Shown one piece after another: positions 1 through 64,000 of a stretch of 64,000 nt of DNA; within the stretch, counting starts at the first letter, position 1; each line of letters begins with the position of its first letter. This DNA comes from a virus, in the IMG/VR virus record IMGVR_UViG_3300028840_007026, positions 17,356-81,355 of that record. The stretch is one strand, 5' to 3'. Below the pieces are notes generated by a model. That model searched no databases. It was not told the DNA's origin and worked only from the letters and a program-made list of their open reading frames with translations. Made by a program: the position numbers and the translations under genes.

Positions 1-485
1 GAAATCAAATCTTTTGCATCGTCCTTGGTCAGTTCGAATGTCACCTCCGGAATGGAAGTAAACTGGTCCCAATAATCTTGTTCATCATCTTCATCCATTC
101 TGAGACGAGTAGAAATCATTTCCGGATTGGATGTGAGATAACTGAGTTTCCGAACAAAATTTTTATTTCCAATAAACAGCCTTTCCTTTTCTTCGCTCAT
201 TTCTGTAAAAATCTTTTCAGTGTTGATGGAGCCGAGAAATTTGATAACCGTTTCAATATTCCCCAAACCGACGTGAAGGGAAACCCCCTTAGAAGCTACT
301 GAGGCTGTTTTAGTTAATACGATTATGTTGTTTGTTATGTCTACAACTTCGGCCAGAGCTACGCCTCCTTCGATGGTCAAAACACATTCGTTTATGGCTC
401 CGCCGAGATAAATCTTTCGCAGGGTTGAAAGTAGTTGGTTTCTTACGATGGTGGACTTTTCACGTTTTTTTAATTTCTTTCCCAT
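1..485 (-). CDS. Partial gene, possible DNA sliding clamp (PCNA/gp45-like); runs off the window
   Basis: Not in the ORF track. ATG at 485 after AAGGAG, open to base 1 (MGKKLKKREKSTIVRNQLLSTLRKIYLGGAINECVLTIEGG...). Helix-then-beta pattern resembles clamps; lies in the replication module. Confidence 0.4.
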   Translation of the reverse strand, partial: MGKKLKKREKSTIVRNQLLSTLRKIYLGGAINECVLTIEGGVALAEVVDITNNIIVLTKTASVASKGVSLHVGLGNIETVIKFLGSINTEKIFTEMSEEKERLFIGNKNFVRKLSYLTSNPEMISTRLRMDEDDEQDYWDQFTSIPEVTFELTKDDAKDLI

Positions 486-514
486 TGAGTATTTCTCCTT
501 CGAATAAAAGAGTC

Positions 515-562
515 AAAAAAAAGACCACCGACCTCCAAGAATGGAAAGGAAACCGGTGGTCT
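515..562 (-). terminator. Rho-independent terminator
   Basis: AGACCACCG...CGGTGGTCT stem followed by a T8 run on the minus strand, downstream of 594-1697. Confidence 0.8.
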
Positions 563-593
563 AAATTGTAATACTATTGGCGAACGTTATTGC

Positions 594-1697
594 TTAGTCA
601 CCGAGTGTCGCAATCACGCCTCCATCGGTTCCGCTGCCGTCCGTGGTGAGGACAACCGTGCAGCTTTTGCCAATGTTGCGAATGAGATTCCGCATGACCA
701 AACCGTACAATTGGCTCGGCTCCTTTTTCTTCTCCTTCGCAATGGGTTTGGCGATTTCATGGATGGTGGCACCCTCCCGAATTGCGTCGTAGATTCTCGC
801 CGGAATGGAATCCCGTCGCATACCCTTGGGGTAGTCGTCTCCACCCTTGTCTTTGCCTTTTCCCTTCTTTCCCTTTTTCTCGTCTTCGTCTTCGTCACCG
901 GATTTCTCTTCCATAGCCTCAACGATTTCCTCAATCTTATCGTCAAGGTTTTTCTTCGTGACTTTGATTTTCAGGTTATTCTCCTTGACAAAAGCCTTTA
1001 CTTCTTTAAGGCTCATGTCTTCGAGCTCCTCGGTCAAGGCGTCGGCGTCGAATTCCTCGGCCTCGTCGTCGGCGTCGTCGTCGTCGTCTTCTTCGGCACC
1101 GGATTTCTCTTCCATGGCCTCGACGATTTCTTCGACCTTGTCTTCCATATTCTTCTTTGTGACCTTGATCCCCAAGTCATTCTCCTTGATGAAAGCTTTC
1201 AGCTCCTTGAGGGACATTTCCTCGAGTTCTTCGGTCAATTCGTCGGCGTCGAATTCCCCGGCGTCGGCCTCGTCGTCGTCTTCTTCTTCTTCTTCTCCAT
1301 CGGAGCTTTTTTCTTCCATGGCCTCGACGATTTCCTCGATCTTCTCATCGAGGTTTTTCTTCGTGACCTTGATCCCCAAGTCGTTCTTTTTCACGAAAGC
1401 CTTTACTTCCTTGAGGCTCATTTCCTCGAGTTCTTCGGTCAATTCGTCGGCGTCGAAGTCGTCGGCGTCGTCGTCATCATCATCGGCTTTCTTTTTTGTG
1501 TCAGGCACCTGATCCTCATAGAAATCGAGAATTTCATCGGGAATCTTCCCGAGCTTCCCGTCGTCGTCCATCTTCTCGATGGCGGACATGAAGTCTTCCA
1601 GGAGGTCTTCGACGTCAGATTTGATGTTGATCTTCTTTTTGAGAAGACGGTTCAGTGCCTTGACATGTTTCTTCAGTTCTTTCTTGTCGATCGCCAT
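594..1697 (-). CDS. Highly acidic protein with three ~50-aa helical repeats and a C-terminal wHTH-like domain
   Basis: Three copies of FDADELTEELEEMSLKE(V/L)KAF..KN.L.IKVTKKN....IEEIVEAMEEKS joined by D/E runs; AGGAGA RBS; GC-rich third codon positions. Confidence 0.85.
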   Translation of the reverse strand: MAIDKKELKKHVKALNRLLKKKINIKSDVEDLLEDFMSAIEKMDDDGKLGKIPDEILDFYEDQVPDTKKKADDDDDDADDFDADELTEELEEMSLKEVKAFVKKNDLGIKVTKKNLDEKIEEIVEAMEEKSSDGEEEEEDDDEADAGEFDADELTEELEEMSLKELKAFIKENDLGIKVTKKNMEDKVEEIVEAMEEKSGAEEDDDDDADDEAEEFDADALTEELEDMSLKEVKAFVKENNLKIKVTKKNLDDKIEEIVEAMEEKSGDEDEDEKKGKKGKGKDKGGDDYPKGMRRDSIPARIYDAIREGATIHEIAKPIAKEKKKEPSQLYGLVMRNLIRNIGKSCTVVLTTDGSGTDGGVIATLGD

Positions 1698-1792
1698 TTT
1701 TCTCTCCTTAATTAATAATGAATGTTTTGCCCTTTATTGGGCGATTGGGAAACGTTCCCGACAAATGTGACTGAATGATAACAGGTGAAATA

Positions 1793-3451
1793 TTAATTTT
1801 CTTGTGAAACTCGATATTTTTTTTCTTTTTCCCAAATCCTAACATTTTCCAGTATCGGCTGGCTGGTAGCCAATCTCTGAGTTATTAAAACTTCGTTTGA
1901 AATGGCAAATTCCTGGTGTCTGTGGAAAAGTACACCAATCCTTGCGATTCCCAATTTCTTCTCGTGGTCCATTTGGTTTAAAGCAATTCGCAAATCCAAG
2001 TGAGCATCTTTAGTTTTACTTTCACTCGTTGATAATTGATCCAATTGGTATTGAGTTCTTGAAGCCTTGTTCGCTTGATCCGCATTAATAACTAAGCAGT
2101 TTAATTCACCAGCGAGTTGAGAAGCCTGTTTCCATTTCCTGTCAACTTCATGCCTCATATTATCATCACTTGACTTCCCACTATTTGCTGTAATGTCAAG
2201 GTAGTCGAGTAAAATTATTTCTGGGACCCATTGGTGTTTTTCAATATATCTGTAAATGTAATTCTTTATTTCTTCAAATGTACGAGAAAACCTTGGGAAG
2301 CACTTGACTCTAAAGTTTGCAAGTGCTTTTTCTCTATATTGTCTAATGGTTTTTTTAACTATGCTTGGATGTAAAGCTTTAAGTCGAGAGGAATCAAACC
2401 ATATCGTTGGAAGGAATCTTTTTGTTTTGTGGGCATTGCTTCTAATTTTTGGATTATTGAGACATTCGGTACAACTATTCCATCCACGGTTGTTTATATA
2501 TGAGTAATTTGCTCCCGGATTTTCTATTAAATGGTGACCTCTTCTTTTAAATTTTCTTGCCATTTTCGGAATTCTACATGTTCCAAATTGATTATTTTCA
2601 CAATCGAGAATTGGATAGATCATTCTACCAGCTTTATGTGGGTCAACTGTGCGTGAGATTCTTTTCTGCATTCTCATTCTTTGAAGGGATTCTGATAGCT
2701 CTAAGTTGATTTTAAGTACTTTTCTCCCTTGATATAATGCAGCATCATACCCAATTTCATCGAGTAAAAAACTTTTACCACCCTTCTCAACTGCCGTTAC
2801 AGCGACTAACCAAGATCGCCTCAGCGGGCCGATTAACCTGCCCAGATCACCTTCAAACTCATAGACAACTTCGGAATTAAGATTCCCGGCAATGGCCGAC
2901 TCTTCTACATCTCTTTGTGAAAACGGTAGTATTATCCCCATGTTCTCATCTTCGATTTCATCGGAATCTATATCTGTCCATCCGCTGAATACTTTCGAAG
3001 CCTTTTCCACTTCATCATGAGCCAATAAATCTTGGGCTTTTTCTATTCTCAGGGATAACTCGCATATCCTAATAAAATTTGGAAGATCAAAAAGTATTAC
3101 ATCTTTCGTATTAGTTCCTTCGTCTTCGAAAATATCGTACAGGTCAGATAGGCTCGAAAGGTTTTTCTCCATTACATCCCGTGCAGATTTACTACCAAAC
3201 TGTTTTCCCCTTTTCTTGTGTTCCCAAATTTGTTGAATTCCATGAGCCGGTTGTCTACCAGTTTTTGCGTAGTACTTAATCACCCATTGAAAAATCTTTT
3301 TGTTATCGTTTGTAAAGTAATTTGATTTCAATTCACCTGCAACATACCTCCTGTAACATGCATCGCAAACATCATTGTCCATAATCATGTAACTGAGAAC
3401 TTTTGCTTCCTTCTCGAAATGAGTATTTAAACTTTTTTTCTCAATTATCAT
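1793..3451 (-). CDS. DnaB-like replicative helicase
   Basis: Walker A AVEKGGKS, INLELS motif, Walker B IILLDYLD, ADQANK motif; Cys-rich insertion. Confidence 0.85.
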   Translation of the reverse strand: MIIEKKSLNTHFEKEAKVLSYMIMDNDVCDACYRRYVAGELKSNYFTNDNKKIFQWVIKYYAKTGRQPAHGIQQIWEHKKRGKQFGSKSARDVMEKNLSSLSDLYDIFEDEGTNTKDVILFDLPNFIRICELSLRIEKAQDLLAHDEVEKASKVFSGWTDIDSDEIEDENMGIILPFSQRDVEESAIAGNLNSEVVYEFEGDLGRLIGPLRRSWLVAVTAVEKGGKSFLLDEIGYDAALYQGRKVLKINLELSESLQRMRMQKRISRTVDPHKAGRMIYPILDCENNQFGTCRIPKMARKFKRRGHHLIENPGANYSYINNRGWNSCTECLNNPKIRSNAHKTKRFLPTIWFDSSRLKALHPSIVKKTIRQYREKALANFRVKCFPRFSRTFEEIKNYIYRYIEKHQWVPEIILLDYLDITANSGKSSDDNMRHEVDRKWKQASQLAGELNCLVINADQANKASRTQYQLDQLSTSESKTKDAHLDLRIALNQMDHEKKLGIARIGVLFHRHQEFAISNEVLITQRLATSQPILENVRIWEKEKKYRVSQEN

Positions 3452-4419
3452 TTCTTTGTTATCTCCTTCCAGTTGTGGACAAAAACTTTATCGCCATATG
3501 ATGAACGGTTGAATTTGATCAATGCCTCCGGTAGTAAATGTGAATAGAAATTTTGATACTGGACAAATCGAAGTTGAGTAATTCTCAATGTTTTATATTT
3601 GCACAGTGCGTCACAAATAAAGTCTACCAGCCAAAACGGATCTTTGAAATCGTTTAGTTTAGCCCAATTGGAAAGATAATTTGACCAGCGAATAAATATT
3701 GATTTCTTCTCAGGTCCGTTAATATTTGAGACGTTTGGTTGATACTTTTTCCAAGCTACCATCAATGCTTCTGTCAACGGTTTATTTCTATCTTTCGGAA
3801 CGAATGAATATTTATCGTAAAGATATTTTCTGCCGTTGAGACTTTCTTCAAACCACGATCTGGGAATGTTTTTAAAAGCAGTTTTATTTACCAAACTTTC
3901 GTAATTACTTTTTTCATAACTGAAGAAGTCACCAAGTGTAAATCCGTAATTGGTGTATGCAAAGTAGTACTTGAAGTCCGGGCGACTGAATAACGAGTGA
4001 CAACTTTCAATTGCTGCTATAATCTCTGGAGTAGAGTGTTTTTTAAGTGCTTTCGTAATTTGATTCATAGCTCTTGAAGTTGTTTTTGAGATGACTGGTC
4101 TGTGATGAGCAAATATCCCTTTTTGACTAACCCATACTTTAAAAATCATGTAGTGAGAATTAGTTTCAAATTTTAATTTTCCACTACTCTTATCATTTCC
4201 ACTTCTTTTGAACAGGAATTCATTCCTTTCAACGTTTTTCTTATGCCTTTCAACCATTTTGCGACTCGCTTCGATGGATTCTTTTACCAGTGTTTCTGGT
4301 ATTGCATAAACTCTTCGATGAATTCTTCCACTACCGAATTTTGAGTCTTTTATCCAAATTACAGAGCCTCCCCGATTATACAGATATTTTTTTATCTCAA
4401 GCATAGTTTTTCTTTTCAT
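3448..4419 (-). CDS. Hypothetical protein, possible replication initiator or helicase loader
   Basis: 323-aa ORF with ATGA overlap to the helicase, between primase and helicase; function inferred from position only. Confidence 0.6.
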   Translation of the reverse strand: MKRKTMLEIKKYLYNRGGSVIWIKDSKFGSGRIHRRVYAIPETLVKESIEASRKMVERHKKNVERNEFLFKRSGNDKSSGKLKFETNSHYMIFKVWVSQKGIFAHHRPVISKTTSRAMNQITKALKKHSTPEIIAAIESCHSLFSRPDFKYYFAYTNYGFTLGDFFSYEKSNYESLVNKTAFKNIPRSWFEESLNGRKYLYDKYSFVPKDRNKPLTEALMVAWKKYQPNVSNINGPEKKSIFIRWSNYLSNWAKLNDFKDPFWLVDFICDALCKYKTLRITQLRFVQYQNFYSHLLPEALIKFNRSSYGDKVFVHNWKEITKK

Positions 4420-4691
4420 GTCACTTACCTTCCGATCGTTATGTTCCAGATGTTTTTAATCGCCTCAACTACCCCCCCTCAGACTCCCCCCCTTATGTTT
4501 ATATTTACTTCGTAAATTAATATAAACATTGGGGGTATTGAATAAAGTTTTAATGTTTTTAACACAACATCCCTTTTGACCTGATATTGAGTACTACCTG
4601 AACTCCACTCACACGACTGCTACGCTCGGCAGAGCCTCGCTCCGACAGTCGTTTGGGAACGCGCTGCGCGACGTTCCCCAGAGGAAGTTTT

Positions 4692-5624
4692 TTATTTTTT
4701 AACAAGTTTTAATTCTCTCATGAGAAGATATGCATCCTCCTGGGATAAACTTCCTGGGTCGGACATTTCCTTGATTGAAATAATATTGATTTCCCTTGCT
4801 ATCGAAAAGCATTGTTTTGCGAGCATCCTTGCAGCACGAATCCCTGGATCGTCATTATCGAATAGGATATGGAGGGTAGTTAAATTCTTCCTGATCAATT
4901 CAGCTATTTGCTTCTCGTGGTACATAGTTCCAAAAAAACTAACACTACCGTCTCCAAGCCTCCAAACGTCTGTGGGTCCTTCCACAACTACTGCCGAGCC
5001 GCCTTCAGGAACCGAATCCAAGCCGTAAACAAAGTGTTTGGGGTTTGGGTAGTATTTCTGAGGCGCAGCCTTGTAACGGAGCTCTGAGGCGTCCGTAACA
5101 TCTCGTGAAGTAAACGTTATTATCCTGCCGTTTTTGATTACAGGAATGATAATTCTAAATTTGTAAGGACCATGTATTCCAACTGCTCGCAATTTATATT
5201 TGGGAATTATTTTGTGGGGATTGAAGTTTCTTGAGATGAGATAATTTGTATGAAGTTTTGGAAAGTGCCTAAGTGATTCTTCCGGTAGTTTTAGTGTTAT
5301 TTCTCCATTGACAATTTTGTCAATATAATTTTGTGAACTTGATTCATAACCGTCTTCTTCTGGTGGAATTTCTGTCTCATCGAAATCTCTTACATATTCT
5401 CGTGCTTCCTTCGATGAGATATTGCATACATTGGTGAGAACCCTAATTAGTGATTTACCTCCGCATTTCCAGCAACGACAGCGTAGCGTGGAAAGATTGA
5501 TTCCGAGATGATTACTACTATCATCACAAAATGGACAGGTTAAACCAATCCATCCCCGATTGACGTTTTTACCAGATGTCCAAATCCTCACGTCATGTTC
5601 TTCGAGAAGTTCAATTAGGTCCAT
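4692..5624 (-). CDS. DNA primase (Zn finger plus TOPRIM)
   Basis: CPFC..H...CWKC zinc finger; TOPRIM motifs VVEGPTD and FDNDDPG. Confidence 0.9.
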   Translation of the reverse strand: MDLIELLEEHDVRIWTSGKNVNRGWIGLTCPFCDDSSNHLGINLSTLRCRCWKCGGKSLIRVLTNVCNISSKEAREYVRDFDETEIPPEEDGYESSSQNYIDKIVNGEITLKLPEESLRHFPKLHTNYLISRNFNPHKIIPKYKLRAVGIHGPYKFRIIIPVIKNGRIITFTSRDVTDASELRYKAAPQKYYPNPKHFVYGLDSVPEGGSAVVVEGPTDVWRLGDGSVSFFGTMYHEKQIAELIRKNLTTLHILFDNDDPGIRAARMLAKQCFSIAREINIISIKEMSDPGSLSQEDAYLLMRELKLVKK

Positions 5625-5660
5625 TTGAAATACTCCTCCATACTACCGATTCTCTTTGAT

Positions 5661-7064
5661 TCATATCCATTTTTGTTCCATGTAAATCTGAATTCGTTGC
5701 ACGGTATGTTCGGCTAAGAAACGATATCCGTCGAGAAAATCGACTAAAGTAATTTTACTTTTCCCTACGGATGTTCTCAATCCTCTTCCCATTGCTTGTA
5801 GGATAATTCGCTCTGCTTTCATTCCATGTGCTAATATTATCTTGTTCAACGATGGTATATTCACCCCTTCCCGCCAAACTCTCGAACAAATTACTACTGG
5901 AATTTTTCGTTCCTTCAATTTGTTTTTAATTTTTGTTCTCACCTCCTTATCTGTGGCACCATAAACAAACGGAACTTTTATCCCTTTTAATCTTAACATA
6001 TGTTTCAGGTTTTCTCCATGCCGCGTGTTTTCTATGATTACAAGAACTGTATGCTTTTTCTTGACAGCTTTTAAAACTTCGGCAACAATCAACTCATTGC
6101 GATATTTGTTATTTGTAATCCCCTCATCGTACATTCCTTTGTAACTTCTACCAGCTTTCTCAACGACAGTATGTTCCAGTGGAACTGGTAGTAGTTTAAC
6201 CTCTGGCTTCGCAATGATACCTTTCCTAATTCCTTGCTGCATGCCGAGTTCCGCGATTATTGGCCCGAAAAAACCTTCACAAATTAGTCTTTCTTTTCCT
6301 TTTACTGGAGGAGTAGCACTCAACCCAATTTTAACTGGAGACAAATTGTATTCCATAGTTTTGCCGTATTGGGATTTTTTACTTGTTACTTTATGACATT
6401 CGTCTACAATTGTGACGTCAAAAAAATCGCACCATTCGGTAGGTGAGTACTTTGAAAATGTTTGGATTGTGGAGACAACAATAGGATTTTTAGTTTTTTT
6501 TATTTTACGGAAGGAAGGTTTGTATCCATCACCGAGTGCAAATACTTTTTGCTTTCCTGGTAATAGATTTATTTCTTCGATAGTTTGTGAGAGGAGGTCC
6601 TTCGTATGACATAGGAATAAACGAGGTGAGTTTCTATATAGTGAGAAAATGCCGAGGGCGATAATTGTCTTGCCAGTGCCAGTGGGAAACTTAATTATGC
6701 CTCTTGAGAGCCTTCTAACGGCTCTGATGGCTCGTTTCTGGTCACGGCGAAAGGTTATGCCTTTTAAACTTGGTCGGCTGTTAGATGGCCTGAGAATTTC
6801 GAGATTGCTCCGATCAATAGACAAAAAAAATCCGGTCCGTTCCGCGTACTTTTCAATACGTGGAAGCAGACCGGACAGTAGTGTTCCACCGGAGTTTTTA
6901 CTACCGGTGATTAAATGTTGTTTGGTGACCGTGTTCTTGCCACCAAATCTCCCCCTCCTCCAACTGACGTTTTCATACTCAAGGCAAGGAAGTAGTAATT
7001 CTCTTGCTTCTTTATTTGCCTTGGAATGAATACTGTCAAGTGCGGTTACAAGTGCTTTACCCAT
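5661..7064 (-). CDS. Superfamily 2 DExH helicase (UvsW-like)
   Basis: PTGTGKT, IVDECH, GLSATP, EGVNIP and QAMGRGLR motifs; start moved to the Met at 7064. Confidence 0.9.
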   Translation of the reverse strand: MGKALVTALDSIHSKANKEARELLLPCLEYENVSWRRGRFGGKNTVTKQHLITGSKNSGGTLLSGLLPRIEKYAERTGFFLSIDRSNLEILRPSNSRPSLKGITFRRDQKRAIRAVRRLSRGIIKFPTGTGKTIIALGIFSLYRNSPRLFLCHTKDLLSQTIEEINLLPGKQKVFALGDGYKPSFRKIKKTKNPIVVSTIQTFSKYSPTEWCDFFDVTIVDECHKVTSKKSQYGKTMEYNLSPVKIGLSATPPVKGKERLICEGFFGPIIAELGMQQGIRKGIIAKPEVKLLPVPLEHTVVEKAGRSYKGMYDEGITNNKYRNELIVAEVLKAVKKKHTVLVIIENTRHGENLKHMLRLKGIKVPFVYGATDKEVRTKIKNKLKERKIPVVICSRVWREGVNIPSLNKIILAHGMKAERIILQAMGRGLRTSVGKSKITLVDFLDGYRFLAEHTVQRIQIYMEQKWI

Positions 7065-7387
7065 TCTTGTATTTCCCTTATTATTTGCTGAGCAACCCAA
7101 TTGCTTTTGAAAACCTTTGCGAGATGTTTGTGAATACTTCTTACAGTAACTTCATGCCTACGTGGAGTAGCAATTAAATCGACTATTTCATTCGGGGAAT
7201 TGAGAATAATATCAATCAACTCTTTTGCTTCGTTACTCAATCTCTCCCATGCTTGAATCTTTATTAATGCCTTTTCTGCGGATATTTCTTTCGCCGGTAG
7301 TATTTCATCTTCCGGATCAGCAGAACAATCATTTTTAAAAATCTCATATGCTACTCTATAATCGTTTTCACTAAGTTTTATTGGCAT
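7046..7387 (-). CDS. Hypothetical protein
   Basis: 113-aa ORF in operon orientation, overlapping the helicase start. Confidence 0.7.
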   Translation of the reverse strand: MPIKLSENDYRVAYEIFKNDCSADPEDEILPAKEISAEKALIKIQAWERLSNEAKELIDIILNSPNEIVDLIATPRRHEVTVRSIHKHLAKVFKSNWVAQQIIREIQEWVKHL

Positions 7388-7400
7388 TTCTGGTTTTCCG

Positions 7401-7895
7401 TTATCGCCTCCTTAATGTTCTTTTTTTCTCTGTGGGGCGACGTTTTAATGTTCTCGTTTTTGGTAAGAGTACATCAAATGCCTTTGTTAAGGGGGATTTA
7501 TTTTCTTTTCCATCTCTTCTTTTTAAAACCCTTTTTTGATTCCCCGGATCGGCTATTTCTTCTTTTCTCAGTAGCCTCCTCGGGGTTACAATAGGGACCA
7601 AATCGAGAAAATACCTCTCGATGATTGGTCTGATTTCTTTATCAAATTGTCTACAGTTTTTACACAACTCCCATGATAGTAAGTTTTTCTCATTCCTCCT
7701 TCGTGCTATACATTGGTTGTAATTGAGTCTGCAACCAAAGTTATCACAGTTGAAAATCGTTGGATTGAAGTACTTGCATTGCTTACTGTCAGCTTGTACT
7801 TTTTTCTTTGACGCGATGCACCGCTTAGTGTAGCCGTTGGATTCCCTTTTTACTACATCAGACCGGCACCACCAATGGCAGTTGGAACATGACAT
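7401..7895 (-). CDS. Cys-rich hypothetical protein with basic C-terminus
   Basis: CxxCxxxC and further Cys; AGGAGA RBS; RxLKRR repeats. Confidence 0.75.
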   Translation of the reverse strand: MSCSNCHWWCRSDVVKRESNGYTKRCIASKKKVQADSKQCKYFNPTIFNCDNFGCRLNYNQCIARRRNEKNLLSWELCKNCRQFDKEIRPIIERYFLDLVPIVTPRRLLRKEEIADPGNQKRVLKRRDGKENKSPLTKAFDVLLPKTRTLKRRPTEKKRTLRRR

Positions 7896-7944
7896 TCTCT
7901 TCTCCTTTTTAAAAGGAAAAGCTCCGAATGACTCGGAGCTCTTG

Positions 7945-7973
7945 AGTATACCAAATTGTGCTATAAAAGTAAA
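7945..7973 (-). promoter_or_regulatory. Sigma70-type promoter
   Basis: TTTACT-N17-TATACT with extended -10 TG, followed by hairpin AGCTCCGA/TCGGAGCT (7920-7940). Confidence 0.6.
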
Positions 7974-7981
7974 GAGGCGCT

Positions 7982-9106
7982 CTATTCGGTGCTTTCCTGG
8001 TTTTCAATGATATCGTAAAAGTCATTTTCGGAAGACTTTTGCCTGATGATCATAACCGGAAAACCATCTTTGACCAGTTTCCTTATTACTGCTTTCAATT
8101 TTGCAGTGGTATCCCTTCGACTGCAATTGAATTGCTTTTCAACTGCTGAACACAATTCACCGTAGTAAACACCTTCGCTCATCATTTCAGAGATGAGTGC
8201 GTGAATGCTTTTCTTCCGGTAGCCGAAGCGGTTCAGACCGTAGCGGTTGTTTTCTCCGCGACGTTTCAGAACCCTTTCTTCCTTTTGCGAAGTTTCTTCC
8301 TTCTGTGGAGTTGGAGTTCTCCGTTTGAGAATTCTCGGAGCAGGAGTATTCGGATCAACTTTCATGTCAAGGTCAATGCCGTGACACTTGTTAGCTGCCT
8401 TGAATGCCGCTGCACAAGCGGATACGAAATCCTTCGGTGGAGTTTCGAATTTGTTCTCCCATCGGATTTTCATATTGTTGAGAAATTTGATTGCTGTCGG
8501 AACTACTTTTGCAGCAACACGATTGAATACTGTCGTTTTGGTTGGGATGTGAATGATACGTCCGAATTCATCACCGTCAGTTACATAGTAGGAATAGGAA
8601 AATTGCTTCCCTTCTACCGGACCGACTTCGTTCGACTTGGTACCTTCCTTCAGGAACTCTTTGTAGTTCTCTTCGGATAATTTCTTTTTGCTCACTTCTT
8701 TGGTACCAGTGGAATCCAGTTCATCTACCCGTTTGATAACGTTTTTAATCTTGCCAGACAGTTCATCCAGCTTTTTGATAATCAGGTCTGCGATAAACGG
8801 GTCCAGGTCCTGTTTTGGAGAGCCTTCAGGAGCCTCTTCAGGTTCCCTTTCGGGAGGCCTTTGGTTATGGTTGTCGGCTTCCGGTTTGCTTTCAGGATCT
8901 GCTTTCCCAGCTTGAGCTCTTGCCAATATTGCTCGCTTATGGTCAGCATACCGTTGACACTTCGAACAGGTGATTTCTTCCGGACTGGCTTCGATTGGTT
9001 TGAGTAATCTTCTACCGTCGCATCTTGCAACAACCAAACCATCCAGCATTTTACTGTAATGGATTACTTCGCCTTTGGTTGTTTTACCATACTTTGCATC
9101 AGCCAT
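7982..9106 (-). CDS. Hypothetical protein (N-terminal Zn-binding motif, C-terminal wHTH-like domain)
   Basis: GGAGG RBS before ATG 9106; H...C...CxxC near the N-terminus. Confidence 0.8.
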   Translation of the reverse strand: MADAKYGKTTKGEVIHYSKMLDGLVVARCDGRRLLKPIEASPEEITCSKCQRYADHKRAILARAQAGKADPESKPEADNHNQRPPEREPEEAPEGSPKQDLDPFIADLIIKKLDELSGKIKNVIKRVDELDSTGTKEVSKKKLSEENYKEFLKEGTKSNEVGPVEGKQFSYSYYVTDGDEFGRIIHIPTKTTVFNRVAAKVVPTAIKFLNNMKIRWENKFETPPKDFVSACAAAFKAANKCHGIDLDMKVDPNTPAPRILKRRTPTPQKEETSQKEERVLKRRGENNRYGLNRFGYRKKSIHALISEMMSEGVYYGELCSAVEKQFNCSRRDTTAKLKAVIRKLVKDGFPVMIIRQKSSENDFYDIIENQESTE

Positions 9107-9204
9107 TTTTAATCCTCCTTTGAGTGGGTTGAGTAAATACGTCAGTGTTAACAATATAACACGTTTCGCATTAATTTAGTACGCCAAACTATTTTGGAAT
9201 ACTA

Positions 9205-9234
9205 AATTAATGGGGGAGCCGAAGCTCCCCAATT
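9205..9234 (-). terminator. Terminator or 3' hairpin closing the ribozyme-punctuated operon
   Basis: GGGGAGC-TTCG-GCTCCCC (C(UUCG)G tetraloop) just after the 9238 stop; U-tail is weak. Confidence 0.65.
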
Positions 9235-9237
9235 GGG

Positions 9238-9468
9238 TTAAACATAGGGACTTCTCAACGGGACGTGAAGTCGAGACTTGCTACGCTTGGACGGATCCCT
9301 GCGAACTTCTCGAGCAGTTGCCATATAATGCTCTGTGATATCTCTCCAATGGTGGAAACAAAAAAGATGTTTTTGGGTCGGTTTCCGATCTGCGACGTTT
9401 TTCTTAATGGGTTTTCCACAGATCTCACATCGGCGATTGCTCATTTCGGTGTACGGAACCTTTTTCAT
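9238..9468 (-). CDS. Small Zn-finger protein
   Basis: CEIC...CFHH; AGGAG RBS; ATGA overlap with the upstream gene. Confidence 0.75.
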   Translation of the reverse strand: MKKVPYTEMSNRRCEICGKPIKKNVADRKPTQKHLFCFHHWRDITEHYMATAREVRRDPSKRSKSRLHVPLRSPYV

Positions 9469-9812
9469 TTCTTCTCCTTAATTAGATATGACATTGAAAG
9501 TACTGCTTCCTTAATCGCTTTATGGCCGAGTTCGTAAAAGTAATAGAGTACAACGAACGTCTCATACGAACCTTGTTGAAGTGGAATATAATCGCCAATT
9601 AAAGAACGGAGAATGTCGGGATTGTCATATGCATCATCTGCTGCACAATCCCTTTCAGAACCGTAACCACGATGGTTGAAATCCTCATCTACTGCTACCA
9701 TATCGTAAACTGCTGACTGGAGCCAGTTGATGTAGTTCTCAACACCATCTTTGATTTGTTCTTCTGTGAGCTGCTTCATGGTTTCATAGTTTTGCAATTG
9801 TAGATCTACCAT
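9465..9812 (-). CDS. Hypothetical acidic protein
   Basis: AGGAGG RBS before ATG 9812; the track's extension to 9887 runs through ribozyme HH1. Confidence 0.8.
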   Translation of the reverse strand: MVDLQLQNYETMKQLTEEQIKDGVENYINWLQSAVYDMVAVDEDFNHRGYGSERDCAADDAYDNPDILRSLIGDYIPLQQGSYETFVVLYYFYELGHKAIKEAVLSMSYLIKEKK

Positions 9813-9833
9813 AATAATCCTCCTATAAGTAGT

Positions 9834-9904
9834 AAAGGTTGCCTCATCAGTAATAGGGTTCCTATCCCTATCAGACGAGGGGAGCAATTTCCCCTCGTTT
9901 CGGC
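9834..9904 (-). ncRNA. Hammerhead ribozyme type II (HH1)
   Basis: gcc-GAAA-cgagggga/ucccucg-UC^-ugauaggg/cccuauua-CUGAUGA-ggc; loop I AGG pairs with 3' tail CCU; cleavage 9874/9873. Confidence 0.95.
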
Positions 9905-10101
9905 TACAATTTTTTCATGATCCAATCAGCATGAGTATATTGGTAATAATGCATCATGTGGACCAATTGGTTGTGAATCTCCATAACTCCGGCTGGACAA
10001 TGATCAGGGCTTTTCCATGTTGCTTCAATTTCTTCTATCTTTCCCATAAAGGTTTTTCTTTCTACCAGCATTATTCTTTCGTTCATTTTTTTACTCCTCA
10101 T
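9904..10101 (-). CDS. Hypothetical protein
   Basis: 65-aa ORF (start may be the internal Met); stop TAG overlaps the 5' end of HH1. Confidence 0.7.
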   Translation of the reverse strand: MRSKKMNERIMLVERKTFMGKIEEIEATWKSPDHCPAGVMEIHNQLVHMMHYYQYTHADWIMKKL

Positions 10102-10423
10102 TTATAGAAGGTAGGTCTCTAATACTGTCCCACAAATTTCTCTTTTCCAGTTCGATAGCATTATGAATAATTCTTTCATAACACTTGATGAAACGTTTGA
10201 ACTTGGAAAGATCACCGTTTTCCCATGCGTAGACGATATGCATCGAAATTCCAACGAGCATCAATAACTGCTCATGTACTGTCGATTGAGTCTTTGCAAT
10301 CTTGAGATGATGGTAGCAAAGATCGTTTGGAATGTCTGTATCTTCTTTCCATTTTCTTTTTTCACAAACTTTTTCTTTAACCGGGACTTTCCTTGCCTTC
10401 CTTTTTGGTTTTTCTACTTTCAT
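10091..10423 (-). CDS. Hypothetical protein
   Basis: AGGAGG RBS before ATG 10423 (MKVEKPKRK...). Confidence 0.75.
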   Translation of the reverse strand: MKVEKPKRKARKVPVKEKVCEKRKWKEDTDIPNDLCYHHLKIAKTQSTVHEQLLMLVGISMHIVYAWENGDLSKFKRFIKCYERIIHNAIELEKRNLWDSIRDLPSINEE

Positions 10424-10450
10424 AATAAATCCTCCTGTTAGTTGGTAGTT

Positions 10451-10515
10451 ATGAGCAAATCTCATCAGGCATGGTAGCTCATTTCCATGCGACTCCCCGA
10501 AGGGAGTTTCGAATT
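10451..10515 (-). ncRNA. Hammerhead ribozyme type II (HH2)
   Basis: GAAA-cuccc(uucg)gggag-UC^-gcaugg/ccaugc-CUGAUGA; loop I AUGAGC pairs with tail GCUCAU (6 bp); cleavage 10491/10490. Confidence 0.95.
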
Positions 10516-10606
10516 AAAGGTTAAACATGAGAATAGTAAAAATGTAGATGACAACGAGAATAAGAAGACCAGCGAAGATCTCAAGAATAATTTCCAGATC
10601 CTTCAT
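10514..10606 (-). CDS. 30-aa single-pass membrane peptide
   Basis: MKDLEIILEIFAGLLILVVIYIFTILMFNL*; ATGA overlap with the upstream stop; its TAA abuts HH2; below the ORF-track cutoff. Confidence 0.7.
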   Translation of the reverse strand: MKDLEIILEIFAGLLILVVIYIFTILMFNL

Positions 10607-10911
10607 GTTGTTTCCCTTTCGTTAGAAATTTTGGCAATTTCCCTGAACGTGATTGGGTTCACATACATCTTGCAAAGTGGGGAGTATTTGTCTTTCGTGC
10701 CCTTTAAAGCAATTTTAAGGCATGATTGACAGTAATTCAAATCGTCGTAATATTGAAACTGCTTCACAAATGTTTTCTCAACCGGTTGGACGTAATAACA
10801 TCCACAAGCGATTGCACATCCGCATAAGGAATACTCTTCTCCAGTTTCTTCATCCGTTTCGAACAAATGAATCTTTCGGGTCAACCAATACTTCATTTGA
10901 TGGTATAACAT
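10603..10911 (-). CDS. Cys-rich hypothetical protein
   Basis: GGAGG RBS; H...CGC...CxxC. Confidence 0.75.
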   Translation of the reverse strand: MLYHQMKYWLTRKIHLFETDEETGEEYSLCGCAIACGCYYVQPVEKTFVKQFQYYDDLNYCQSCLKIALKGTKDKYSPLCKMYVNPITFREIAKISNERETT

Positions 10912-11220
10912 TTAGCCTCCTATCACTCGACCGTAAGTAGTAATTAGTTCCCTTCCCACCGGAGTTTCAGTTGAAATCATAGAATCCTTGGAAAGGCAGT
11001 AAATACATTCCGTTTTTTTCGGTAGACAAATCCTCAATGCGGAATAGACTACTGCTATTGTGACGGTTATGACTGGGATGATGATAGTAAACCAGAACAT
11101 GATAAACGAGGCTGGTACAACAACAAACCAAGCGAGAATTTCGGTCCATATATCACCGAATCGCTCGTTCCTTGGTTTCCCGATTACTCCACAATTCTTG
11201 CAAATTAGTTCCTGTGACAT
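10912..11220 (-). CDS. Membrane protein with split Zn ribbon (LITAF-like topology)
   Basis: CxxC, hydrophobic hairpin, CxxC; AGGAGG RBS. Confidence 0.8.
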   Translation of the reverse strand: MSQELICKNCGVIGKPRNERFGDIWTEILAWFVVVPASFIMFWFTIIIPVITVTIAVVYSALRICLPKKTECIYCLSKDSMISTETPVGRELITTYGRVIGG

Positions 11221-11246
11221 GATAAATCCTCCTGTTAAGTAGTAAT

Positions 11247-11317
11247 AAAGGGTACCTCATCAGTGCGTAGTTCCCTAATCTACGCAGACGGGAGAAAAAA
11301 ATTTCTCCCGTTTCGGC
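11247..11317 (-). ncRNA. Hammerhead ribozyme type II (HH3)
   Basis: gcc-GAAA-cgggagaaa/uuucucccg-UC^-ugcguag/cuacgca-CUGAUGA-ggu; loop AGGG pairs with tail CCCU; cleavage 11287/11286. Confidence 0.95.
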
Positions 11318-12187
11318 TTAGACGTCCAGTTTACGTTTTACCTTGAAGTCAGGAACAGCTTTAATTTGTTTTGCGATCTTCTCCATCTTTTTCGAAACTT
11401 CTCCACGGAAGTCCTCGCTGTTCCTAAGTTTGTCGGCAGAGGTTTTCTTCATTTGGATGCGAAGGGATCTCATTATGGATTTCATTTTCTTCCCATCAAT
11501 ATTGTCTTTCCAGAGATCATCCCACTTGCCAAGAAACTTATCAAGGGCATTAATCGTTCCAGCGTTGATCTTGTCATTGTCGCACTGTTCTTTTAATTTC
11601 TCAATGCGAGCGAGCAACGTGCTGCCAATGATATTGACAGCCATCATCTCCATCTCATTTGCCATGGATTGAAACTTCTCCCTTTCCCTTTTGTACATCG
11701 AAGCAGTTAGTATACCTGCATCTTTATCGGGAAGTTGAAACTGGAAAAATCTCCAAAAGAAATCATGTTTTGCTCTGATTGAATCTGCCGAAGGGTAGTT
11801 TGTTTCATCGTAGTACTCGGGGTACTTGGTTTTAAAGCTACGCTTTAATGACCCCATTTTCTTAACAAGCTTATCCGTGAGTTCAGCGTATTCGGCTTTG
11901 AGTTCAGTAAACACCTTGTCCAAATACTCAATCTTGTGTTTGGGTACCCAGAACACTCCGTCGACAGGAAACGGCATGGAACTATTGAGAAGTTCCCTTT
12001 TTGTTGCCCGTTTTACTGCGAGAAGATCGTCGATGATAGTTCTATCATCTACCAGATCCTGGACACCGCGAACGATTTCAGACGGAACATCAGGTCCCAG
12101 CTTGTCTTTACTCAGTTTGGTGTAAGCTCCCCAACGGCTAACTTTCAATTGACAAAGGACGCCTTCATTTAATTGTTCGACTTTCAT
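11318..12187 (-). CDS. DUF3150-like helical protein
   Basis: 289 aa; L.VSRWG, SMPFPVDGVFWVP and YPSADSIRAKHDF resemble DUF3150-type phage proteins; AGGAGG RBS. Confidence 0.6.
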   Translation of the reverse strand: MKVEQLNEGVLCQLKVSRWGAYTKLSKDKLGPDVPSEIVRGVQDLVDDRTIIDDLLAVKRATKRELLNSSMPFPVDGVFWVPKHKIEYLDKVFTELKAEYAELTDKLVKKMGSLKRSFKTKYPEYYDETNYPSADSIRAKHDFFWRFFQFQLPDKDAGILTASMYKREREKFQSMANEMEMMAVNIIGSTLLARIEKLKEQCDNDKINAGTINALDKFLGKWDDLWKDNIDGKKMKSIMRSLRIQMKKTSADKLRNSEDFRGEVSKKMEKIAKQIKAVPDFKVKRKLDV

Positions 12188-12211
12188 AAATCCTCCTATA
12201 AGTTAGTAGTA

Positions 12212-12273
12212 AAAGTTGCCTCATCAGATAACAAGTTCTTATCTTGCTATGACCGCCCGAAGGCGGTTTCGGC
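12212..12273 (-). ncRNA. Hammerhead ribozyme type II (HH4)
   Basis: gcc-GAAA-ccgcc(uucg)ggcgg-UC^-auagcaag/cuuguuau-CUGAUGA-ggc; loop AAG pairs with tail CUU; cleavage 12251/12250. Confidence 0.95.
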
Positions 12274-12680
12274 TAATATTCCAATGTAATCAGAATATCC
12301 CCATTGGTGTCCTTCTCAGTAAATACACCCTCAATTTCCGTGTAGTCAATGTTCTTCAATACTACACTGGAATTGTACTTTTGGAGCGTCAACCCGAGCA
12401 AATCCATTGTTGAACATTCCTCACCGTATGGTCCTATTACTGTACGATCGCTACCAAAGTGATCATACCTAATACTACCGTCTGGACTTATTGCTAACGG
12501 GTATGCCCAGCCTTTGAGATGGACCTCTGCGATTGCATTGTTAACACTATTATGACCATAGTGTTTAACTGCAAAGGCTTTCCCACCCAAGTACTTTACT
12601 CGATGACCGAGTTCTTTACAGATGGTACAGAAAGTTTCAACGTCAGTCACTTTTTGTGCATAGCGAGTTGTATGGCTCAT
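12273..12680 (-). CDS. DUF1257 (Ycf35)-like protein
   Basis: Starts MSHTT.. at 12680 and ends GDILITLEY, typical ends for this family; adjacent to DUF2997-like and AAA+ genes. Confidence 0.6.
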   Translation of the reverse strand: MSHTTRYAQKVTDVETFCTICKELGHRVKYLGGKAFAVKHYGHNSVNNAIAEVHLKGWAYPLAISPDGSIRYDHFGSDRTVIGPYGEECSTMDLLGLTLQKYNSSVVLKNIDYTEIEGVFTEKDTNGDILITLEY

Positions 12681-12727
12681 TTTTATTTCCTTTTTAGTTT
12701 GGTAGTAAAATGTTTTTTGAGAATTAA

Positions 12728-12940
12728 TCATCCGCACCATTCACTCGGAAGACCATTTGAGATTGTTTCTTTGTTTTCCCAGTAGCTATCCTTATAGTTA
12801 CGCTGCTGGTCATTACCACCGAACAACTTGTCAAGGAATGCGGTTGCTTCTTCACAGCTACCGCCTTTAAAGTTGAATGCTTCGACACGTACTGAACCAT
12901 TTTTCCCTAAAGTGATTTTTACTTTACGTTTTTCTTCCAT
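12728..12940 (-). CDS. DUF2997-like protein
   Basis: KITLGKNGSVRVEAFNFKGGSCEEATAFLDKLFG matches the DUF2997 pattern. Confidence 0.75.
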   Translation of the reverse strand: MEEKRKVKITLGKNGSVRVEAFNFKGGSCEEATAFLDKLFGGNDQQRNYKDSYWENKETISNGLPSEWCG

Positions 12941-12968
12941 TTTATCCTCCTATAAGTTAATTGTGTTA

Positions 12969-13034
12969 TGGCTTGCCTCATCAGTGCTACCGTAGCCAGT
13001 GGTAGCAGACGGGCCTGAATCGGCCCGTTTCGGC
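12969..13034 (-). ncRNA. Hammerhead ribozyme type II (HH5)
   Basis: gcc-GAAA-cgggcc/ggcccg-UC^-ugcuacc/gguagca-CUGAUGA-ggc; loop UGGCU pairs with tail AGCCA; cleavage 13008/13007. Confidence 0.95.
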
Positions 13035-13037
13035 GAG

Positions 13038-14450
13038 TTATTTATCGATGCGACGTCTTCCCGGCCGTTTAACTGTTCGCGTTTCCATAACGGTTTCAGC
13101 GGGTATCGTTCGGCCTTTTGCCCAATCCCTTAGTCTTGCAATGCTTTCCCCTGCCGTTTTTGCTTGTGGAATAATGGCTTTCGAAGCCTCAATAAGCGAT
13201 ACTCCTCTCATGTCGGCAATGTGAACCAATGCTTCGATTTCAGCGCCGGAGAAGTCAACAAGTGAAGGTGTTTTTTGTTTTGGGAGATTCGCATTTACCC
13301 TGTAGTGTTCCAGAATAGAACTTGCAACTTTTTGGGAAGGGTAGTCGATGAAAAAGGGAGATGAATCCCAGCGACCAGGACGCAAATACTCGTTTGGAAT
13401 TCCCTCAAAGCTATTTGCTGTCCCAACAATGTAAACCCCTTTCGGACGGTTTTGCAGAAAGTCTAACCACCGACCAGTCGCACGTCGTGTTGTACCACTA
13501 TCGAGCGAACCATCGCTATTACTACCAGCGAACTGCTTTTCGAATTCGTCGATGAGAACTACACATTCACCAATTGAACAAATGATTTCGATCGCAGTAT
13601 TGATATTCTGGTCGGTTTCCCCTTGAAACTTAGAAAATAACGAACCCATATTGATGGAAAGACCGAATTTCTTAGTCTCACCGACAATTGCTTTCATTAG
13701 GGTAGTCTTACAACATCCCGGAGGGCCGATCGTAATAATGCCTTTTGCTTTTGGATTATCGATCGTCGAAAGGATAAACTGCTTTATGTTATCGTATCCA
13801 ACCACATCCTTGAACGTAAGATTTCCATCGAGAACATCGAGAAAACCGGTTTTCCGTATTGCTTGAGCCTTGTGCTCGTTGATCGTCTCAATACTAAAAC
13901 CTTTTCCGTTCGACTCAACTAATGAAAGCGCGAGAACGTTATCAAGTTCACTTCGACTCAACCCCTTACAACTGTTAGCTACTTTCGTTATTTCTTCGGG
14001 TGAAAGGTTTTTGTCTGCCATTTCTTGAATCGCGGTAGTAATTTCAGGACCGTTAGGAAGTGGAAGATCAATAAGAACATACTCTTTTTCCAGCTCCACC
14101 GGTAGTTTTTTTGAATGGGACACGCAGATAATTGCTTTCCCCTGAGATGACCAGAGTTTAGCATTGTCTTTTATGTGCTGAATGACCTGAGGCTTTTCAG
14201 CAAACCAGTGCCAATTGTAAAGAAAAATAACCGTTAATTCTTCGGCCTGATCCAGAACCTGAAGCGGTTCTCTCGGGTCGTTTCCTTTTGCCAAGGACCA
14301 TTCCCTGACGGAGTACTTCCCGCCATCTTTACGTTCAAAGTTTTTAATGGTTTCATACACCTTTTCCCTTACGAAGTCATGCTCAGAAGTTCGGAGCCAA
14401 AACGTTGAAAAACCTGCACGTAGATAATTAATGATCTTGTCAGCTTTCAT
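13038..14450 (-). CDS. AAA+ ATPase (Ycf46-like, degenerate N-terminal plus active-type C-terminal AAA module)
   Basis: Walker A GPPGCCKT, SKFQGE pore loop, Walker B VLIDEFEK, TAN sensor, LRPGRWD arginine finger. Confidence 0.9.
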   Translation of the reverse strand: MKADKIINYLRAGFSTFWLRTSEHDFVREKVYETIKNFERKDGGKYSVREWSLAKGNDPREPLQVLDQAEELTVIFLYNWHWFAEKPQVIQHIKDNAKLWSSQGKAIICVSHSKKLPVELEKEYVLIDLPLPNGPEITTAIQEMADKNLSPEEITKVANSCKGLSRSELDNVLALSLVESNGKGFSIETINEHKAQAIRKTGFLDVLDGNLTFKDVVGYDNIKQFILSTIDNPKAKGIITIGPPGCCKTTLMKAIVGETKKFGLSINMGSLFSKFQGETDQNINTAIEIICSIGECVVLIDEFEKQFAGSNSDGSLDSGTTRRATGRWLDFLQNRPKGVYIVGTANSFEGIPNEYLRPGRWDSSPFFIDYPSQKVASSILEHYRVNANLPKQKTPSLVDFSGAEIEALVHIADMRGVSLIEASKAIIPQAKTAGESIARLRDWAKGRTIPAETVMETRTVKRPGRRRIDK

Positions 14451-14473
14451 AAATCCTCCTATAAGTTAGTAGT

Positions 14474-14542
14474 AAAGGTTACCTCATCAGTACCCAAGTT
14501 CCTATCTTAGGTAAACGGGAGAAGTATTTCTCCCGTTTCGGC
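14474..14542 (-). ncRNA. Hammerhead ribozyme type II (HH6, GUU cleavage triplet)
   Basis: gcc-GAAA-cgggagaa/uucucccg-UU^-uaccuaag/cuugggua-CUGAUGA-ggu; loop AGG pairs with tail CCU; cleavage 14514/14513. Confidence 0.9.
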
Positions 14543-14866
14543 TTATGCTGTTTCAACTCTGTATCTTGGATCGTATTCCCAGTCACTACTGTCTGGGAAC
14601 AACCTCAAGAATATTTCGTAAGCTTTGTAACCGGAAGTTCTCCGGTTGTATTCTTTTTTGATTTCTTTCATGCTACGAATACCATACTCGGAAAACAGCC
14701 TTTCGAATTCGTTTTTTACTCCCTTGAAATAACCTCTGTACATATCCTGGAAACACTCTCCTGGTGCACCCCACAGAGACATATCATTATCCATTGCTTC
14801 TATGTCTTCCGCCATTTGATAGAATTTACTCAGGATCATTCCAAATGATTTTTTCCAATCTTTCAT
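14543..14866 (-). CDS. Hypothetical protein
   Basis: AAGGAGG RBS before ATG 14866 (MKDWKKSF...). Confidence 0.8.
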   Translation of the reverse strand: MKDWKKSFGMILSKFYQMAEDIEAMDNDMSLWGAPGECFQDMYRGYFKGVKNEFERLFSEYGIRSMKEIKKEYNRRTSGYKAYEIFLRLFPDSSDWEYDPRYRVETA

Positions 14867-14886
14867 AATTCCTCCTTTGTGGTTGT

Positions 14887-14949
14887 TGACTTGTCTCATC
14901 AGCGGTCAGGTTGTCACCCTGTACCGGACTCCCCAAAGGGAGTTTCGAC
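14887..14949 (-). ncRNA. Hammerhead ribozyme type II (HH7)
   Basis: guc-GAAA-cuccc(uuug)gggag-UC^-cggu(a)cagg/ccugaccg-CUGAUGA-gac; loop UGAC pairs with tail GUCA; cleavage 14927/14926. Confidence 0.93.
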
Positions 14950-15161
14950 TATGCTACTTGAAGATCGAGCGAAGCGTAATCAACACGAGCCCAAAACTCG
15001 TCCCATGATTCGTCTTCGTTTAACGGTTGAGAGTAGTAAACACATTTCCCGTTTTCTTCAATTTCAACATGCCACTCGTTCCACTTCTCAAGGTATCTCA
15101 GGATAAAGGTTTGTCCGTCGATAATTTCTTTTTCTTTGATTGAGCGATCGATCTTTTTCAT
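14949..15161 (-). CDS. Small acidic hypothetical protein, first gene of the leftward operon
   Basis: TAAGGAGG RBS; 70 aa; TAG overlaps the start of HH7. Confidence 0.8.
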   Translation of the reverse strand: MKKIDRSIKEKEIIDGQTFILRYLEKWNEWHVEIEENGKCVYYSQPLNEDESWDEFWARVDYASLDLQVA

Positions 15162-15184
15162 AATGCCTCCTTAATAAGATTCAT

Positions 15185-15798
15185 ATATTTGCCTGTCCCA
15201 AACACTTTAAAGCCTTCAAACGGCTCCTGAGGGCTCCACTCAAAGGCTTTAAGGTGGAGGCGAATATAAATACTCGCCTCCGGGTAGGCTCAACTTAAAA
15301 GGAGGAGGATATATTGCATAGCTGCGACAGTACTGAGAATATTCCTGTCGGTTTTCCAAATGATTCCGACTTGGTTTTACTTAACTTATTCAAACCAATT
15401 GTTCCTTGTCGGCACGTTTTTTTTCAAATGGGTTTCACTATGGCTTGCCAGCACATATTCAGCATAGTTTCAACCGGTGGCCGGTGGTTTTCTATGCTGC
15501 CTGGTATCAGAAGTTCGAGATTTTTTAATCTTGCGTTATCAACGGAATGTTTTTTTCTACCATATCCGAATCCGGATTTTTATCCGGCCGTTTTTTTGTT
15601 TCCTCGGAAACGTTTTCGGTCATGCAATTTTACTCACATGGAAAATGCGAACTTAGGTAGTAGTTCGATCCCGTTTTTTCAACCAGTATTTTAAAAGAAA
15701 AAAGTCGCAATATGTTTTGTTTTATCAACAGCCTTTCGGTCATTGAATAGCTGAACGCGACCAGTGCAGCGGGTGAACATGTTTTAAAAGAACATGTT
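15185..15798 (-). ncRNA. Candidate large structured RNA or leader
   Basis: No minus-strand ORF; many hairpins joined by A-rich linkers; long-range complement between 15704-15713 and 15311-15328. Confidence 0.45.
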
Positions 15799-15799
15799 C

Positions 15800-15828
15800 T
15801 TGATATCACAATAAATTAAAAAACACAA
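15800..15828 (-). promoter_or_regulatory. Putative promoter of the leftward transcript
   Basis: TTGTGT-N17-TATCAA with extended TG and an A-rich UP-like tract; two AACATGTT palindromes at the predicted start site. Confidence 0.4.
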
Positions 15829-16221
15829 CATCTTTTTTTATTTTTTTTGAATAGGTGATCGTACGGAAAATAACACAATTCCAGCCATTTATATTTGATG
15901 TCAGGTTACCCCTAAAAATATTTTTTTGCACAAGTTAACATAATCCCTATTGAATTAAGCCTGAAAATAGCTATATTACAGCCAACCTACCTGGTAGCGG
16001 GTAACCCCTATCTGGCCTATGTTTTACTACCCCTTGAGACCAGTTAGAGCACAATACTATTTCGGCCTGAGAGAGACTATGTGTCAGTTCGCCAAGGGGG
16101 TTTTCGGCAAATCCTCATTTCGGTGATAAGGCAAATAAGGAAGATAGATATTGCCTTATGGAAAGGAGTGTTTTAATGGGTCACTTTATAGTAGTAAACC
16201 TTTAGATGTGAGAACTTGGAT

Positions 16222-16758
16222 ATGGCAAGACCGGGAAGACAACTAAGGAGAAGGCATACAGGGAGACAAAGAAACTTTACTCCACGAGTAAGGACTTTGT
16301 TGTATGCTGCAATTCGAGCAGATCTACCATATAAAAGGGCTTGTGAGATCTGTGGAGTCAACTACCGGAATTTCAATTATTGGATGCAAAGGGGAAAGAC
16401 GGATCCAGAACATAGTATATATACACAGTTCAGAAGATATATCCGTAGGATTGAGGCGAGAAAAGAAATCCAACTCCTTGAAGTAATTGATAAGGTAGCA
16501 GTCGGGAATTACAAGATAAGGGAAATGGAGATATCCTTTTCTCCTGATAAGGGACGCTCCTGGAAGACGAAGACGAAGATAATCAGGCCTGACTGGAAGG
16601 CAGCTGCATGGCGATTGGAGAGAAAATACAGAGATGACTATGGACAGTTTGATCCGACGGTGATTACTTCCAAGTCCCCTGAAGAAATAGCTCAGGAGAT
16701 AAGGGATGCAACACTTGAATTGGAAAGATCTGTTCCAACGGAGGAGGAAATAGCATGA
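16222..16758 (+). CDS. terS: Terminase small subunit
   Basis: HTH (YKRACEICGVNYRNFNYW), DWKAAAWRLERKY motif, ATGA overlap with terL. Confidence 0.85.
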   Translation: MARPGRQLRRRHTGRQRNFTPRVRTLLYAAIRADLPYKRACEICGVNYRNFNYWMQRGKTDPEHSIYTQFRRYIRRIEARKEIQLLEVIDKVAVGNYKIREMEISFSPDKGRSWKTKTKIIRPDWKAAAWRLERKYRDDYGQFDPTVITSKSPEEIAQEIRDATLELERSVPTEEEIA

Positions 16759-18155
16759 GCATTAATCCCCCTTCTATGAATTCTATTCTCAACGTGACGC
16801 CATTGCGATATCACCCTGTACAAGCGAAACTATGGAGAAGCAAAACCCGTTTTGATATAGTATATGCAGGGAGAAGATCAGGCAAAACGGAAATAAAAGG
16901 AAAGAGACAAGCAGCAAAAGCAGCATTAGAAGGAAACGAAGGTAGATTCCCTAATTGGAGAGGATTTGTCTCAGCTCCTACACGTGATCAGGCCAAAACT
17001 ATCTACTGGGAAGACCTTAAGAGATTACTACCTCCCCCGCTGAGAGCACGACCTGCCAGCGAATCCAAGTTAACCTTATATGTCTATAACAAGTACGGAA
17101 CGATTTCAGAACTCCACGTTTTAGGAATGGACAGGCCGGAACGTGTTGAGGGTAGTCCTTGGGACTGGGGATTACTTGATGAATATGGGAATATGAAACC
17201 GGAAACATGGGGAGCACATGTACGTCCGGCTCTATCAGATAGGAAAGGGAAGTGTTCGTTTATTGGTGTACCGGAAGGGAGAAATCATTATTATGATCTG
17301 GTTAAAGATGCTGAAGCGAGTACTTTAGTTGATTCCAGCGGGAATAAGGTATGGTCCACATATCATTGGTTGAGCGAAGATATATTAGATGCAGATGAAA
17401 TCATTCAGGCAAAACAGGATCTTGATGAACTGACATACGAGCAGGAGTATTGTGGATCGTTTGTAGTCTTCTCAGGTCTGGCATACTATAAGTTCAATTC
17501 CCACTTGCATACGTCTGGATGCAAAAAGCATTACGATCCATCTTCTCCGCTAATCTTTTGCTTCGACTTCAACGTTGCACCGGGAACTGCGAGTGTACTG
17601 CAAGAAATGTCGGATGTAGATGAATGGCCTATTTCGCAGGTTCCTATTGTCGGTCATACGATTACTTCCCAGATTGGAGAAGTTTATATAAAACGAAACT
17701 CCAACACTGAGAAGGTATGCGATAAACTGATCGATGACTGGGGGGATCATACAGGACTTGTTTTTATATATGGGGATGCGACTGGCGGTGCTGGTGGTTC
17801 TGCGAAGGTGAGAGGATCTGACTGGGATCTGGTGAAGCAGAAACTCTATCCACAATTTGGGAATCGGCTTGTATTCAAAATAAGAAAAAGTAACCCCAGA
17901 GAACGACGTAGAATTAATTGCGTGAATTCTCGTCTCATGTCCATGACAGGCAATATCCATTATCAGGTAGATAAATCTTGTGTAAACACAATAAAGGATT
18001 TTGAGGGAGTAAAGATCCTGGAAGGTAGTGTTGGAGAAATTGACAAGAAATCAGATCCAATGCTTTCCCACTTAACGGACGGAATTGGCTACTATATCGA
18101 ACGTGAGTTCCCGATTATTAAGTTGCAGCCACAGACGTCCAAATTTTGGAAGTAA
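16755..18155 (+). CDS. terL: Terminase large subunit
   Basis: Walker A AGRRSGKT, SAPTRDQA, Walker B GLLDE, GVPEG, nuclease motifs FDFN and HLTDGIGY. Confidence 0.95.
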   Translation: MSINPPSMNSILNVTPLRYHPVQAKLWRSKTRFDIVYAGRRSGKTEIKGKRQAAKAALEGNEGRFPNWRGFVSAPTRDQAKTIYWEDLKRLLPPPLRARPASESKLTLYVYNKYGTISELHVLGMDRPERVEGSPWDWGLLDEYGNMKPETWGAHVRPALSDRKGKCSFIGVPEGRNHYYDLVKDAEASTLVDSSGNKVWSTYHWLSEDILDADEIIQAKQDLDELTYEQEYCGSFVVFSGLAYYKFNSHLHTSGCKKHYDPSSPLIFCFDFNVAPGTASVLQEMSDVDEWPISQVPIVGHTITSQIGEVYIKRNSNTEKVCDKLIDDWGDHTGLVFIYGDATGGAGGSAKVRGSDWDLVKQKLYPQFGNRLVFKIRKSNPRERRRINCVNSRLMSMTGNIHYQVDKSCVNTIKDFEGVKILEGSVGEIDKKSDPMLSHLTDGIGYYIEREFPIIKLQPQTSKFWK

Positions 18156-18168
18156 AGGAGAAAAAGAA

Positions 18169-18618
18169 ATGGCGAACCCTTTTGAATACAACGACGTGGA
18201 GAAGGTTATTAATTACGCTTGTGGATCAAATAAACTATGCTTCTACCAGGATAGGGAAAGCGGAACGGAAGATTATCAGGTAGTATCGTATACTCAGATT
18301 GGTGGTTCACTTTCCCCTATCCCCTGTAAGTTTGAACCCTTTTGCGAATTCAAGCTCCCGAAGGCGAACATAAGACCGGTTCAGATAGTGAGGCACAATT
18401 TCGATTTTAAGAAGATGGCCGAGGCAATGGGATTGCATGATGAGAAGACCGATCCTCCATCTAACGATGGTCCCTTTCGCGGTGCGGAGTTTACGAAGGA
18501 GCACTTTGAATCGAATGCAGAAGAACTGCTTGAACGACTTAAGGACCGTCCACAGGAAAACCACGGACTCTTGAGAACTTCCGAAGACGTAGGTGTCCCG
18601 GATAAGGAAAGTAAATAA
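18169..18618 (+). CDS. Hypothetical protein
   Basis: AAGGAG RBS before ATG 18169; TAATG coupling to the next gene. Confidence 0.75.
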   Translation: MANPFEYNDVEKVINYACGSNKLCFYQDRESGTEDYQVVSYTQIGGSLSPIPCKFEPFCEFKLPKANIRPVQIVRHNFDFKKMAEAMGLHDEKTDPPSNDGPFRGAEFTKEHFESNAEELLERLKDRPQENHGLLRTSEDVGVPDKESK

Positions 18619-21600
18619 TGCCTGAAGTAAAAAGAACTGATCCCAAACGAAGACCGGACCTCTTTTATCTTCCCGATGGACAAGGCGAATATACTCTTGC
18701 ATCCGAAGAGGTAGATCCAATTCTTTTTACTCATTCCGTTGGGTCTATTAAAGTAGTAGCAAAAAAGGTTTTCGATGGGATTGCTTACTTTGTTTTCAAG
18801 TCAGACATAAGCCAAATATGGTGGAAAAGGGATGCATTAGCGAATCCAATACTGGTAGCAGAGTGTCAACTGGTTGGACAGGTTTATCTTAACGACTCAT
18901 GGAACAACTACCCCTTTGAATTCTCCGAAGCCAATGTCTCAAGCCAAGGAGACGGCCGATACCGTGCGATCCAAACACAAGGCAATAACCTATTTGCTAT
19001 GGAATGGGACTGGTCTCAGGGAAGTGGGAAGCAGTCCTTTTTTATTGATGTTCCTGGACAGCTTGTGCGTTTGAGATGGCAATGTAGGGTACTTGAAAGT
19101 GCTATCGCCAATCCGGAACAGGGGAAACAAGGTCTCAGTTATTCAACCCATGATTATCCCGGAAATGTAAATCACGGTAGTCAAGCAGATCCGGAGGAGG
19201 GATGGGTACAGCACTGGTGGACGTTCGAGCCAGACGGGTTTACTTGCGATGTAGAAGATGAAAGAACTCCTCTCCAACGTTATAATGAAGGAGCAGGACT
19301 GGTAGTCGATCCATATCTTGTTATAGATGAGCAAGCTACTTACGTAGATGTTACCTGTGACGGGTACGTCGCAAGGGTTCATTATGGAGGTGGTCAATAC
19401 CATGCTATAAGTATTCGGGATCCAAATAATGTTTCTACTGAGTGGATTCGTATGGGTTCACTGGTGAGACAATCAACTACCTCATATGCTCTTGCACAGG
19501 ATGCTGGTGTTGCTGTCACTATCAAGGAGATGAACAGTGTTCGGGTAGTAATCAAATTGACAGGGGATTTTGAAACCGGTGCATATGCGAGTCTGACTAA
19601 TGAATCGGGTTCGGAAATGTGGTACTACCTTTACACAGATCGTATCCTCCAAAGAATAAAGTTCAATGCTACTGGATCGATTACTTTCGATACATCTATT
19701 TATCATGGTCAGTGCTATGCAGATATCCAAACTGCAAACGTAGCAAATGAAGTTTCTAAGTATGAGTCTTCGGGAAGTGAAGCGACTCAAAGTGTAACAG
19801 CGGAAAGAAATGACGCTGATTATCTTGCCGTTCTATCTGATGAGATAGACATTATGGGAATCAATCTTCTTCACGATCTTGGAGGTGGTACTGCTCCTTA
19901 TACTCAAGTTCTGGTTACTGGTGGAGACAGAATAGGTTTTCGTTGGAGCAATGGTACTGTTACTGCTCTTTCTGAAATGGCTGTTTTATGGGTACTTGAT
20001 TCCGCGGATAGAAGCGGTTCAGCTAAGAAATACGACAGTACAAAACGACTTGCCATTGGGGACCAGTGGAAAGACCTAAATATTGAGAACTGGGATGATG
20101 CAACATACCATACCGATCTTGTTGGATACTGGACGTGTGATGATGATGCAGCGAGTACTACCATACTCGCCGAAGTAGGCAGCAATGGAGCGCTTGCAGG
20201 TGGGAGTAATACCGAAGACGTTTCAAGTGTAACTGCTCGACAAGGAACGAGCTTTTTGCTTGATGGTTCAGCGGACATTATAAACTTGTCAACTTGTTTC
20301 AATACCGATTTGACAAACAAGAATCTATTCACGGTAGTAATAAATGCAAGGCCTACGTTTGCCTATAACGTAGCAGTTGACCAGCTTTTACTCACAATAG
20401 GATCCTCTTCTACTAATCGCCTTATGATTGGCTATCGTGCATCTACTGATCAATGGACGATTTATAACGATATTGCTAATGCGGGAGTTACTACCTCATA
20501 TGGGAGAGTATATACTTCAAGCGTTCAAATGCAAAAATGGGTGACTGTAGTAGTGGCTGTTGACCTGACAAACGATGTGGTAGCACTGGCAGTTGATGGA
20601 AGAATACTTGCGACGGAATCTGTAACCCAGAGCTGGAGTGCTACTCCTACTTATCTCTATGTCGGTTCAAACATCTCAGAAAATACTTTTTGGACTGGGT
20701 ATATTGACGAGATTACTTTACTCGATGGATATCTTCCCTATCAGTTATCTCCTTATGTAGAAGTTTTTACTCCCGTAAGGGATTGCTATATTCCTAAGAA
20801 CCTGACGATCGATGGTTTTGCTTCCGATGGCGGATTACACGTTATTCCGAATTCAAACCATAAAGTAAAAGTAGTATGGGACCGATTGCGTTATAGCAAT
20901 ATTCTCGTACTTGATTCCACCAGTTTTCTTGATACATTAAATGTTGAACGACTTTCATCATGGTGGAGGTTTGATGATGATGCAGCGAGTACTACCATTC
21001 TGGCTGAGAATTATGGGTCCGGGAAAACCAACGGGACATTAGGCGGAGGGGACAACACTGAAGATAAGCAACAAGTTGGAGCACTTGGAGGTTCCTTTCT
21101 TTTTAATGGAACAGATGACTACGCGGATTTAAGCTCTGCTCTAAGTGATATTTCCTCAACAAATAAATTTACTGTTTCCTTGAGAGTAAAACCTAATTTC
21201 ACTTATTCGAATAGTACTTCCCGGATGATCTTAGAAATTGGGTCAAGTTCATCGGATAGAGTATTACTTTACTGGTCAACTGGTAATGCTATAGTTTTCC
21301 AAAATGATATATCGGATGCATCTACAGCCTACGATCTGGTTACAGTTTCTTCGACGTATGAGACTCAGCAATGGTGGGATATTCATTTAATGGTTAACCT
21401 GGATGCTGATTGCATCATCGTTGCCGTTAATGGGGTTGTAAAGCTGAGATTGGTTGCTACCGAAAGTTGGAATGCAACACCTACTTATTTCTATGTGGGA
21501 AGGAACATCTCGGGTTCCAGCAATTATTGGCCTGGATACGTTTGTGACGTTAAACTATATAATGGACCAATTTGTCTCGGTGGCGGAGGTCCACTACCGT

Positions 21601-22343
21601 TGAGCAATGATGATTCCGATTTCTCCATTGCGAATAGCGATGTAATCTTTCATACACTTCTCCGCGATATTACTTCCCCAACTGCGGAGGTGGCAGGTGG
21701 TTCTTCCACAATTACAGTCGGGGGAAGTCCTTCTCTCGAAAGCGATATGAATGGGGTATCAAATGCTTCCATTCTATTTGATGCGAGTGGGGATATTCTT
21801 ACTTTTCCCACTTCTGGGAATCTGGATATTTCTCAGGGTTCGATCATGTTTTGGTGGAAGAGTGTTTCTGCATTTGATGATAGTAATGATCGAGTACTTT
21901 TTGGTGGACGTGGAGCAAGTAATGATGCGGGGGATTTTGTTATCATCAAAACAAGTACTCCACAGTTGTATCTTTTGACTGTGGATAGTTCTTCTAATAT
22001 AATTTATATCTATTTCAATGCTGCGCAAATAACTGCTTGGACGACTTGGACTTCGCTTCGGTTTGTTTGGAGTTCAAGTGTTCCTGTTTATAGTACTCAC
22101 CATATGGCAATGTTCATTGACGGTCAGTATCGTACTCCTGCAGGTGGTTCAAATCATACTTCTCCCTGGACGGCAGGTACACCTCAGACAACACAAGGGA
22201 TTGGGAATGATCAGCAAGATACCGCCGACTTTGCGAACGGTTATATGTCCCGCTTGAGTATTACTGATAATCCGTTTACTCCCGAAAATTGGTCCTCTTA
22301 TGGAATTCCTTTAAGGACTCTTTTATTGGACGTGAGGGAATAA
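18618..22343 (+). CDS. Large multi-LamG (concanavalin A-like) protein, probable virion adhesin
   Basis: Two near-duplicate modules (W..DDDAASTTILAE...GG..NTED...SFL..G..D; W.GY..E/D) plus a third LamG-like domain (SQGSIMFWWK). Confidence 0.8.
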   Translation: MPEVKRTDPKRRPDLFYLPDGQGEYTLASEEVDPILFTHSVGSIKVVAKKVFDGIAYFVFKSDISQIWWKRDALANPILVAECQLVGQVYLNDSWNNYPFEFSEANVSSQGDGRYRAIQTQGNNLFAMEWDWSQGSGKQSFFIDVPGQLVRLRWQCRVLESAIANPEQGKQGLSYSTHDYPGNVNHGSQADPEEGWVQHWWTFEPDGFTCDVEDERTPLQRYNEGAGLVVDPYLVIDEQATYVDVTCDGYVARVHYGGGQYHAISIRDPNNVSTEWIRMGSLVRQSTTSYALAQDAGVAVTIKEMNSVRVVIKLTGDFETGAYASLTNESGSEMWYYLYTDRILQRIKFNATGSITFDTSIYHGQCYADIQTANVANEVSKYESSGSEATQSVTAERNDADYLAVLSDEIDIMGINLLHDLGGGTAPYTQVLVTGGDRIGFRWSNGTVTALSEMAVLWVLDSADRSGSAKKYDSTKRLAIGDQWKDLNIENWDDATYHTDLVGYWTCDDDAASTTILAEVGSNGALAGGSNTEDVSSVTARQGTSFLLDGSADIINLSTCFNTDLTNKNLFTVVINARPTFAYNVAVDQLLLTIGSSSTNRLMIGYRASTDQWTIYNDIANAGVTTSYGRVYTSSVQMQKWVTVVVAVDLTNDVVALAVDGRILATESVTQSWSATPTYLYVGSNISENTFWTGYIDEITLLDGYLPYQLSPYVEVFTPVRDCYIPKNLTIDGFASDGGLHVIPNSNHKVKVVWDRLRYSNILVLDSTSFLDTLNVERLSSWWRFDDDAASTTILAENYGSGKTNGTLGGGDNTEDKQQVGALGGSFLFNGTDDYADLSSALSDISSTNKFTVSLRVKPNFTYSNSTSRMILEIGSSSSDRVLLYWSTGNAIVFQNDISDASTAYDLVTVSSTYETQQWWDIHLMVNLDADCIIVAVNGVVKLRLVATESWNATPTYFYVGRNISGSSNYWPGYVCDVKLYNGPICLGGGGPLPLSNDDSDFSIANSDVIFHTLLRDITSPTAEVAGGSSTITVGGSPSLESDMNGVSNASILFDASGDILTFPTSGNLDISQGSIMFWWKSVSAFDDSNDRVLFGGRGASNDAGDFVIIKTSTPQLYLLTVDSSSNIIYIYFNAAQITAWTTWTSLRFVWSSSVPVYSTHHMAMFIDGQYRTPAGGSNHTSPWTAGTPQTTQGIGNDQQDTADFANGYMSRLSITDNPFTPENWSSYGIPLRTLLLDVRE

Positions 22344-22344
22344 A

Positions 22345-23754
22345 ATGACTGAGATCAAATACGGGACTGAATTTAAAACAGTTTGGCTACCAGACGGTAG
22401 ACGATTGTTTGTTCAATCTGATGGTAATACTCAAACGACAGGTGACATTTGGAATATAGCGTTTGATATAACCACGACCACGACCACGAGTACAACGACA
22501 ACAACTACGAGTACATCAACTACAACTACTACCAGTACCACGAGTACTACGAGTACTACGACAACTACGGAGCCTCCGCTTTATGCTTGGGATCCTGATA
22601 AGTGCTCATCGAACATAACTCTCAGCAATGGCAATCGAACAGCAGAATGTACCGTTGATACGACTGTAAGTTCCGTTATTTCTAAGTGGGATAAGAGTTC
22701 AGGTAAGTGGTACTGGGAAATTGAAATTGATGCCGTCAACGGTTACTTTCAATCGTTTGGCATTTGCGATCAAGACATTGGAACCGACTTTGACAAAGAC
22801 ATTCGGACCGGATGGAATGAGTCTTGGTCGCTTTTTCGGTATCTATCAACGACGGCACGCGCTTATCATGACGGCATTTATGGCACTTATAGTATTAGCT
22901 TCGGTGCTGCCGGAACCGTCATTATGCTTGCGCTTGACCTTGACAACAATCGGTTTTATGCTGGAGTTGACGGGACATGGGTGAACAGCGGCGATCCGGC
23001 GGCCGGAACCGGGTATCTTTACGAAGACGCCACTATAGACGCGGTTATTGCAGCTTGTTACTCACCTCGTTATGATGGAGATATAATAACATCCTGTTTT
23101 AGAAATAGCGAATTAAATTATACTCCTCCGACTGGGTATGTTGCTCCGGATCAAGAGCAACCGACTACAACTACAACTACTACCAGTACCAGTACCACGA
23201 GTACTACATCAACTACAACTACTACCAGTACCACGAGTACTACGAGTACTACGACAACTGCACCTCCGACGACGACGAGCACTACGTCAACCAGTACTAC
23301 GTCAACCACGAGCACTACGACAACAACTGTTCCACCGACAACAACCACTACCACTACATCGACTACCAGTACTACCAGTACTACATCAACAACGAGTACG
23401 ACCAGCACGACAACGACCAGCACGACAACGACGAGTACAACAAGTTCTACTACATCAACGTCAACAACGAGTACTACATCAACGTCAACAACGAGTACTA
23501 CATCAACGTCAACGACGAGTACTACGTCAACGACGAGTACAACAAGTTCCACTACGAGTACGACGGTCAGCACGACAACCACGACTGGAACAACTACTAC
23601 CAGTACGACGGTCACGACCACTACGATTGATCCGAATACTATTGCTGTAAGCGTGAGTGCTACTGTAAAATTGCCTACTATTTTAGGAAGCAGCAAACAA
23701 CCGAGCATTCTGGCAACTGTTTCACAACCAACTATCACTGTAACGGGAGATTAA
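22345..23754 (+). CDS. SPRY-domain protein with mucin-like Thr/Ser stalks
   Basis: SSGKWYWEIEID...ALDLDNNRFYAGVDGTW; very long T/S tract plus a short N-terminal one. Confidence 0.85.
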   Translation: MTEIKYGTEFKTVWLPDGRRLFVQSDGNTQTTGDIWNIAFDITTTTTTSTTTTTTSTSTTTTTSTTSTTSTTTTTEPPLYAWDPDKCSSNITLSNGNRTAECTVDTTVSSVISKWDKSSGKWYWEIEIDAVNGYFQSFGICDQDIGTDFDKDIRTGWNESWSLFRYLSTTARAYHDGIYGTYSISFGAAGTVIMLALDLDNNRFYAGVDGTWVNSGDPAAGTGYLYEDATIDAVIAACYSPRYDGDIITSCFRNSELNYTPPTGYVAPDQEQPTTTTTTTSTSTTSTTSTTTTTSTTSTTSTTTTAPPTTTSTTSTSTTSTTSTTTTTVPPTTTTTTTSTTSTTSTTSTTSTTSTTTTSTTTTSTTSSTTSTSTTSTTSTSTTSTTSTSTTSTTSTTSTTSSTTSTTVSTTTTTGTTTTSTTVTTTTIDPNTIAVSVSATVKLPTILGSSKQPSILATVSQPTITVTGD

Positions 23755-23757
23755 AAG

Positions 23758-24111
23758 ATGGCGGTAACACTTAAAACACGAGCGAAGGAAGGTTCTCAGT
23801 ATGTTATAAGCCTCACTTTCAAAAACAGTGCCGGAGCACTCGCTGTACCAAGTGCAGTCAGATGGACATTGACCAATTGCGACAGAGAAGTAATTAACAA
23901 TAGGCGACACGTAGTAGTAGCACCTGCAGCCAATATTGACGTAGTCTTGTCTGGGGCTGACCTTGGAGTCACGGAGTTTGGCTCCACAGCAACGAGGAAG
24001 TTCCTTGTGGAAGCAGTTGATAATGGTTTACCGATAGTGGAAGAATTTACTTTCAAGATTGAGCAATCACTTATTTATCCGATAACTACTACCACATCAA
24101 CTACCATATAG
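23758..24111 (+). CDS. Ig-like/BppU-like small protein with C-terminal Thr tag
   Basis: Beta-rich, 117 aa, ends TTTTSTTI*. Confidence 0.7.
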   Translation: MAVTLKTRAKEGSQYVISLTFKNSAGALAVPSAVRWTLTNCDREVINNRRHVVVAPAANIDVVLSGADLGVTEFGSTATRKFLVEAVDNGLPIVEEFTFKIEQSLIYPITTTTSTTI

Positions 24112-24120
24112 GAGAAGCGA

Positions 24121-24978
24121 ATGGAAATCATTAATCTCGGCGACGGTTCTTATAAGAATTGCCATATATACGAAGATGAGAATACTCATGAAGCGTATAT
24201 GGCCGTCACCGATATGCTAAATGGTGGAATTACTGTTTTTCGTAGAACCAGTGGAATACTCGAATGGGAATTCGTTAAAACCTTTTACATGGGATGGGGA
24301 GCAATGTGGGCTCCTTACGTAGTGAAGATCGAAGACAAAATATGGATTTATGTTTGTGATACCGCTGGAGTAAATCCATATTACGAAACCATGAGAATTT
24401 ATCGTTTCATGGTGTCGGATACGTTTGACAATGTTGAACTTGATATTGAACGAGTAAACGTAAACATGGATCGGGACCACCTTGCAATGATAGATCCCTG
24501 TATGTTTTACTACCAAGGATGGTGGTATCTCGCGGTAGCAATATTATGGGATCCGGAGAACTTACGATGGTGGGATATTGCCGTATTTGCTTCACGCAAT
24601 CCTCATGGTCCATTTGAATTGGAAACGATGCAATACATTGGGATAGGCGATCAACATTTGATACCGGATGTTGTCAATATTGATGAGGCTTTTAAATTTA
24701 TCCCTTCGTTTGATAATCATCTCCATTGTGTTTACTCATGCGGGGATTCTGGTGTGAAGACTGGTTATTCAGTGCTTGGACATATGGTTTCCGAGGGTAT
24801 GTTCAGCGAAGGCTACCTTGACTGGGTAGTTAAACCGGTAAGACTTCTTAGAAATTATGAACGGTTAATTACTGCTCCAACATATTATCAAGGGAAGATG
24901 TTCGCCACTACTTCTGAGAATGAGGTGACCGGTTTGCAAACTGGTTTTGATATAGCTGTTTTGTCTGAATTCGATTAG
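24121..24978 (+). CDS. Five-bladed beta-propeller glycoside hydrolase-like protein (GH43-like)
   Basis: MWAPYVVKIEDKIWIY, AMIDPCMF...WWYL, SRNPHGPF and IDEA motifs. Confidence 0.65.
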   Translation: MEIINLGDGSYKNCHIYEDENTHEAYMAVTDMLNGGITVFRRTSGILEWEFVKTFYMGWGAMWAPYVVKIEDKIWIYVCDTAGVNPYYETMRIYRFMVSDTFDNVELDIERVNVNMDRDHLAMIDPCMFYYQGWWYLAVAILWDPENLRWWDIAVFASRNPHGPFELETMQYIGIGDQHLIPDVVNIDEAFKFIPSFDNHLHCVYSCGDSGVKTGYSVLGHMVSEGMFSEGYLDWVVKPVRLLRNYERLITAPTYYQGKMFATTSENEVTGLQTGFDIAVLSEFD

Positions 24979-24989
24979 GAGATTAAATC

Positions 24990-26576
24990 ATGGCAACAAA
25001 GAATGAGAAGAGAACAGCAACACCAAAAAACCCTGACTTGACCGTCGATGAGTTGAAAGCAACACACGAACTCCACCAGCTATTTAAAAGCGAATGGGAG
25101 TTCTTATATGCTGCTTATCAGGGAGCGCGAGAACTTGTTAATCTTGGTTACCTTGTAAAGCACGAGCGTGAAACCAGTGAGAATTACGAAGCTCGTAAAA
25201 AACAGGCATATGGTTTCGGTTATTCTCAGTCGATTGTGGATACATTGAACTTCTACCTGAACAAGAAAGCAACAAAGAGAACAGTTCCTCAAAAGATTGA
25301 AAGCGATGCACTGTACGAATTGTTTTCTGAGGATTGCAATTTGGAAGGTGATGGGATCGACGAGTTTATTACCGAGCAGAGTAGGCTCGCTTCCATTATG
25401 GGTTACACGGGAGTACTTGTTGACAAACCTTCTACCGTGTTTTTTAATCGACAAGAGCAAATAGATATGGAAGTACATCCGTATCTTTGCTCATACTATC
25501 CACAAGCTATTCTGGATTGGAAGATTGAACGGGATCAGTTTGGTCGGCCCGTTTTAACTTACCTGAAACTTCTCCAGGACAGTGGACAATATTTGCTTTG
25601 GTTTCAGGATCAATTTGAGATTTGGGAAATACCATTCGATGAAGATGGTAGCCCAAGAACAGATCAGGAAAAGGCCGAGTTGGTCGAATGTAGAACTCAT
25701 ACTCTGAATGAGATTCCGTTTGTTTTTATCATCAATAAGAAGTGGAGAATTCGCCCCATCGGTAAATCGGATATATCTGACATAGCAAGAATTGATGTGA
25801 GTATTATCCGGAACCTTTCACAAGGAGAGGAAGTTATTGACTACTCCGCGTTTCCAATGATGAGAAAAGCTGCATTGGAAGGTCGCCCTGATCAGGTGGT
25901 AGACAAATCGGATGAAACTGGTCCGACGGCAGTACTCAGTTTTGATCCGGACAATCCGGATTCCAAGCCTGACTGGTTGCAGTCCGAATCCAAGGATCCG
26001 ATTGATGCAATTGTTGTATGGATTGGGTTAAAGATAGCAGAGATCTACCGTGCGAGTAACATTGGCGGGATGGCTGCAAACGAAGTTTCCACGGTAGCAA
26101 AGTCTGGTTCTGCTCTCCAGTCCGAGTTCCAACTTCTCAATTCCAGCCTTGTGAGAAAAGCAGTCAATCTTGAGAAGGCGGAGTCGAGAATATATTGGTT
26201 CTACTACAAGTGGGAATTTGAGGGAGAAGAAAAAGAACTTATCAAGGAAACGAAGATTGAGCGTGAGCGCACATACGACGTGGAGAACTTGGCTCAGGAC
26301 CTTGATAACGTTATTACTTCCACGAGCATAGTTGTCAGCAACAAATTTAAAGAAGCGATGCAAAAGAAAACTGCTCGCAAAATGCTACCTTCCTGGAACG
26401 ATACTCAGATGCAAGAAATTGACGATGAGATCGAACAGGGAATTGAAGAGGAGGCGAACAGGCCGAAGCCTGGAGATCCAGATTACTACGATCCATTTAT
26501 GGAAAAACCTGAAACGGACGATAGTGAAGACAAAGTACTCCCATTTCAGAAAAAGACTTCCGGCGAGAAGGAGTAA
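24990..26576 (+). CDS. Portal protein
   Basis: 528 aa; G..GVLVDKP, HTLNEIPFV and AKSGSAL motifs; upstream of MuF, scaffold and capsid genes. Confidence 0.9.
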   Translation: MATKNEKRTATPKNPDLTVDELKATHELHQLFKSEWEFLYAAYQGARELVNLGYLVKHERETSENYEARKKQAYGFGYSQSIVDTLNFYLNKKATKRTVPQKIESDALYELFSEDCNLEGDGIDEFITEQSRLASIMGYTGVLVDKPSTVFFNRQEQIDMEVHPYLCSYYPQAILDWKIERDQFGRPVLTYLKLLQDSGQYLLWFQDQFEIWEIPFDEDGSPRTDQEKAELVECRTHTLNEIPFVFIINKKWRIRPIGKSDISDIARIDVSIIRNLSQGEEVIDYSAFPMMRKAALEGRPDQVVDKSDETGPTAVLSFDPDNPDSKPDWLQSESKDPIDAIVVWIGLKIAEIYRASNIGGMAANEVSTVAKSGSALQSEFQLLNSSLVRKAVNLEKAESRIYWFYYKWEFEGEEKELIKETKIERERTYDVENLAQDLDNVITSTSIVVSNKFKEAMQKKTARKMLPSWNDTQMQEIDDEIEQGIEEEANRPKPGDPDYYDPFMEKPETDDSEDKVLPFQKKTSGEKE

Positions 26577-26583
26577 TCCTTAA

Positions 26584-29500
26584 GTGGATCCGAAAAAGAA
26601 AATAGGTCCGAAGCAGGTCCAGGTTGTATCGGAGAAAACCGATTCATTCCTTGGTCAAGCTGTCGGAAGAAATCAAGATCGAATGGCGACCGCGATTAGG
26701 AATCTTGAGAGAAAAATGATCAACTCCTTAAGATTAATCGAGACGGACAGAACTGGTCGTATTGAAAGCGTGAAAGTAAATCTGAAACAAACACAAGCTG
26801 TCCACAAGGAAATGCTCAAGAACTTCGAAGAGACATATGGGGTAGCAGCCAGACAGCTTGTTTCGGACTTTGATGATATTGACAATTTTATTCAGAGTTC
26901 TTGGACGTACTTGAATGAAAGTGCTGACTTTACTGGTATTGAAAAGAATATGAATCGTTCTCTCCGTAGGAGTACAGCGAGAACTTTTGAGCAGTTTGGA
27001 ACGGAAGCCCAAAGGAGAATAGATGATGCACTTTACTCTTCCATAGTCGGTGGAACATCCTATTCAACATTGGTTGCTGCTGTAACTGGAGCACTCACGG
27101 GACATAGGGATGCTCGCGGTAGATCAATGGCTGCATATGCGAAGCAATATGCTTTTGACGCGACAATGAACTACCACAATGATGTCAACTTAGGGAAAGC
27201 GGAAGGGTTAGGAATATTTCATTTTCTTTATGTTGGTGACATTATTGGTAGTACTCGTAAATTTTGTCGTAGGCGAGCAGGGAAGGTTTATACACGAGGA
27301 CAAATCAACTCATGGAATCAGCACCAATGGGAAGGGAAAGCAGGGCCAGCATTTACTCATAGAGGCGGATACAATTGTCGCCATCATTGGCGTCCAGTTA
27401 GACCGGAATGGCTCGGTGATCGCACTCAGGTAGATATAGCCGATTGGAGAATAGGGGATACAATTGGTGCGAAACCATCTCATTTGAAGAAGACCGAAGG
27501 TGCACGTGGATGGCTTGACTACACTAAAACTGAGAGAAATTATCTTTCAATTTTACATAAAGTTTCAAAGCGCGGAGGTGAAGGGTTAACTTCGAAACAG
27601 CGGTATGTGAAGTTTTTTCACAATGGCATGAATGCTGAGGAGAGGAGACTTTTCAGAGAAGCATTGGAAGCAGAGGGAATAGAGGTCCCTGAGATATTAA
27701 GGAGCAAGGGCAAAACCATTAAGCCGAAGCCGATCGAGCCTTCACCTCCGCCTCCCAAGCCTGAGAAGGTGATTAAACCACAGCCGGATAACATGGTCAA
27801 GCCGAAACCAAAAAAAGGAAAACCGGACCCGAATTTAAAGACTTTAAAGCAGTATCCACCGGAAGTGCAAAAGAAGTTGAAGAGTATTCGGCACAAGCTT
27901 GTGAAGGGATATGACTTTAAACCTAATTCTCCACTAACAAAATATTGGTTTGATTTGGATATAGCTGATAGGGAGAACTTGGTAGCATTATGGGAAAGCG
28001 AGGGATTGATAGTCCCGAAAGATATAAGAAAGGGAGTTGGATTAGTAAAACCTTCGCCGAATAGAAAATTAACTCCGACAAAACCAAAGGAAGATAAACT
28101 TACACCGAAGAAAGTAGCTCCACCTCCAACACCGAACAAGAAAGAGGTGGTAGTAAAACGAGACAAGTATCTTCCACCGGGAGCAGAAATAGATCGCAAT
28201 CTTCCAAATATGGATTTCAAGTTTAAGGATCCGAATACGATCCATATTTTGAATGAGGATTTCGAGTCCGTTGGTAACGTTAGATTTTTTACTCTCATGG
28301 ACGGGGATCATAAAGAATTTTTCATCGATATGATCTACGTAGATAAAAAGTATCAGGGGAAGGGATATGGTACAGCACTTATAGATGATCTACTCGAACT
28401 TGCAGACCAGCATGGAGTGACAAGATTAGGTGGAGAATCCATGACTTCTGCATTGAGAAAAGTACTCGATAAGAAATTGGGGAAACCAATCTTTATTGGG
28501 GATCCAGACTACATAAAGAAAGATTTGTCGGGGATCGATGTAATCTATGAGGTGAAGCCAAAAGTTAAAAAAGTAAAAGTTGATCCAGTTAAAGTAGCAA
28601 GGGACAAGTTTGAAGTAGCACAGAAGAAATATTTAGGTGCCAAAACTCGGACAGCGAAGAAAAAAGCACTTGTGGAGTATGAGGAGGCGAGAAGGGATTA
28701 TGCTGTAGTAGCACCGAGTGATGTGCATAATCAGTTGAGAAAAGATATTATCGGCGAAATGGGAATGCTTTCCTATAAAGAAGAGGAAGTAATATTCAAA
28801 GGCACAAGACATCTTGGATACGAAGTTCTCACTGAGATGAAATTGTCTGGACTAAGAATTGATGTAGCACAGTTAGGACGTGCAAGTTATAATCCAGATT
28901 CCAAAACGTTAAGCTTTTTCCACTACCGGAATATAGGGAAAAAAGAATTTGGCACGAGAGTAATAGCTCATGAAGTGGGTCATGCCGTGGATTCCTATAT
29001 GTCCAACAAGGGAAGGGATCTTAACTGGAAACTTGGTTTTTGGGATGATACAAATCCGTGGGCAGGGAAAAGGGATGCAATAAAATACCATAAATGGTAT
29101 GAGGATAGCAGGGTAGGAGGAAAAGCATGGTTCAATAATGGTGATGGACAGTATCACATTGGGAACTGGGTAAGTGATTATGAAGGGAGAATTTATCCAC
29201 ATCCAACGGCGAGGCATCCAGAGTTTTTCTCAATGGGTTCTGAGCGTTATGCCAAGGCACTTGAATCTGAGTTGAATGATCTTAAAAGTAGATTGAGACT
29301 TGTCGCACTTGATGAAGATGCTTTTTATGGTGATTTAGAGAGAGTAAGGGAATCGCTGAAAGGTCCAGTAAAGAAAGCAGATCGTCTGAAATTAGATCAA
29401 TCGAAGAAAAGATTGAGAAATTGGGTTCATGCTGCTCGTTTGGCTACTGGCAAGACGGATTTGGAAGACTATTTAGGGAAGAGACTTTCTAATCCAAAAA

Positions 29501-29712
29501 ACTTTGACCACCTTCCATGGGGAAAGCAAATAAAGCATTATCCAGAATATGCTCAATGGATGCAGGATTTCTATCGTAAAACGAGAAAAACACGTCCACT
29601 CACTGGTGGAGACGCCTTTGAAGAACTTTTTGAAGAAGTAGAGCAATCAGGAAAGAGTCATCTTGAAAAAGTAGCAAATACTGACCTTGAGAAATTGGGG
29701 ATCAAATTATGA
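26584..29712 (+). CDS. Minor head protein (MuF-like) fused to GNAT acetyltransferase and HExxH metallopeptidase
   Basis: TRKFC...HRGGYNCRHHW; IYVDKKYQGKGYGTAL; AHEVGH...HPEFFS; Pro/Lys-rich linkers. Confidence 0.85.
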   Translation: MDPKKKIGPKQVQVVSEKTDSFLGQAVGRNQDRMATAIRNLERKMINSLRLIETDRTGRIESVKVNLKQTQAVHKEMLKNFEETYGVAARQLVSDFDDIDNFIQSSWTYLNESADFTGIEKNMNRSLRRSTARTFEQFGTEAQRRIDDALYSSIVGGTSYSTLVAAVTGALTGHRDARGRSMAAYAKQYAFDATMNYHNDVNLGKAEGLGIFHFLYVGDIIGSTRKFCRRRAGKVYTRGQINSWNQHQWEGKAGPAFTHRGGYNCRHHWRPVRPEWLGDRTQVDIADWRIGDTIGAKPSHLKKTEGARGWLDYTKTERNYLSILHKVSKRGGEGLTSKQRYVKFFHNGMNAEERRLFREALEAEGIEVPEILRSKGKTIKPKPIEPSPPPPKPEKVIKPQPDNMVKPKPKKGKPDPNLKTLKQYPPEVQKKLKSIRHKLVKGYDFKPNSPLTKYWFDLDIADRENLVALWESEGLIVPKDIRKGVGLVKPSPNRKLTPTKPKEDKLTPKKVAPPPTPNKKEVVVKRDKYLPPGAEIDRNLPNMDFKFKDPNTIHILNEDFESVGNVRFFTLMDGDHKEFFIDMIYVDKKYQGKGYGTALIDDLLELADQHGVTRLGGESMTSALRKVLDKKLGKPIFIGDPDYIKKDLSGIDVIYEVKPKVKKVKVDPVKVARDKFEVAQKKYLGAKTRTAKKKALVEYEEARRDYAVVAPSDVHNQLRKDIIGEMGMLSYKEEEVIFKGTRHLGYEVLTEMKLSGLRIDVAQLGRASYNPDSKTLSFFHYRNIGKKEFGTRVIAHEVGHAVDSYMSNKGRDLNWKLGFWDDTNPWAGKRDAIKYHKWYEDSRVGGKAWFNNGDGQYHIGNWVSDYEGRIYPHPTARHPEFFSMGSERYAKALESELNDLKSRLRLVALDEDAFYGDLERVRESLKGPVKKADRLKLDQSKKRLRNWVHAARLATGKTDLEDYLGKRLSNPKNFDHLPWGKQIKHYPEYAQWMQDFYRKTRKTRPLTGGDAFEELFEEVEQSGKSHLEKVANTDLEKLGIKL

Positions 29713-30026
29713 TTATTCGTATTCCAGTAATGGACATGACCAATGGAAATGAAGGGATTCTCCAATACGACGATAATCCGGATCAGAAGTTTATTCAATG
29801 GGGATTATTGGACGGGACGGAAGCACTCCGTGAGAAGTTGCAGAAGTATTTCAGCACGGAAAGGAAATTCGATATCCCCGATAATGCTTCGATAGATGGG
29901 TATGAGGAGCACAGTGGGAAACCGATTTCGGATATTGATTTCTTTCAACTCAGTTTATGTGGATTGTTTAGGGATATTGATGTGAAACTCGGGAAAGCCT
30001 TAAACATAAGGGAAACGGAAGAATAA
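29709..30026 (+). CDS. Small acidic protein, possible immunity partner of the MuF fusion
   Basis: ATGA coupling to the MuF fusion; 105 aa; function inferred from position. Confidence 0.65.
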   Translation: MIIRIPVMDMTNGNEGILQYDDNPDQKFIQWGLLDGTEALREKLQKYFSTERKFDIPDNASIDGYEEHSGKPISDIDFFQLSLCGLFRDIDVKLGKALNIRETEE

Positions 30027-30508
30027 TGGGATGGGAAGTAAATCATAGAACCGGGATGGGAGTATATGTCCCGGAATATTTCAAGGTTGTGGAAGTATTC
30101 CCTCCTGAAATGGAACCGTTTTTCCACGAGAATCTTGTTTGGCTCTATATCGATTCAAGAGTACTCGTAACAATGGATCGTTTACGGAGCCGATACGGAC
30201 CTGCTATCATGAATACATGGGGTCTAAGCGAAGCGACACGTGAGAAGTTTGGCACTCATCAATGGAGGGGATGGCGTCCACGGAATTGTCCGGTGGGAGC
30301 AGAACTCTCATATCATAAAATTGGTAGTGCTGTTGATATGGTGTTCACCGATGTCAGTGCGGAAACAGTGAGAAGAGAGCTTTTGGAAAATCCTTTTGAT
30401 GAGACGTTTCAGTTTGTAACGTCTATTGAAATGACTACCAATTGGTTTCACTTCGCCGTCTGTCCACACGACAAGGTGAACAATGGGGTGGAGAAGTTCT
30501 ACCCCTGA
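30026..30508 (+). CDS. Peptidase M15 family (probable endolysin)
   Basis: GWR...SYHKIGSAVD...WFH zinc-ligand pattern. Confidence 0.8.
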   Translation: MGWEVNHRTGMGVYVPEYFKVVEVFPPEMEPFFHENLVWLYIDSRVLVTMDRLRSRYGPAIMNTWGLSEATREKFGTHQWRGWRPRNCPVGAELSYHKIGSAVDMVFTDVSAETVRRELLENPFDETFQFVTSIEMTTNWFHFAVCPHDKVNNGVEKFYP

Positions 30509-30551
30509 TTTATTCACTTTTTCGCTCTCTGAGCAAAAAGGAGGCATGGAC

Positions 30552-31427
30552 ATGCCAACGAAAGAATGGAAGCTGAAAATGACAGAGGATGGAGCACCGG
30601 TAGTTGATGGTACGAAAGTAGTTTACATCGATCCCGATGGGAAAGATGTAGCGCTTGATCCCGTAGCAATGTACGGGAAGATTATCGTGCTCAACAAGGA
30701 GTCGAAAACCAATCGCCAGAAGGTTGAAGCGGCAGAAGGTATTACTTCCCTTTTTAAGGGAGTGGAAGATGTCGCTGAGTACAAAAAGCGAGCGGATGAG
30801 GCTCTGGAAACTGTGGCAAATTTCAATGACAAGGACTACCTGAAGGCTGACAAAGTGGAGAAGTTGAAACAAGATATGTCTTCGTCCTATGAGCAGAAGT
30901 TGGAAACCCAGAAGAATTCTTTTCAGGGTGCCCTTGCGAAAAAAGACGAGGTTATTTCGAGTAAGGACAGCCAGATCCACAAGCTTTTGGTGTCCAATAA
31001 CTTTGCCGTGCATCCTCTTTTTGGTGGTGCAAATCCGAAGACTCATCTCAACCCTGCTATGGCCGAAGCCTACTTCGCGAAGCACTACCGCGTAGAGGTA
31101 GCCGATGATGGGGTTGAGTTACTGCTCCGTGCTTATAAGGATCCTGGGAAGTATGAGGATCCGATTTACTCACGTGAGAATCCCGGCGAGTATGCCACTT
31201 TTCAAGAGGCTATGAACGAACTCTGGGACAAGTTCCCTGGGAAGGACGCCCTTATGAGTGCAGGTAAACCGGGTAGTGGATCGGGTAGTGGATCGGGTGA
31301 GCATACCGAAAGTGACGACGAATTGGCTTCCCTCAAAAAAGCCCATGCAAAAGCTCATGAAGAGGGAAGAGCAAAAGATGCAATTGCTCTGAAGAACAGA
31401 ATTTTTCGTTTGGAAAATCCCAAATAA
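30552..31427 (+). CDS. Capsid scaffolding protein
   Basis: GGAGG RBS; coiled coil, GSGSGSG linker, C-terminal AIALK helix; directly upstream of the capsid gene. Confidence 0.8.
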   Translation: MPTKEWKLKMTEDGAPVVDGTKVVYIDPDGKDVALDPVAMYGKIIVLNKESKTNRQKVEAAEGITSLFKGVEDVAEYKKRADEALETVANFNDKDYLKADKVEKLKQDMSSSYEQKLETQKNSFQGALAKKDEVISSKDSQIHKLLVSNNFAVHPLFGGANPKTHLNPAMAEAYFAKHYRVEVADDGVELLLRAYKDPGKYEDPIYSRENPGEYATFQEAMNELWDKFPGKDALMSAGKPGSGSGSGSGEHTESDDELASLKKAHAKAHEEGRAKDAIALKNRIFRLENPK

Positions 31428-31482
31428 AAGCTTTTCATGGCAGCGTTAATTTACTTATAAACCGAAATAAGGAGAAGAAAAA

Positions 31483-32445
31483 ATGGCGAATACAAACGCT
31501 GCTGCAACTTCCTGGAATTGCCCCAACTACACCGGTGAACTTTTTCTCATTGGTGCCAATCAGACGCCTTTCCTGAACATGATCGGAGGGCTTCAAGGGA
31601 ATTCCATTCGTGTGACCGCGGACTTCCAGTTCCCGCTGGGACAGCCTTGGGCGCTGGAGTCTGCTTCTCAACCGGCGGTGACGGAAACCGCTTCCATGAC
31701 GGCTCCGACGGCGTGGACCTATGTCCGCGATCAGGATGTCAACACCTGTCAGATTTTCCATCGGTCCGTTACCGTCAGCTACGCAAAACAGTCCGTTGTC
31801 GGCCAGATCACCGCCGACAGTACTACCGGTTTGGTCGATCGGACCGATCCGCAACCCGTCCAGAATGAACTGGACTTCCAGATCTCCGCTCATATGCGGC
31901 AGATCGCGGTGAATACCGAGTACACTTTTCTCAACGGTGCCTACCAGCAGGCAACATCCGCTGCGGTCGCCGCGAAAAGTCGTGGAATCATCACCGCATG
32001 TACTACCAACACCGTCAATGCAGCTGCCGCCGCGTTGAGCAAAACCCTCCTGGATCAACTGCTCAGAACGATGGCCGGTAGTGGAGCGGAGTTCTCCAAT
32101 CCCGTGATTTTCGTGAATGCCCTGAACAAACAACGGCTCAGCGAGATCTACGGGTATGCTCCGCAGTCGCGCAATGTCGGCGGTTTTAACATCAACCAGA
32201 TCGAAACCGACTTCGCAGTACTCGGAGTGATCTGGGCTCCGCATGTTCCTGCAGGTACTCTGCTCATTGCCGATCTGGCTTACTGCTCCCCCGTGTTCCT
32301 GCCGGTTCCCGGGAAGGGAGTACTGTTCTACGAAGAGCTGAGCAAAACTGGTGCCGCTGAGAAGGGACAGATCTACGGTCAAATCGGTCTTGACTACGGC
32401 CCGGAAGAGTATCACGGAACCATTACGAATCTCGCAACCACGTAG
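31483..32445 (+). CDS. Major capsid protein (SU10/DUF5309-like)
   Basis: TPFLNMIG, NTCQIF..SV.VS, IETDF and KTGAAEKGQIYGQIGL motifs; strongly biased codons. Confidence 0.9.
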   Translation: MANTNAAATSWNCPNYTGELFLIGANQTPFLNMIGGLQGNSIRVTADFQFPLGQPWALESASQPAVTETASMTAPTAWTYVRDQDVNTCQIFHRSVTVSYAKQSVVGQITADSTTGLVDRTDPQPVQNELDFQISAHMRQIAVNTEYTFLNGAYQQATSAAVAAKSRGIITACTTNTVNAAAAALSKTLLDQLLRTMAGSGAEFSNPVIFVNALNKQRLSEIYGYAPQSRNVGGFNINQIETDFAVLGVIWAPHVPAGTLLIADLAYCSPVFLPVPGKGVLFYEELSKTGAAEKGQIYGQIGLDYGPEEYHGTITNLATT

Positions 32446-32507
32446 TAAACGCGAGGTGAGTAAACGGCTATAGTCAAAATTGATAACTTCTCACAGGAGG
32501 ATTTCAC

Positions 32508-32666
32508 ATGGGAGCACGTGACCGAATTAACATGGAAACCAATCCCGGTCTGGAGCCGTCTTTTCGCAGATGGGCGAAGGATGTCAACGACGCCATTGCA
32601 GCCGGAACGGGATGGGTTACGACAACCACTACCACGACTACATCGACGACCACAACGACAGCGTAG
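32508..32666 (+). CDS. 52-aa protein with C-terminal poly-Thr tail, candidate capsid decoration protein
   Basis: AGGAGG RBS; MGARDRINMETNPGLEPSFRRWAKDVNDAIAAGTGWVTTTTTTTTSTTTTTA*; below the ORF-track cutoff. Confidence 0.85.
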   Translation: MGARDRINMETNPGLEPSFRRWAKDVNDAIAAGTGWVTTTTTTTTSTTTTTA

Positions 32667-32693
32667 TAGTCTGGTCTAAGTAGGAGAAGAAAA

Positions 32694-33245
32694 ATGGCAA
32701 AGTCACAACAGAAACTGTATCGGTTTTATCGTTCAAACCTTGCTACAATTGTATGGAACCCTGAGAAGAACAAAGCACTGTGCGAATTCGTTGATGGACA
32801 GTACTACACGGAAGATGCACAGGTCGCTCAAAAACTGGCTGATCTGGGTTATCCGCAAATTCCGCTGGATCTGGACGAACCTCCTGATGTGTTTTTTCAG
32901 AAGGGAAAGAGTCTGGAAGAGGGTGAGAATATCCCTATCATGTCCCGCGGAGTTACGGAAGATGTACTCTTGGAACAGGAGCAGAAACGGGCTGAGCAAG
33001 AAAGGCTGATTGCGAAGAGTAAAGCTACCTCTGTGGAAGGCTCAGAGCCCACTGACAGCGCGATCACATCACCCGCTGACATTGCCCTTGGCCGGGAAAA
33101 AGATAAACCGAAAACAGAAACGAAGGTGTCAAAACCCAAACGAGCAAAACGGTCGCCGACGAAGAAAAAGGCTCCGGTGAAGAAGTCCGAAAAGAAACCG
33201 GAGAGAAAAGTGAAAAGGCGACTGAGAAAACCCAAAAAGGAATAG
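32694..33245 (+). CDS. Hypothetical protein with Lys-rich tail
   Basis: AGGAG RBS; lies in the head-tail region. Confidence 0.75.
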   Translation: MAKSQQKLYRFYRSNLATIVWNPEKNKALCEFVDGQYYTEDAQVAQKLADLGYPQIPLDLDEPPDVFFQKGKSLEEGENIPIMSRGVTEDVLLEQEQKRAEQERLIAKSKATSVEGSEPTDSAITSPADIALGREKDKPKTETKVSKPKRAKRSPTKKKAPVKKSEKKPERKVKRRLRKPKKE

Positions 33246-33253
33246 GTGAGTAA

Positions 33254-33691
33254 ATGCCTTATTCAACGGATCAAGACATTGCAGCAATCAGACCGAATAT
33301 CCTTGAGTTTGGGGTTACGGACTGGACTGCAATGCACGTAAAGGCAGCTGAGAAGATAAATCGAACTCTTATCCGACGTTGGTATAAAACGGCTGCACAG
33401 GAGTACTCACTCGATTGGCGTGACAATGAGTTCTCATCTGAACTGATAGATGCTAATCAAGTTAAGGACCTGTCCAGTTATAAAGCGTTGGAGCTCATCT
33501 ACCTTTACTTGATGAAAGATTCCCCAGAAGCCGATGGTTTTGAACGCGAGATGAAGATTTTCCGTGACCTGTACAATCAGGAATTGGAAGAAGTACTCGC
33601 GACCGGCGTGAATTACGACTGGGATGGCTCTGGGGCTATTGTGGACACAGAGAAGTATCACCATGTACCAAGGAGACTTGTTCGTGTCTGA
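33254..33691 (+). CDS. Head-tail adaptor
   Basis: Starts MPYST..DI; helical; positioned after the capsid gene. Confidence 0.7.
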   Translation: MPYSTDQDIAAIRPNILEFGVTDWTAMHVKAAEKINRTLIRRWYKTAAQEYSLDWRDNEFSSELIDANQVKDLSSYKALELIYLYLMKDSPEADGFEREMKIFRDLYNQELEEVLATGVNYDWDGSGAIVDTEKYHHVPRRLVRV

Positions 33692-34145
33692 ACCTGTAAC
33701 AATATTCGGATTAAGGGATGTAATTCTCGATTTGCTGTTCTTACGAACGCACATTGAGAGTGAACCCATAATGCGTGAGATTGGTCTGTTCTTAACTTCT
33801 CAGATCCAAATTAGAACGGCCGAAGGTAGGGATGTACATGGCGAACCGTTTGAACCTTATTCTGAAGGATATGCCGAATTGAGAAGACGGTCCGGACGGT
33901 CTGCTAACAAGGTTAACCTTTTCATGACTGGTTCTATGATGTCTTCAATGGATTTTAACACAACCGAAAACACGGTTGAACTATTCTTTCAGGGTAGTAA
34001 AGATCCAACTGGAATGAGCAATCCTGAAAAGGCTTATTACCTTAATGAGAACCGTGAGTTTTTTGCTGTTAGTGAAGAGGACAGGATAAGAGTTAGAGAA
34101 ATTATCCGTAATCACATTCGCCGTATCCGGCGACGAAGGAGATAA
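33684..34145 (+). CDS. Virion morphogenesis / tail completion protein
   Basis: GRDVHGEPFEPYS...NLFMTGSM...REFFA pattern; GTG start after AAGGAG. Confidence 0.75.
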   Translation: MSEPVTIFGLRDVILDLLFLRTHIESEPIMREIGLFLTSQIQIRTAEGRDVHGEPFEPYSEGYAELRRRSGRSANKVNLFMTGSMMSSMDFNTTENTVELFFQGSKDPTGMSNPEKAYYLNENREFFAVSEEDRIRVREIIRNHIRRIRRRRR

Positions 34146-34148
34146 AAG

Positions 34149-34601
34149 ATGGCTGCGAACTCAAAACGTGAGCAAATCATCGTAAGCGTAAAGGAGGATT
34201 TGGAAACGATTCCCTCTATTGCTACCGTAAAAAGGTCACTGCCGACGTTGAAGGATTTGGAGAACTTTGCAGTCACCCAATTTCCGGTAATCGCAATGGT
34301 TGCAGGTTTGCCAGTTCCAAGGCCTCACGTAGTTGGCAGACGTACAGCGGGAAAGGATGTGTTTATTTCAGATTTGAACATCTCACTTTACTGCTATTTC
34401 CAAGACAATGTGGAACCCGATACACAACTCAGCAACATACTCGACGACCTTTGGGCAACACTTTATGCGGATCCAACGAGGGGAGAACTTGCTATCGGCA
34501 CTACGTTAAAACCCGAATTTTATAGAGGTTACTGGGAGCCTTTCTATGCTTTCAGAGTAGACGTTGTAATACAATATTCTCACAAAACAGGAGGGATATA
34601 A
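34149..34601 (+). CDS. Tail terminator protein
   Basis: SKREQII, QFPVIA and DPTRG motifs; precedes the tail tube gene. Confidence 0.7.
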   Translation: MAANSKREQIIVSVKEDLETIPSIATVKRSLPTLKDLENFAVTQFPVIAMVAGLPVPRPHVVGRRTAGKDVFISDLNISLYCYFQDNVEPDTQLSNILDDLWATLYADPTRGELAIGTTLKPEFYRGYWEPFYAFRVDVVIQYSHKTGGI

Positions 34602-35149
34602 TGGCAACTCCGCATTCAACCGATAACTACGTCGTTGGAAAGGGTATCCTTTACATCGGCGAATGGACAGGGACTACTCCCCCTACGGATCCTTCGGGGT
34701 TTACCGATTTGGGGAACTGTCCGAGTTTGGAAATCGAGCCTTCTGTAGAACGGCTCCCTCACTACTCCTCCAGAACAGGGTTGAGAACAAGGGACAAAAA
34801 CCCGATCATCCAGTCCGAGTACTCACTCAACTTCGATCTGGACGAGTTCGCGGCAGTAAACCTCGCCCGTTTTCTCATGGGCGAAACCAGTGGGAATCTG
34901 GTCTACGCGCTGACTCAACCGGACAAGGAATACGCTTTGAAATTCATTTCCGACAACCCTTTGGGACCCCAGTACACATGGAGATTCCATCGGGTGACTC
35001 TATCCCCAAACGGTGCCCTGCAACTGATTGGAGAAGAGTATTTGGTTATGTCGATTTCGGCGGAAGGGTTGTCGGATACGGCGAACAATCCAAACAGTCC
35101 GTATGTGACAACCACCTTCGTGACCACCACGACAACCACTACCGTCTAA
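34601..35149 (+). CDS. Major tail tube protein with C-terminal Thr tag
   Basis: YVVGKG.LY, DLGNCP, HYSSRTG and LSPNG motifs; ends VTTTTTTTV*. Confidence 0.85.
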   Translation: MATPHSTDNYVVGKGILYIGEWTGTTPPTDPSGFTDLGNCPSLEIEPSVERLPHYSSRTGLRTRDKNPIIQSEYSLNFDLDEFAAVNLARFLMGETSGNLVYALTQPDKEYALKFISDNPLGPQYTWRFHRVTLSPNGALQLIGEEYLVMSISAEGLSDTANNPNSPYVTTTFVTTTTTTTV

Positions 35150-35169
35150 TAAAAGGAGTACTTCTAAAA

Positions 35170-35613
35170 ATGAGATTGACTGAGCGTATAAAAATTGATG
35201 ACAAGGAATACACCGTTAGAGAATTAACAGTTGAGGAAATTATCAATCTTTTTTCCAGTCAACCATCCTCTAACGACAGCAATCCCACCGAAAGATCCAT
35301 TGAGAAAAAGGTAGAAAATGTAATTGGCGATTTCTTTGATGGTGGTGGATATCTTTCAACTTTTCTCAAGCTCGCCATGCCCGGAACTACCCTTGGGGAT
35401 CTTATCAAACTTGCACCTTCCGAGCTGATGCAAATTTGGGAGAAGGTAAAGGAAGTCAACAAGTATTTTTTCGATCTGGCCCAGACACTGGAGCTGGGCA
35501 AGCAACTCACGAAGGCTGGAAGAGAGCTGCTGGAGAACTTTTCTCAACTTGCTGTCAGCTTATCGAAGCGGGTCATGGAGAAGGAGTATTTAGATATGGA
35601 TATTCCTTCCTAA
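35170..35613 (+). CDS. Tail assembly chaperone; probable -1 frameshift extension to 35738
   Basis: AAGGAG RBS; VRELTV..I and KEVNKYFF motifs; overlapping -1 ORF encodes LIEAGH...YGYSF. Confidence 0.8.
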   Translation: MRLTERIKIDDKEYTVRELTVEEIINLFSSQPSSNDSNPTERSIEKKVENVIGDFFDGGGYLSTFLKLAMPGTTLGDLIKLAPSELMQIWEKVKEVNKYFFDLAQTLELGKQLTKAGRELLENFSQLAVSLSKRVMEKEYLDMDIPS

Positions 35614-35741
35614 TCAATGCTCTAAATGCTCACCAGAGATTGAGAATTAGAAGACAACAGGATATCGGTGAAGCATTTAGGATCGCCCGTTTTGCAAATA
35701 AAAAAGAATGGCGAAAGTTTATAAGGCAAAGGACTTAAAAA

Positions 35742-38612
35742 ATGGCAGATGAACAGATCACAATACTTGTCCGGCTGAGGAATCTCGCCGGGAAGCAAAT
35801 TGGTGCGATTCAAAAGGGGATGAAAGGTCTCCAGAAAAGCGTTTATTCTGTGGGGAAAGCATTTACTTCCCTTCAAGCTAAAGTCGCCGGACTCGGCTTG
35901 ACTCTTAGTGCTGGACTTATAACGCGATCTGTTATCAATACTTTTAAGGAATACGATGATACACTACGTGCCGCTGGTGCGGTAACAGGCGCGACCGCGG
36001 AAGAGTTTAAGACTCTGGGGCAGGTTGCTGAGAAAATGGGTAAAACTACTAAATTCTCAGCGGCTCAGGCGGCCGATGGCTTGCGATTACTTGGTATGGC
36101 AGGGTTTAGTGTTATCGAAGCAACCGAAGCCCTTCCTGGGGTTCTCCAGCTTGCTGCCGCTGGAGCGTTAGAATTAGGACAGGCTGCAGACATTGCTACT
36201 AATGTTCTCGCTGGTTTCGGTCTCGAAGTAGAAGATTTATCCGCAGTAAATGATGTTCTCGCCAAAACATTTACTTCCAGTAACTCCACTCTGGTAGAAC
36301 TTGGGGAAGCCTTTAAACTCGTTGGTCCGATTGCAGCTGGTGTAGGTTCTGATTTCGAAGACTTAGTTGGGTCACTTGGCAAGTTGCATGATGCTGGTTT
36401 GAAGGGAACCCTTGCAGGTACTGCTCTTCGTGGAGCTATTGATGCTCTTCTCAATCCAACAAAAGAAGAAGCGAAGTTGATGAAGGAACTTGAGCAACGA
36501 ATGGGGGGAGTAGCACTCCGAGTTAGGGATAATGAAGGCAATTTCATCGGCTTCGTGGAAATTATAAGACAACTTGAAGCGGCAGGATTGAAAGGTGATG
36601 AAGCATTGAAGCTTTTTGGACTCCGTGCTGGTCCTGGTATGGCAGCACTTCTCAGCGTTGGATCCAAAGAGCTTGATAAATACGTTGATGATCTTAAGGA
36701 TGCTGGTGGAACTGCGAAGCAAATAGCTGAAGATATGGAAGCAGGGATCGGAGGTGCTTCAAGGAGAACCGCTGCAGCAATGGAAGGAGTAAAAATAGCA
36801 CTTGGCAGAGCCTTTGAAGAGGAGTTGATTCAAGGGTTTGACTATATAACTGAGAAAATATCTGCTTTCATAGAAGAAATCGATCGTCTCGATAGAGAGG
36901 GAACCCTTGAGGAATGGGGAAAAGTCGCAAAGGAAAGTATTCAGGTAGTAATGAAGTTCCTTGGGAAATTGATTGAAGAAGTGATGATCGTTGGACGTGC
37001 AATGGGAACGGTAGCACTTGCGATTGAAGGTTTGTTCACCGGCAACTTTACTGCTGCCGGTGAATCTCTTCGGGGCGTGAGTAAAGCGTTCCACGAATTT
37101 GCAGGACTACCTTGGAAGGAATCTGGAGATGATGTAATTGAAGTTTTTCACAAAATAGATGAGCAGGGAAACGTAGTTTCCAAAAATATCATTAACCGCA
37201 GCAAACAAGAAAGGGAAGCACTTGAGAAGGACATAAGTGCTCTTGATCGTGCTCTTGAGTCAATGAGAAATAAGACCGAAGGGAAGACCGGTCCAATCGG
37301 TCGAAGGCCTACGAAAACAACTGTCACCGCTGAAATCAAGCCCGAAATAACCGATGTAACCCAATTAAAAACAGAAGCAATGAAGATCAAGTCCATTATC
37401 GAGCGAGAACTTGTGGAACTTGATGCAGCCTACGCTGGTGGATTGGTTACTTTGGAAGATTACTTCAAAGAACGTGAGCGGAAAATAATTGAGGCAGCGG
37501 AATCAGAAATCAAAGTACTACAAATTTCCGCTGATCGTGAAACGGATATAAATAAACGGGCATTAATGGATGCGAGGATCTTCACAATGAGGCAAGAGTT
37601 AAAACAAAACCTGTTTGAGTTGGAACAGGAAGCACTTGCCGAACGTGATAAGTTGAGACAGGAAGAAGTAGAGCTTGAGAAAAAGGCAGCACTTGCAAAA
37701 GAAATAATTGCGAGACAATTTAATAACGTTAAAGCGAGACTTGCATCGATGGAAGGTGCAGGTCTTGAAACCCAATTCGCAAAGGAGATTGCAGATCTAC
37801 AGGAACGTCAAGATCGTGAAATAGCAATGCTTGAAGAGCATAATGCAAAAAAGGAGCAAATAAACGAGCTCTATAGGCAACATGAATTGGAGAAGCAAAA
37901 GGTAGCGGAGGATCAAGCGAGAAGAGAACTCCAATACAGGTTAACTACTGCTTCGGAAGTAGCTGGTGGACTTGCCAATATCATGGAGGAAATGTACGAT
38001 CTTTCCGGCAAGAAATCGAAGGAAATGTTCTACCTCGTTAAGGCAGCGAAGATTGCTGAGGCGACAATCAATGTGGCAAATGCTGTCACCGGAGCACTTG
38101 GAGCTCCACCTTATAGCACTGGAGCAATTGTAAACGCTTCGATTATAGGTGCAATGGGAGCAGTACAAATAGCAAAGATCGCAGCGACAAACCTTGCTGA
38201 AGGTGGAGAAGTTCCTGGGCATTCCCCTCACAAAAAAGCGGATAATATTCCGGCTCATTTGACTGCCGGTGAATGGGTTCAGCCGGTTGATACAGTGAGA
38301 TACTACGGTACAGGTATTATGGAAGCATTGAGAAAAAGATTAATTCCCAGAGAACTTTTCTCAGGGTTTTCCATGCCGTCTGTACCACGTTCAACAAGGG
38401 TGGCTCGTTTCGCTGAAGGTGGTGCAGTAGCTGGTCCGCAGATGGTGACGCCAGAAGCAGGTGCGAAAGAGGAGAAAATTGACATTGTGAATGTAATTGA
38501 CCAATCTGTTTTTGACCGGTACTTATCTTCTACTCCAGGTAAGAAAACCGTTTTCAATGTCATTAGAGGCAATGCCTACGAACTTAAAAATATATTAGCG
38601 ACGGAGGTCTAA
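35742..38612 (+). CDS. Tape measure protein (TP901 family)
   Basis: GKTTKFSAAQAADG..LGMAG, G..GT.AGTALR and AEGG...AHLTAGEWV motifs. Confidence 0.95.
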   Translation: MADEQITILVRLRNLAGKQIGAIQKGMKGLQKSVYSVGKAFTSLQAKVAGLGLTLSAGLITRSVINTFKEYDDTLRAAGAVTGATAEEFKTLGQVAEKMGKTTKFSAAQAADGLRLLGMAGFSVIEATEALPGVLQLAAAGALELGQAADIATNVLAGFGLEVEDLSAVNDVLAKTFTSSNSTLVELGEAFKLVGPIAAGVGSDFEDLVGSLGKLHDAGLKGTLAGTALRGAIDALLNPTKEEAKLMKELEQRMGGVALRVRDNEGNFIGFVEIIRQLEAAGLKGDEALKLFGLRAGPGMAALLSVGSKELDKYVDDLKDAGGTAKQIAEDMEAGIGGASRRTAAAMEGVKIALGRAFEEELIQGFDYITEKISAFIEEIDRLDREGTLEEWGKVAKESIQVVMKFLGKLIEEVMIVGRAMGTVALAIEGLFTGNFTAAGESLRGVSKAFHEFAGLPWKESGDDVIEVFHKIDEQGNVVSKNIINRSKQEREALEKDISALDRALESMRNKTEGKTGPIGRRPTKTTVTAEIKPEITDVTQLKTEAMKIKSIIERELVELDAAYAGGLVTLEDYFKERERKIIEAAESEIKVLQISADRETDINKRALMDARIFTMRQELKQNLFELEQEALAERDKLRQEEVELEKKAALAKEIIARQFNNVKARLASMEGAGLETQFAKEIADLQERQDREIAMLEEHNAKKEQINELYRQHELEKQKVAEDQARRELQYRLTTASEVAGGLANIMEEMYDLSGKKSKEMFYLVKAAKIAEATINVANAVTGALGAPPYSTGAIVNASIIGAMGAVQIAKIAATNLAEGGEVPGHSPHKKADNIPAHLTAGEWVQPVDTVRYYGTGIMEALRKRLIPRELFSGFSMPSVPRSTRVARFAEGGAVAGPQMVTPEAGAKEEKIDIVNVIDQSVFDRYLSSTPGKKTVFNVIRGNAYELKNILATEV

Positions 38613-38614
38613 TC

Positions 38615-39631
38615 ATGATTCTCACCCCTCAATTTAAAACAGGAACGGTTCCCGGTTTTGCTGGTGGGAATAACGTAGGCTTATTGCAAACCCTTGTGAC
38701 ATGGTTAACGAGCAACCCTGGAGTGAGTGGATTAGACTGGTCCTTGGAATTTGATGATGAGGCAAGAGATGATGATGGGACCACTTCGTCTTATGGTTCG
38801 ACGTATAGGGAAGTAATTCTCTATAATGATGGGCTGAGTGGAAATGAGAACATCTTCATTGGAATGCGAGAATTCTATTATATCAGTTCTCAGCTTTATG
38901 GGTGGAACTTGAATGGATATACTTCCCTTCCGTCCACGTGGAACGGTGCTGCTGCAACAACTCACCAATTGAGCGACTTTAGTTCTACTACCAAAAGTTG
39001 GACAATGCTGCCTTCGCTTCAGTTGTTTAATGCCGAGATGGCTTACTGGTTTTATGCTACCTCAGAGTTTGTATTCGTTGCTGTTCGTGTCGGTTCGAGT
39101 TATTACCAGTGCTACCTTGGGAACGGGGCGAGATTAGGCTCTCCTGAGTCCTACCCATATCCTCTCGTAATAGCTGGGAGTGAAAGAGGGGATACCAGCT
39201 ATCAGGATGGTGGATTTGGACCAGTGAGACCGATGAATGATATAAATGAGTGCTCCAATTTTATAGTGGATCCAGCGGGTACATTTAAAAAGTTTAGTGG
39301 GGATCTTCTCGTTATTCCCATGCAGGCGAATACAAATACTTCTCCTTTGGTAACATCACCGAATGGTGCTGCTATTCTCATGCCTGTTTTTTATATAACA
39401 GACACGAATGTCACTTGTGTCCAGCTTTATAACGTAGCTGCCTACCGGAATTTGAATACCCAGAGTGAAGAGGAAGTAGTTGATAGCGACAGCAACCTTT
39501 GGAGAATATTTGCACAGGGTAAAAACGACTATGAGTATGATTGGCTCGCTGTTTTAGAGCAACAAAATTATACTACCACTACCACTACGGTTACATCAAC
39601 AAGTTCTACCACCACTACGACGACGGTTTAA
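38615..39631 (+). CDS. Tail tip / virion structural protein with Thr tag
   Basis: Follows the tape measure gene; YPYPLVIAG motif; ends TTTTTTVTSTSSTTTTTTV*. Confidence 0.75.
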   Translation: MILTPQFKTGTVPGFAGGNNVGLLQTLVTWLTSNPGVSGLDWSLEFDDEARDDDGTTSSYGSTYREVILYNDGLSGNENIFIGMREFYYISSQLYGWNLNGYTSLPSTWNGAAATTHQLSDFSSTTKSWTMLPSLQLFNAEMAYWFYATSEFVFVAVRVGSSYYQCYLGNGARLGSPESYPYPLVIAGSERGDTSYQDGGFGPVRPMNDINECSNFIVDPAGTFKKFSGDLLVIPMQANTNTSPLVTSPNGAAILMPVFYITDTNVTCVQLYNVAAYRNLNTQSEEEVVDSDSNLWRIFAQGKNDYEYDWLAVLEQQNYTTTTTTVTSTSSTTTTTTV

Positions 39632-39641
39632 GGAGTAAACC

Positions 39642-40763
39642 ATGATATTAGATTATATTACCCATGTCAATGTACCCGATGGAGTAGAAGCAATGGATTA
39701 TGTTCGCCAATTTGCTGTTTCCAAAGGTTGGTCGCAAATTGAGTGGAGAAAATGGTTTGATTGGGAATATAATTCTACCCTCGGTGTGAATGAATGGAGT
39801 AGTGATTCAAGTGCTGCTTACCTTTGCCTTCAAAGTTCCGGTTACGGTTCGACGGTCCTTAGGTTTAAAATGGCTTTGACTCTTGGTAGAAGAACTCATG
39901 TTCATCATTACTTTCATATTGCTGGTGTTTCTAACACTACTTACGTTTCAGGTGATAGTTCATATAGGTTACATCCATATTGTCAATATGCTTTAACTTC
40001 TCCCAAACTTACAACGGATTATCCCTATGAAAGAGATCCAGCAATGGACCTTTCATATTCCACGATTGATAAAATGTGGATCTTTGGGGATGATAAATGG
40101 ATATGTGCTTTCGTTGATTTTGATGGGAACAATGTTCATGCTTTCCACTTTGGTCAATTTGAGATGTTTGAAACTGCTCCTACCTCCGGTATGGTTTTCG
40201 GCCATCATACCCAGTACAGTACCAGTGTTGCTCCGGTTCTATATGAACACCATAATGTAAGTAGTACTGATTCTGGATCTGCATTCTGGCCGAAAGTATA
40301 TTCTACTTATTTGTCTCGCAGAGTATCAAGTATGGATTTTTGCTATGATACATCCGGTAGTGGAAACGGTGCCAGTCATATATTTGCTGCCAGTCCTTAT
40401 ATAACGTTAGCTTGTAATGTGACTCCGCGGTATTCAGGGTGGAATGGTGTAGGTGCAGGTAGAATATGGGATTATGTGAGTGGACTTCAACTACTCACTA
40501 CTGATCCAAACACAAGTATTCCAAACCTTATCAATGCAGTTAGCCCGAACACCTATTCGAACAGACGCGTGATGATGAAGCCGGTTTTCTTTACCTATGA
40601 TGGTGCTACTACCTATGTTCCATTCTGCAAAGCGAATTACTATATTATTCCATGGGGTGGATTGTCAATTGGGGAAATACTCACCTACGGTACTGAGCAA
40701 TATGTAGCATTTCCGCTCGGTCACATTACAGATCCTTACGGAGTAGCTATAAGGATAGCATAA
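39642..40763 (+). CDS. Virion structural protein
   Basis: Beta-rich; GEILTYGTEQYVAFP C-terminus; lies in the tail module. Confidence 0.7.
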   Translation: MILDYITHVNVPDGVEAMDYVRQFAVSKGWSQIEWRKWFDWEYNSTLGVNEWSSDSSAAYLCLQSSGYGSTVLRFKMALTLGRRTHVHHYFHIAGVSNTTYVSGDSSYRLHPYCQYALTSPKLTTDYPYERDPAMDLSYSTIDKMWIFGDDKWICAFVDFDGNNVHAFHFGQFEMFETAPTSGMVFGHHTQYSTSVAPVLYEHHNVSSTDSGSAFWPKVYSTYLSRRVSSMDFCYDTSGSGNGASHIFAASPYITLACNVTPRYSGWNGVGAGRIWDYVSGLQLLTTDPNTSIPNLINAVSPNTYSNRRVMMKPVFFTYDGATTYVPFCKANYYIIPWGGLSIGEILTYGTEQYVAFPLGHITDPYGVAIRIA

Positions 40764-41839
40764 TGCCAAATTATTTTCTCACATCGAATGATGATATGGT
40801 AGCCGTATCCGGCGAATCCACAACTGTTGCAAGAGATCAAAGCAGTGATCTTGGAGTAGGTGGAGTTCCATGGGATACACTTTACTACCCATTTCACAGT
40901 ATGTCTTTTGACTATACTCATAAGGCTCTTAGGTTTCCCGGTAATGCGATTTATATGAATAATTATGCTTATGATTTCATTTACAATCGCATATGGGTCA
41001 CTTCTCTCATTGAATTTGGATTGATTTCAGAGCTGAGTACTGGATACGTTTACATTTGGAATTCAAACCTGACATTTTCTGTGGCTCTCACCTCCTTTAC
41101 AGATCCGGGTGATGTGGGAATACAAATTGATACTGTTACAGTGCCGACTTATATTACACCTAATAACTATATCAGCTACGCGGTATATGTTCCCATTGCT
41201 GGTCCGGCTGAACAGGATACTACTTACGAATGGGTAGTATATGGACAAAGCAGGGAAACACGCGTGACCGCGACACGGCTAATTCCGTTTGTCTACGACA
41301 TTGATTGGGTGAATGATGAGGATTTGCTCTATGAGTATTTTACTTCTGTTTATAGAGCGAAAACAACTCATGAGCAGAGAAGATCGATGATCAATAGTCC
41401 GATAAGAAAATCGACTTTTATCATCACTTTAGAAAAACAGCTTGCGAACCATTTCCAAGGGAAGATGAGAGGTTCCATTGGAAAGTATTTTGTTGTACCT
41501 ATTTACAGTGAATTCTTTACTACCTCAACAAGTTTGTCCGGTGCGACTACCATTATTGGAAATGAAGATTTGACATACTACTGGAATCTTCAAAAGTATT
41601 GTGACTACATTTTGATCGTTGACCATGAATCAAGGTTGGTTGAATCGAAATCTATTTCCGGTATTGCAGGTAGTACTATATCTCTCTACAATGCAGTTAA
41701 TAAAACATTTGATAATACGAGGGTAGTCATATATCCAGCTTATGTTGGAGTGATTTCTAATCTGACGATGAGAAATTATACGAGCAATATAGTTCGGGCA
41801 AATATTAGTTTTCAGGAGGTGAGAGCGAATGGCGTCTGA
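40763..41839 (+). CDS. Tail tip protein
   Basis: DW...Y.T.V.....EQRR pattern of distal-tail-like proteins. Confidence 0.65.
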   Translation: MPNYFLTSNDDMVAVSGESTTVARDQSSDLGVGGVPWDTLYYPFHSMSFDYTHKALRFPGNAIYMNNYAYDFIYNRIWVTSLIEFGLISELSTGYVYIWNSNLTFSVALTSFTDPGDVGIQIDTVTVPTYITPNNYISYAVYVPIAGPAEQDTTYEWVVYGQSRETRVTATRLIPFVYDIDWVNDEDLLYEYFTSVYRAKTTHEQRRSMINSPIRKSTFIITLEKQLANHFQGKMRGSIGKYFVVPIYSEFFTTSTSLSGATTIIGNEDLTYYWNLQKYCDYILIVDHESRLVESKSISGIAGSTISLYNAVNKTFDNTRVVIYPAYVGVISNLTMRNYTSNIVRANISFQEVRANGV

Positions 41840-42458
41840 TATTCAAACATTAGATGACTTGGAAATATTTCCATTCTACCCCAATTATGACAAGGGAGTA
41901 GATGTAAACATTTTGGGGGGATATGAAGTAACCCAATTTGGAAGATATTCCCCTATGGATATCGTGGAAGATACGGCAGACAAGCAATTAACAGTGTTGA
42001 TGAATTTAGTACTTACCACGAAACAAGAGAAGTACAATTTTCTCCAATTCATGGATGATCACAAAGGACAGTTGAAGAAGTTTTGGCTCTATGCAAATGT
42101 AAATGAATTCAATTTGAAAGAAGCAATTGCAGCAAGTGCTTCCACAATGCTCGTTGAGGATACTGAATATCATAGTTATTACAAGGTTGGGGATCGAATA
42201 TACTTTTACTTAAAAACGGGTGACGTGATTGTAAGAAAAGTTCAATCCGTAACATACGATGCAATTGGAGAAGATATTACAATCACGTTTACTACCCAGA
42301 TGCCAGCATATGAAATCGGTTTGAACGATGTGTATGAAATCGGCAGAGTGCTCTGCTGCCGTTTTGATCACGACTCTTTTGAAGTTCCGAATAAGAATAC
42401 TACCGTAGCAACAACGAAAGTCCGGTTTTTAGAATTACCAAAGGAGTATCCATCATGA
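41829..42458 (+). CDS. Distal tail-like protein (DUF2460-like)
   Basis: F...HKGQLKKFW...CRFD.D pattern. Confidence 0.6.
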   Translation: MASDIQTLDDLEIFPFYPNYDKGVDVNILGGYEVTQFGRYSPMDIVEDTADKQLTVLMNLVLTTKQEKYNFLQFMDDHKGQLKKFWLYANVNEFNLKEAIAASASTMLVEDTEYHSYYKVGDRIYFYLKTGDVIVRKVQSVTYDAIGEDITITFTTQMPAYEIGLNDVYEIGRVLCCRFDHDSFEVPNKNTTVATTKVRFLELPKEYPS

Positions 42459-43255
42459 CGGATTATAGTAGCAATTTGGCAGCGGTTGAGCAAATACCTT
42501 TCATAGAACTATATAAGTTCCAGAGAGGTTTTGAGTACTTTCGGTACACCAATCATGAAGCAGATGTAGTGTTTCAAGATGAGAGTTATATATCGGCAGC
42601 CATTACGAGAGGCGAATTCAACGTCGATACAAACTTGTCTACCGTTTCAACTACTGTGGGAGCAGCCATCTTCGATGACTTTGGAGTTTACATTGCTACT
42701 CAACCATCCAATAGAACAAGGTTGTCGATTCGCAGAGCAGTATCAGATGATCTAACTGAGTTTGTAGTTATATTTGATGGATGGGTGACCGGAGTACAAT
42801 TTAATGAGAATAACGAAGCGTCCTTGTCTGTAGAACAGAAGTCAAATGTTCTCAGTAAGGAAGTGGATATGTTTACTCATTCTTGTGTATGTAATCATAA
42901 TATCTTCTACGGTGGATGTTCTCTTGATGTAATCCAATATCGTCTCGTTACAAGCAATATAACAGTAATCGGTTCCGACATTTATAGTACCGAAGTGGAT
43001 ACTTATGATGATGGATATTTTACTGGTGGTGAGGTTTTCGTAACCGACGATTCCCGCATGATCACAAATCATGTGGGTAATAAGCTAACTTTACACGTAC
43101 CGTTTGATTCACGCGTTGTGACGGGCTCTGAGATAACAATTCTTCCCGGTTGTGACCGTTTAATTACTACCTGTATAAATAAGTTTGATAATTTGGTCGA
43201 TTTCCTTGGAATGCCTTTGATCCCAAGTAAAAATCCAGTTATATGGGGATTCTAA
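42455..43255 (+). CDS. Baseplate hub, BR0599/GTA-like, with Cys cluster
   Basis: C.H..Y..GC and PGCD....TC..KFDN...F.G.P.IP..NP. Confidence 0.85.
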   Translation: MTDYSSNLAAVEQIPFIELYKFQRGFEYFRYTNHEADVVFQDESYISAAITRGEFNVDTNLSTVSTTVGAAIFDDFGVYIATQPSNRTRLSIRRAVSDDLTEFVVIFDGWVTGVQFNENNEASLSVEQKSNVLSKEVDMFTHSCVCNHNIFYGGCSLDVIQYRLVTSNITVIGSDIYSTEVDTYDDGYFTGGEVFVTDDSRMITNHVGNKLTLHVPFDSRVVTGSEITILPGCDRLITTCINKFDNLVDFLGMPLIPSKNPVIWGF

Positions 43256-43260
43256 TTCAA

Positions 43261-43770
43261 ATGGAATACAGACCAGCATTTACAAATAATGAAGCACTTT
43301 GGAAGCAATTCCAGGAAGAACTTTATTCCTGGAAAGCGACTGAGTATAAATGGTTGCAGGTTGCGAAAGGGATGTATGCCGATTGCTCAACATACATTTG
43401 TCAATCCCTTGTCAATATAAAAATACTTAGGCAATTTGACTTCCCTAAAACCGTTAGCAGGGTTTGGTTTCGGGATCCCAATGACGACCAAATCTTTCAA
43501 CACATGGATGAAAATTTTAAGCGTTATTCGGACAGTAAATTCTCATGGCAATTTTTTAGAGTAGATGAGGAATTCGATTCGTATCTCAAGGGCGACATTG
43601 TTTTGTTTATTGTCAGGAGAAATATAAGAGTATTTAATCATGCAGGAGTTTATTTAGGCAATGAGAAAATGATACATAACAGTGAGGGATCATGTGTGAG
43701 ATTTTCTGATTTTGATCATCGGTGGAAAAGAGTTTGTAAGGGAATCTTTCGTTTACAGGAGTGGATATAA
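43261..43770 (+). CDS. NlpC/P60 tail-associated peptidase
   Basis: W..T.Y, ADCS, GDIVLF and HAGVYLG..KMIH. Confidence 0.85.
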   Translation: MEYRPAFTNNEALWKQFQEELYSWKATEYKWLQVAKGMYADCSTYICQSLVNIKILRQFDFPKTVSRVWFRDPNDDQIFQHMDENFKRYSDSKFSWQFFRVDEEFDSYLKGDIVLFIVRRNIRVFNHAGVYLGNEKMIHNSEGSCVRFSDFDHRWKRVCKGIFRLQEWI

Positions 43771-46700
43771 TGGCATTACTACCGTACCTCGGATATGCTT
43801 TGATGGTAATAGGTCTCGCCTATAGTGTTTATATGATGACTAAAGGTGGACCGGAGATGGATTCTTTAGATCCATCCACCATCGATGACTTTGCTATTAC
43901 TACCGCAGATGAGGGTTCCAAGGTTCCTCTCATTTATGGTATCAAAAAGGTTACTGGAAATATCATCTACTATGGTGGACTGCGAGCAAAACCGATAACT
44001 GAAACAGTTCAGTCAGGTTGTAGTTCTGAAAAAGTAATCGTTGGTTATGACTACTACATTGACATTTGGATGACTTTAGCTCATGGACCTGTTTCACTGC
44101 TTGCAACTTATGTTAATGAGGAATTGACTGGAGTACTTGGAACAGGAGAAATTTCATATCATCAGAGAATATTTTCTAACGGTGTTCCGGGAAATGGCGT
44201 GGATGCTCCTATTGCTGGACAGAGCCCACTACCAGGTATTGCTTGGATTTACTATGAGCAGTTGTACCTTGGAGAAAATGTTCAGTCAGTTCCAACAATA
44301 CATTATGTACTTCAATGCCTTCCAACTGCTCACCCGTTTTCCTATGTTGAAACTGGAAATGGTGGAGTGAACCCTGCTACCGTAGTTTATGATTTGTTGG
44401 TGAGAAGTGGAGTTGATTATGACGGTGTAAATGCTACCTCTTTTGAAAATGCTTCCCTGTACTGGTTCAATAAGGAGTATGGGTTGCATATGGTTTATAA
44501 AAATGCGATCAAGTGTAGAGACGCAATAAAAAAGGCATTGCAGGTAGTTGGTGGATCATTTACGGAAGATACTGACGGGAAGTTTTATCTGATTCCGTTT
44601 GATGAAACAGAAACATCTTCTGCTACTCTTGATTTCGATCAAGGAGAAGTGAGAAATTTTAAATTTTATCGCCCAATGTGGGATACGTTATATTCTGATT
44701 TTGTTGCAACATATATTGATAGAAATAAGGACTATTCAAAGAGAACCGTAAGGGCTTATAATCCGGCACTTCACAGAATTCTTGGTAGAAGAGTTGAACA
44801 AGCTGTAGACTTAAAACATTTTATTGATTTAGATGTAGCGAGTAAACGTGTATGGGAGATAATGAAAGAAGCGACTTATCCTGGAGCTCAAATTGAATGT
44901 GAAGTTCCATTTAGATTTTCTGGACTTCTCGTTGGACAAGTTGTAACAGTAAATAATTCTCGCTTCGGAATTTCCAATGCCAAATTCCGGTTGATGACAA
45001 AAAACATAAAGGGTTTGGACGAGAACTTTTTCGGTGTTTCCCTTAAACAGATGACCGAAGAGTTATACGATTCAAATTGGGAAACCAGTGGAGGTAGTAA
45101 TTGGGAAATTCCAGACTATACTCCTGACCCACTTTACAAAGCGAGTGTTTGGCAATTACCTTTTAACCACATGACAGGGACTGGGGATTACAATACTGGT
45201 TTTTACCTTGTTCTCGCTGCTCGTAAGAACTTGCATGAATCAGGTTACTACCTGAGATATTCCCAAAATGGGAACGTTTATGATCCAGTTGCAGGGGATG
45301 CATTTTCTCAGTATGGGACACTTGATGAGGCTTACGGTATAACGAATGAAATTGATGAAACGGTAGGATTCACATATACACCGTATAGAGAAGATCCAGC
45401 ATTCGATAGTATAGCGATTGAAGATGCTATTAATATGAATCGAATGGCTCTCATCGAAGATGAGTTGATTGGTTTTACTACCGTTACAAATAATGCGAAT
45501 GGAAGCATTACTCTTACCGGTATTATTAGGGGAATGTTGGGTACCACGATTGCAGCACATAACTCAGGGGTAGATATTTGGATATTTACCCCGACAACTC
45601 CTGGCTTGATCTTCTCAAGTGCAGATTCAAGTTTTTATCTAATGTTCCAACCACATTCAATTTCAGGAGTAGTCGCAACTGAAGATGCAACGGTTATAAA
45701 TGTCACGAAGGATTCCACTAAACTTGTTCCTCCGGCTCCAGTAGTAAGTGTTGAGAGAACTGCGACGGATGACTTTACTATCACATGGTATCCATTTACG
45801 GGAGCTTTTATAGGTGCAGGTCAAACGGGAGAAGAGTCGTTCAATACTGCCGTTCCTTATGCTGGTCCGGGAGCAGGATTGAATGCTTACAAATTTAATT
45901 ATACTGCAATTGTCTACCACTACCAAACCAAGTCCGTGGACTTCACTTATCCCTATGCCACATATGATTTAAGGGCTACGTGGAAGTTGAACAATAATGC
46001 TGTTACGGCCGAAGCGAGACCATCATTACCTTCAGTTGGTAGTACAACTTGGGCAGGTAGAAATATTCCAAACGCTACCACTGGCTTGTTGAAGATTGAT
46101 TATGGAATGGAGAACTTTATAGAATTCATTGACTACAATGCTGATATTATTGATAACTTTTTTAATATGGCAAGTCTTCTGGATGTGAGTTTGACTTCTC
46201 TTGCAGATGAAGATTACCTTATGTATGACCATGCTTCAGGAAAGTTTGTCAATGTCGATTTGGCTACAATGAATGTAGAAGTGACCACCACTACATCCAC
46301 GACAACTACTACCACTACGAGTACAACTACTACGTCAACAACCACCACGACAGCAACGACAACCACCGGGACTACTGTTCCTGGCGGGACAACTACTACG
46401 GCTCCACCGGAAGCATATTCTACCGGTTTGAGTTTAATTGACGATACTTCCCCTCTTACAAGTACGCTGGACTATAGAGCTTCGGCGGTTGACGGAAACT
46501 ACGATACAAAGATTTTCTCATCTGCCCCGTCTGGAGTTGATGAACCTGATTTCCAGGAAAGGGAAGGTTGGTTGAGCGACAGGTCCATCGGTAAGAATCT
46601 TGAATCTCCGACTCTCTGTTATGGAATGAAGATAGTGATGCGAGCAACGGATTCGAAAGTACTCGCCAATCACTATGATCCTTCACCATTGAGAAATTAC

Positions 46701-47783
46701 ATGTACGCTTACCGTAGTGCAACTGGTAGTATTTGGACAACTCTAAGAACGTACAACGAGATACGAGAATTCGGATACGAGTATTTTGAAGCATGTATGG
46801 GAAATAACTTTAGAACAGATATAGTTGATATTGGTGGTGGACAATTTGAAACCGTTGAACAGGGTGAGAATTATGTGAAAGTACTCCTGTGGTTTACTAC
46901 TCCTGTTACATACCAGTATTTCAAGGCTCTTACCATTAGTCATGCTGTTCTGGAAAAACAATATCATCCGGTTGAGATTGAGATGATGACTTCTTCCACT
47001 CAACAGCAACCAACCATAGGGTGGATGGATTACATTCCTGGATCACAAGCTGTCATTCCTCCCAATGTTGTTTTCTACTGGTTTTACTCTAAGGGTGATT
47101 GGAGTATTACCTATGGTACAGGCAACTATTCTCTTGGGTATACAAGTGCCCCATATGGTTATAGAGACGCGATCAATACCGGTGTTTGGACTAATAACCA
47201 TTTGATTGTGGAAGAGCCGAAACAAACCGGGAAGTATTACGTTGAGTTTACTTTTGACAATTTGCTTGATGAAGAAGATGGTTTGGATACTACTAAAAAA
47301 GTTGCCTTTGGTGTAGCACAAGAGCACTTTTGGAATGGTTCATATTGGCCGGTAAGCGACACTGTAGGTCAAGTGATGCATACAAATCTTGATATAACCT
47401 ACTTCGCTTGTGGATATAGAAGTAATGGGAATCTGGTAACTGGCAGCACTGGAGAAGTATATTTTGGAGCCGGTTCATTTAATCGTGGAGATAAGATTGG
47501 GATAGCTATAGACATTGATAATGAGAAAATTTGGTTTTCCAAAAACGGTGCATGGTCGGGTAATCCGGCACTTGGAATTGGAGAAGCATTTTCCGGTTGG
47601 ATGCAAAAGGGATCGTATACTTATCATGGTAGGACGTATTACTTCTATGATGATTATGTAACACCAATGGTTGAGATTCAGAATTCTGATGGCTCTAACA
47701 CGATGGAAAGGGTAGAAGTTCATTGTCATAGCTGGCAGATGAGCTATGCAGCACCATCAGGCTTTACTCCATGGGGGGATTAA
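43770..47783 (+). CDS. Central tail fibre / host-specificity protein with Thr stalk and C-terminal SPRY domain
   Basis: TADEG..VP.IYG...V.GN.IYYG, NPA..YDLL and RG.LGT...H..G motifs; T-rich tract; GKYYVEF...IDIDNEKIWFSKNG. Confidence 0.85.
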   Translation: MALLPYLGYALMVIGLAYSVYMMTKGGPEMDSLDPSTIDDFAITTADEGSKVPLIYGIKKVTGNIIYYGGLRAKPITETVQSGCSSEKVIVGYDYYIDIWMTLAHGPVSLLATYVNEELTGVLGTGEISYHQRIFSNGVPGNGVDAPIAGQSPLPGIAWIYYEQLYLGENVQSVPTIHYVLQCLPTAHPFSYVETGNGGVNPATVVYDLLVRSGVDYDGVNATSFENASLYWFNKEYGLHMVYKNAIKCRDAIKKALQVVGGSFTEDTDGKFYLIPFDETETSSATLDFDQGEVRNFKFYRPMWDTLYSDFVATYIDRNKDYSKRTVRAYNPALHRILGRRVEQAVDLKHFIDLDVASKRVWEIMKEATYPGAQIECEVPFRFSGLLVGQVVTVNNSRFGISNAKFRLMTKNIKGLDENFFGVSLKQMTEELYDSNWETSGGSNWEIPDYTPDPLYKASVWQLPFNHMTGTGDYNTGFYLVLAARKNLHESGYYLRYSQNGNVYDPVAGDAFSQYGTLDEAYGITNEIDETVGFTYTPYREDPAFDSIAIEDAINMNRMALIEDELIGFTTVTNNANGSITLTGIIRGMLGTTIAAHNSGVDIWIFTPTTPGLIFSSADSSFYLMFQPHSISGVVATEDATVINVTKDSTKLVPPAPVVSVERTATDDFTITWYPFTGAFIGAGQTGEESFNTAVPYAGPGAGLNAYKFNYTAIVYHYQTKSVDFTYPYATYDLRATWKLNNNAVTAEARPSLPSVGSTTWAGRNIPNATTGLLKIDYGMENFIEFIDYNADIIDNFFNMASLLDVSLTSLADEDYLMYDHASGKFVNVDLATMNVEVTTTTSTTTTTTTSTTTTSTTTTTATTTTGTTVPGGTTTTAPPEAYSTGLSLIDDTSPLTSTLDYRASAVDGNYDTKIFSSAPSGVDEPDFQEREGWLSDRSIGKNLESPTLCYGMKIVMRATDSKVLANHYDPSPLRNYMYAYRSATGSIWTTLRTYNEIREFGYEYFEACMGNNFRTDIVDIGGGQFETVEQGENYVKVLLWFTTPVTYQYFKALTISHAVLEKQYHPVEIEMMTSSTQQQPTIGWMDYIPGSQAVIPPNVVFYWFYSKGDWSITYGTGNYSLGYTSAPYGYRDAINTGVWTNNHLIVEEPKQTGKYYVEFTFDNLLDEEDGLDTTKKVAFGVAQEHFWNGSYWPVSDTVGQVMHTNLDITYFACGYRSNGNLVTGSTGEVYFGAGSFNRGDKIGIAIDIDNEKIWFSKNGAWSGNPALGIGEAFSGWMQKGSYTYHGRTYYFYDDYVTPMVEIQNSDGSNTMERVEVHCHSWQMSYAAPSGFTPWGD

Positions 47784-47786
47784 AAA

Positions 47787-48005
47787 ATGGTACAAAGGAC
47801 GACAAACACTGGTTTTTTCAAACTTGAGGACGATGCTCAAAACTGGCATCATTACTACAATGCGAATATTGATCTTCTCAATAATACCGCATTGAAGTTG
47901 CAGGGATTGGCCGATGTGGATGTGAAAGTTCTCAAGGATAAATCCATTTTGAAATTCAATCATGCAACAAGTAAATGGGATGTGGTAGTAAAGAGAGGTA
48001 TCTAA
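47787..48005 (+). CDS. Small tail-fibre module protein
   Basis: LADVD....DKSILKFNHATSKW motif, also present in both neighbours. Confidence 0.7.
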   Translation: MVQRTTNTGFFKLEDDAQNWHHYYNANIDLLNNTALKLQGLADVDVKVLKDKSILKFNHATSKWDVVVKRGI

Positions 48006-48006
48006 A

Positions 48007-49149
48007 ATGGCAATTACTATAGTCATTCCGGGTGATCAATCAGATTGGGTTGGAGCAAATAATGATAATTGGGATGAATTAGATTCGCTGAGTGTAAGCG
48101 ATCTTACTGATACCAATATTGCTTCTGAAAAAGAGGGTGATCTTTTACGATGGAACACTTCCACGCCAGCATGGGAAAATTACACCTTCTGGTCAACCAC
48201 TACTACTACGTCCACTACAACTACTACCACTGTGACAGGATCCACTACGACGTCGACAACCGCATCGACAACCTCAACCTCTACAACGACGGTTACTGGA
48301 AGTACTACTTCGACGACAAGTACGACAACAACTGGATCGACAACCACTACAACAACTGGTAGTACGACCACTACGACAGTTGCACCAGCAACTACTACTA
48401 CCACATCAACCACGAGTACAACTACTTCAACAACCACGTCAACAACCACGTCAACCAGCACTACGTCAACGACGAGTACTACAAGTACCAGTACAACGAC
48501 AGTGACAACACCTGCTACCACGACTACTGCTCCTCCGTCTGCATTTAGGTTTAATGAAAATGATAAGAGTGCAGATGTTACTCTCAGCAATGGTGATATG
48601 ACTGCTACCCATACAGGAGCACTTGACGGACAGGATGCAGTTAGATCAGTATCTTCATGTAATTCTCGTAAGGTTTATTATGAGATGCATATTGATGCGA
48701 AATCAGCGAATAATATAACTATCGGCTGGATGGATTCTTCTCATAGTTTAACTAATAGGGTCGGAGAAGATGGATCGAACGTTGGTGTTGGATGGTGGAC
48801 GGCTGGTAGATTGTATCGTGATGGTGGTTTTGTTACTCTAAGCGGTACGGCGGGAACTGATGACTATGTTCAGGTAGCAGTTGATTTTGCAACTGGAGAT
48901 ATTTGGTTTGGTATTAATAATTCATGGTTAGGATCCGGGTCTCCAGATCCAGCAACCGGCACAGATCCTAATATGACTGAAACTGAATTTACTTCGGGTG
49001 ATTACTACATTGCAGCAACACTTTATGATAAAGATCCCGCACATGTAGTCACGATTAGGACTTCTCAAAGTGAGATGGAAGGTACAATTCCCACTGGTTT
49101 TGTTTGTCCTGATGATTACACAGAGGCGACCACTACAACAACGGTTTAA
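48007..49149 (+). CDS. Tail fibre-like protein: attachment module, Thr stalk, SPRY domain, Thr tag
   Basis: KVYYEMHID...AVDFATGDIWFGINNSW; ends ATTTTTV*. Confidence 0.8.
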   Translation: MAITIVIPGDQSDWVGANNDNWDELDSLSVSDLTDTNIASEKEGDLLRWNTSTPAWENYTFWSTTTTTSTTTTTTVTGSTTTSTTASTTSTSTTTVTGSTTSTTSTTTTGSTTTTTTGSTTTTTVAPATTTTTSTTSTTTSTTTSTTTSTSTTSTTSTTSTSTTTVTTPATTTTAPPSAFRFNENDKSADVTLSNGDMTATHTGALDGQDAVRSVSSCNSRKVYYEMHIDAKSANNITIGWMDSSHSLTNRVGEDGSNVGVGWWTAGRLYRDGGFVTLSGTAGTDDYVQVAVDFATGDIWFGINNSWLGSGSPDPATGTDPNMTETEFTSGDYYIAATLYDKDPAHVVTIRTSQSEMEGTIPTGFVCPDDYTEATTTTTV

Positions 49150-49203
49150 ATCGGCCAGTAGCTTAGTCAGTATTTTACTAACAGTATCGAAAAGGAGAAG
49201 AGT

Positions 49204-49806
49204 ATGACTTCACGGAAAGAGTACAGGAAAACGAACATCATCGACAGTTTTACTAACACTGTCCCATTTCTGCCGGAGGAGCATTTACTGGTACATGCTG
49301 CAAAATTGTGGGATGTACAGTATGTCGGTGCTTCTGTGGCAAGTGCGAGCAGTATTGAAATGTTCATCAGAACCAGCAATACCCGACAATTGCTTCACAT
49401 GCTTTTCACCTTTCAATCATCTCTTCTCGCAGATTTTTATATCTATGAGGGGACATCGAAGACGTATGCCAGTGGAAATGCCCTTACTTCTTACAACCGG
49501 AATCGGTACGAGTCGAATCCTCTCAAGGCTGCACCTCAGATTTGTCATACACCGGCTGGATCTGGCGATGGAACTTTACTGTTCCAAGGAATCCTCGGCG
49601 GTGGTGCAGGACCCCGAAACTTCGGGGGTGAGGGGCGAGATGCAAATGAAATATTGCTGGCACCTAATACTGCCTACCTGCTGCGGCTCACCTCCAGAGC
49701 AGCTTCTAACAGGCTTCAGATTAATGCTGAATATTATGAGCGGTTCCACGATGATGCAGCAACCACCACTACCACTACCAGTACTACCACGACAACCACA
49801 GTCTAA
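49204..49806 (+). CDS. Beta-sandwich protein with Thr tag
   Basis: AAGGAG RBS; EILLAPNTAYLLRLT; ends TTTTTTSTTTTTTV*. Confidence 0.75.
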   Translation: MTSRKEYRKTNIIDSFTNTVPFLPEEHLLVHAAKLWDVQYVGASVASASSIEMFIRTSNTRQLLHMLFTFQSSLLADFYIYEGTSKTYASGNALTSYNRNRYESNPLKAAPQICHTPAGSGDGTLLFQGILGGGAGPRNFGGEGRDANEILLAPNTAYLLRLTSRAASNRLQINAEYYERFHDDAATTTTTTSTTTTTTV

Positions 49807-49830
49807 CGTTATTTAATAGGGGGAATTATC

Positions 49831-50466
49831 ATGGGGAAAACCATCCAGTTATTAGGAGTAGATGGCAATTCTCACCCTGTGTTGATAAATGCTGATGGCG
49901 AGATAGTTGTGAGAAATGGACACGATCAAGCGGTAATGGAAGGGCAAATTTGGTACTCTTCAAATTTTGCCACTCTAAGTGGAGAGGGTGATACTAAGTA
50001 CTTTTATCTGAATATTCCACAAGTTGAAAATCAAGTGTATGGTGAGAACTACTTTCAGTTACATATGCACTGGAAAATCGATGCTGACTCTGGCATGATT
50101 CTGCGGACATATGTGAATCCAACCGTTACAGCAAAAGGTGATCCTTTAGTTGTGAGAAATAAAAACGGTTGGTTTTCTGGTAATCCTCATTATGCTGATT
50201 TTCGAGTTGATGCTGTTTTTTCAGATCTTGGGACTGAAGTTTGGGCCGATATAGTTGGCACAGAGAAGTCAAACGAAGCAGGTCATGGGTTTGCTGGTGA
50301 GTTTATACTGCCCGGAGGATTGTCCTATGCAATGAAAATTGAAAAACAAGCTTCCGGGGATGGATGGGTTTCATGGCACTGGTATTGGAGCGAAGAAGTT
50401 GTTGGAATCAATTCCGTTATTCCTATCACAACTACCAGTACTACCACCACTACCACTACAGTTTGA
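49831..50466 (+). CDS. Beta-sandwich protein with Thr tag (likely paralog of 49204-49806)
   Basis: EFILPGGLSYAMKIE; ends TTTSTTTTTTTV*. Confidence 0.75.
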   Translation: MGKTIQLLGVDGNSHPVLINADGEIVVRNGHDQAVMEGQIWYSSNFATLSGEGDTKYFYLNIPQVENQVYGENYFQLHMHWKIDADSGMILRTYVNPTVTAKGDPLVVRNKNGWFSGNPHYADFRVDAVFSDLGTEVWADIVGTEKSNEAGHGFAGEFILPGGLSYAMKIEKQASGDGWVSWHWYWSEEVVGINSVIPITTTSTTTTTTTV

Positions 50467-50480
50467 TAGGAGGTAGGGAA

Positions 50481-50663
50481 ATGCCTAAAGGAACAAGAGT
50501 ACACAGGTGAGTCGGTTATCTCACCCGTAGGTACGGGAAAGGAAAGGCGATAGCAATCTGTCAGGCTTCAACAAAACAAGGATATAAGAGTGGAAGGTCT
50601 CTTGTTGGTAGAAAAGGATCTTCCAAAGGGAGACGAAGAAAAAGAAAAAAGAGTAGAAGTTAA
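50481..50663 (+). CDS. 60-aa basic protein with in-frame TGA (candidate selenoprotein, or nonsense allele)
   Basis: AGGAGG RBS; MPKGTRVHR-TGA-VGYLTRRYGKGKAIAICQASTKQGYKSG...RS*; hairpin CCCGT-AGGT-ACGGG 13 nt after the TGA. Confidence 0.6.
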
Positions 50664-50932
50664 TGAATTATTGGGAAACGACTTACCAACCTGGAGCAGA
50701 ATCAATGAGTGATTTTTTAGAAGTAATTCAGATTGTAAAAGATCCGTTTTTGGTTTTTCTCCTTCTATTATTCGCACTCCTTGGTTGGATAATAATTGCT
50801 CAGCATAAAATTATTAAGGAACATGTTACCTATGAGCGTGAGTTGATGGGTCAACTTAATGAGAATTCTACAACCCTTGCGAGACTAACAGCATTGATTG
50901 AAACCCTTGTTCACGGAAGAGGGGGGACATGA
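50663..50932 (+). CDS. Single-TM holin-like protein
   Basis: One hydrophobic helix followed by a coiled coil; start may be 50705. Confidence 0.55.
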   Translation: MNYWETTYQPGAESMSDFLEVIQIVKDPFLVFLLLLFALLGWIIIAQHKIIKEHVTYERELMGQLNENSTTLARLTALIETLVHGRGGT

Positions 50933-51159
50933 AAATGAATATAGTAAAAAAAATCATATCCCTCTTCTCACAAAAAGATACAAAAGAATTTGATCTGAAG
51001 CGAAAGATGAGTATCGAAATGGCGAAGGATAAAAGGAAAGAAGCAGAAAGTAGAATTAATAATATGATTGCTCAGATAAATGGATGCGGTGATCGATGGT
51101 TTCTACAACCAATGAAGTCAGTTGATGAGTGCAATGAGAAGGTCAATGGAGAACGATAA
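50929..51159 (+). CDS. Hypothetical protein
   Basis: ATGA coupling; 76 aa. Confidence 0.7.
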   Translation: MKMNIVKKIISLFSQKDTKEFDLKRKMSIEMAKDKRKEAESRINNMIAQINGCGDRWFLQPMKSVDECNEKVNGER

Positions 51160-52038
51160 ATGAAAGCATTTCATATTTATTTTATAACTTCCATCATTTG
51201 TCTGTATGGTTTTTTGTTGTTTATTTGGTGGTGGAGGAAAACAGGTAAGGCGACAGAAGTATACAAGTACATAACTGTTCTTTTCTTTGCTGAGTTTATT
51301 GAGAAATTAGTTTTCACTTTACTCAGGTATGCTTCTCAGTATGGAAGTGAATCAGGAATGGAACTCCATCGTCAGATTGTTACTCATTACTTATGGTGGA
51401 CGATTGGGATTCCTACTGCAATAGCTTTCGGGTTGATTGTAGTAGCAATGACACTTCGGGTAAGGAAAACACTTTACAATATAAAAAATACTACTTACCC
51501 TACCCCTAAAATTAAGTATGACAGGCCGAAGCGGAATGTTGGAGTTCTTTCCCCAAATGAGAAAACACGTTCAGCACTTAACATCGCGTTCGGGGAAAAC
51601 GATATAACATGTTACGCTCTTAGTTCTCTATTAGATGGCTTCAGTCTGATTATAGATAAGAAATACGTTTCGGTTTTGATGATAGATTTGGATGCATTTG
51701 AGAATTCCGTTCATACAGCAAAAGAGGTAGTGGAAATTATAAGGCGGGAGAATCCATGGTGCGTGATTGTCGCTATTTCTGATTCACCAAATGTTTGGGA
51801 GTTATTTGGCGCGAGAAGAGCAGCCTTTGATGACTACCTTTACTTGCCGATTGATGCCGGAATTCTCATTGCAACTTATAATAGATGGTATAGCAAAGTT
51901 AAGAGATGGAGGCATATTGAAACCAAAGATAGGAGGGTGAGAAAAGGGAAAATATTTGATAGAAAATGTTCTAATTGCGAAGAGTGTAGGAAAGAAGATA
52001 AATTCAAAAAAAATGGGGAAGAAAATGAAAACAATTAA
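51160..52038 (+). CDS. Three-TM membrane protein with a receiver (CheY)-like domain
   Basis: Hydrophobic N-terminus; VSVLMIDLD...IRRENPWCVIVAIS...AAFDDYLYLP fits the receiver fold. Confidence 0.6.
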   Translation: MKAFHIYFITSIICLYGFLLFIWWWRKTGKATEVYKYITVLFFAEFIEKLVFTLLRYASQYGSESGMELHRQIVTHYLWWTIGIPTAIAFGLIVVAMTLRVRKTLYNIKNTTYPTPKIKYDRPKRNVGVLSPNEKTRSALNIAFGENDITCYALSSLLDGFSLIIDKKYVSVLMIDLDAFENSVHTAKEVVEIIRRENPWCVIVAISDSPNVWELFGARRAAFDDYLYLPIDAGILIATYNRWYSKVKRWRHIETKDRRVRKGKIFDRKCSNCEECRKEDKFKKNGEENENN

Positions 52039-52705
52039 CTTCTTATTTTTTCTACTGTTATTCACATTTTCCTTTTCGATTTCCAATGCCGAATTTACTA
52101 TCGATTGGGATGAAAATGATCCTCTTCCGGATGGATATCGGCTGTTTTCAAAGATCGTTGGAAGTGAATATGATTACTCATCTCCTATTTGGGAAGGGCT
52201 TGTTCATCCAGTCACGATAAATACTTTGGTTCCGTCGTTGCCCGAAATGCCTGTACCTGTGGATTTGACCGCGAGTTATGAAAAGACTACTAATGAAGTT
52301 ACAGCGACATGGGTTCAGCCTCCTGATCCAATTGCTACTGAAAATTACAATCTCGTTGTTCGTGCCTATCTCAACACTGGAGAAGAATCGGCGGATTCCA
52401 ATGAAGTTGAAGTTGAACAGTCAAAGAGAAATGCTTTATCCAAATGGGAAGTGTATTACAGTGAAACGGCAGGAGGGCCGTACATTTCTCTTGGAGAAGT
52501 ATTAGGTGGAACTCCTGGAATTACTCAACCAATTACTGCCGTCGCCGAAGGGGAAATTAAAACCATTTACTTTACAGTGGTCGCTTTTGGGGAAAGTGGG
52601 TCATTTAGTGCGAATTCCTCGGAAACGTCGGTAGTAATTGATCGTCGGGTAACACCAGTTCCACCGCAAAATATCAACGTGACCGTGACAATTCCGGTCC
52701 AATAA
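52025..52705 (+). CDS. Secreted fibronectin type III-like protein
   Basis: Signal peptide MKTINFLFFLLLFTFSFSISNA; W..N....GYRL, VRAY...ES.DSNEV and YF.V.AF...S..S motifs. Confidence 0.7.
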   Translation: MKTINFLFFLLLFTFSFSISNAEFTIDWDENDPLPDGYRLFSKIVGSEYDYSSPIWEGLVHPVTINTLVPSLPEMPVPVDLTASYEKTTNEVTATWVQPPDPIATENYNLVVRAYLNTGEESADSNEVEVEQSKRNALSKWEVYYSETAGGPYISLGEVLGGTPGITQPITAVAEGEIKTIYFTVVAFGESGSFSANSSETSVVIDRRVTPVPPQNINVTVTIPVQ

Positions 52706-52721
52706 AAAAGGAGGAGTAAAT

Positions 52722-53135
52722 ATGTATAGACAAATGCTTACTGGTGTTGTAACAGTGCTTCTCAATCTTCTCAGCTCGGAGTTGTTTAAGAAGTTTACGG
52801 ATGTGATATTCAAATTCGCCGAAGATTATGTCCTGGAAACAAAGTCCCTGGTAGATGACAAGATGGTTCTTCCCATTCTTGCATCGATGAGAAATTCGAT
52901 GGCTATACCAACAGGAACAGATGTTAAAACGTTGTTTCCCAGCCTGATTGAGATGCTCTTCTCATTATTCGATTCAAATCTTCTTAAAGAATTCGCCGAC
53001 AAGATACTCGACTTCGCTGAGGACTACGTCCTGGGAACCAAGTCGGAAATCGACGATCTTCTCATCTTGCCATTATGCAAATTGATTCGTGTGACATTTG
53101 ACATTCCGGATAACGATCTGAAACCGGATGTTTAA
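52722..53135 (+). CDS. Hypothetical protein with internal duplication
   Basis: FAEDYVL.TKS..DD...LP occurs twice; GGAGG RBS. Confidence 0.8.
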   Translation: MYRQMLTGVVTVLLNLLSSELFKKFTDVIFKFAEDYVLETKSLVDDKMVLPILASMRNSMAIPTGTDVKTLFPSLIEMLFSLFDSNLLKEFADKILDFAEDYVLGTKSEIDDLLILPLCKLIRVTFDIPDNDLKPDV

Positions 53136-53148
53136 AAGGTTTTAAGCA

Positions 53149-53194
53149 TGTTATAATTAAAGCAACTTTCGGGATCCCTTCGGGATCCCGTTTT
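53149..53194 (+). terminator. Hairpin terminator with an extended -10 element just upstream
   Basis: TGtTATAAT at 53149-53157; CGGGATCCC-TTC-GGGATCCCG-TTTT at 53170-53194. Confidence 0.6.
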
Positions 53195-53243
53195 ACCATT
53201 AACGGTCACTCGCAAGAGAACGACCAATGGAAGGAGAAGTAAT

Positions 53244-54707
53244 ATGAGTATCCGGAATGTAGCCATCCTAACCAATTTTCAAGATTTCAATCCGGGTTAT
53301 TCGCTTACGGGAATTGTTCTCGATCAATGTGAAATGCTTCTCAAGTATGGACACAATGTTCATCTACTTGTGAATGAGAACTTTCGAGCAGATCATGTTG
53401 ATCAGATTCACAGGAGACTTTTGAGCGTAGGCGAAGAAGTTGTTATGGAAAGATTTTCTCTTCGCAAGATTGTCCCTTTCGCCCACCTGACAGATTATAT
53501 TTCAGCGATCAACTGGAGCACAGACCACAAATATACTTCCGTTAGAGTTTGTGATGCTCTGGTTCCGTATTTCAAAGAAAACCATATCGACGTCGCTTTT
53601 ACTCACGACTGGATTTTTACTGGATGGAATTTGCCCTATGCTGGAGGGATACGTTTTACTTCATCTGTCCTTCCGAATATGGCATGGTTACATTGGGTGC
53701 ATTCTGTCCCGTCTGTAATGCGTGATTGGTGGGAGTTGAAAGCATATGGACCTGCCCACAGAATTGTATTCCCAAATGCTTCCGATCGCAGACGAGTAGC
53801 AGAGCAATTCAGAACAAGTGAGCAGAACGTAGCTGTAATTCCTCACATCAAAGATCCGCGGACATGGTACAAAATGTCGGATGAAACCAAAGAACTTATA
53901 GACGCGTATCCAGCAATTCTCAGCGCTGAAATGGTTCAGTTTTATCCTGCATCCTGCGATAGATTGGCAGCAAAAGGTGTCCAATATTTGATTAAAATAT
54001 TCGGTGCCTGGAAAGCACATGGAATTTCCGTTTTTCTCGCCATTGCAAACCAGTGGGCAACCGGCCGGCAGCGGAAAGAAGATATTAGCAAGTACATCAA
54101 GATGGCGCGAGACGTTGGATTAACCGAGGAGGAGTTCTGTTTCACCAGTGAGTTTGATAAAAAATACGAGACCGGAATCCCCTCAAACATGCTAATGGAA
54201 CTTATGCACTTGCAAAGTGTTTTTATTTTTCCGACAAGGGAGGAATCCTTTGGTCTCGTTGGGCCTGAGGCGGCGCTGAGCGGCTGTTTGATGGTTCTTA
54301 ATGGTAGCTTAACTATGATGAGAGAAGTCTTTGGAAACATGGGGATGTACTTCGACTTCGGTTCATTTCATAGTGGTTTTGAACCGGTGCAAGGTATGGA
54401 TAAGTATTTGGAAGCGGTAGCAATGGTCATTTTCAACAAGTACAAATTGGATCCGAGTATTTGTACCAAGGTTATTTGCAGGCAGCAATACAACATGGAT
54501 TACTTGTACCGTTCCAGCTATGTTCCGGCAATGAATGACATTGTCGTTTCTGCTTCTAACATAAAAGTAACAGAAAGGGATATCGAATCTTCCATTAACT
54601 ACATAGAGGAATTCCGGAAATTGTGGGAATCCGAACAAGAGAAGAAAAGAGTTGAACGAAAAAATAAGGAGAATGAAGAATGCACTTCGATCCAACGATC
54701 CGAATAG
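53244..54707 (+). CDS. Glycosyltransferase, GT-B fold (GT4-like)
   Basis: RLAAKG and FIFPTREESFGLVGPEA (E-x7-E) motifs. Confidence 0.9.
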   Translation: MSIRNVAILTNFQDFNPGYSLTGIVLDQCEMLLKYGHNVHLLVNENFRADHVDQIHRRLLSVGEEVVMERFSLRKIVPFAHLTDYISAINWSTDHKYTSVRVCDALVPYFKENHIDVAFTHDWIFTGWNLPYAGGIRFTSSVLPNMAWLHWVHSVPSVMRDWWELKAYGPAHRIVFPNASDRRRVAEQFRTSEQNVAVIPHIKDPRTWYKMSDETKELIDAYPAILSAEMVQFYPASCDRLAAKGVQYLIKIFGAWKAHGISVFLAIANQWATGRQRKEDISKYIKMARDVGLTEEEFCFTSEFDKKYETGIPSNMLMELMHLQSVFIFPTREESFGLVGPEAALSGCLMVLNGSLTMMREVFGNMGMYFDFGSFHSGFEPVQGMDKYLEAVAMVIFNKYKLDPSICTKVICRQQYNMDYLYRSSYVPAMNDIVVSASNIKVTERDIESSINYIEEFRKLWESEQEKKRVERKNKENEECTSIQRSE

Positions 54708-55228
54708 GTAATAACGTCAAGATTGGGAAAAACGTTGCAATCGGGCCTTATACGATGATATGGGATGATGTTACAATTGAAGACAATTCTACCATCGGTA
54801 GTTTTTGTGTTATTAAACGTCATACCTACATATCGAGTAGTGTTTTCTTCGATGACTTTTGCATAAGTTCCGGTAAATGCTTTATTGGAGAAGGTTCACA
54901 GATCAGATACCAATCCATCATTGCGAGAAATGTGGTGATTGGAAGAAATGTCTTTTTCTGTGCCGGTGTCAAAACAGCATATTTGGATCATGCTGGATTG
55001 CCCTCAAAGGATGTCATGAGAATTGGAGATGAAGTATTTGTTGGGGATAACTCCACCATCCTTGCAGGGAAGCAGATTGCGAAAGGGGTAGTAATTGGAG
55101 CTCATTCTTTGGTAACAAAAAATTTGGATAATGTTGATGGTGTTTATATGGGATGTCCTGCGAAATTTGTGAGAAGTTTGGGCACCTCTGAAATTTCCAG
55201 AAGGGAAAGGAGGATTTCAACACGATGA
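54680..55228 (+). CDS. Hexapeptide-repeat (left-handed beta-helix) acyltransferase
   Basis: IGNNVKIGKNVAIG repeats; IGAHSLVTK...GCPAK. Confidence 0.9.
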   Translation: MHFDPTIRIGNNVKIGKNVAIGPYTMIWDDVTIEDNSTIGSFCVIKRHTYISSSVFFDDFCISSGKCFIGEGSQIRYQSIIARNVVIGRNVFFCAGVKTAYLDHAGLPSKDVMRIGDEVFVGDNSTILAGKQIAKGVVIGAHSLVTKNLDNVDGVYMGCPAKFVRSLGTSEISRRERRISTR

Positions 55229-55848
55229 TAAATCCATATATCACCATAAAAGAAAATGGACACAAGTACCTTTACACCAGTGAGTACTTTGGATTTATAC
55301 ATCCGACAGTCCAATTTCTCGGCCCAGTCACTCTTGGGCTGGGAGTGATTATCGAAGAAAATTGTATCCTCCATGGAGGTAATTTTCTTGGGCATCAAGC
55401 AGTAATGAGACCAGGATGTGTACTTGGGAAAGGTTCTGAACTGAGAGTAAAAGCATGGATGGCTGAGAATTCTTGGGTAGGTCAAAATAGCGTGATTTAT
55501 AACTATGCGAATGTGTCCATGGGAACAGTAATTGAAGACTACGTTTATTTCGGCGTCCGTAGTACTACAACGAATGCGAATGATATAGTATTGCACAGGA
55601 ATCGGCCGTTTATACCGAATCCTGTGAGAATCAAAAGCGGGACCAGGATTGCTACCCATGTATGTATCAATCCGGGAGTCACCATTGGTAGAAATTCTCT
55701 GGTAGGTGCTGGATCCCTTGTAACTAAGGATGTTCCCAGTCATGAAATATGGTTTGGAAGTCCGGCAAGTAAAAGGGGAGAAGTTGATAAAAATGATAAA
55801 CCGTCTGCATGGATGGATTCAGAGGTGGAGAAGGCAAATCGGAGGTGA
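55225..55848 (+). CDS. Hexapeptide-repeat acyltransferase (WbpD/FdtC-like)
   Basis: TTTNAND; PGVTIGRNSLVGAGSLVTKDVP...GSPA. Confidence 0.9.
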   Translation: MINPYITIKENGHKYLYTSEYFGFIHPTVQFLGPVTLGLGVIIEENCILHGGNFLGHQAVMRPGCVLGKGSELRVKAWMAENSWVGQNSVIYNYANVSMGTVIEDYVYFGVRSTTTNANDIVLHRNRPFIPNPVRIKSGTRIATHVCINPGVTIGRNSLVGAGSLVTKDVPSHEIWFGSPASKRGEVDKNDKPSAWMDSEVEKANRR

Positions 55849-55850
55849 TA

Positions 55851-56030
55851 ATGAATCAAGGTGACCTTTTTGAACAGGCATTAAAACGACCAAGATGGTA
55901 TAACTCCATGACAGATAGGGAACAATGGCTTACCGATAAAAGATTAGGCATCTTAGATTGGGACGGTAGTTGTTCTCATAGCAATGGAGTGCCTTGCAAA
56001 GAATGTGAAGAACGCTACTTGAATAGGTGA
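55851..56030 (+). CDS. Small hypothetical protein
   Basis: GGAGG RBS; QW..DK.LGILDWDG followed by Cys residues. Confidence 0.65.
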   Translation: MNQGDLFEQALKRPRWYNSMTDREQWLTDKRLGILDWDGSCSHSNGVPCKECEERYLNR

Positions 56031-56034
56031 TGAA

Positions 56035-56982
56035 ATGAAAATACTTTTTCTTAGTCCAAATCAAAGAACAAGATGGAACCCTGGACACCAGCATTTTAGA
56101 GATGAAATTGGTGTTACAAATGACGTGAAATACTACGGTCCCGGATATAGGGATCATCAACTTCTCGATAAACTAAATTACATTCCGCGTATTCTTGAAT
56201 ATTATGAGAATGAGATGAACTGGATACCGGATGTAATTATGACTTATGGGTTGAGGTATACCATTCCCTTCATCGGTTTTAAAAAAGTAAAGTTGCCGAA
56301 GATTCATTTTATATGTGACTTTACTCCCTTCGTTCCCAACAAATGGCCCGGAACCATCGGGACATATAAGGCAATGCTTGATTCCCATGAGTATGATTTA
56401 CATTTTTCTCTTTCTTATCAAGTCATGAATTGGTTTGCTAAGAACGACCGTTCGAAGTGTATCAGATATTTACCTTTTGGCGTAGATGAGAAGGTTTTTT
56501 ATCCCAAAAAGCTTACGAAAATGTGGGATGTCTATGTCGGCTGGTCTAACCACGATACGCTTTATCCATTTAGAAAACCGCTTCAAGATGAGTTGAAGAA
56601 TCAGGCGACAAATGGTCTCAGAGTTCTTATCAAAAGGGTTTTCCAACAAGGCTTTGTTGAGACGATGAATATGTCCAACATAGTTCTCAATACTTCAAAT
56701 ATCTTCAACACAATGAACATGAAAACCTTTGAGGTGATGGCTTGTGCTTCCCTTCTGCTGACTGAGTATACTCAGGAACTGGAAGATCTCGGCTATGAGG
56801 ATATGATCCACTACGTTAGTTATTCAAATATAACGGAGTGTATGGAGAAGATCTATATGCTTTTAAACAACCCTGAAATGATGCAAGATATTGCAGACGA
56901 GGGGTATCGTTTAACTGTGAGTCAAAATACAAATGCTCACAGGGTTTCTAAAATGATGGAGATGATTCATGAAACTTTATAA
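56035..56982 (+). CDS. Glycosyltransferase, GT-B (CgeB/Glyco_trans_1_2-like)
   Basis: LPFGVD..F.P, IVLN, MKTFEVMAC.SLLLT and IA..G motifs. Confidence 0.85.
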   Translation: MKILFLSPNQRTRWNPGHQHFRDEIGVTNDVKYYGPGYRDHQLLDKLNYIPRILEYYENEMNWIPDVIMTYGLRYTIPFIGFKKVKLPKIHFICDFTPFVPNKWPGTIGTYKAMLDSHEYDLHFSLSYQVMNWFAKNDRSKCIRYLPFGVDEKVFYPKKLTKMWDVYVGWSNHDTLYPFRKPLQDELKNQATNGLRVLIKRVFQQGFVETMNMSNIVLNTSNIFNTMNMKTFEVMACASLLLTEYTQELEDLGYEDMIHYVSYSNITECMEKIYMLLNNPEMMQDIADEGYRLTVSQNTNAHRVSKMMEMIHETL

Positions 56983-57745
56983 AATTTTAGTACTCACTCC
57001 TGCGACCATACGCCCAAGTATATTCCGTCGAACCTATAGATCATTTGACAACCATTTATTTCGGGATAATGAAGTTGATGGGGTAGTTTTTGTTTGTGGT
57101 CTTCATGTCGATCCAGTCGGTAGAAAAGACACTGAATATACTGCTATGGACATAAAACTAAGTGCCAATAGGGTTTTGCCTATTTTATTTTCGAAAGTTA
57201 ACTACAAAGGTTCTCACAGCCTCTCCTCAGCTTTTAAATGGTTATGGGATATGGCTTCAACGTCAGAAGTGGATTATGTCTTCTACCTGGAAGACGACTG
57301 GGAACTCACAAAGTATGTTGACATAAAGAAAATGATCCGGATAATGGAAGAGTATCCCAAACTTGCCACATTGAGACTTCCATTCAAACCATTGGGGATG
57401 GCACATTCGAAAAATTGGGCACATTTCTTTCCGTGGAATGGGAGTTATTTCCACTGTCCTGAAACCCTTAAAGGTAGTATTGGATGGTGCGGACATCCTT
57501 CTCTTGTAAGAATGGATTTCATTAAGGAGACAAATGAATTCCTGACTGCGAACTGGTGCCCTGAAAGGCAAATGAAAATTTACAAGCAATTTGGAACACC
57601 AATGGGGAAAGTAATCTCCAAATGGGATTATGGAGTATATGGATATCCAGCCGAATCCGAATATGTAAAGGATATTGGAAGGGTATGGAGAACTCAAAAC
57701 AGTATTACAAAGCTGAAGAATACTTCATGGGAGGTTTCAAAGTAA
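56969..57745 (+). CDS. Glycosyltransferase, GT-A fold (GT2-like)
   Basis: YVFYLEDDW, GHPSL and DIGR motifs. Confidence 0.8.
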   Translation: MKLYKILVLTPATIRPSIFRRTYRSFDNHLFRDNEVDGVVFVCGLHVDPVGRKDTEYTAMDIKLSANRVLPILFSKVNYKGSHSLSSAFKWLWDMASTSEVDYVFYLEDDWELTKYVDIKKMIRIMEEYPKLATLRLPFKPLGMAHSKNWAHFFPWNGSYFHCPETLKGSIGWCGHPSLVRMDFIKETNEFLTANWCPERQMKIYKQFGTPMGKVISKWDYGVYGYPAESEYVKDIGRVWRTQNSITKLKNTSWEVSK

Positions 57746-58309
57746 ATGGAATACGATATTCATAACCAGGAGAAGAAAATCAAAGGTCGTTTTACTCATG
57801 ACTTTAAACACTCTTCCGGTGTTGGTTTCACAATGAAACACGAACGTAAATTGGTATCACATACCATCGAAGTAATTCAAAAAATGGATGTTCCACTCAT
57901 TATCGAGTTTGGTACTTTCAAAGCAGGGTTTACCAAACTCCTTGAAGACGGGACGGAAGCGGAAATTCATACTTTTGATTTGATTGATCATTGTCCGAAA
58001 ATCAAAAAACATTTCTCACCACGAGTTGTTTTCCATGTGGAAGTAAATGTCTTGGAAGCCGACAATCATGAAGTAGTAGAATTGATAAAAAGACCTGAGA
58101 AAAAACTTCTGTACTGCGACAACGGAAGAAAAAAACAGGAAGTGGAGATGTACTCCAAATTGCTGCGGAGTGGTGATTTCATTGGTGTCCACGACTGGGG
58201 AAATGAAATATTTTGGAGTGATGTTGAACCCTATGTTGGTACCTGGGAGAAGTTTTGTTGGAGTGAATTGGAAGAAGTCGGTGTAACATCAAGATTCTGG
58301 AGGAAATAA
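57746..58309 (+). CDS. SAM-dependent methyltransferase (CmcI/Methyltransf_24-like)
   Basis: IIEFGTFKAG, TFD, YCDNG.K and L.SGD.I.VHD motifs. Confidence 0.8.
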   Translation: MEYDIHNQEKKIKGRFTHDFKHSSGVGFTMKHERKLVSHTIEVIQKMDVPLIIEFGTFKAGFTKLLEDGTEAEIHTFDLIDHCPKIKKHFSPRVVFHVEVNVLEADNHEVVELIKRPEKKLLYCDNGRKKQEVEMYSKLLRSGDFIGVHDWGNEIFWSDVEPYVGTWEKFCWSELEEVGVTSRFWRK

Positions 58310-58310
58310 A

Positions 58311-59387
58311 ATGAATAAAAAAATTTCGGTCATAATGCCTTTTGTAAATGAATGGCCTCAAATTGCTTTTACGATTCGAGCAGTCAGGGAAGAATTAGAA
58401 GGCTTTTGTGACTACGAGATTATTGCGATAGATAATTATTGCAAGGAAGTGGAAGAACAAGGACAAGTGCCCGACAGAGCTCATGATGGCTATGTCCTAA
58501 ACAAAAAGAGAATACCCATGTATGGGGAAACCATACATCCCGAAGCACAGTATTCTCAAGGTCATATAAAGGCTCAAGCTTACCAGCATGATTGGCTGAA
58601 GTACTATTCCTACGATTCAAAATTGAGTCATTGGAATGCAAAGAATTATGGAGTATCAAAGTCGACTGGAGAAATACTACTTTTCCTTGATGCTCATGTA
58701 ATGCCGTCTTATCACAGTTTGGTATATGCTGCCTGCTATTATAACGCAATGATGGGTCATAAGGAATTTCAAAACGACACATTACATTTGCCTTTGTCCT
58801 ATCATATCCTTGAGAATAAACGTCTCGCTTACAAACTGGTTTACCAACCGAGATTAGGGAATGTACATTATTCATTTACTTCCTTTTTGGAGAAGGATGG
58901 GGAAGAACCTGGGATTAGTGAATGTCTTGGACCGGATAACCTGAAAGAGTATATAACGGAACTTCCCTGCATGAGTACATGTGGGATGTTTATGTCAAGG
59001 AAGTTGTACGACAAACTCGGTGGATGGCCTGAAGTAATGGGGATCTACGGAGGTGGTGAGAATTTCATTAATTTCTCACTCGCTATTATTGGTGGAAGAA
59101 AGTTTATCAGCAATTATGGAACTCTTCACCATCACGGCGACAGGAGAAATTATCACTACAATTGGGCTGACTACCATACAAATCGGATGGCTGCTACCCA
59201 TTGTTTTGGTGGTATGGAATGGGTGAACAAATACAGAACAGCACTTGGGAATCCTGGGAATAAAGGTGTTAATATGATGCTCGAAAGAGCAGTTATGGGA
59301 ACCCATGATCATCGTAGAAATTTGAAAGAAAATCAAGTTTTGGGAATTGAGGAGTGGGCTTCCAAGTGGGGGGAGAAAAATGGATGA
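58311..59387 (+). CDS. GT-A glycosyltransferase with ppGalNAc-T-like motifs
   Basis: ISVIMPFVNE, AKNYG...S.GEIL.FLDAH (DxH) and LGGW......YGGGEN. Confidence 0.85.
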   Translation: MNKKISVIMPFVNEWPQIAFTIRAVREELEGFCDYEIIAIDNYCKEVEEQGQVPDRAHDGYVLNKKRIPMYGETIHPEAQYSQGHIKAQAYQHDWLKYYSYDSKLSHWNAKNYGVSKSTGEILLFLDAHVMPSYHSLVYAACYYNAMMGHKEFQNDTLHLPLSYHILENKRLAYKLVYQPRLGNVHYSFTSFLEKDGEEPGISECLGPDNLKEYITELPCMSTCGMFMSRKLYDKLGGWPEVMGIYGGGENFINFSLAIIGGRKFISNYGTLHHHGDRRNYHYNWADYHTNRMAATHCFGGMEWVNKYRTALGNPGNKGVNMMLERAVMGTHDHRRNLKENQVLGIEEWASKWGEKNG

Positions 59388-59805
59388 GAATGAAAGGCTT
59401 CGCACGTTTTCGAGTTATATGGAGAAAATCGAACAGAGAATCATGATTCCATGTGTAGTAAACGGAACCTTCAAAAACAAAATAATGGTATCCGTGAAGA
59501 AGTCGAAGTTCCTTGGAACCGATTTTGGGGACTTTGTTGGAGAAGTATTTGAAGATGATAGGTTGATTGCCTTCAATTACTATGGAATGGTGAAGATCTC
59601 AACAGCATATGTGAGAAAAGTCCAAAAGCTTGAGAACCAAGGTGTCAGTGTGAAGTCTTTGGAGTGTTCGGTAGCATATTTCAGTGCAATAAAAATGTCC
59701 CACCTGGATAAGTATGCTCCTGAATTAATTGAGAAGTTTAGTCGATTTAAAGAATTCCTCGTTAAATTGCGAGCTTTTCCGGCTTCCGGAGAAGCCCGGA
59801 AATAA
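59380..59805 (+). CDS. Hypothetical protein
   Basis: GGGAG RBS; last gene before the convergent terminator. Confidence 0.7.
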   Translation: MDENERLRTFSSYMEKIEQRIMIPCVVNGTFKNKIMVSVKKSKFLGTDFGDFVGEVFEDDRLIAFNYYGMVKISTAYVRKVQKLENQGVSVKSLECSVAYFSAIKMSHLDKYAPELIEKFSRFKEFLVKLRAFPASGEARK

Positions 59806-59840
59806 ACGATCGAAAAGAATTAAGGGTAACATATAGGCGC

Positions 59841-59882
59841 AAAAAAGGCCTCCTTTAGTAGTTTTTATTGGAGGCCTTTTTT
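59841..59882. terminator. Bidirectional terminator between convergent arms
   Basis: A6-GGCCTCC...GGAGGCC-T6. Confidence 0.8.
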
Positions 59883-59884
59883 AT

Positions 59885-60136
59885 TCACGGACAATGGTTT
59901 AAATACTGTTCCGGCGATTCGAATGGACCGAGCCATTCGCCATGAGAAAAATACCAGAGGTTGTAGGAACGTGCTGGACTTAGGAATGCCCTACCTCTTT
60001 TTTTGTCTACGAGTAGTAATAGATTTACGATTGCTCCGCTCCTTGTCACTCCTTTGTACTGATAAAAACCGCTTGATCCCGGTCTTTCTTTCGACCAATT
60101 TAGGCTCTGAAATTTCTCTTCCTGGTTCTTGTTCAT
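59885..60136 (-). CDS. Small hypothetical protein
   Basis: WSKERP...GFY...WLGP phage-like motif; overlaps the low-complexity tail of the resolvase gene. Confidence 0.55.
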   Translation of the reverse strand: MNKNQEEKFQSLNWSKERPGSSGFYQYKGVTRSGAIVNLLLLVDKKRGRAFLSPARSYNLWYFSHGEWLGPFESPEQYLNHCP

Positions 60137-60749
60137 ATGGTAATCCTTTCATACGTCTATGGATTCTTCTACCAATTGTTTCCGGTTCGCACCAAAAAAG
60201 AAAATCATCCAGTAGCATTACCACAAAGTCAACATCATAAGCCAAAATTAATGCAGTCGGTCCAAAAGGCGGATTATAATACTTCTTTACATTTCTCGTT
60301 TTTAAATAGGACCACGTTTCCAATGAGAATGCAATGCAAGCATTTTTCCTGTCACGTTTAAAGATAATAAAACCGTGAGATTTTTTATGGTCTTTCATCT
60401 CAAGAAATAGTTTTTTAAACCATTGGATAAGGAGTGGTTCCTTTTCCTTTGCGAGTTTGTCAAGAATCGGGATAAGAGAAATACTCATATTCGCATTCTT
60501 TTTTGAAGTATATCCCCGCTTGAATTCCCATATGGAATTTGATGTTAACTTTAACCCTTCATCCCCAAGCGAACACATATCTCCGGCGCTGTCGTTGGTG
60601 CATTTACCACTTTTCATGCGGACCGTTGCACGTGCTCCACTACCAGCGGTTCTCCAAAATATATCGTCGCGTTTCCCATGAGAATACCAGAGGGATAACT
60701 TTTTGCACATTTCTCTTTCGAACGCTCCACCTTTGAGACTTTTTGGCAT
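59991..60749 (-). CDS. Holliday junction resolvase, Hjc-like PD-(D/E)xK nuclease
   Basis: KGGAFERE..K.LS.W, R..GSG, GD and WEFKRGY motifs. Confidence 0.8.
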   Translation of the reverse strand: MPKSLKGGAFEREMCKKLSLWYSHGKRDDIFWRTAGSGARATVRMKSGKCTNDSAGDMCSLGDEGLKLTSNSIWEFKRGYTSKKNANMSISLIPILDKLAKEKEPLLIQWFKKLFLEMKDHKKSHGFIIFKRDRKNACIAFSLETWSYLKTRNVKKYYNPPFGPTALILAYDVDFVVMLLDDFLFWCEPETIGRRIHRRMKGLPYEQEPGREISEPKLVERKTGIKRFLSVQRSDKERSNRKSITTRRQKKR

Positions 60750-60751
60750 GA

Positions 60752-61423
60752 CTACCCCATATTTGTTTCAATATTTATACTTATGGTGATTTTGAAATGG
60801 ATTTCCTGTTCAATGGGAGGATTTACAACTGGTGATTCAACTACCTTTGCAACAATTTTAGGTTTGGTGACAGGAGGTTTATCATTTTTCTTCGGTGTTT
60901 TTATCATAAGCATATTTACTGCTTCCATAAAATTCAATTCAGGATCGGTGATCTGGTAAGTCATTACTCTCTTTTTGTAAAGATCATAATTCATGGATGC
61001 GTTGAATACTTCATTAAGTTTGGATTTTTTTATAATCCCAATACAGGTGCGAACGGAATAGGGCTTGAAGTAAAATTTCTCATGATGTTCTTTCAAGCAT
61101 TCCTGGATTTTTGAGGTAATATGATGGCCGGAAATTGGTTGTTTTTGAGTGAGAAGTACTGCTACTATTGCTCTTGCTACATCCTTCTCCTTAATGGCTT
61201 CAATAACACGGTCCTTTACCATTCTAACATTAATTTCATGAATGTTATGAATCACTTTTCCTGATCTCCCTTTACTTCTGTAAGTTAACTTTGGTCGATG
61301 ATATAAAGAGGGTGTTTTCGATTCCGAAGTATATTCATCGGGCTGACTGTTTTCAATTGTTTCAACTACTGTTTCCAATGGCTGATTATTGATTGTAATT
61401 CCCGATCTTGATTTCTTTTCCAT
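60752..61423 (-). CDS. Hypothetical protein, possibly DNA-binding
   Basis: 223 aa; GAGG RBS; wHTH-like central region. Confidence 0.7.
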   Translation of the reverse strand: MEKKSRSGITINNQPLETVVETIENSQPDEYTSESKTPSLYHRPKLTYRSKGRSGKVIHNIHEINVRMVKDRVIEAIKEKDVARAIVAVLLTQKQPISGHHITSKIQECLKEHHEKFYFKPYSVRTCIGIIKKSKLNEVFNASMNYDLYKKRVMTYQITDPELNFMEAVNMLMIKTPKKNDKPPVTKPKIVAKVVESPVVNPPIEQEIHFKITISINIETNMG

Positions 61424-61428
61424 GTCTG

Positions 61429-61695
61429 CTACCTCTTGTTTAACTCCTGGTATAGCATGTTTCCTGGGTTAACGGCATTCGTTGCAAGAGAAATGCAATG
61501 TGCGAGTCCCTGCAAATCCGGATGTGCAAGAATGAGAACTCCAACAAACAATGTTCCACCGCACCTTACACATTTATCTTGCAAAATTTGAGCAACATTA
61601 TCCTTGAATGGAGTGATGTCAATGAGAATTTCACTTTTACAGTGGGAACAAATAATCTTCGGTTTGGAATATCTTTCTACGATTTCAATTGGCAT
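61429..61695 (-). CDS. Zn-ribbon protein
   Basis: CSHC...CVRC; AAGGAG RBS; extended -10 TGtTATAAT at 61730-61738 upstream. Confidence 0.75.
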   Translation of the reverse strand: MPIEIVERYSKPKIICSHCKSEILIDITPFKDNVAQILQDKCVRCGGTLFVGVLILAHPDLQGLAHCISLATNAVNPGNMLYQELNKR

Positions 61696-61740
61696 TTTCT
61701 TCTCCTTTTATTTGGTTGATTTACTACCCATTATAACATA

Positions 61741-62328
61741 TTAAAAATCGTTTACTGGAGCAATCCCACCATCAAGTGCTGCTTTCGTTTCTTCTTCGGT
61801 GAGTTCTTTTTTCTTGGAAAGCCTGTTTACTAAATCATAGAAATGTGGATATTTTTCTTGCAAATACTCTTCGGTGAAGTCTGCCATTAACATTCCTTTG
61901 ATAGTATTCATTCCACTATCAATATTCTTTCTATCAGAAATTTTCCCAAAAAATGATTTCCGATACATTTCTAAGGAGTGAGTACGATTCCACCAGTATG
62001 CATATGCAAGCTTGAGATGAGTTTTTAGTTTTTGTTTTCCTAATATATCATCTCTCTCAAATTCATTCGTGGCATGTTCTAAAGGGGTGATTTCAATGTT
62101 TATTCGTTTCCTCAGAATAGTATTCATATCCCTTGACCATACTCCCCAGCGAATGAGTACTTCTCGAAGATCGGTAAAAGCCCTGCCTGTTTTTTTGATG
62201 TAAACAATCATGCTATTATAATTCTTATCGATCAGCTTAACAAAGTCGATCGGAAGTGCTGTTTCATATTGTATGGTTGTCCAGTGTTCGATTGTGGGAA
62301 CCGGAATACTCTTCTTTTTATTCTTCAT
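61741..62328 (-). CDS. Hypothetical protein
   Basis: 195-aa ORF overlapping the upstream gene. Confidence 0.7.
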   Translation of the reverse strand: MKNKKKSIPVPTIEHWTTIQYETALPIDFVKLIDKNYNSMIVYIKKTGRAFTDLREVLIRWGVWSRDMNTILRKRINIEITPLEHATNEFERDDILGKQKLKTHLKLAYAYWWNRTHSLEMYRKSFFGKISDRKNIDSGMNTIKGMLMADFTEEYLQEKYPHFYDLVNRLSKKKELTEEETKAALDGGIAPVNDF

Positions 62329-62566
62329 CTTTTATTTCCTCCATTCTTTTATAAAAGGCTTTTTCTGCTTGTTGATAGGTTTTGTGTAGATCCTCCTGGT
62401 CAAAATCCATCATAAGTGCTTCATTGTCAAGAGAAGTATGGAACCAAACTTTAACTTCTTCTGTTTGCGGATTAATACTAAGATGATCCACGATAACACT
62501 TTTTATCGTAGCACCAAACTCAGAGACATAAAACGCAACATTTCCGGGTTTGAATCGTAGTCTCAT
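62318..62566 (-). CDS. Hypothetical protein
   Basis: 82 aa; GGAG RBS. Confidence 0.7.
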   Translation of the reverse strand: MRLRFKPGNVAFYVSEFGATIKSVIVDHLSINPQTEEVKVWFHTSLDNEALMMDFDQEDLHKTYQQAEKAFYKRMEEIKDEE

Positions 62567-62570
62567 TTTC

Positions 62571-62753
62571 TCACTCCATTTCTAAATGTACGGTTGGAAG
62601 GATGAAGGTTTCACCTTCAATATTTTTTATCTCAGTAGTAATATGAAGGGTTTTCAATTTATTCTTGTCGTAAGTACAGAGAATTATCTCTGTTATCGCT
62701 TGCATTACTATTCCTAATTCAACACAAGTACGATTATTTTTAAGTTTCATCAT
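62571..62753 (-). CDS. Hypothetical protein
   Basis: 60 aa, in operon orientation. Confidence 0.55.
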   Translation of the reverse strand: MMKLKNNRTCVELGIVMQAITEIILCTYDKNKLKTLHITTEIKNIEGETFILPTVHLEME

Positions 62754-62779
62754 TGAGTCCCTTCCATCTTTATTTCTCC

Positions 62780-62995
62780 TTAATCATCCGAATCATCAAT
62801 GTGCCAATTAAACGATTCCCTCCATGAAAGTTCTTTATCACATGCTTCACAGATTGCTTTATGGAGAGGAGTATCTTCATCTAAATTCTCAGCAATCCAT
62901 CTCAAATAATTATCTGGAATTTGTTCAATCTTCTTCCCTTTGTACATACCAAATGGAAGTTTATATGATGGTTTGATTGTCCATTTTGTTTCCAT
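62780..62995 (-). CDS. DUF3820-like small protein
   Basis: LPFGMYKGKKIEQIPDNYLRW motif; GGAGG RBS. Confidence 0.8.
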   Translation of the reverse strand: METKWTIKPSYKLPFGMYKGKKIEQIPDNYLRWIAENLDEDTPLHKAICEACDKELSWRESFNWHIDDSDD

Positions 62996-63008
62996 TTTCT
63001 ACCTCCAT

Positions 63009-63236
63009 TCAATAGTTGATCTTTTTATAGATTCTCCTACCTCCTAATATTCCGCAGGAAATAAAGTACTCCTGATCTACATCGTCAATATAGGCAACCG
63101 GTTCACTCATTATATATTCTTTTCCATTGTGAACAAATAGATCAAGATTGTACAAGTATCCGGTGTAACGTGAGATTTTTAAAAGCTTGAAATCATGGCT
63201 CGACATTTTACTTCTCCTCAGTTTCAACCATGTCAA
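63009..63236 (-). CDS. Hypothetical protein
   Basis: Start probably the internal Met (MSSHDF) after GAGGAG. Confidence 0.6.
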   Translation of the reverse strand: MTWLKLRRSKMSSHDFKLLKISRYTGYLYNLDLFVHNGKEYIMSEPVAYIDDVDQEYFISCGILGGRRIYKKINY

Positions 63237-63444
63237 CTTCTTTTATTCTATCTTTAGGAACTTTAAATCCAAGGAATTTTGTGGAGTGGTGTTGCAGTGA
63301 TTTGATTGCATTGTTTTTACTTACAGTGATCAATCTTCTCGTTTTGATTATGGATGCAGGGGTAGCAATTTCCCATCTCCACCCAATCAATTCTTGTTGC
63401 TGATTTCTAACTGTGATTACTGTGTATAGGTTGGTCGGAGCCAT
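63208..63444 (-). CDS. Hypothetical protein
   Basis: AGGAGG RBS. Confidence 0.7.
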   Translation of the reverse strand: MAPTNLYTVITVRNQQQELIGWRWEIATPASIIKTRRLITVSKNNAIKSLQHHSTKFLGFKVPKDRIKEVDMVETEEK

Positions 63445-63453
63445 TTTTCCTCC

Positions 63454-63618
63454 TTAGTTTTGAGTCGATATAGCGACCCACATCCCATCTGGAAAAACTT
63501 GAATGACTGCTCTTTCAAGGAGACAAATTCCAAAGTGGGGAAACATGAGAACAAATACAACTTCTCCAAAACCGTATCGAGCTATGTCGTAACTGACTTC
63601 AAAGAATTCCTGTTCCAT
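63454..63618 (-). CDS. 54-aa hypothetical protein
   Basis: MEQEFFEVSYDIARYGFGEVVF...QN*; fills the gap between neighbours; GAGG RBS; below cutoff. Confidence 0.5.
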   Translation of the reverse strand: MEQEFFEVSYDIARYGFGEVVFVLMFPHFGICLLERAVIQVFPDGMWVAISTQN

Positions 63619-63817
63619 TCTTTATTTCCTCTCTTTTTCTCTTCCTGAATTCACGATTGTACTTCAATTTTTTCTTATACCTTTTGGGTGATTTATTGTA
63701 ATCACTGATACATGTTTTGCATGGTTTTCTCCATCCACATTTTCTCGTCTCCCAATAAAAACCTTCACTTGGATCATCATACTTCACGCCACATTTTTTG
63801 CATGTTACACTATCCAT
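63599..63817 (-). CDS. Zn-finger protein (CxxC...CxxC)
   Basis: AGGAGGAG RBS before ATG 63817; CKKC...CKTC. Confidence 0.7.
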   Translation of the reverse strand: MDSVTCKKCGVKYDDPSEGFYWETRKCGWRKPCKTCISDYNKSPKRYKKKLKYNREFRKRKREEIKNGTGIL

Positions 63818-64000
63818 TTCTCCTCCTAATTTTCCTTTCATACTTTTTAATTAATGAAGTAATACTTTTATTCCCTATCCTTGTTACTTTATAAACCTGA
63901 TCGCATATTGCTATTAGTTCATCATCATGGGAAACCATAATTACTTGTATTCCCAGGTTGGTTGACAGGAACTTGAGCATTTGACCGGTTTTTGTAATTA
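63810..64000 (-). CDS. C-terminus of an SbcC/Rad50/gp46-like ATPase (partial)
   Basis: ...LSTNLGIQVIMVSHDDELIAICDQVYKV... carries the ABC-ATPase H-loop. Confidence 0.75.
   Translation of the reverse strand, partial: ITKTGQMLKFLSTNLGIQVIMVSHDDELIAICDQVYKVTRIGNKSITSLIKKYERKIRRRNG

Follow-up and report, generated by a model that had tools for sequence, protein, structure and literature searches.

A seven-copy array of predicted type II hammerhead ribozymes bounding the gene units of a phage operon

The window analysed here is a 64-kb part of a complete virus record of 81,355 bp with direct terminal repeats. Within 5.1 kb of one operon of this uncultured phage it carries seven type II hammerheads (HH1 to HH7), all on the minus strand, which is also the strand of the genes, and these bound units of one to three genes. 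The block adjoins a divergent region and lies upstream of helicase, primase and DnaB-like genes, a position that is the sole basis for describing it as early. All of the features given below are on the minus strand. The first ORF (70 aa; 14949..15161) is upstream of HH1, in the 5′ terminal piece of the proposed message. Unit 1 is a 107-aa gene without a family match (14543..14866); an ORF of 118 aa had been listed here, and was corrected because its start, 14899, falls inside the CUGAUGA of HH1 and the start preceded by a Shine-Dalgarno (SD) sequence is at 14866. Unit 2 is a gene for an AAA ATPase (13038..14450; PF00004, phrog_8638), and unit 3 (12273..12940) consists of a DUF2997 gene (12728-12940) and a gene for a 135-aa protein (12273-12680). 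A DUF3150 protein is specified by unit 4 (11318..12187), and unit 5 (10514..11220) holds three abutting or overlapping small genes of 102, 102 and 30 aa, the last of these being hydrophobic. Unit 6 (9904..10423) consists of a pair of small genes for 110 and 60 aa, and the 3′ terminal piece (9238..9812) of a pair that overlap (115 and 76 aa). Every intergenic gap of at least 80 nt in this co-oriented block holds a hammerhead, and the 47-nt gap between the DUF2997 and 135-aa genes is without a ribozyme. Just 3′ of the last gene is a GC-rich hairpin of 7 bp with a UUCG loop and a weak U-tract (9213..9230), which may close the transcription unit or stabilise the 3′ end.

The ribozymes are fitted closely to the ends of the genes, starting 0-3 nt past the stop codon or overlapping it by 1 nt in all seven cases. 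HH1 (14887..14949; predicted cut after C14927) shares the G of the TAG codon that precedes it, and HH2 (14476..14542; cut after U14514) follows directly on the TAA that ends the 107-aa gene. HH3 (12969..13034; cut after C13008) begins 3 nt past the stop of the AAA ATPase gene. In HH4 (12213..12273; cut after C12251) and HH7 (9836..9904; cut after C9874) the G of a TAG stop is common to the gene end and the ribozyme; the remaining two are HH5 (11249..11317; cut after C11287) and HH6 (10451..10513; cut after C10491). From the end of CUGAUGA to the next SD-led ATG there are 29-38 nt. The parsed H17 positions (14927, 14514, 13008, 12251, 11287, 10491 and 9874) delimit inter-cut units of 413, 1506, 757, 964, 796 and 617 nt. 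An earlier note on this DNA had predicted the same seven minus-strand elements between stop codons and the next starts, and its cut sites and unit sizes are matched exactly by the parsing.

Using the description of the type in Rfam RF02276 and in Perreault et al. (2011) as the standard, parsing gave a three-way junction with looped stems I and III and an open stem II in each of the seven copies. The conserved core (C3 U4 G5 A6 N7 G8 A9, G12 A13 A14, the A15.1-U16.1 pair, and an H17 that is not G) is intact in all of them, as is C at 11.1; H17 is C in six copies and U in one. Mispairs flanking the core are absent throughout, with G-C at 10.1-11.1, A-U at 15.1-16.1 and standard pairing at 1.1-2.1. 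Stem III ranges from 6 to 10 bp (10 bp in HH5), and stem I has 4-8 contiguous bp, with one bulge in HH1. After stem I come CUGAUGA and the open stem II of 2-3 bp, which has 3 bp in HH1 and only 2 bp plus a U-U mismatch in HH6. Read directly from the sequence, the stem II strands of neighbouring copies could pair in full in three of the six units (HH2-3, HH3-4 and HH4-5), as would be needed for the two ends of a unit to rebuild one hammerhead and be ligated to a circle in the manner of viroid-like or retrozyme-like RNAs. Minimum free energy folds recovered stems I and III in all seven copies and stem II in five, with z-scores of -1.9 to -4.2.

The motif CGAAAC..GTH..CTGATGA has seven matches in the 64-kb window, on the minus strand only (9844-14947), compared to a mean of 0.17 in 100 shuffled sequences, none of which reached seven. 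A looser scan of both strands of the whole 81,355-bp genome, with type I/III order included, found no further hairpin-consistent hammerhead. The search with the Rfam Hammerhead_II model that the earlier note had suggested as a check gave HH3 (38.8 bits) as the sole copy over the gathering cut-off of 37 bits, with four copies below it (HH7 34.6, HH2 33.1, HH4 31.7 and HH1 28.6), and HH5 and HH6 not reported by cmscan with RF02276. Our own model (R1) scored HH1 at 66.6, HH2 at 84.5, HH5 at 82.8, HH6 at 49.8 and HH7 at 83.7 bits. By the sequence-level criteria of core, junction and pseudoknot, the seven elements are type II hammerheads.

Within the window, comparison of the seven copies showed changes in both partners for 17 of 23 pairs, and pairing was kept in 86% of cells; the controls gave 62% when shuffled and 35-45% when slid. 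When 43 distinct sequences of the clade were compared, 92.8% of cells were paired (62.7% after shuffling), and both partners had changed in 19 of 21 pairs. Covariation backs all three stems, both in the window copies and in the clade sequences. A pseudoknot between loop I and the 3′ tail occurs in every copy, with 3 bp in HH2, HH4 and HH7, 4 bp in HH1 and HH5, 5 bp in HH3 and 6 bp in HH6; four of the seven therefore have the four or more pairs expected in most members of the family, and three have 3 bp. Its three central pairs change on both sides among the window copies, and it is copy-specific, the cognate loop/tail pairing sum being reached by only 12 of 5040 permutations. These results uphold what had been proposed earlier, namely stems that differ in sequence and keep pairing, and the individual, covarying pseudoknots. 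Selection for structure in the seven hammerheads is supported by these patterns. Some copies may be slow, since three of the pseudoknots are only 3 bp and, as found by Perreault et al. (PMC3088659), trimming a 6-bp pseudoknot to 4 bp gave about 20-fold slower cleavage at 0.5 mM Mg2+.

Each ribozyme is followed by a G-poor leader and an SD sequence (for example, the leader with AGGAGG at 14451..14475), and the leaders after HH2, HH4 and HH7 are near-identical. The predicted 5′ UTR after cutting is 60-67 nt for all seven. There is no room for promoters in the gaps because ribozyme and leader fill them. Within the block, chance accounts for the number of promoter-like matches (18, versus 15.2 expected) and of terminator-like matches (10, versus 7.2 expected). 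The predicted accessibility of the SD sequences showed no consistent change between cut and uncut RNA, so cutting does not obviously unmask ribosome-binding sites.

Relatives that share the AAA-ATPase/DUF2997/DUF3150 module carry 7-14 type II hammerheads in each record, invariably on the strand of the genes (totals of 7, 8, 9, 10 and 14 in whole related records). Our own model found 45 further hammerheads, again all in the orientation of the genes, in seven of ten related loci; the remaining three gave none. The junction 5′ of the AAA gene could be compared in nine distinct lineages: six have a hammerhead, one a permuted pistol-like element and two long hairpins. Long hairpins at junctions are found only in relatives L001 and L008, and L001, where they stand instead of hammerheads, is the sister lineage of the window (support 96/96). 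The occurrence of a hammerhead, a pistol-like element or hairpins at the equivalent junction points to selection for a boundary RNA element there, and this selection probably acts on cutting.

From these features, it is reasonably likely that the elements are functional hammerheads in one leftward polycistronic phage message, cutting it into insulated units. A single transcript would run over the block, and each hammerhead would fold after RNA polymerase has passed and then cut after H17. The products would be held together by the 2-3 bp of stem II alone and so should separate at once. The message would be divided in the infected cell into eight pieces: a 5′ piece with the 70-aa ORF, six units, and a 3′ piece. 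Upstream pieces would end about 20-30 nt past the stop codon with the GC-rich stem III hairpin and a 2′,3′-cyclic phosphate, and downstream pieces would start with a 5′-hydroxyl, the stem I/pseudoknot fold, the G-poor leader and a strong SD sequence. The probable gain is that every gene block would become an insulated expression unit with capped ends, decaying independently of its neighbours and translated independently both of them and of host endonucleases. That 5′-hydroxyl and cyclic-phosphate ends may be of benefit is taken from what is generally known of bacterial RNA decay, and we infer that the chemistry of the ends affects stability and translation here.

The same features could serve a different purpose, and it is conceivable, if rather unlikely, that the ribozymes set expression levels or a timed shut-off instead of plainly stabilising units. 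Cutting rates would then be site-specific, as determined by pseudoknots of 3-6 bp and a stem II of 2-3 bp, a ribosome terminating at the adjoining stop codon would mask the ribozyme's 5′ strand and make cutting dependent on upstream translation, and cut RNAs might decay faster, not slower. The spread of pseudoknot lengths and the position of the ribozymes at or over stop codons both fit this scheme, as do the core variants, with C replacing U4, at specific junctions of relatives; regulated or slow phage variants are also discussed by Perreault et al. (PMC3088659). However, neither a ligand-binding nor a switch element can be seen, the fold is that of a minimal ribozyme only, and the abutment on stop codons may be mere genome compaction.

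It is quite improbable that ribozyme and leader persist as recombination modules or selfish repeats, by duplication and cassette exchange and with little benefit from cutting. Exchange is suggested by gene order, since the AAA unit comes first in the window and in L006 and DUF2997 comes first in the other nine loci, with [AAA] and [DUF2997+135-aa] swapping order as whole bounded units, and some relatives have near-identical hammerhead copies across the whole array. The window copies, though, are diverged (mean column identity of 66%) and still keep every core nucleotide and the pairing, which argues for selection on catalytic structure and not repeat homology alone, and selection on function is also indicated by the use of different ribozyme classes at one and the same junction. 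A further proposal, which we regard as very improbable, is that co-transcriptional cutting frees the upstream RNA, with any Rho or exonuclease on it, from the polymerase, thereby suppressing polarity over a long operon of small genes, and that the 5′-hydroxyl blocks 5′-end-dependent nucleases. There are 13 co-oriented ORFs, with no terminator-like site on their own strand before 9230, from which such a need might be inferred, and hammerhead cuts leave a 5′-hydroxyl as a matter of family chemistry (PMC8782182), but no sequence feature addresses Rho, and the hairpins at the same junctions in relatives would be left unexplained unless they too are cut. That the elements are inactive look-alikes or chance matches is extremely improbable, for while six of the seven are below the Rfam gathering score, they covary, no shuffle yielded seven matches, and 34 matches in the related loci are above that score. 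Self-cutting of the polycistron into the units given above is plausible and, as the best reading of the data, the most likely.

Several known systems are relevant to this self-cutting. In phage T7, RNase III cuts the early polycistronic mRNA at structured intergenic sites, producing hairpin-capped, gene-sized mRNAs. Such sites are intergenic double-stranded hairpins of about two helical turns, and the window elements, being three-way junctions with stems of 4-10 bp, do not belong to this type. The array may nevertheless work like T7 early-mRNA processing, with the difference that T7 relies on a host enzyme and double-stranded hairpins, whereas here the RNA would cut itself; the long hairpins of L001 and L008 may be the enzyme-dependent version. 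In synthetic insulators of the RiboJ type, a hammerhead upstream of the ribosome-binding site trims away variable RNA and leaves a hairpin and a defined 5′ end. RNA viruses of fungi and plants are described as having 5′ UTRs in which self-cleavage promotes translation (PMC13725137). The window shares with the former the location of a hammerhead just upstream of a ribosome-binding site, but those cases are engineered parts or eukaryotic and cap-independent, and the folding comparison here gave no consistent unmasking of the SD sequence.

Ribozyme-rich neighbourhoods yielded the pistol, hatchet and twister-sister classes (Weinberg et al. 2015, as summarised in PMC10085705 and PMC6765202), and the biological reason for them is stated as unknown in those summaries. 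As there, distinct classes of self-cleaving RNA occur in equivalent positions, close to phage genes and to one another; here the equivalence is at orthologous junctions of one conserved gene module across related phages, and includes hairpins that are not ribozyme-like. In Desulfovibrio vulgaris, three type II hammerheads were found by cyPhyRNA-seq to be active in cells, and fragments with 2′,3′-cyclic phosphate and with 5′-hydroxyl ends were both captured in vivo (PMC8782182). The ribozyme type and the phage-like gene neighbourhood are alike, and two of the three D. vulgaris copies are close together, but as described in that study they are scattered chromosomal copies and not a seven-copy operon array.

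The closest precedent is that of Perreault et al. 2011 (PMC3088659), where arrays of two to three prophage hammerheads cleaved in vitro and in E. coli, and where it was proposed that long phage transcripts are processed to gene-length or operon-length mRNAs, so that the novelty of this idea in the earlier note was overstated. Circles were sought in other arrays and, in the account given there, none were found (data not shown in that paper). Common to those arrays and the present one are same-strand hammerheads flanking single phage genes or short blocks, and the pseudoknot between loop I and the 3′ tail. Unlike the arrays of two to three just mentioned, this one packs seven copies into 5.1 kb, and the records of relatives hold as many as 14; all are type II, and each has a uniform leader and SD sequence, as predicted from sequence. 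The dense array is a further case of a phage arrangement described since 2011.

The seven minus-strand type II hammerheads proposed in the earlier note (HH1 to HH7, from 14949 down to 9836 in one leftward gene block) were borne out by pattern searching and by parsing of the individual copies. The composite motif CGAAAC..GTH..CTGATGA has seven matches in the window, which fall between 9844 and 14947 and without exception on the minus strand, against a mean of 0.17 in shuffled sequence, and none of 100 shuffles reached seven. CTGATGA on its own is not enriched (13 observed vs 11.5 expected), so the signal resides in the composite motif, and a looser scan of the whole genome, on either strand and with the motif in either order, brought up no copy beyond the seven. 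Each parsed copy has the full hammerhead core, with a stem III of 6–10 bp, a stem I of 4–8 contiguous bp and an open stem II of 2–3 bp. The expected junction is the MFE fold in all seven (stem II itself in five), with z-scores of -1.9 to -4.2. In a scan of all 64 kb at the Rfam gathering threshold, Hammerhead_II was the sole ribozyme class found. The search with that model, suggested in advance as a check, agreed only for HH3 (38.8 bits), the sole copy above the gathering score of 37; HH7 (34.6 bits), HH2 (33.1), HH4 (31.7) and HH1 (28.6) fall below it, and HH5, with its 10-bp stem III, and HH6, with a 2-bp stem II and a long loop, drew no Rfam report. Among the membership criteria it is on the gathering score alone that most copies fall short; as the defining features of core and pairing are all present, the shortfall is read as one of model sensitivity. 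Judged from these features, type II identity is considered secure for the seven copies.

The parsed H17 falls exactly on each of the seven cut sites predicted previously, and parsing returns the same sizes for the six units between them (413, 1506, 757, 964, 796 and 617 nt). Covariation of the stems and of the pseudoknot between loop I and the 3' tail, also claimed at the outset, is evident in an alignment of the seven copies, where mean column identity is 66% and both sides change in 17 of the 23 proposed pairs, including each of the three central pseudoknot pairs. In this alignment 86% of cells are paired, compared with 62% after shuffling and 35–45% with slid partners, and when tails are exchanged among loops just 12 of the 5040 permutations reach the summed loop/tail complementarity of the cognate arrangement. 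A covariance model trained on the seven copies recovered exactly these seven in the window; in related loci it found 45 further hammerheads, each of them on the gene strand. Among 43 distinct sequences, both sides change in 19 of 21 pairs, and 92.8% of cells are paired vs 62.7% when shuffled; fitting to the model biases this alignment towards the structure, but slid controls reach 36–44% and the gap is still large.

The placement of the elements between a stop codon and the next start is as first described. Every ribozyme begins 0–3 nt past a stop codon or shares the last G of the stop, and an ATG preceded by AGGAGG stands 29–38 nt past the end of CUGAUGA, giving a predicted 5' UTR of 60–67 nt after cutting in 7/7 cases. 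Junctions of the block that carry no ribozyme are overlaps, abutments and one 47-nt gap, so that every gap of at least 80 nt has a hammerhead. The leaders that follow the ribozymes (9813–9835, 12188–12212, 14451–14475 and their equivalents, minus strand) are G-poor and end in AGGAGG with a spacer of 4–7 nt; those after HH2, HH4 and HH7 are near-identical. They are reminiscent of the translational enhancer in the T7 gene 10 leader. At 14866–14899 (minus strand), a listed ORF of 118 aa opens at an ATG inside the CUGAUGA of HH1, and the start led by a Shine–Dalgarno sequence (SD), at 14866, gives 107 aa; an automatic annotator would be likely to run the gene on into HH1.

The parent record is 81,355 bp long, has direct terminal repeats of 144 bp and is rated complete. 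Leftward, minus-strand genes begin at about 15.2 kb of the window, and rightward, plus-strand genes, among them large virion-type proteins, at about 16.2 kb. Since genes for a ResIII/DEAD helicase, a Toprim primase-like protein and a DnaB-like protein lie downstream of the hammerhead block on the minus strand, the block forms the head of a leftward non-structural operon, and to call it early is a reasonable inference. A GC hairpin with a weak U-tract follows the last two genes of the block (9213–9230, minus strand). Before the first ORF, the untranslated stretch 15165–15300 (minus strand) has two stable hairpins, one with an SD-like GGAGG in its stem, and may serve the operon as a structured 5' leader. 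The AAA ATPase of the block belongs to PF00004 and phrog_8638, and for six of the ten block proteins searched PHROGs and Pfam gave no function. A blastn search of window 9400–15200 against the phage record collection returned no match, and a search for sequencing runs that contain window sequence listed none of RNA, only DNA contig runs, which come from metagenomes of sediment and seawater.

Self-processing of the polycistron is probable. After the predicted cut, the two products are joined by stem II alone (2–3 bp), since stems I and III each close as a hairpin and the pseudoknot forms within the 3' product. The upstream RNA would then terminate in the stem III hairpin, bearing a cyclic phosphate, and the downstream RNA would have a 5'-OH, followed by the stem I/pseudoknot fold. 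In bacterial RNA decay, both types of end are expected to resist end-dependent nucleases, and it is these ends that favour the reading of the array as a means of self-processing into insulated, end-capped expression units, which we hold to be the likely one, with appreciable room for others. The rivals named are tuned or conditional cutting, recombination modules, circular mRNAs, anti-polarity and inactivity.

The circular mRNA reading proposes that excised units re-dock and are ligated, either through reversal of the hammerhead reaction or by an RtcB-type ligase of the host, to give a circular, exonuclease-proof mRNA that retains its Shine–Dalgarno sequence. Every excised unit carries a hammerhead 3' half in front and the 5' half of the next hammerhead at its back, and in three of the six units the ends have a compatible GCC/GGY stem II, so that they could re-dock and be joined. 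Perreault et al. 2011 sought circular or spliced products in their arrays and report finding none (PMC3088659). We regard circularization as improbable. Were it true, the phage operon would be a train of protein-encoding viroid-like monomers, and the circularizing bounded units would be cassettes reshuffled between related phages. Two other proposals were rejected. The first was that each unit has its own promoter or terminator; consensus scans within the block are at chance level both for promoter-like (18 vs 15.2 expected) and for terminator-like sequences (10 vs 7.2); phage-specific promoters may be present. The second was that cutting unmasks the ribosome-binding site; in partition-function calculations that compare cut RNA with its uncut form, the latter extended by 200 nt upstream, pseudoknots being ignored, the probability of an unpaired SD rises in four of seven units and falls in three, all by modest amounts.

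Related phages show how the boundaries of the units vary. A search with the AAA ATPase found ten viral loci (L001 to L010) at 42–65% identity, and all ten hold a four-gene module of DUF2997, a 135-aa protein, the AAA ATPase and DUF3150. The AAA proteins of L003, L004 and L005 are identical, as are those of L007 and L131, a relative found in genome contigs, which leaves nine distinct lineages with the window included. Rfam places 34 type II hammerheads above its cut-off across seven of the ten loci, and whole related records have 7, 8, 9, 10 or 14, each set on one strand; seven copies are thus typical of the clade, not extreme. The record of L010 (G008:2050-14263, minus strand), complete at 95 kb, has 14 type II matches, which share one strand and a span of 12 kb. 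Viral contigs scanned with the pattern yielded at least 120 stretches, with arrays of up to eight among the matches listed. The junction 5' of the AAA gene has a hammerhead in six of the nine lineages, and the 3' junction has one in four of the six hammerhead-bearing lineages, the other two being without a gap before the next gene. In most relatives a terminator-like hairpin after DUF3150 closes the operon, and the window has HH5 there. The order of [AAA] and [DUF2997 + 135-aa] (window 12273–14450) is swapped in the window and in L006 relative to nine other loci, and each swapped unit shifts whole, together with its ribozyme boundaries.

Several details of the relatives deserve mention. At specific junctions the conserved U4 is replaced by C, giving CCGAUGA (L003:2685-2759, L004:6921-6995, L005:4776-4850 and L010:8622-8707), and these may be slow or variant-core ribozymes. 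In tblastn the AAA gene of L010 (6001–7397, plus strand) was matched in two pieces that overlap, pointing to a frameshift or to a fault in assembly. L131 (JASFHE010000001.1) is an 83-kb contig binned in a Desulfobacteraceae MAG; with its AAA protein identical to that of L007 it is taken to be the same phage, and the binning hints, weakly, at sulfate-reducing Thermodesulfobacteriota of sediments as hosts of the clade.

Other elements occupy the same junctions in some lineages. L009 (4500–9560, plus strand) has six pistol-like cores at gene junctions where the window has hammerheads; they score 21–29 bits with the Rfam Pistol model, below its cut-off of 34.5. The first hairpin has moved from the 5' to the 3' side of the core, in effect a circular permutation; the loop of this hairpin is invariant and can pair with the pistol pseudoknot strand, and its stem covaries, in an alignment with five informative rows of six. 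Activity is reported for engineered pistols that were circularly permuted with their native ends joined (PMC10103173). L008 (2815–7770, plus strand) carries an irregular hairpin of 65 nt and about 22 bp in seven copies, each with the same leader and SD after it, at junctions that have ribozymes in relatives. L001, the sister lineage of the window in the AAA tree (support 96/96), has no hammerhead in its locus and has about ten intergenic modules (950–9500, plus strand) in which a GC-rich hairpin abuts one of 13–20 bp and a conserved GGCAA-type box follows. Against Rfam, the L001 and L008 hairpins gave no family match, only spurious sub-threshold microRNA-like ones. We infer that they look like substrates of a double-strand-specific nuclease; they could just as well be ribozymes of an unknown kind, and those of L008 may belong to an unknown RNA class. 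If they are sites for a host RNase, selection maintains the cut itself. Separately, at L007:6880-6985 (plus strand), directly upstream of DUF3150, a GC-rich hairpin with an internal loop that is not a hammerhead stands where other lineages have one. That the element is replaced and the junction retained is the best indirect evidence for selection acting on the boundary function.

The roles of self-cleaving ribozymes in bacteria and phages have been called 'largely elusive' in a review (PMC6765202), and their function there is a long-standing open question, for which this series of sister phages is a good system. The natural comparison is unusually clean: one conserved four-gene module is bounded, according to lineage, by hammerheads (in most), by permuted pistol-like elements (in one) or by long hairpins (in two, including the sister of the window). 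The seven copies would also be ready as orthogonal, sequence-diverged insulator parts for synthetic operons. The literature searched held no replacement of a ribozyme by a hairpin at orthologous junctions, and no array of at least seven type II hammerheads in one phage operon, where the supplement of Perreault et al. (Figures S1–S3, Dataset S1) may list larger ones. Ribozyme classes are reported to cluster near one another and near phage genes for reasons described as unknown (PMC10085705, PMC6765202), and type II hammerheads to cleave in cells of D. vulgaris (PMC8782182). Perreault et al. 2011 described the type II form and its pseudoknot, noted prophage arrays that flank genes, proposed transcript processing, and reported that triple arrays cleave in vitro and in E. 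coli (PMC3088659). Set beside that account, the present array is a dense example of the gene-flanking phage hammerheads already described there (PMC3088659).

What the first reader, a model, noticed from the sequence alone, without database searches (positions are those of the whole stretch)
50481..50663. Candidate phage selenoprotein: in-frame UGA with a SECIS-like hairpin
Seen: after a strong AGGAGG RBS, codon 10 is TGA (50508-50510), but the frame continues for 50 sense codons to a TAA that overlaps the next ATG and fills the intergenic gap exactly. Thirteen nt after the TGA is CCCGU-AGGU-ACGGG (loop 18 nt from UGA) on a lower stem GUUAUC/GAUAGC. Established: bacterial SECIS elements lie directly 3' of the UGA with a G/GU in the apical loop (E. 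coli fdhF has AGGUCU). From memory, unverified: similar small phage proteins read R-C-V...AIAIC, placing Cys at this position. Inference: Sec paired with Cys27. A nonsense mutation or base-call error is the alternative.
Basis: partly seen in the sequence, partly recalled or inferred. Interest (0 to 1): 0.8.

Follow-up and report, generated by a model that had tools for sequence, protein, structure and literature searches.

The report
Phage gene that likely encodes selenocysteine
A 60-codon gene of an uncultured 81-kb sediment phage runs through an internal UGA "stop" exactly where its many relatives have a cysteine, and a small RNA hairpin of the bacterial selenocysteine-insertion type follows, so the phage most likely makes a selenoprotein with its host's machinery.

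Summary
The ORF at 50481-50663 has TGA at codon 10 (50508-50510).

- **Cys at that position:** all 7 protein-database homologues have Cys there. So do 51 of 58 distinct family genes read at DNA level.
- **Other TGA forms:** three other distinct sequences carry TGA at the same codon with the frame open. They come from related 87-95-kb phages and one short metagenome contig.
- **Selection downstream:** after the TGA, synonymous sites are near saturation (pS 0.59-0.88) and non-synonymous change is lower (pN 0.14-0.46). That stretch is therefore translated.
- **Normal code elsewhere:** these phages use TGA as an ordinary stop in 23-30% of long ORFs, carry no suppressor tRNA, and share no other conserved in-frame TGA.
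- **Hairpin:** all 4 TGA forms have a 4-7-bp hairpin with a GG loop starting 18-20 nt after the UGA, on different stem sequences. At equal strength 3 of 54 non-TGA forms do, and 1 of 90 ordinary TGA stops.
- **Cysteine pair:** Cys10 and Cys27 are kept or lost together across the family.

Weak points: only four distinct sequences, two hairpins miss the -7.5 kcal/mol criterion, and the host and its Sec genes are unknown. My searches found no paper describing a phage selenoprotein gene. Unchecked AI notes from this scan report similar candidates in other phage families.

The parts
50468..50473 (+). Shine-Dalgarno sequence AGGAGG, 7 nt before the start codon
   Evidence: Read.
50481..50663 (+). 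Coding sequence of the 60-residue small basic protein, MPKGTRVHR-U-VGYLTRRYGKGKAIAICQ... plus a Lys/Arg tail. The TAA stop is included and overlaps the next ATG by one base.
   Evidence: A profile built from Cys forms only matches it at E = 1.6e-19 with one TGA inside.
50508..50510 (+). In-frame TGA at codon 10, the proposed selenocysteine codon. It aligns with the nearly invariant Cys10 of the family.
50524..50537 (+). Upper hairpin CCCGU/ACGGG with loop AGGU at 50529-50532, the proposed SelB-binding part of a bacterial-type SECIS.
   Evidence: dG -5.9 kcal/mol, with the loop starting 18 nt after the UGA.
50511..50554 (+). Whole stem-loop, lower helices included. RNAfold pairs 50511-50521 with 50541-50551.
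   Evidence: -13.6 kcal/mol over 48 nt, z = -2.42 against synonymous recodings.
50559..50561 (+). TGT codon of Cys27, the proposed partner of residue 10.
   Evidence: The two cysteines are kept or lost together.

Best explanation
The gene encodes one 60-residue protein. Its codon 10, UGA, is recoded as selenocysteine by the host's SelB and Sec-tRNA(Sec). These are recruited by the small GG-loop hairpin that starts 13 nt after the UGA, which acts as a bacterial-type in-ORF SECIS. The phage supplies only the mRNA signal, because it carries no tRNA-Sec, selB or selD.

The product belongs to an uncharacterised family of small, very basic phage proteins encoded mostly beside portal, adaptor and major-head genes. 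In that family Cys10 and Cys27 act as a pair. Here Sec10 would form a selenenylsulfide with Cys27, or share a ligand with it.

Shown: the TGA lies at the Cys position; TGA and the open frame are conserved in a clade of related phages; the downstream codons are under purifying selection; the code is ordinary elsewhere; the hairpin goes with the TGA forms.

Inferred: SelB dependence, the identity of the residue, the selenenylsulfide, and virion association.
For: 1. **Cys/TGA alternation.** All 7 of 7 protein homologues have Cys10. Of 58 distinct genes read as DNA, 51 have TGY, 4 have TGA and 3 have neither cysteine.
2. **TGA is conserved, not sporadic.** Four distinct sequences carry it: the window; L004 = L006 = L015; L005 = L013; and L014. 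The three complete phage genomes share 49 of 92 and 39 of 92 proteins with the window's genome at about 22-64% identity. Each has a single family copy, and that copy bears the TGA.
3. **The downstream frame is translated.** For codons 11-43, pS is 0.59-0.88 and pN is 0.14-0.46 in all 6 pairs. For L074 against L014 the values are 0.77 and 0.14.
4. **No global recoding.** TGA ends 28 of 92, 31 of 135 and 31 of 119 long ORFs. This gene holds the only in-frame TGA conserved between the genomes. ARAGORN finds no suppressor tRNA.
5. **Hairpin.** The test asked for a perfect stem of at least 4 bp, a loop of 3-10 nt starting 14-26 nt after codon 10, and a G in the first two loop positions.
   - All 4 of 4 TGA forms pass, at -7.9, -5.9, -5.8 and -3.3 kcal/mol, with loops starting 18-20 nt after the UGA.
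   - At -3.3 kcal/mol or better, 3 of 54 non-TGA forms pass (Fisher p = 8e-5).
   - So do about 5% of all TGA trinucleotides and 1 of 90 ordinary TGA stops.
   - The stems differ: CCCGU, ACCCGUA, UGCGCA and GCUC.
   - Synonymous-recoding p values are 0.007, 0.033, 0.06 and 0.31, combined 0.0017.
6. **Published bSECIS model.** The geometry fits the constraints in the Fig. 2 legend of PMC13188914 (passage seen).
7. **The two cysteines are coupled.** Of 148 family representatives, 141 have both cysteines, 6 have neither, 0 have only one, and 1 is a spurious repeat protein.
8. **Assembly.** The assembled contig reads TGA at word depth about 34 with no variant.
Against: - The host is unknown, so its Sec machinery could not be checked. 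The phages themselves lack tRNA-Sec, selB and selD.
- There are only four distinct TGA sequences, and they are kin. One origin is not rejected (AU p = 0.45), so the counts are not independent events.
- I wrote the hairpin criterion after seeing the TGA forms.
- The hairpins are short. Two of the four (-7.0 and -6.8 kcal/mol over 48 nt) miss the model's -7.5 kcal/mol. One (L014) is no better than its synonymous recodings (p = 0.31).
- The registers of the hairpins differ, so column-wise covariation is weak: RNAalifold gives -0.34 kcal/mol with 1 compensatory pair of 4.
- A plain shuffle test of the window's fold is not significant.
- No Rfam family matches.
- Three Cys forms have equally strong hairpins nearby.
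- The runs that hold the DNA are probably its own source, and possibly one data set filed twice.
Confidence: 0.68

Rival explanations
1. SelB-independent programmed readthrough. A fraction of ribosomes reads UGA with a near-cognate tRNA (Trp, Cys or Arg), perhaps helped by the hairpin. The outputs would be a 9-residue peptide plus some full-length protein.
For: Conservation of the TGA and of the downstream frame shows recoding but does not say which kind. The hairpins are short, and two miss the -7.5 kcal/mol criterion. Host Sec genes could not be shown.
Against: The position is a nearly invariant Cys that is kept or lost only together with Cys27, so Trp or Arg there would break the pair. The hairpin position and the G-rich loop fit the SECIS model seen. 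I know of no hairpin-stimulated UGA readthrough in bacteria (recalled, not searched).
Confidence: 0.13
2. The same SECIS and SelB route, but the host delivers cysteine at the UGA through a Sec-like tRNA charged with Cys. The product would then be the ordinary Cys protein.
For: Everything that supports a SECIS fits this equally well. Such Cys-recoding tRNAs in some bacteria are recalled from the literature, and I did not look them up here.
Against: By recollection the system is rare. Nothing in the phage or its relatives points to it, and no such tRNA is encoded by the phages.
Confidence: 0.05
3. The UGA is a real stop ending a 9-residue leader peptide. The rest is made by re-initiation at a non-canonical codon, or is not made at all.
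For: AGG-UGA forms a Shine-Dalgarno-like AGGUGA in all four TGA forms. Codon 11 is GTG in two of them.
Against: Codon 11 is GTC in the window and GTA in L005. There is no spacing between the SD-like motif and codon 11. No in-frame ATG, GTG or TTG follows in the window. Residues 1-9 are identical in the 4 TGA forms despite pS of 0.33-0.83. In all relatives they are part of the same polypeptide as residues 11-45.
Confidence: 0.04
4. A nonsense mutation, a decaying pseudogene, or an assembly or base-call error.
For: TGY to TGA is a single substitution. The window's own sequence comes from one assembly.
Against: The same TGA occurs in four distinct sequences from different samples. Synonymous sites around it are near saturation while the frame stays intact and pN is low. 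Each phage has only this copy. The contig reads TGA at depth about 34 with no variant.
Confidence: 0.03
5. The phage or its host reads TGA as a sense codon everywhere, as in code 4 or code 25.
For: Stop-codon-recoded phages exist (recalled).
Against: TGA ends 23-30% of long ORFs in all three genomes. Long ORFs are intact under table 11. No other conserved in-frame TGA was found. ARAGORN finds no UCA-anticodon tRNA.
Confidence: 0.01

Closest known systems
Bacterial selenoprotein genes with an in-ORF SECIS read by SelB. The prototype, E. coli fdhF, is recalled. The consensus bSECIS model is from the review PMC13188914, where I saw the passage and the Fig. 2 legend.
   Same: An in-frame UGA at a position where homologues have Cys. 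A stem-loop directly 3' of it inside the coding sequence. A small apical loop with G in its first two positions, here AGGU, GGGG, AGGGAA and CGGGAU. Spacing of 18-20 nt, inside the model's 16-37 nt. A Cys partner nearby.
   Different: The gene lies in a virus of bacteria that has none of the Sec genes. The protein family is new and has no Pfam or PHROG model. The hairpins are at the short, weak end of the model, and 2 of 4 miss the energy threshold. Selenium incorporation and SelB binding are untested.
Poxvirus selenoproteins: the molluscum contagiosum GPx1 homologue and the fowlpox GPx4 homologue (review PMC8310308, passages seen).
   Same: A virus-encoded gene whose UGA is read as Sec by host machinery. 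In fowlpox the SECIS lies in the coding region.
   Different: Those are eukaryotic viruses with eukaryotic SECIS elements and captured cellular peroxidase genes. This is a phage gene with no cellular homologue and a bacterial-type signal.
Phage-encoded putative tRNA-Sec genes: Basilisk-like Bacillus phages (PMC6145125, passage seen) and huge wastewater phages (PMC10747093, passages seen).
   Same: They link phages with the selenocysteine system. The 2023 paper speculates that such phages may encode selenoproteins.
   Different: Those reports concern tRNA predictions only, and the passages I saw name no selenoprotein gene. Here it is the reverse: a candidate selenoprotein gene with no phage tRNA-Sec.
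Phages with genome-wide stop-codon reassignment (recalled, not read here).
   Same: An in-frame stop codon inside a phage gene.
   Different: Here it is a single codon in a single gene. TGA otherwise acts as a stop, and no suppressor tRNA is present.

Membership tests
Bacterial-type selenoprotein gene (UGA-Sec with in-ORF bSECIS) | In-frame UGA aligned with Cys in homologues (Sec/Cys pair) | tested here: met
   7 of 7 protein hits have Cys10. Of 58 distinct genes, 51 have TGY and 4 have TGA.
Bacterial-type selenoprotein gene (UGA-Sec with in-ORF bSECIS) | The reading frame continues past the UGA and is under coding selection | tested here: met
   pS is 0.59-0.88 against pN 0.14-0.46 over codons 11-43 in 6 of 6 pairs. 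A profile built from Cys forms matches across the TGA in 4 of 4 records.
Bacterial-type selenoprotein gene (UGA-Sec with in-ORF bSECIS) | Apical loop of 3-9 nt, upper stem of 4-16 bp, G in the first two loop positions, and 16-37 nt between UGA and loop (PMC13188914) | tested here: met
   4 of 4 TGA forms: loops of 4, 4, 6 and 6 nt; stems of 5, 7, 6 and 4 bp; loops start 18, 19, 19 and 20 nt after the UGA; G at loop position 1 or 2.
Bacterial-type selenoprotein gene (UGA-Sec with in-ORF bSECIS) | Minimum free energy of -7.5 kcal/mol or lower | tested here: inconclusive
   Over the 48 nt after codon 10 the values are -13.6 (window), -10.7 (L050), -7.0 (L074) and -6.8 (L014) kcal/mol. 2 of 4 pass. 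These are AT-rich genomes with 38-41% GC.
Bacterial-type selenoprotein gene (UGA-Sec with in-ORF bSECIS) | The translating cell has selA, selB, selC (tRNA-Sec) and selD | not testable with these tools
   The host is unknown. The phage records lack tRNA-Sec above the cut-off, selB and selD. selA was not searched. Cultured relatives are too distant to name a host: portal identity is 30% or less.
Bacterial-type selenoprotein gene (UGA-Sec with in-ORF bSECIS) | Selenium is incorporated at the UGA position | not testable with these tools
   This needs 75Se labelling or mass spectrometry.
Genome-wide TGA reassignment (code 4 or 25 type, recoded phages) | Many genes interrupted by in-frame TGA, TGA rarely used as a stop, and a suppressor tRNA present | tested here: not met
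   TGA ends 28 of 92, 31 of 135 and 31 of 119 long ORFs. Only one conserved in-frame TGA exists. ARAGORN finds no tRNA in G000 and G002, and only tRNA-Gly(UCC) and tRNA-Ile(UAU) in G001.
Unnamed family of small basic phage proteins (MPKGTRVHRCV...AIxICQxSTxQSYxTG) | N-terminal motif, the Cys10/Cys27 pair, the QxSTxQ motif and a basic tail | tested here: met
   Alignment A1. The window matches a profile built from Cys forms only at E = 1.6e-19. The family has 370 representatives at E <= 1e-3 and no Pfam, PHROG or PDB match.

The most novel reading that the evidence does not exclude
A clade of 81-95-kb phages from sediment metagenomes has turned the conserved Cys10 of a small basic protein into selenocysteine. 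Most relatives of that protein are encoded in the head module. The phages carry their own bacterial-type SECIS and use the host's SelB system. That would make this a selenoprotein family encoded by viruses of bacteria, with a Sec10-Cys27 selenenylsulfide. Production of the full-length protein would then depend on the host's selenium status and Sec machinery, which could act as a built-in host-dependence or host-sensing step.
Probability: 0.6. Interest if true: 0.8.

Novelty: new variant of a known kind. Interest (0 to 1): 0.76.

Why it matters
Selenocysteine insertion is treated as a cellular trait. The only virus-encoded selenoproteins named in the 2021 recoding review I read (PMC8310308, passages) are two poxvirus peroxidases. 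The 2026 review of prokaryotic selenoproteomes (PMC13188914) contains none of the words phage, prophage, virus or viral.

A phage gene that relies on host SelB would have several consequences.

- Phages can exploit the 21st amino acid without carrying any of its machinery.
- It would add a new selenoprotein family of 45-60 residues that is easy to synthesise and test.
- It would give a host-range marker, since the host must be a Sec user.
- It would warn that gene callers miss such genes. This one is absent from protein databases because it is cut at codon 10: neither protein search returned a TGA form.
- The coupled Cys pair gives a concrete chemical hypothesis about what the family does.

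Tried and rejected
- **Rfam**: only chance-level matches, best E = 0.91, all far below their gathering scores. No SECIS family matched.
- **RNAalifold on the four TGA forms**: the MAFFT alignment puts a gap in the window's hairpin and the hairpins sit in different registers. The consensus is therefore weak (-0.34 kcal/mol). I judged each hairpin per sequence instead.
- **Dinucleotide-shuffle test of the window's fold**: not significant.
- **First screen for other in-frame TGA genes**: swamped by off-frame alignments of homologous genes. I repeated it with a filter for TGAs outside long standard ORFs.
- **Host inference failed.**
  - The genome contigs pattern scan found nothing.
  - The profile scan found one locus, in a Gemmatimonadales MAG contig of 16.8 kb. 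That is a Cys-form relative and says nothing about this clade's host.
  - Cultured phages are too distant: portal identity is 30.4% or less, and hosts are mixed.
  - The small protein has no match in 50,697 phage records.
- **Next-nearest phages by portal** (35% identity): 0 of 5 records searched hold the family gene, but 4 of them are fragments. This shows nothing either way.
- **Protein searches for mis-called post-TGA fragments**: only Cys forms came back.
- **PDB sequence search**: nothing better than E = 1.
- **Runs X3 and X6** (small shares) cover only the Thr-repeat DNA at 50423-50460 with 4-5 mismatches. They give no evidence of presence, expression or habitat.
- **Tree of the 48-column family**: it puts the window's gene apart from the other three TGA forms. 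The AU test does not reject one clade (p = 0.45), so one versus two Cys-to-Sec changes stays open.
- **Supplements of papers were closed.** The Basilisk paper's tRNA-SeC figure is an additional file that I did not see.

Full report
**What is in the sequence**

The window is bases 17356-81355 of a complete 81,355-bp IMG/VR virus record with direct terminal repeats. At 50468-50473 there is an AGGAGG, and 7 nt later an ATG at 50481. The frame reads MPKGTRVHR, then TGA (50508-50510), then 50 sense codons to TAA at 50661-50663. That stop shares a base with the ATG of the next ORF. The preceding ORF ends at 50466 with TGA. No ATG, GTG or TTG follows the TGA in frame.

Thirteen nt after the TGA lies CCCGU-AGGU-ACGGG (50524-50537). 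RNAfold extends it with lower helices to 50511-50551, at -13.6 kcal/mol over 48 nt.

**The TGA sits on a conserved cysteine**

A search of 5.8 billion proteins with the read-through product gave 7 hits among 19 candidates. All 7 begin MPKGTRVH[RQ]C and have a second Cys in an A-I-x-x-C-Q motif.

A profile-guided scan of IMG/VR returned 69 loci. Adding the window and one metagenome contig gives 71 genes, of which 58 are distinct over the first 120 nt. At codon 10:
- 51 have TGT or TGC;
- 4 have TGA;
- 3 have CTT or GTA, and these same 3 also have Ala in place of Cys27.

A full HMMER scan of 1.84 billion cluster representatives found 370 family members at E <= 1e-3. Of the best 148:
- 141 have both cysteines;
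- 6 have neither;
- none has only one;
- 1 (P0016) is a spurious tandem-repeat protein.

Of these, 126 were scored by a regular expression and 22 by eye. Residues 10 and 27 therefore work as a pair.

**The TGA is conserved in a clade of phages**

Pattern scans found the same codon-10 TGA in these places:
- L004 = L006 = L015, the same gene in a 95,402-bp record and a 17,655-bp record from different samples;
- L005 = L013, in an 87,217-bp record;
- L014, a 2,264-bp metagenome contig.

The three complete genomes are related but far apart. Of the window genome's 92 long ORFs, 49 have homologues in G001 and 39 in G002, at roughly 22-64% identity and in largely the same order. By portal protein these records are each other's nearest relatives in IMG/VR (46-51%), and the next ones are at 35%.

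Each genome has exactly one copy of the family gene. A profile built only from Cys forms matches it at E of 1e-19 to 1e-21 with one TGA inside. The gene's position differs:
- in G000, after the tail-fibre-like genes;
- in G001, just before the portal gene;
- in G002, just after the portal gene.

**The codons after the TGA are translated**

Among the four TGA forms, codons 1-9 show no amino-acid change while pS is 0.33-0.83. Codons 11-43 have pS 0.59-0.88 against pN 0.14-0.46 in all six pairs. For L074 against L014 the values are 0.77 and 0.14. A dead gene or an untranslated tail would not show this.

The window's own sequence is backed by a 45,563-bp Logan contig at word depth about 34 with no variant. 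It appears in two runs that are probably its source and may be one data set filed twice. This excludes a low-coverage error but is not independent confirmation.

**The code is otherwise standard**

TGA terminates 28 of 92, 31 of 135 and 31 of 119 long ORFs in the three genomes (with ORFs of at least 80 aa, 24 of 80 in G000). After filtering out off-frame artefacts, the only in-frame TGA whose two flanks align between genomes is this gene.

ARAGORN finds no tRNA in G000 or G002. In G001 it finds only tRNA-Gly(UCC) and tRNA-Ile(UAU). The sub-threshold tRNA-Sec model hits in G001 and G003 (28.6 bits against a cut-off of 47) are that tRNA-Gly. No selB or selD is present.

The recoding must therefore be local, signalled by the mRNA, and carried out by host factors.

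**The hairpin goes with the TGA**

The published consensus for bacterial SECIS elements requires:
- an apical loop of 3-9 nt;
- an upper stem of 4-16 bp;
- a G in the first two loop positions, usually followed by G or U;
- 16-37 nt between the UGA and the loop;
- MFE of -7.5 kcal/mol or lower (PMC13188914, passage and Fig. 2 legend seen).

I scanned the 60 nt after codon 10 of all 58 distinct genes. The test asked for a perfect hairpin of at least 4 bp, with a loop of 3-10 nt starting 14-26 nt downstream and a G in its first two positions. All four TGA forms have one:

| Sequence | 5' arm | Loop | 3' arm | dG (kcal/mol) | Loop starts (nt after UGA) |
|---|---|---|---|---|---|
| Window | CCCGU | AGGU | ACGGG | -5.9 | 18 |
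| L050 | ACCCGUA | GGGG | UAUGGGU | -7.9 | 19 |
| L074 | UGCGCA | AGGGAA | UGCGUA | -5.8 | 19 |
| L014 | GCUC | CGGGAU | GAGC | -3.3 | 20 |

Controls:
- Of the 54 other genes, 9 have any such hairpin and 3 have one at -3.3 kcal/mol or better (L062, L049, L011). Fisher's exact p is 8e-5.
- In the three genomes about 5% of all TGA trinucleotides are followed by such a hairpin at -3.3 or better, 1.6-1.9% at -5.8 or better, and 0.5-0.6% at -7.9 or better.
- Of the 90 TGA stops of long ORFs, 1 reaches -3.3 and none reaches -5.8.
- Against 300 synonymous recodings of each peptide, the TGA forms fold better than expected: z = -2.42, -2.05, -1.75 and -0.43, ranks 4, 6, 9 and 29 of 58. Mann-Whitney p is 0.015 and combined p is 0.0017.

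The stems are built from different codons and amino acids (T-R/Y-G, T-R/M-G, V-R-K/M-R, R-S/M-S). The loop always holds the Gly codon of a conserved R-x-G-M motif. The structure has thus been rebuilt rather than merely inherited.

Caveats:
- I chose the criterion after seeing the TGA forms.
- The four sequences are kin.
- The registers differ, so alignment-based covariation is weak.
- Two of the four miss the -7.5 kcal/mol threshold.
- A dinucleotide shuffle of the window's 61 nt is unremarkable.

**What the protein is**

The family has no Pfam, PHROG or PDB relative. It has no member in 50,697 GenBank phage records. It consists of a module of about 45 residues, followed either by a Lys/Arg tail or by a longer protein. 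Of 147 representatives, 79 are 100 aa or shorter and 68 are longer.

Where neighbours are conserved they are portal, head-tail adaptor and major head proteins. In G001 and G002 the gene flanks the portal gene.

My inference is a small, basic, virion-module protein whose two cysteines form a disulfide or a shared ligand site.

**Mechanism and rivals**

The best reading is Sec insertion by host SelB at a phage-borne SECIS (0.68). That the TGA is decoded at all I put above 0.9. The rivals are:
- SelB-independent readthrough (0.13). This is hard to square with a Cys-only position.
- Delivery of Cys by a Sec-like tRNA through the same signal (0.05).
- A 9-residue leader peptide followed by re-initiation (0.04). 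There is no consistent start codon, and residues 1-9 belong to the same polypeptide in every relative.
- A nonsense mutation or sequencing error (0.03).
- Genome-wide recoding (0.01).

The tree of this short family places the window's gene apart from the other three TGA forms, but one clade is not rejected (AU p = 0.45). One or two Cys-to-Sec switches are both possible.

**Novelty**

- Full-text searches for phage selenoproteins found none. These were: the three terms selenoprotein, bacteriophage and SECIS together; six phrases; 'selenocysteine' with 'phage genomes' and 'in-frame UGA'; 'selenoprotein' with 'phage-encoded'; and 'selenocysteine' with 'viral contigs'.
- The 2021 recoding review names only two poxvirus peroxidases (PMC8310308, passages).
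- The 2026 selenoproteome review does not contain the words phage, prophage, virus or viral.
- Two papers report predicted tRNA-Sec genes in phages. One of them speculates about phage selenoproteins, but the passages I saw name no gene (PMC6145125 and PMC10747093).
- Subscription journals are outside the library.
- Earlier AI notes of this scan report similar Sec candidates in other phage families on other DNA. I did not test them, and they are not independent evidence. This family was not among the look-alikes.

**Verdict**

This is a new selenoprotein-candidate family, encoded by phages, that uses a known bacterial mechanism. Interest is 0.76. It is limited by the small number of TGA forms, the unknown host, and the lack of any chemical proof.

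Noticed in passing
window 48007-49149, 49204-49806, 49831-50466: Three consecutive ORFs just upstream all end in a long Thr-rich tail followed by Val and a stop. The first also has internal Thr/Ser runs and a SPRY domain (Pfam E = 4e-7). Earlier notes of this scan link such tails to a glycosyltransferase at 58311-59387.
   Followed up: no
L004 5799-5871 (G001:20014-20086); also L006 947-1019: A tRNA-Gly(UCC) lies about 256 nt upstream of the TGA-bearing gene in G001 and G003. It caused a sub-threshold hit of the tRNA-Sec model (28.6 bits). It is an ordinary tRNA, not a suppressor. G001 also has a tRNA-Ile(UAU).
   Followed up: yes
window 50505-50512, and the same place in L004, L005 and L014: All four TGA forms read AGG-UGA-GU, a Shine-Dalgarno-like AGGUGA across the recoded codon. 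Only 4 of 51 distinct Cys forms use AGG at codon 9. Whether this context affects termination or Sec insertion is unknown.
   Followed up: partly
L077 2345-2485, L078 3001-3141, L079 3001-3138; also P0121, P0122, P0148: A sub-branch of the family has lost both cysteines together (Leu, Val or Ile at position 10 and Ala at position 27) while keeping the rest of the motif. No member keeps just one cysteine.
   Followed up: partly
L017 3001-4176, L019 3001-4095, L011 1169-2434, L063 3001-4371, L053 3001-3618, L066 3001-3648: In some phages the 45-residue module is the N-terminus of proteins of 206-457 aa that have no Pfam or PHROG match. These are encoded after the major head and head-tail adaptor genes.
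   Followed up: partly
L005 370-372 and downstream (G002): The G002 copy ends with TGA, and the same frame continues into an Arg/Lys-rich stretch resembling the basic tails of other members. A second read-through there was not examined.
   Followed up: no
window 50423-50460: The ACC/ACT (Thr) repeat DNA at the end of the upstream ORF attracts many short, imperfect contigs from unrelated sediment runs, including an RNA library. This inflates depth there (621-752 in X2) and means nothing for this phage.
   Followed up: yes
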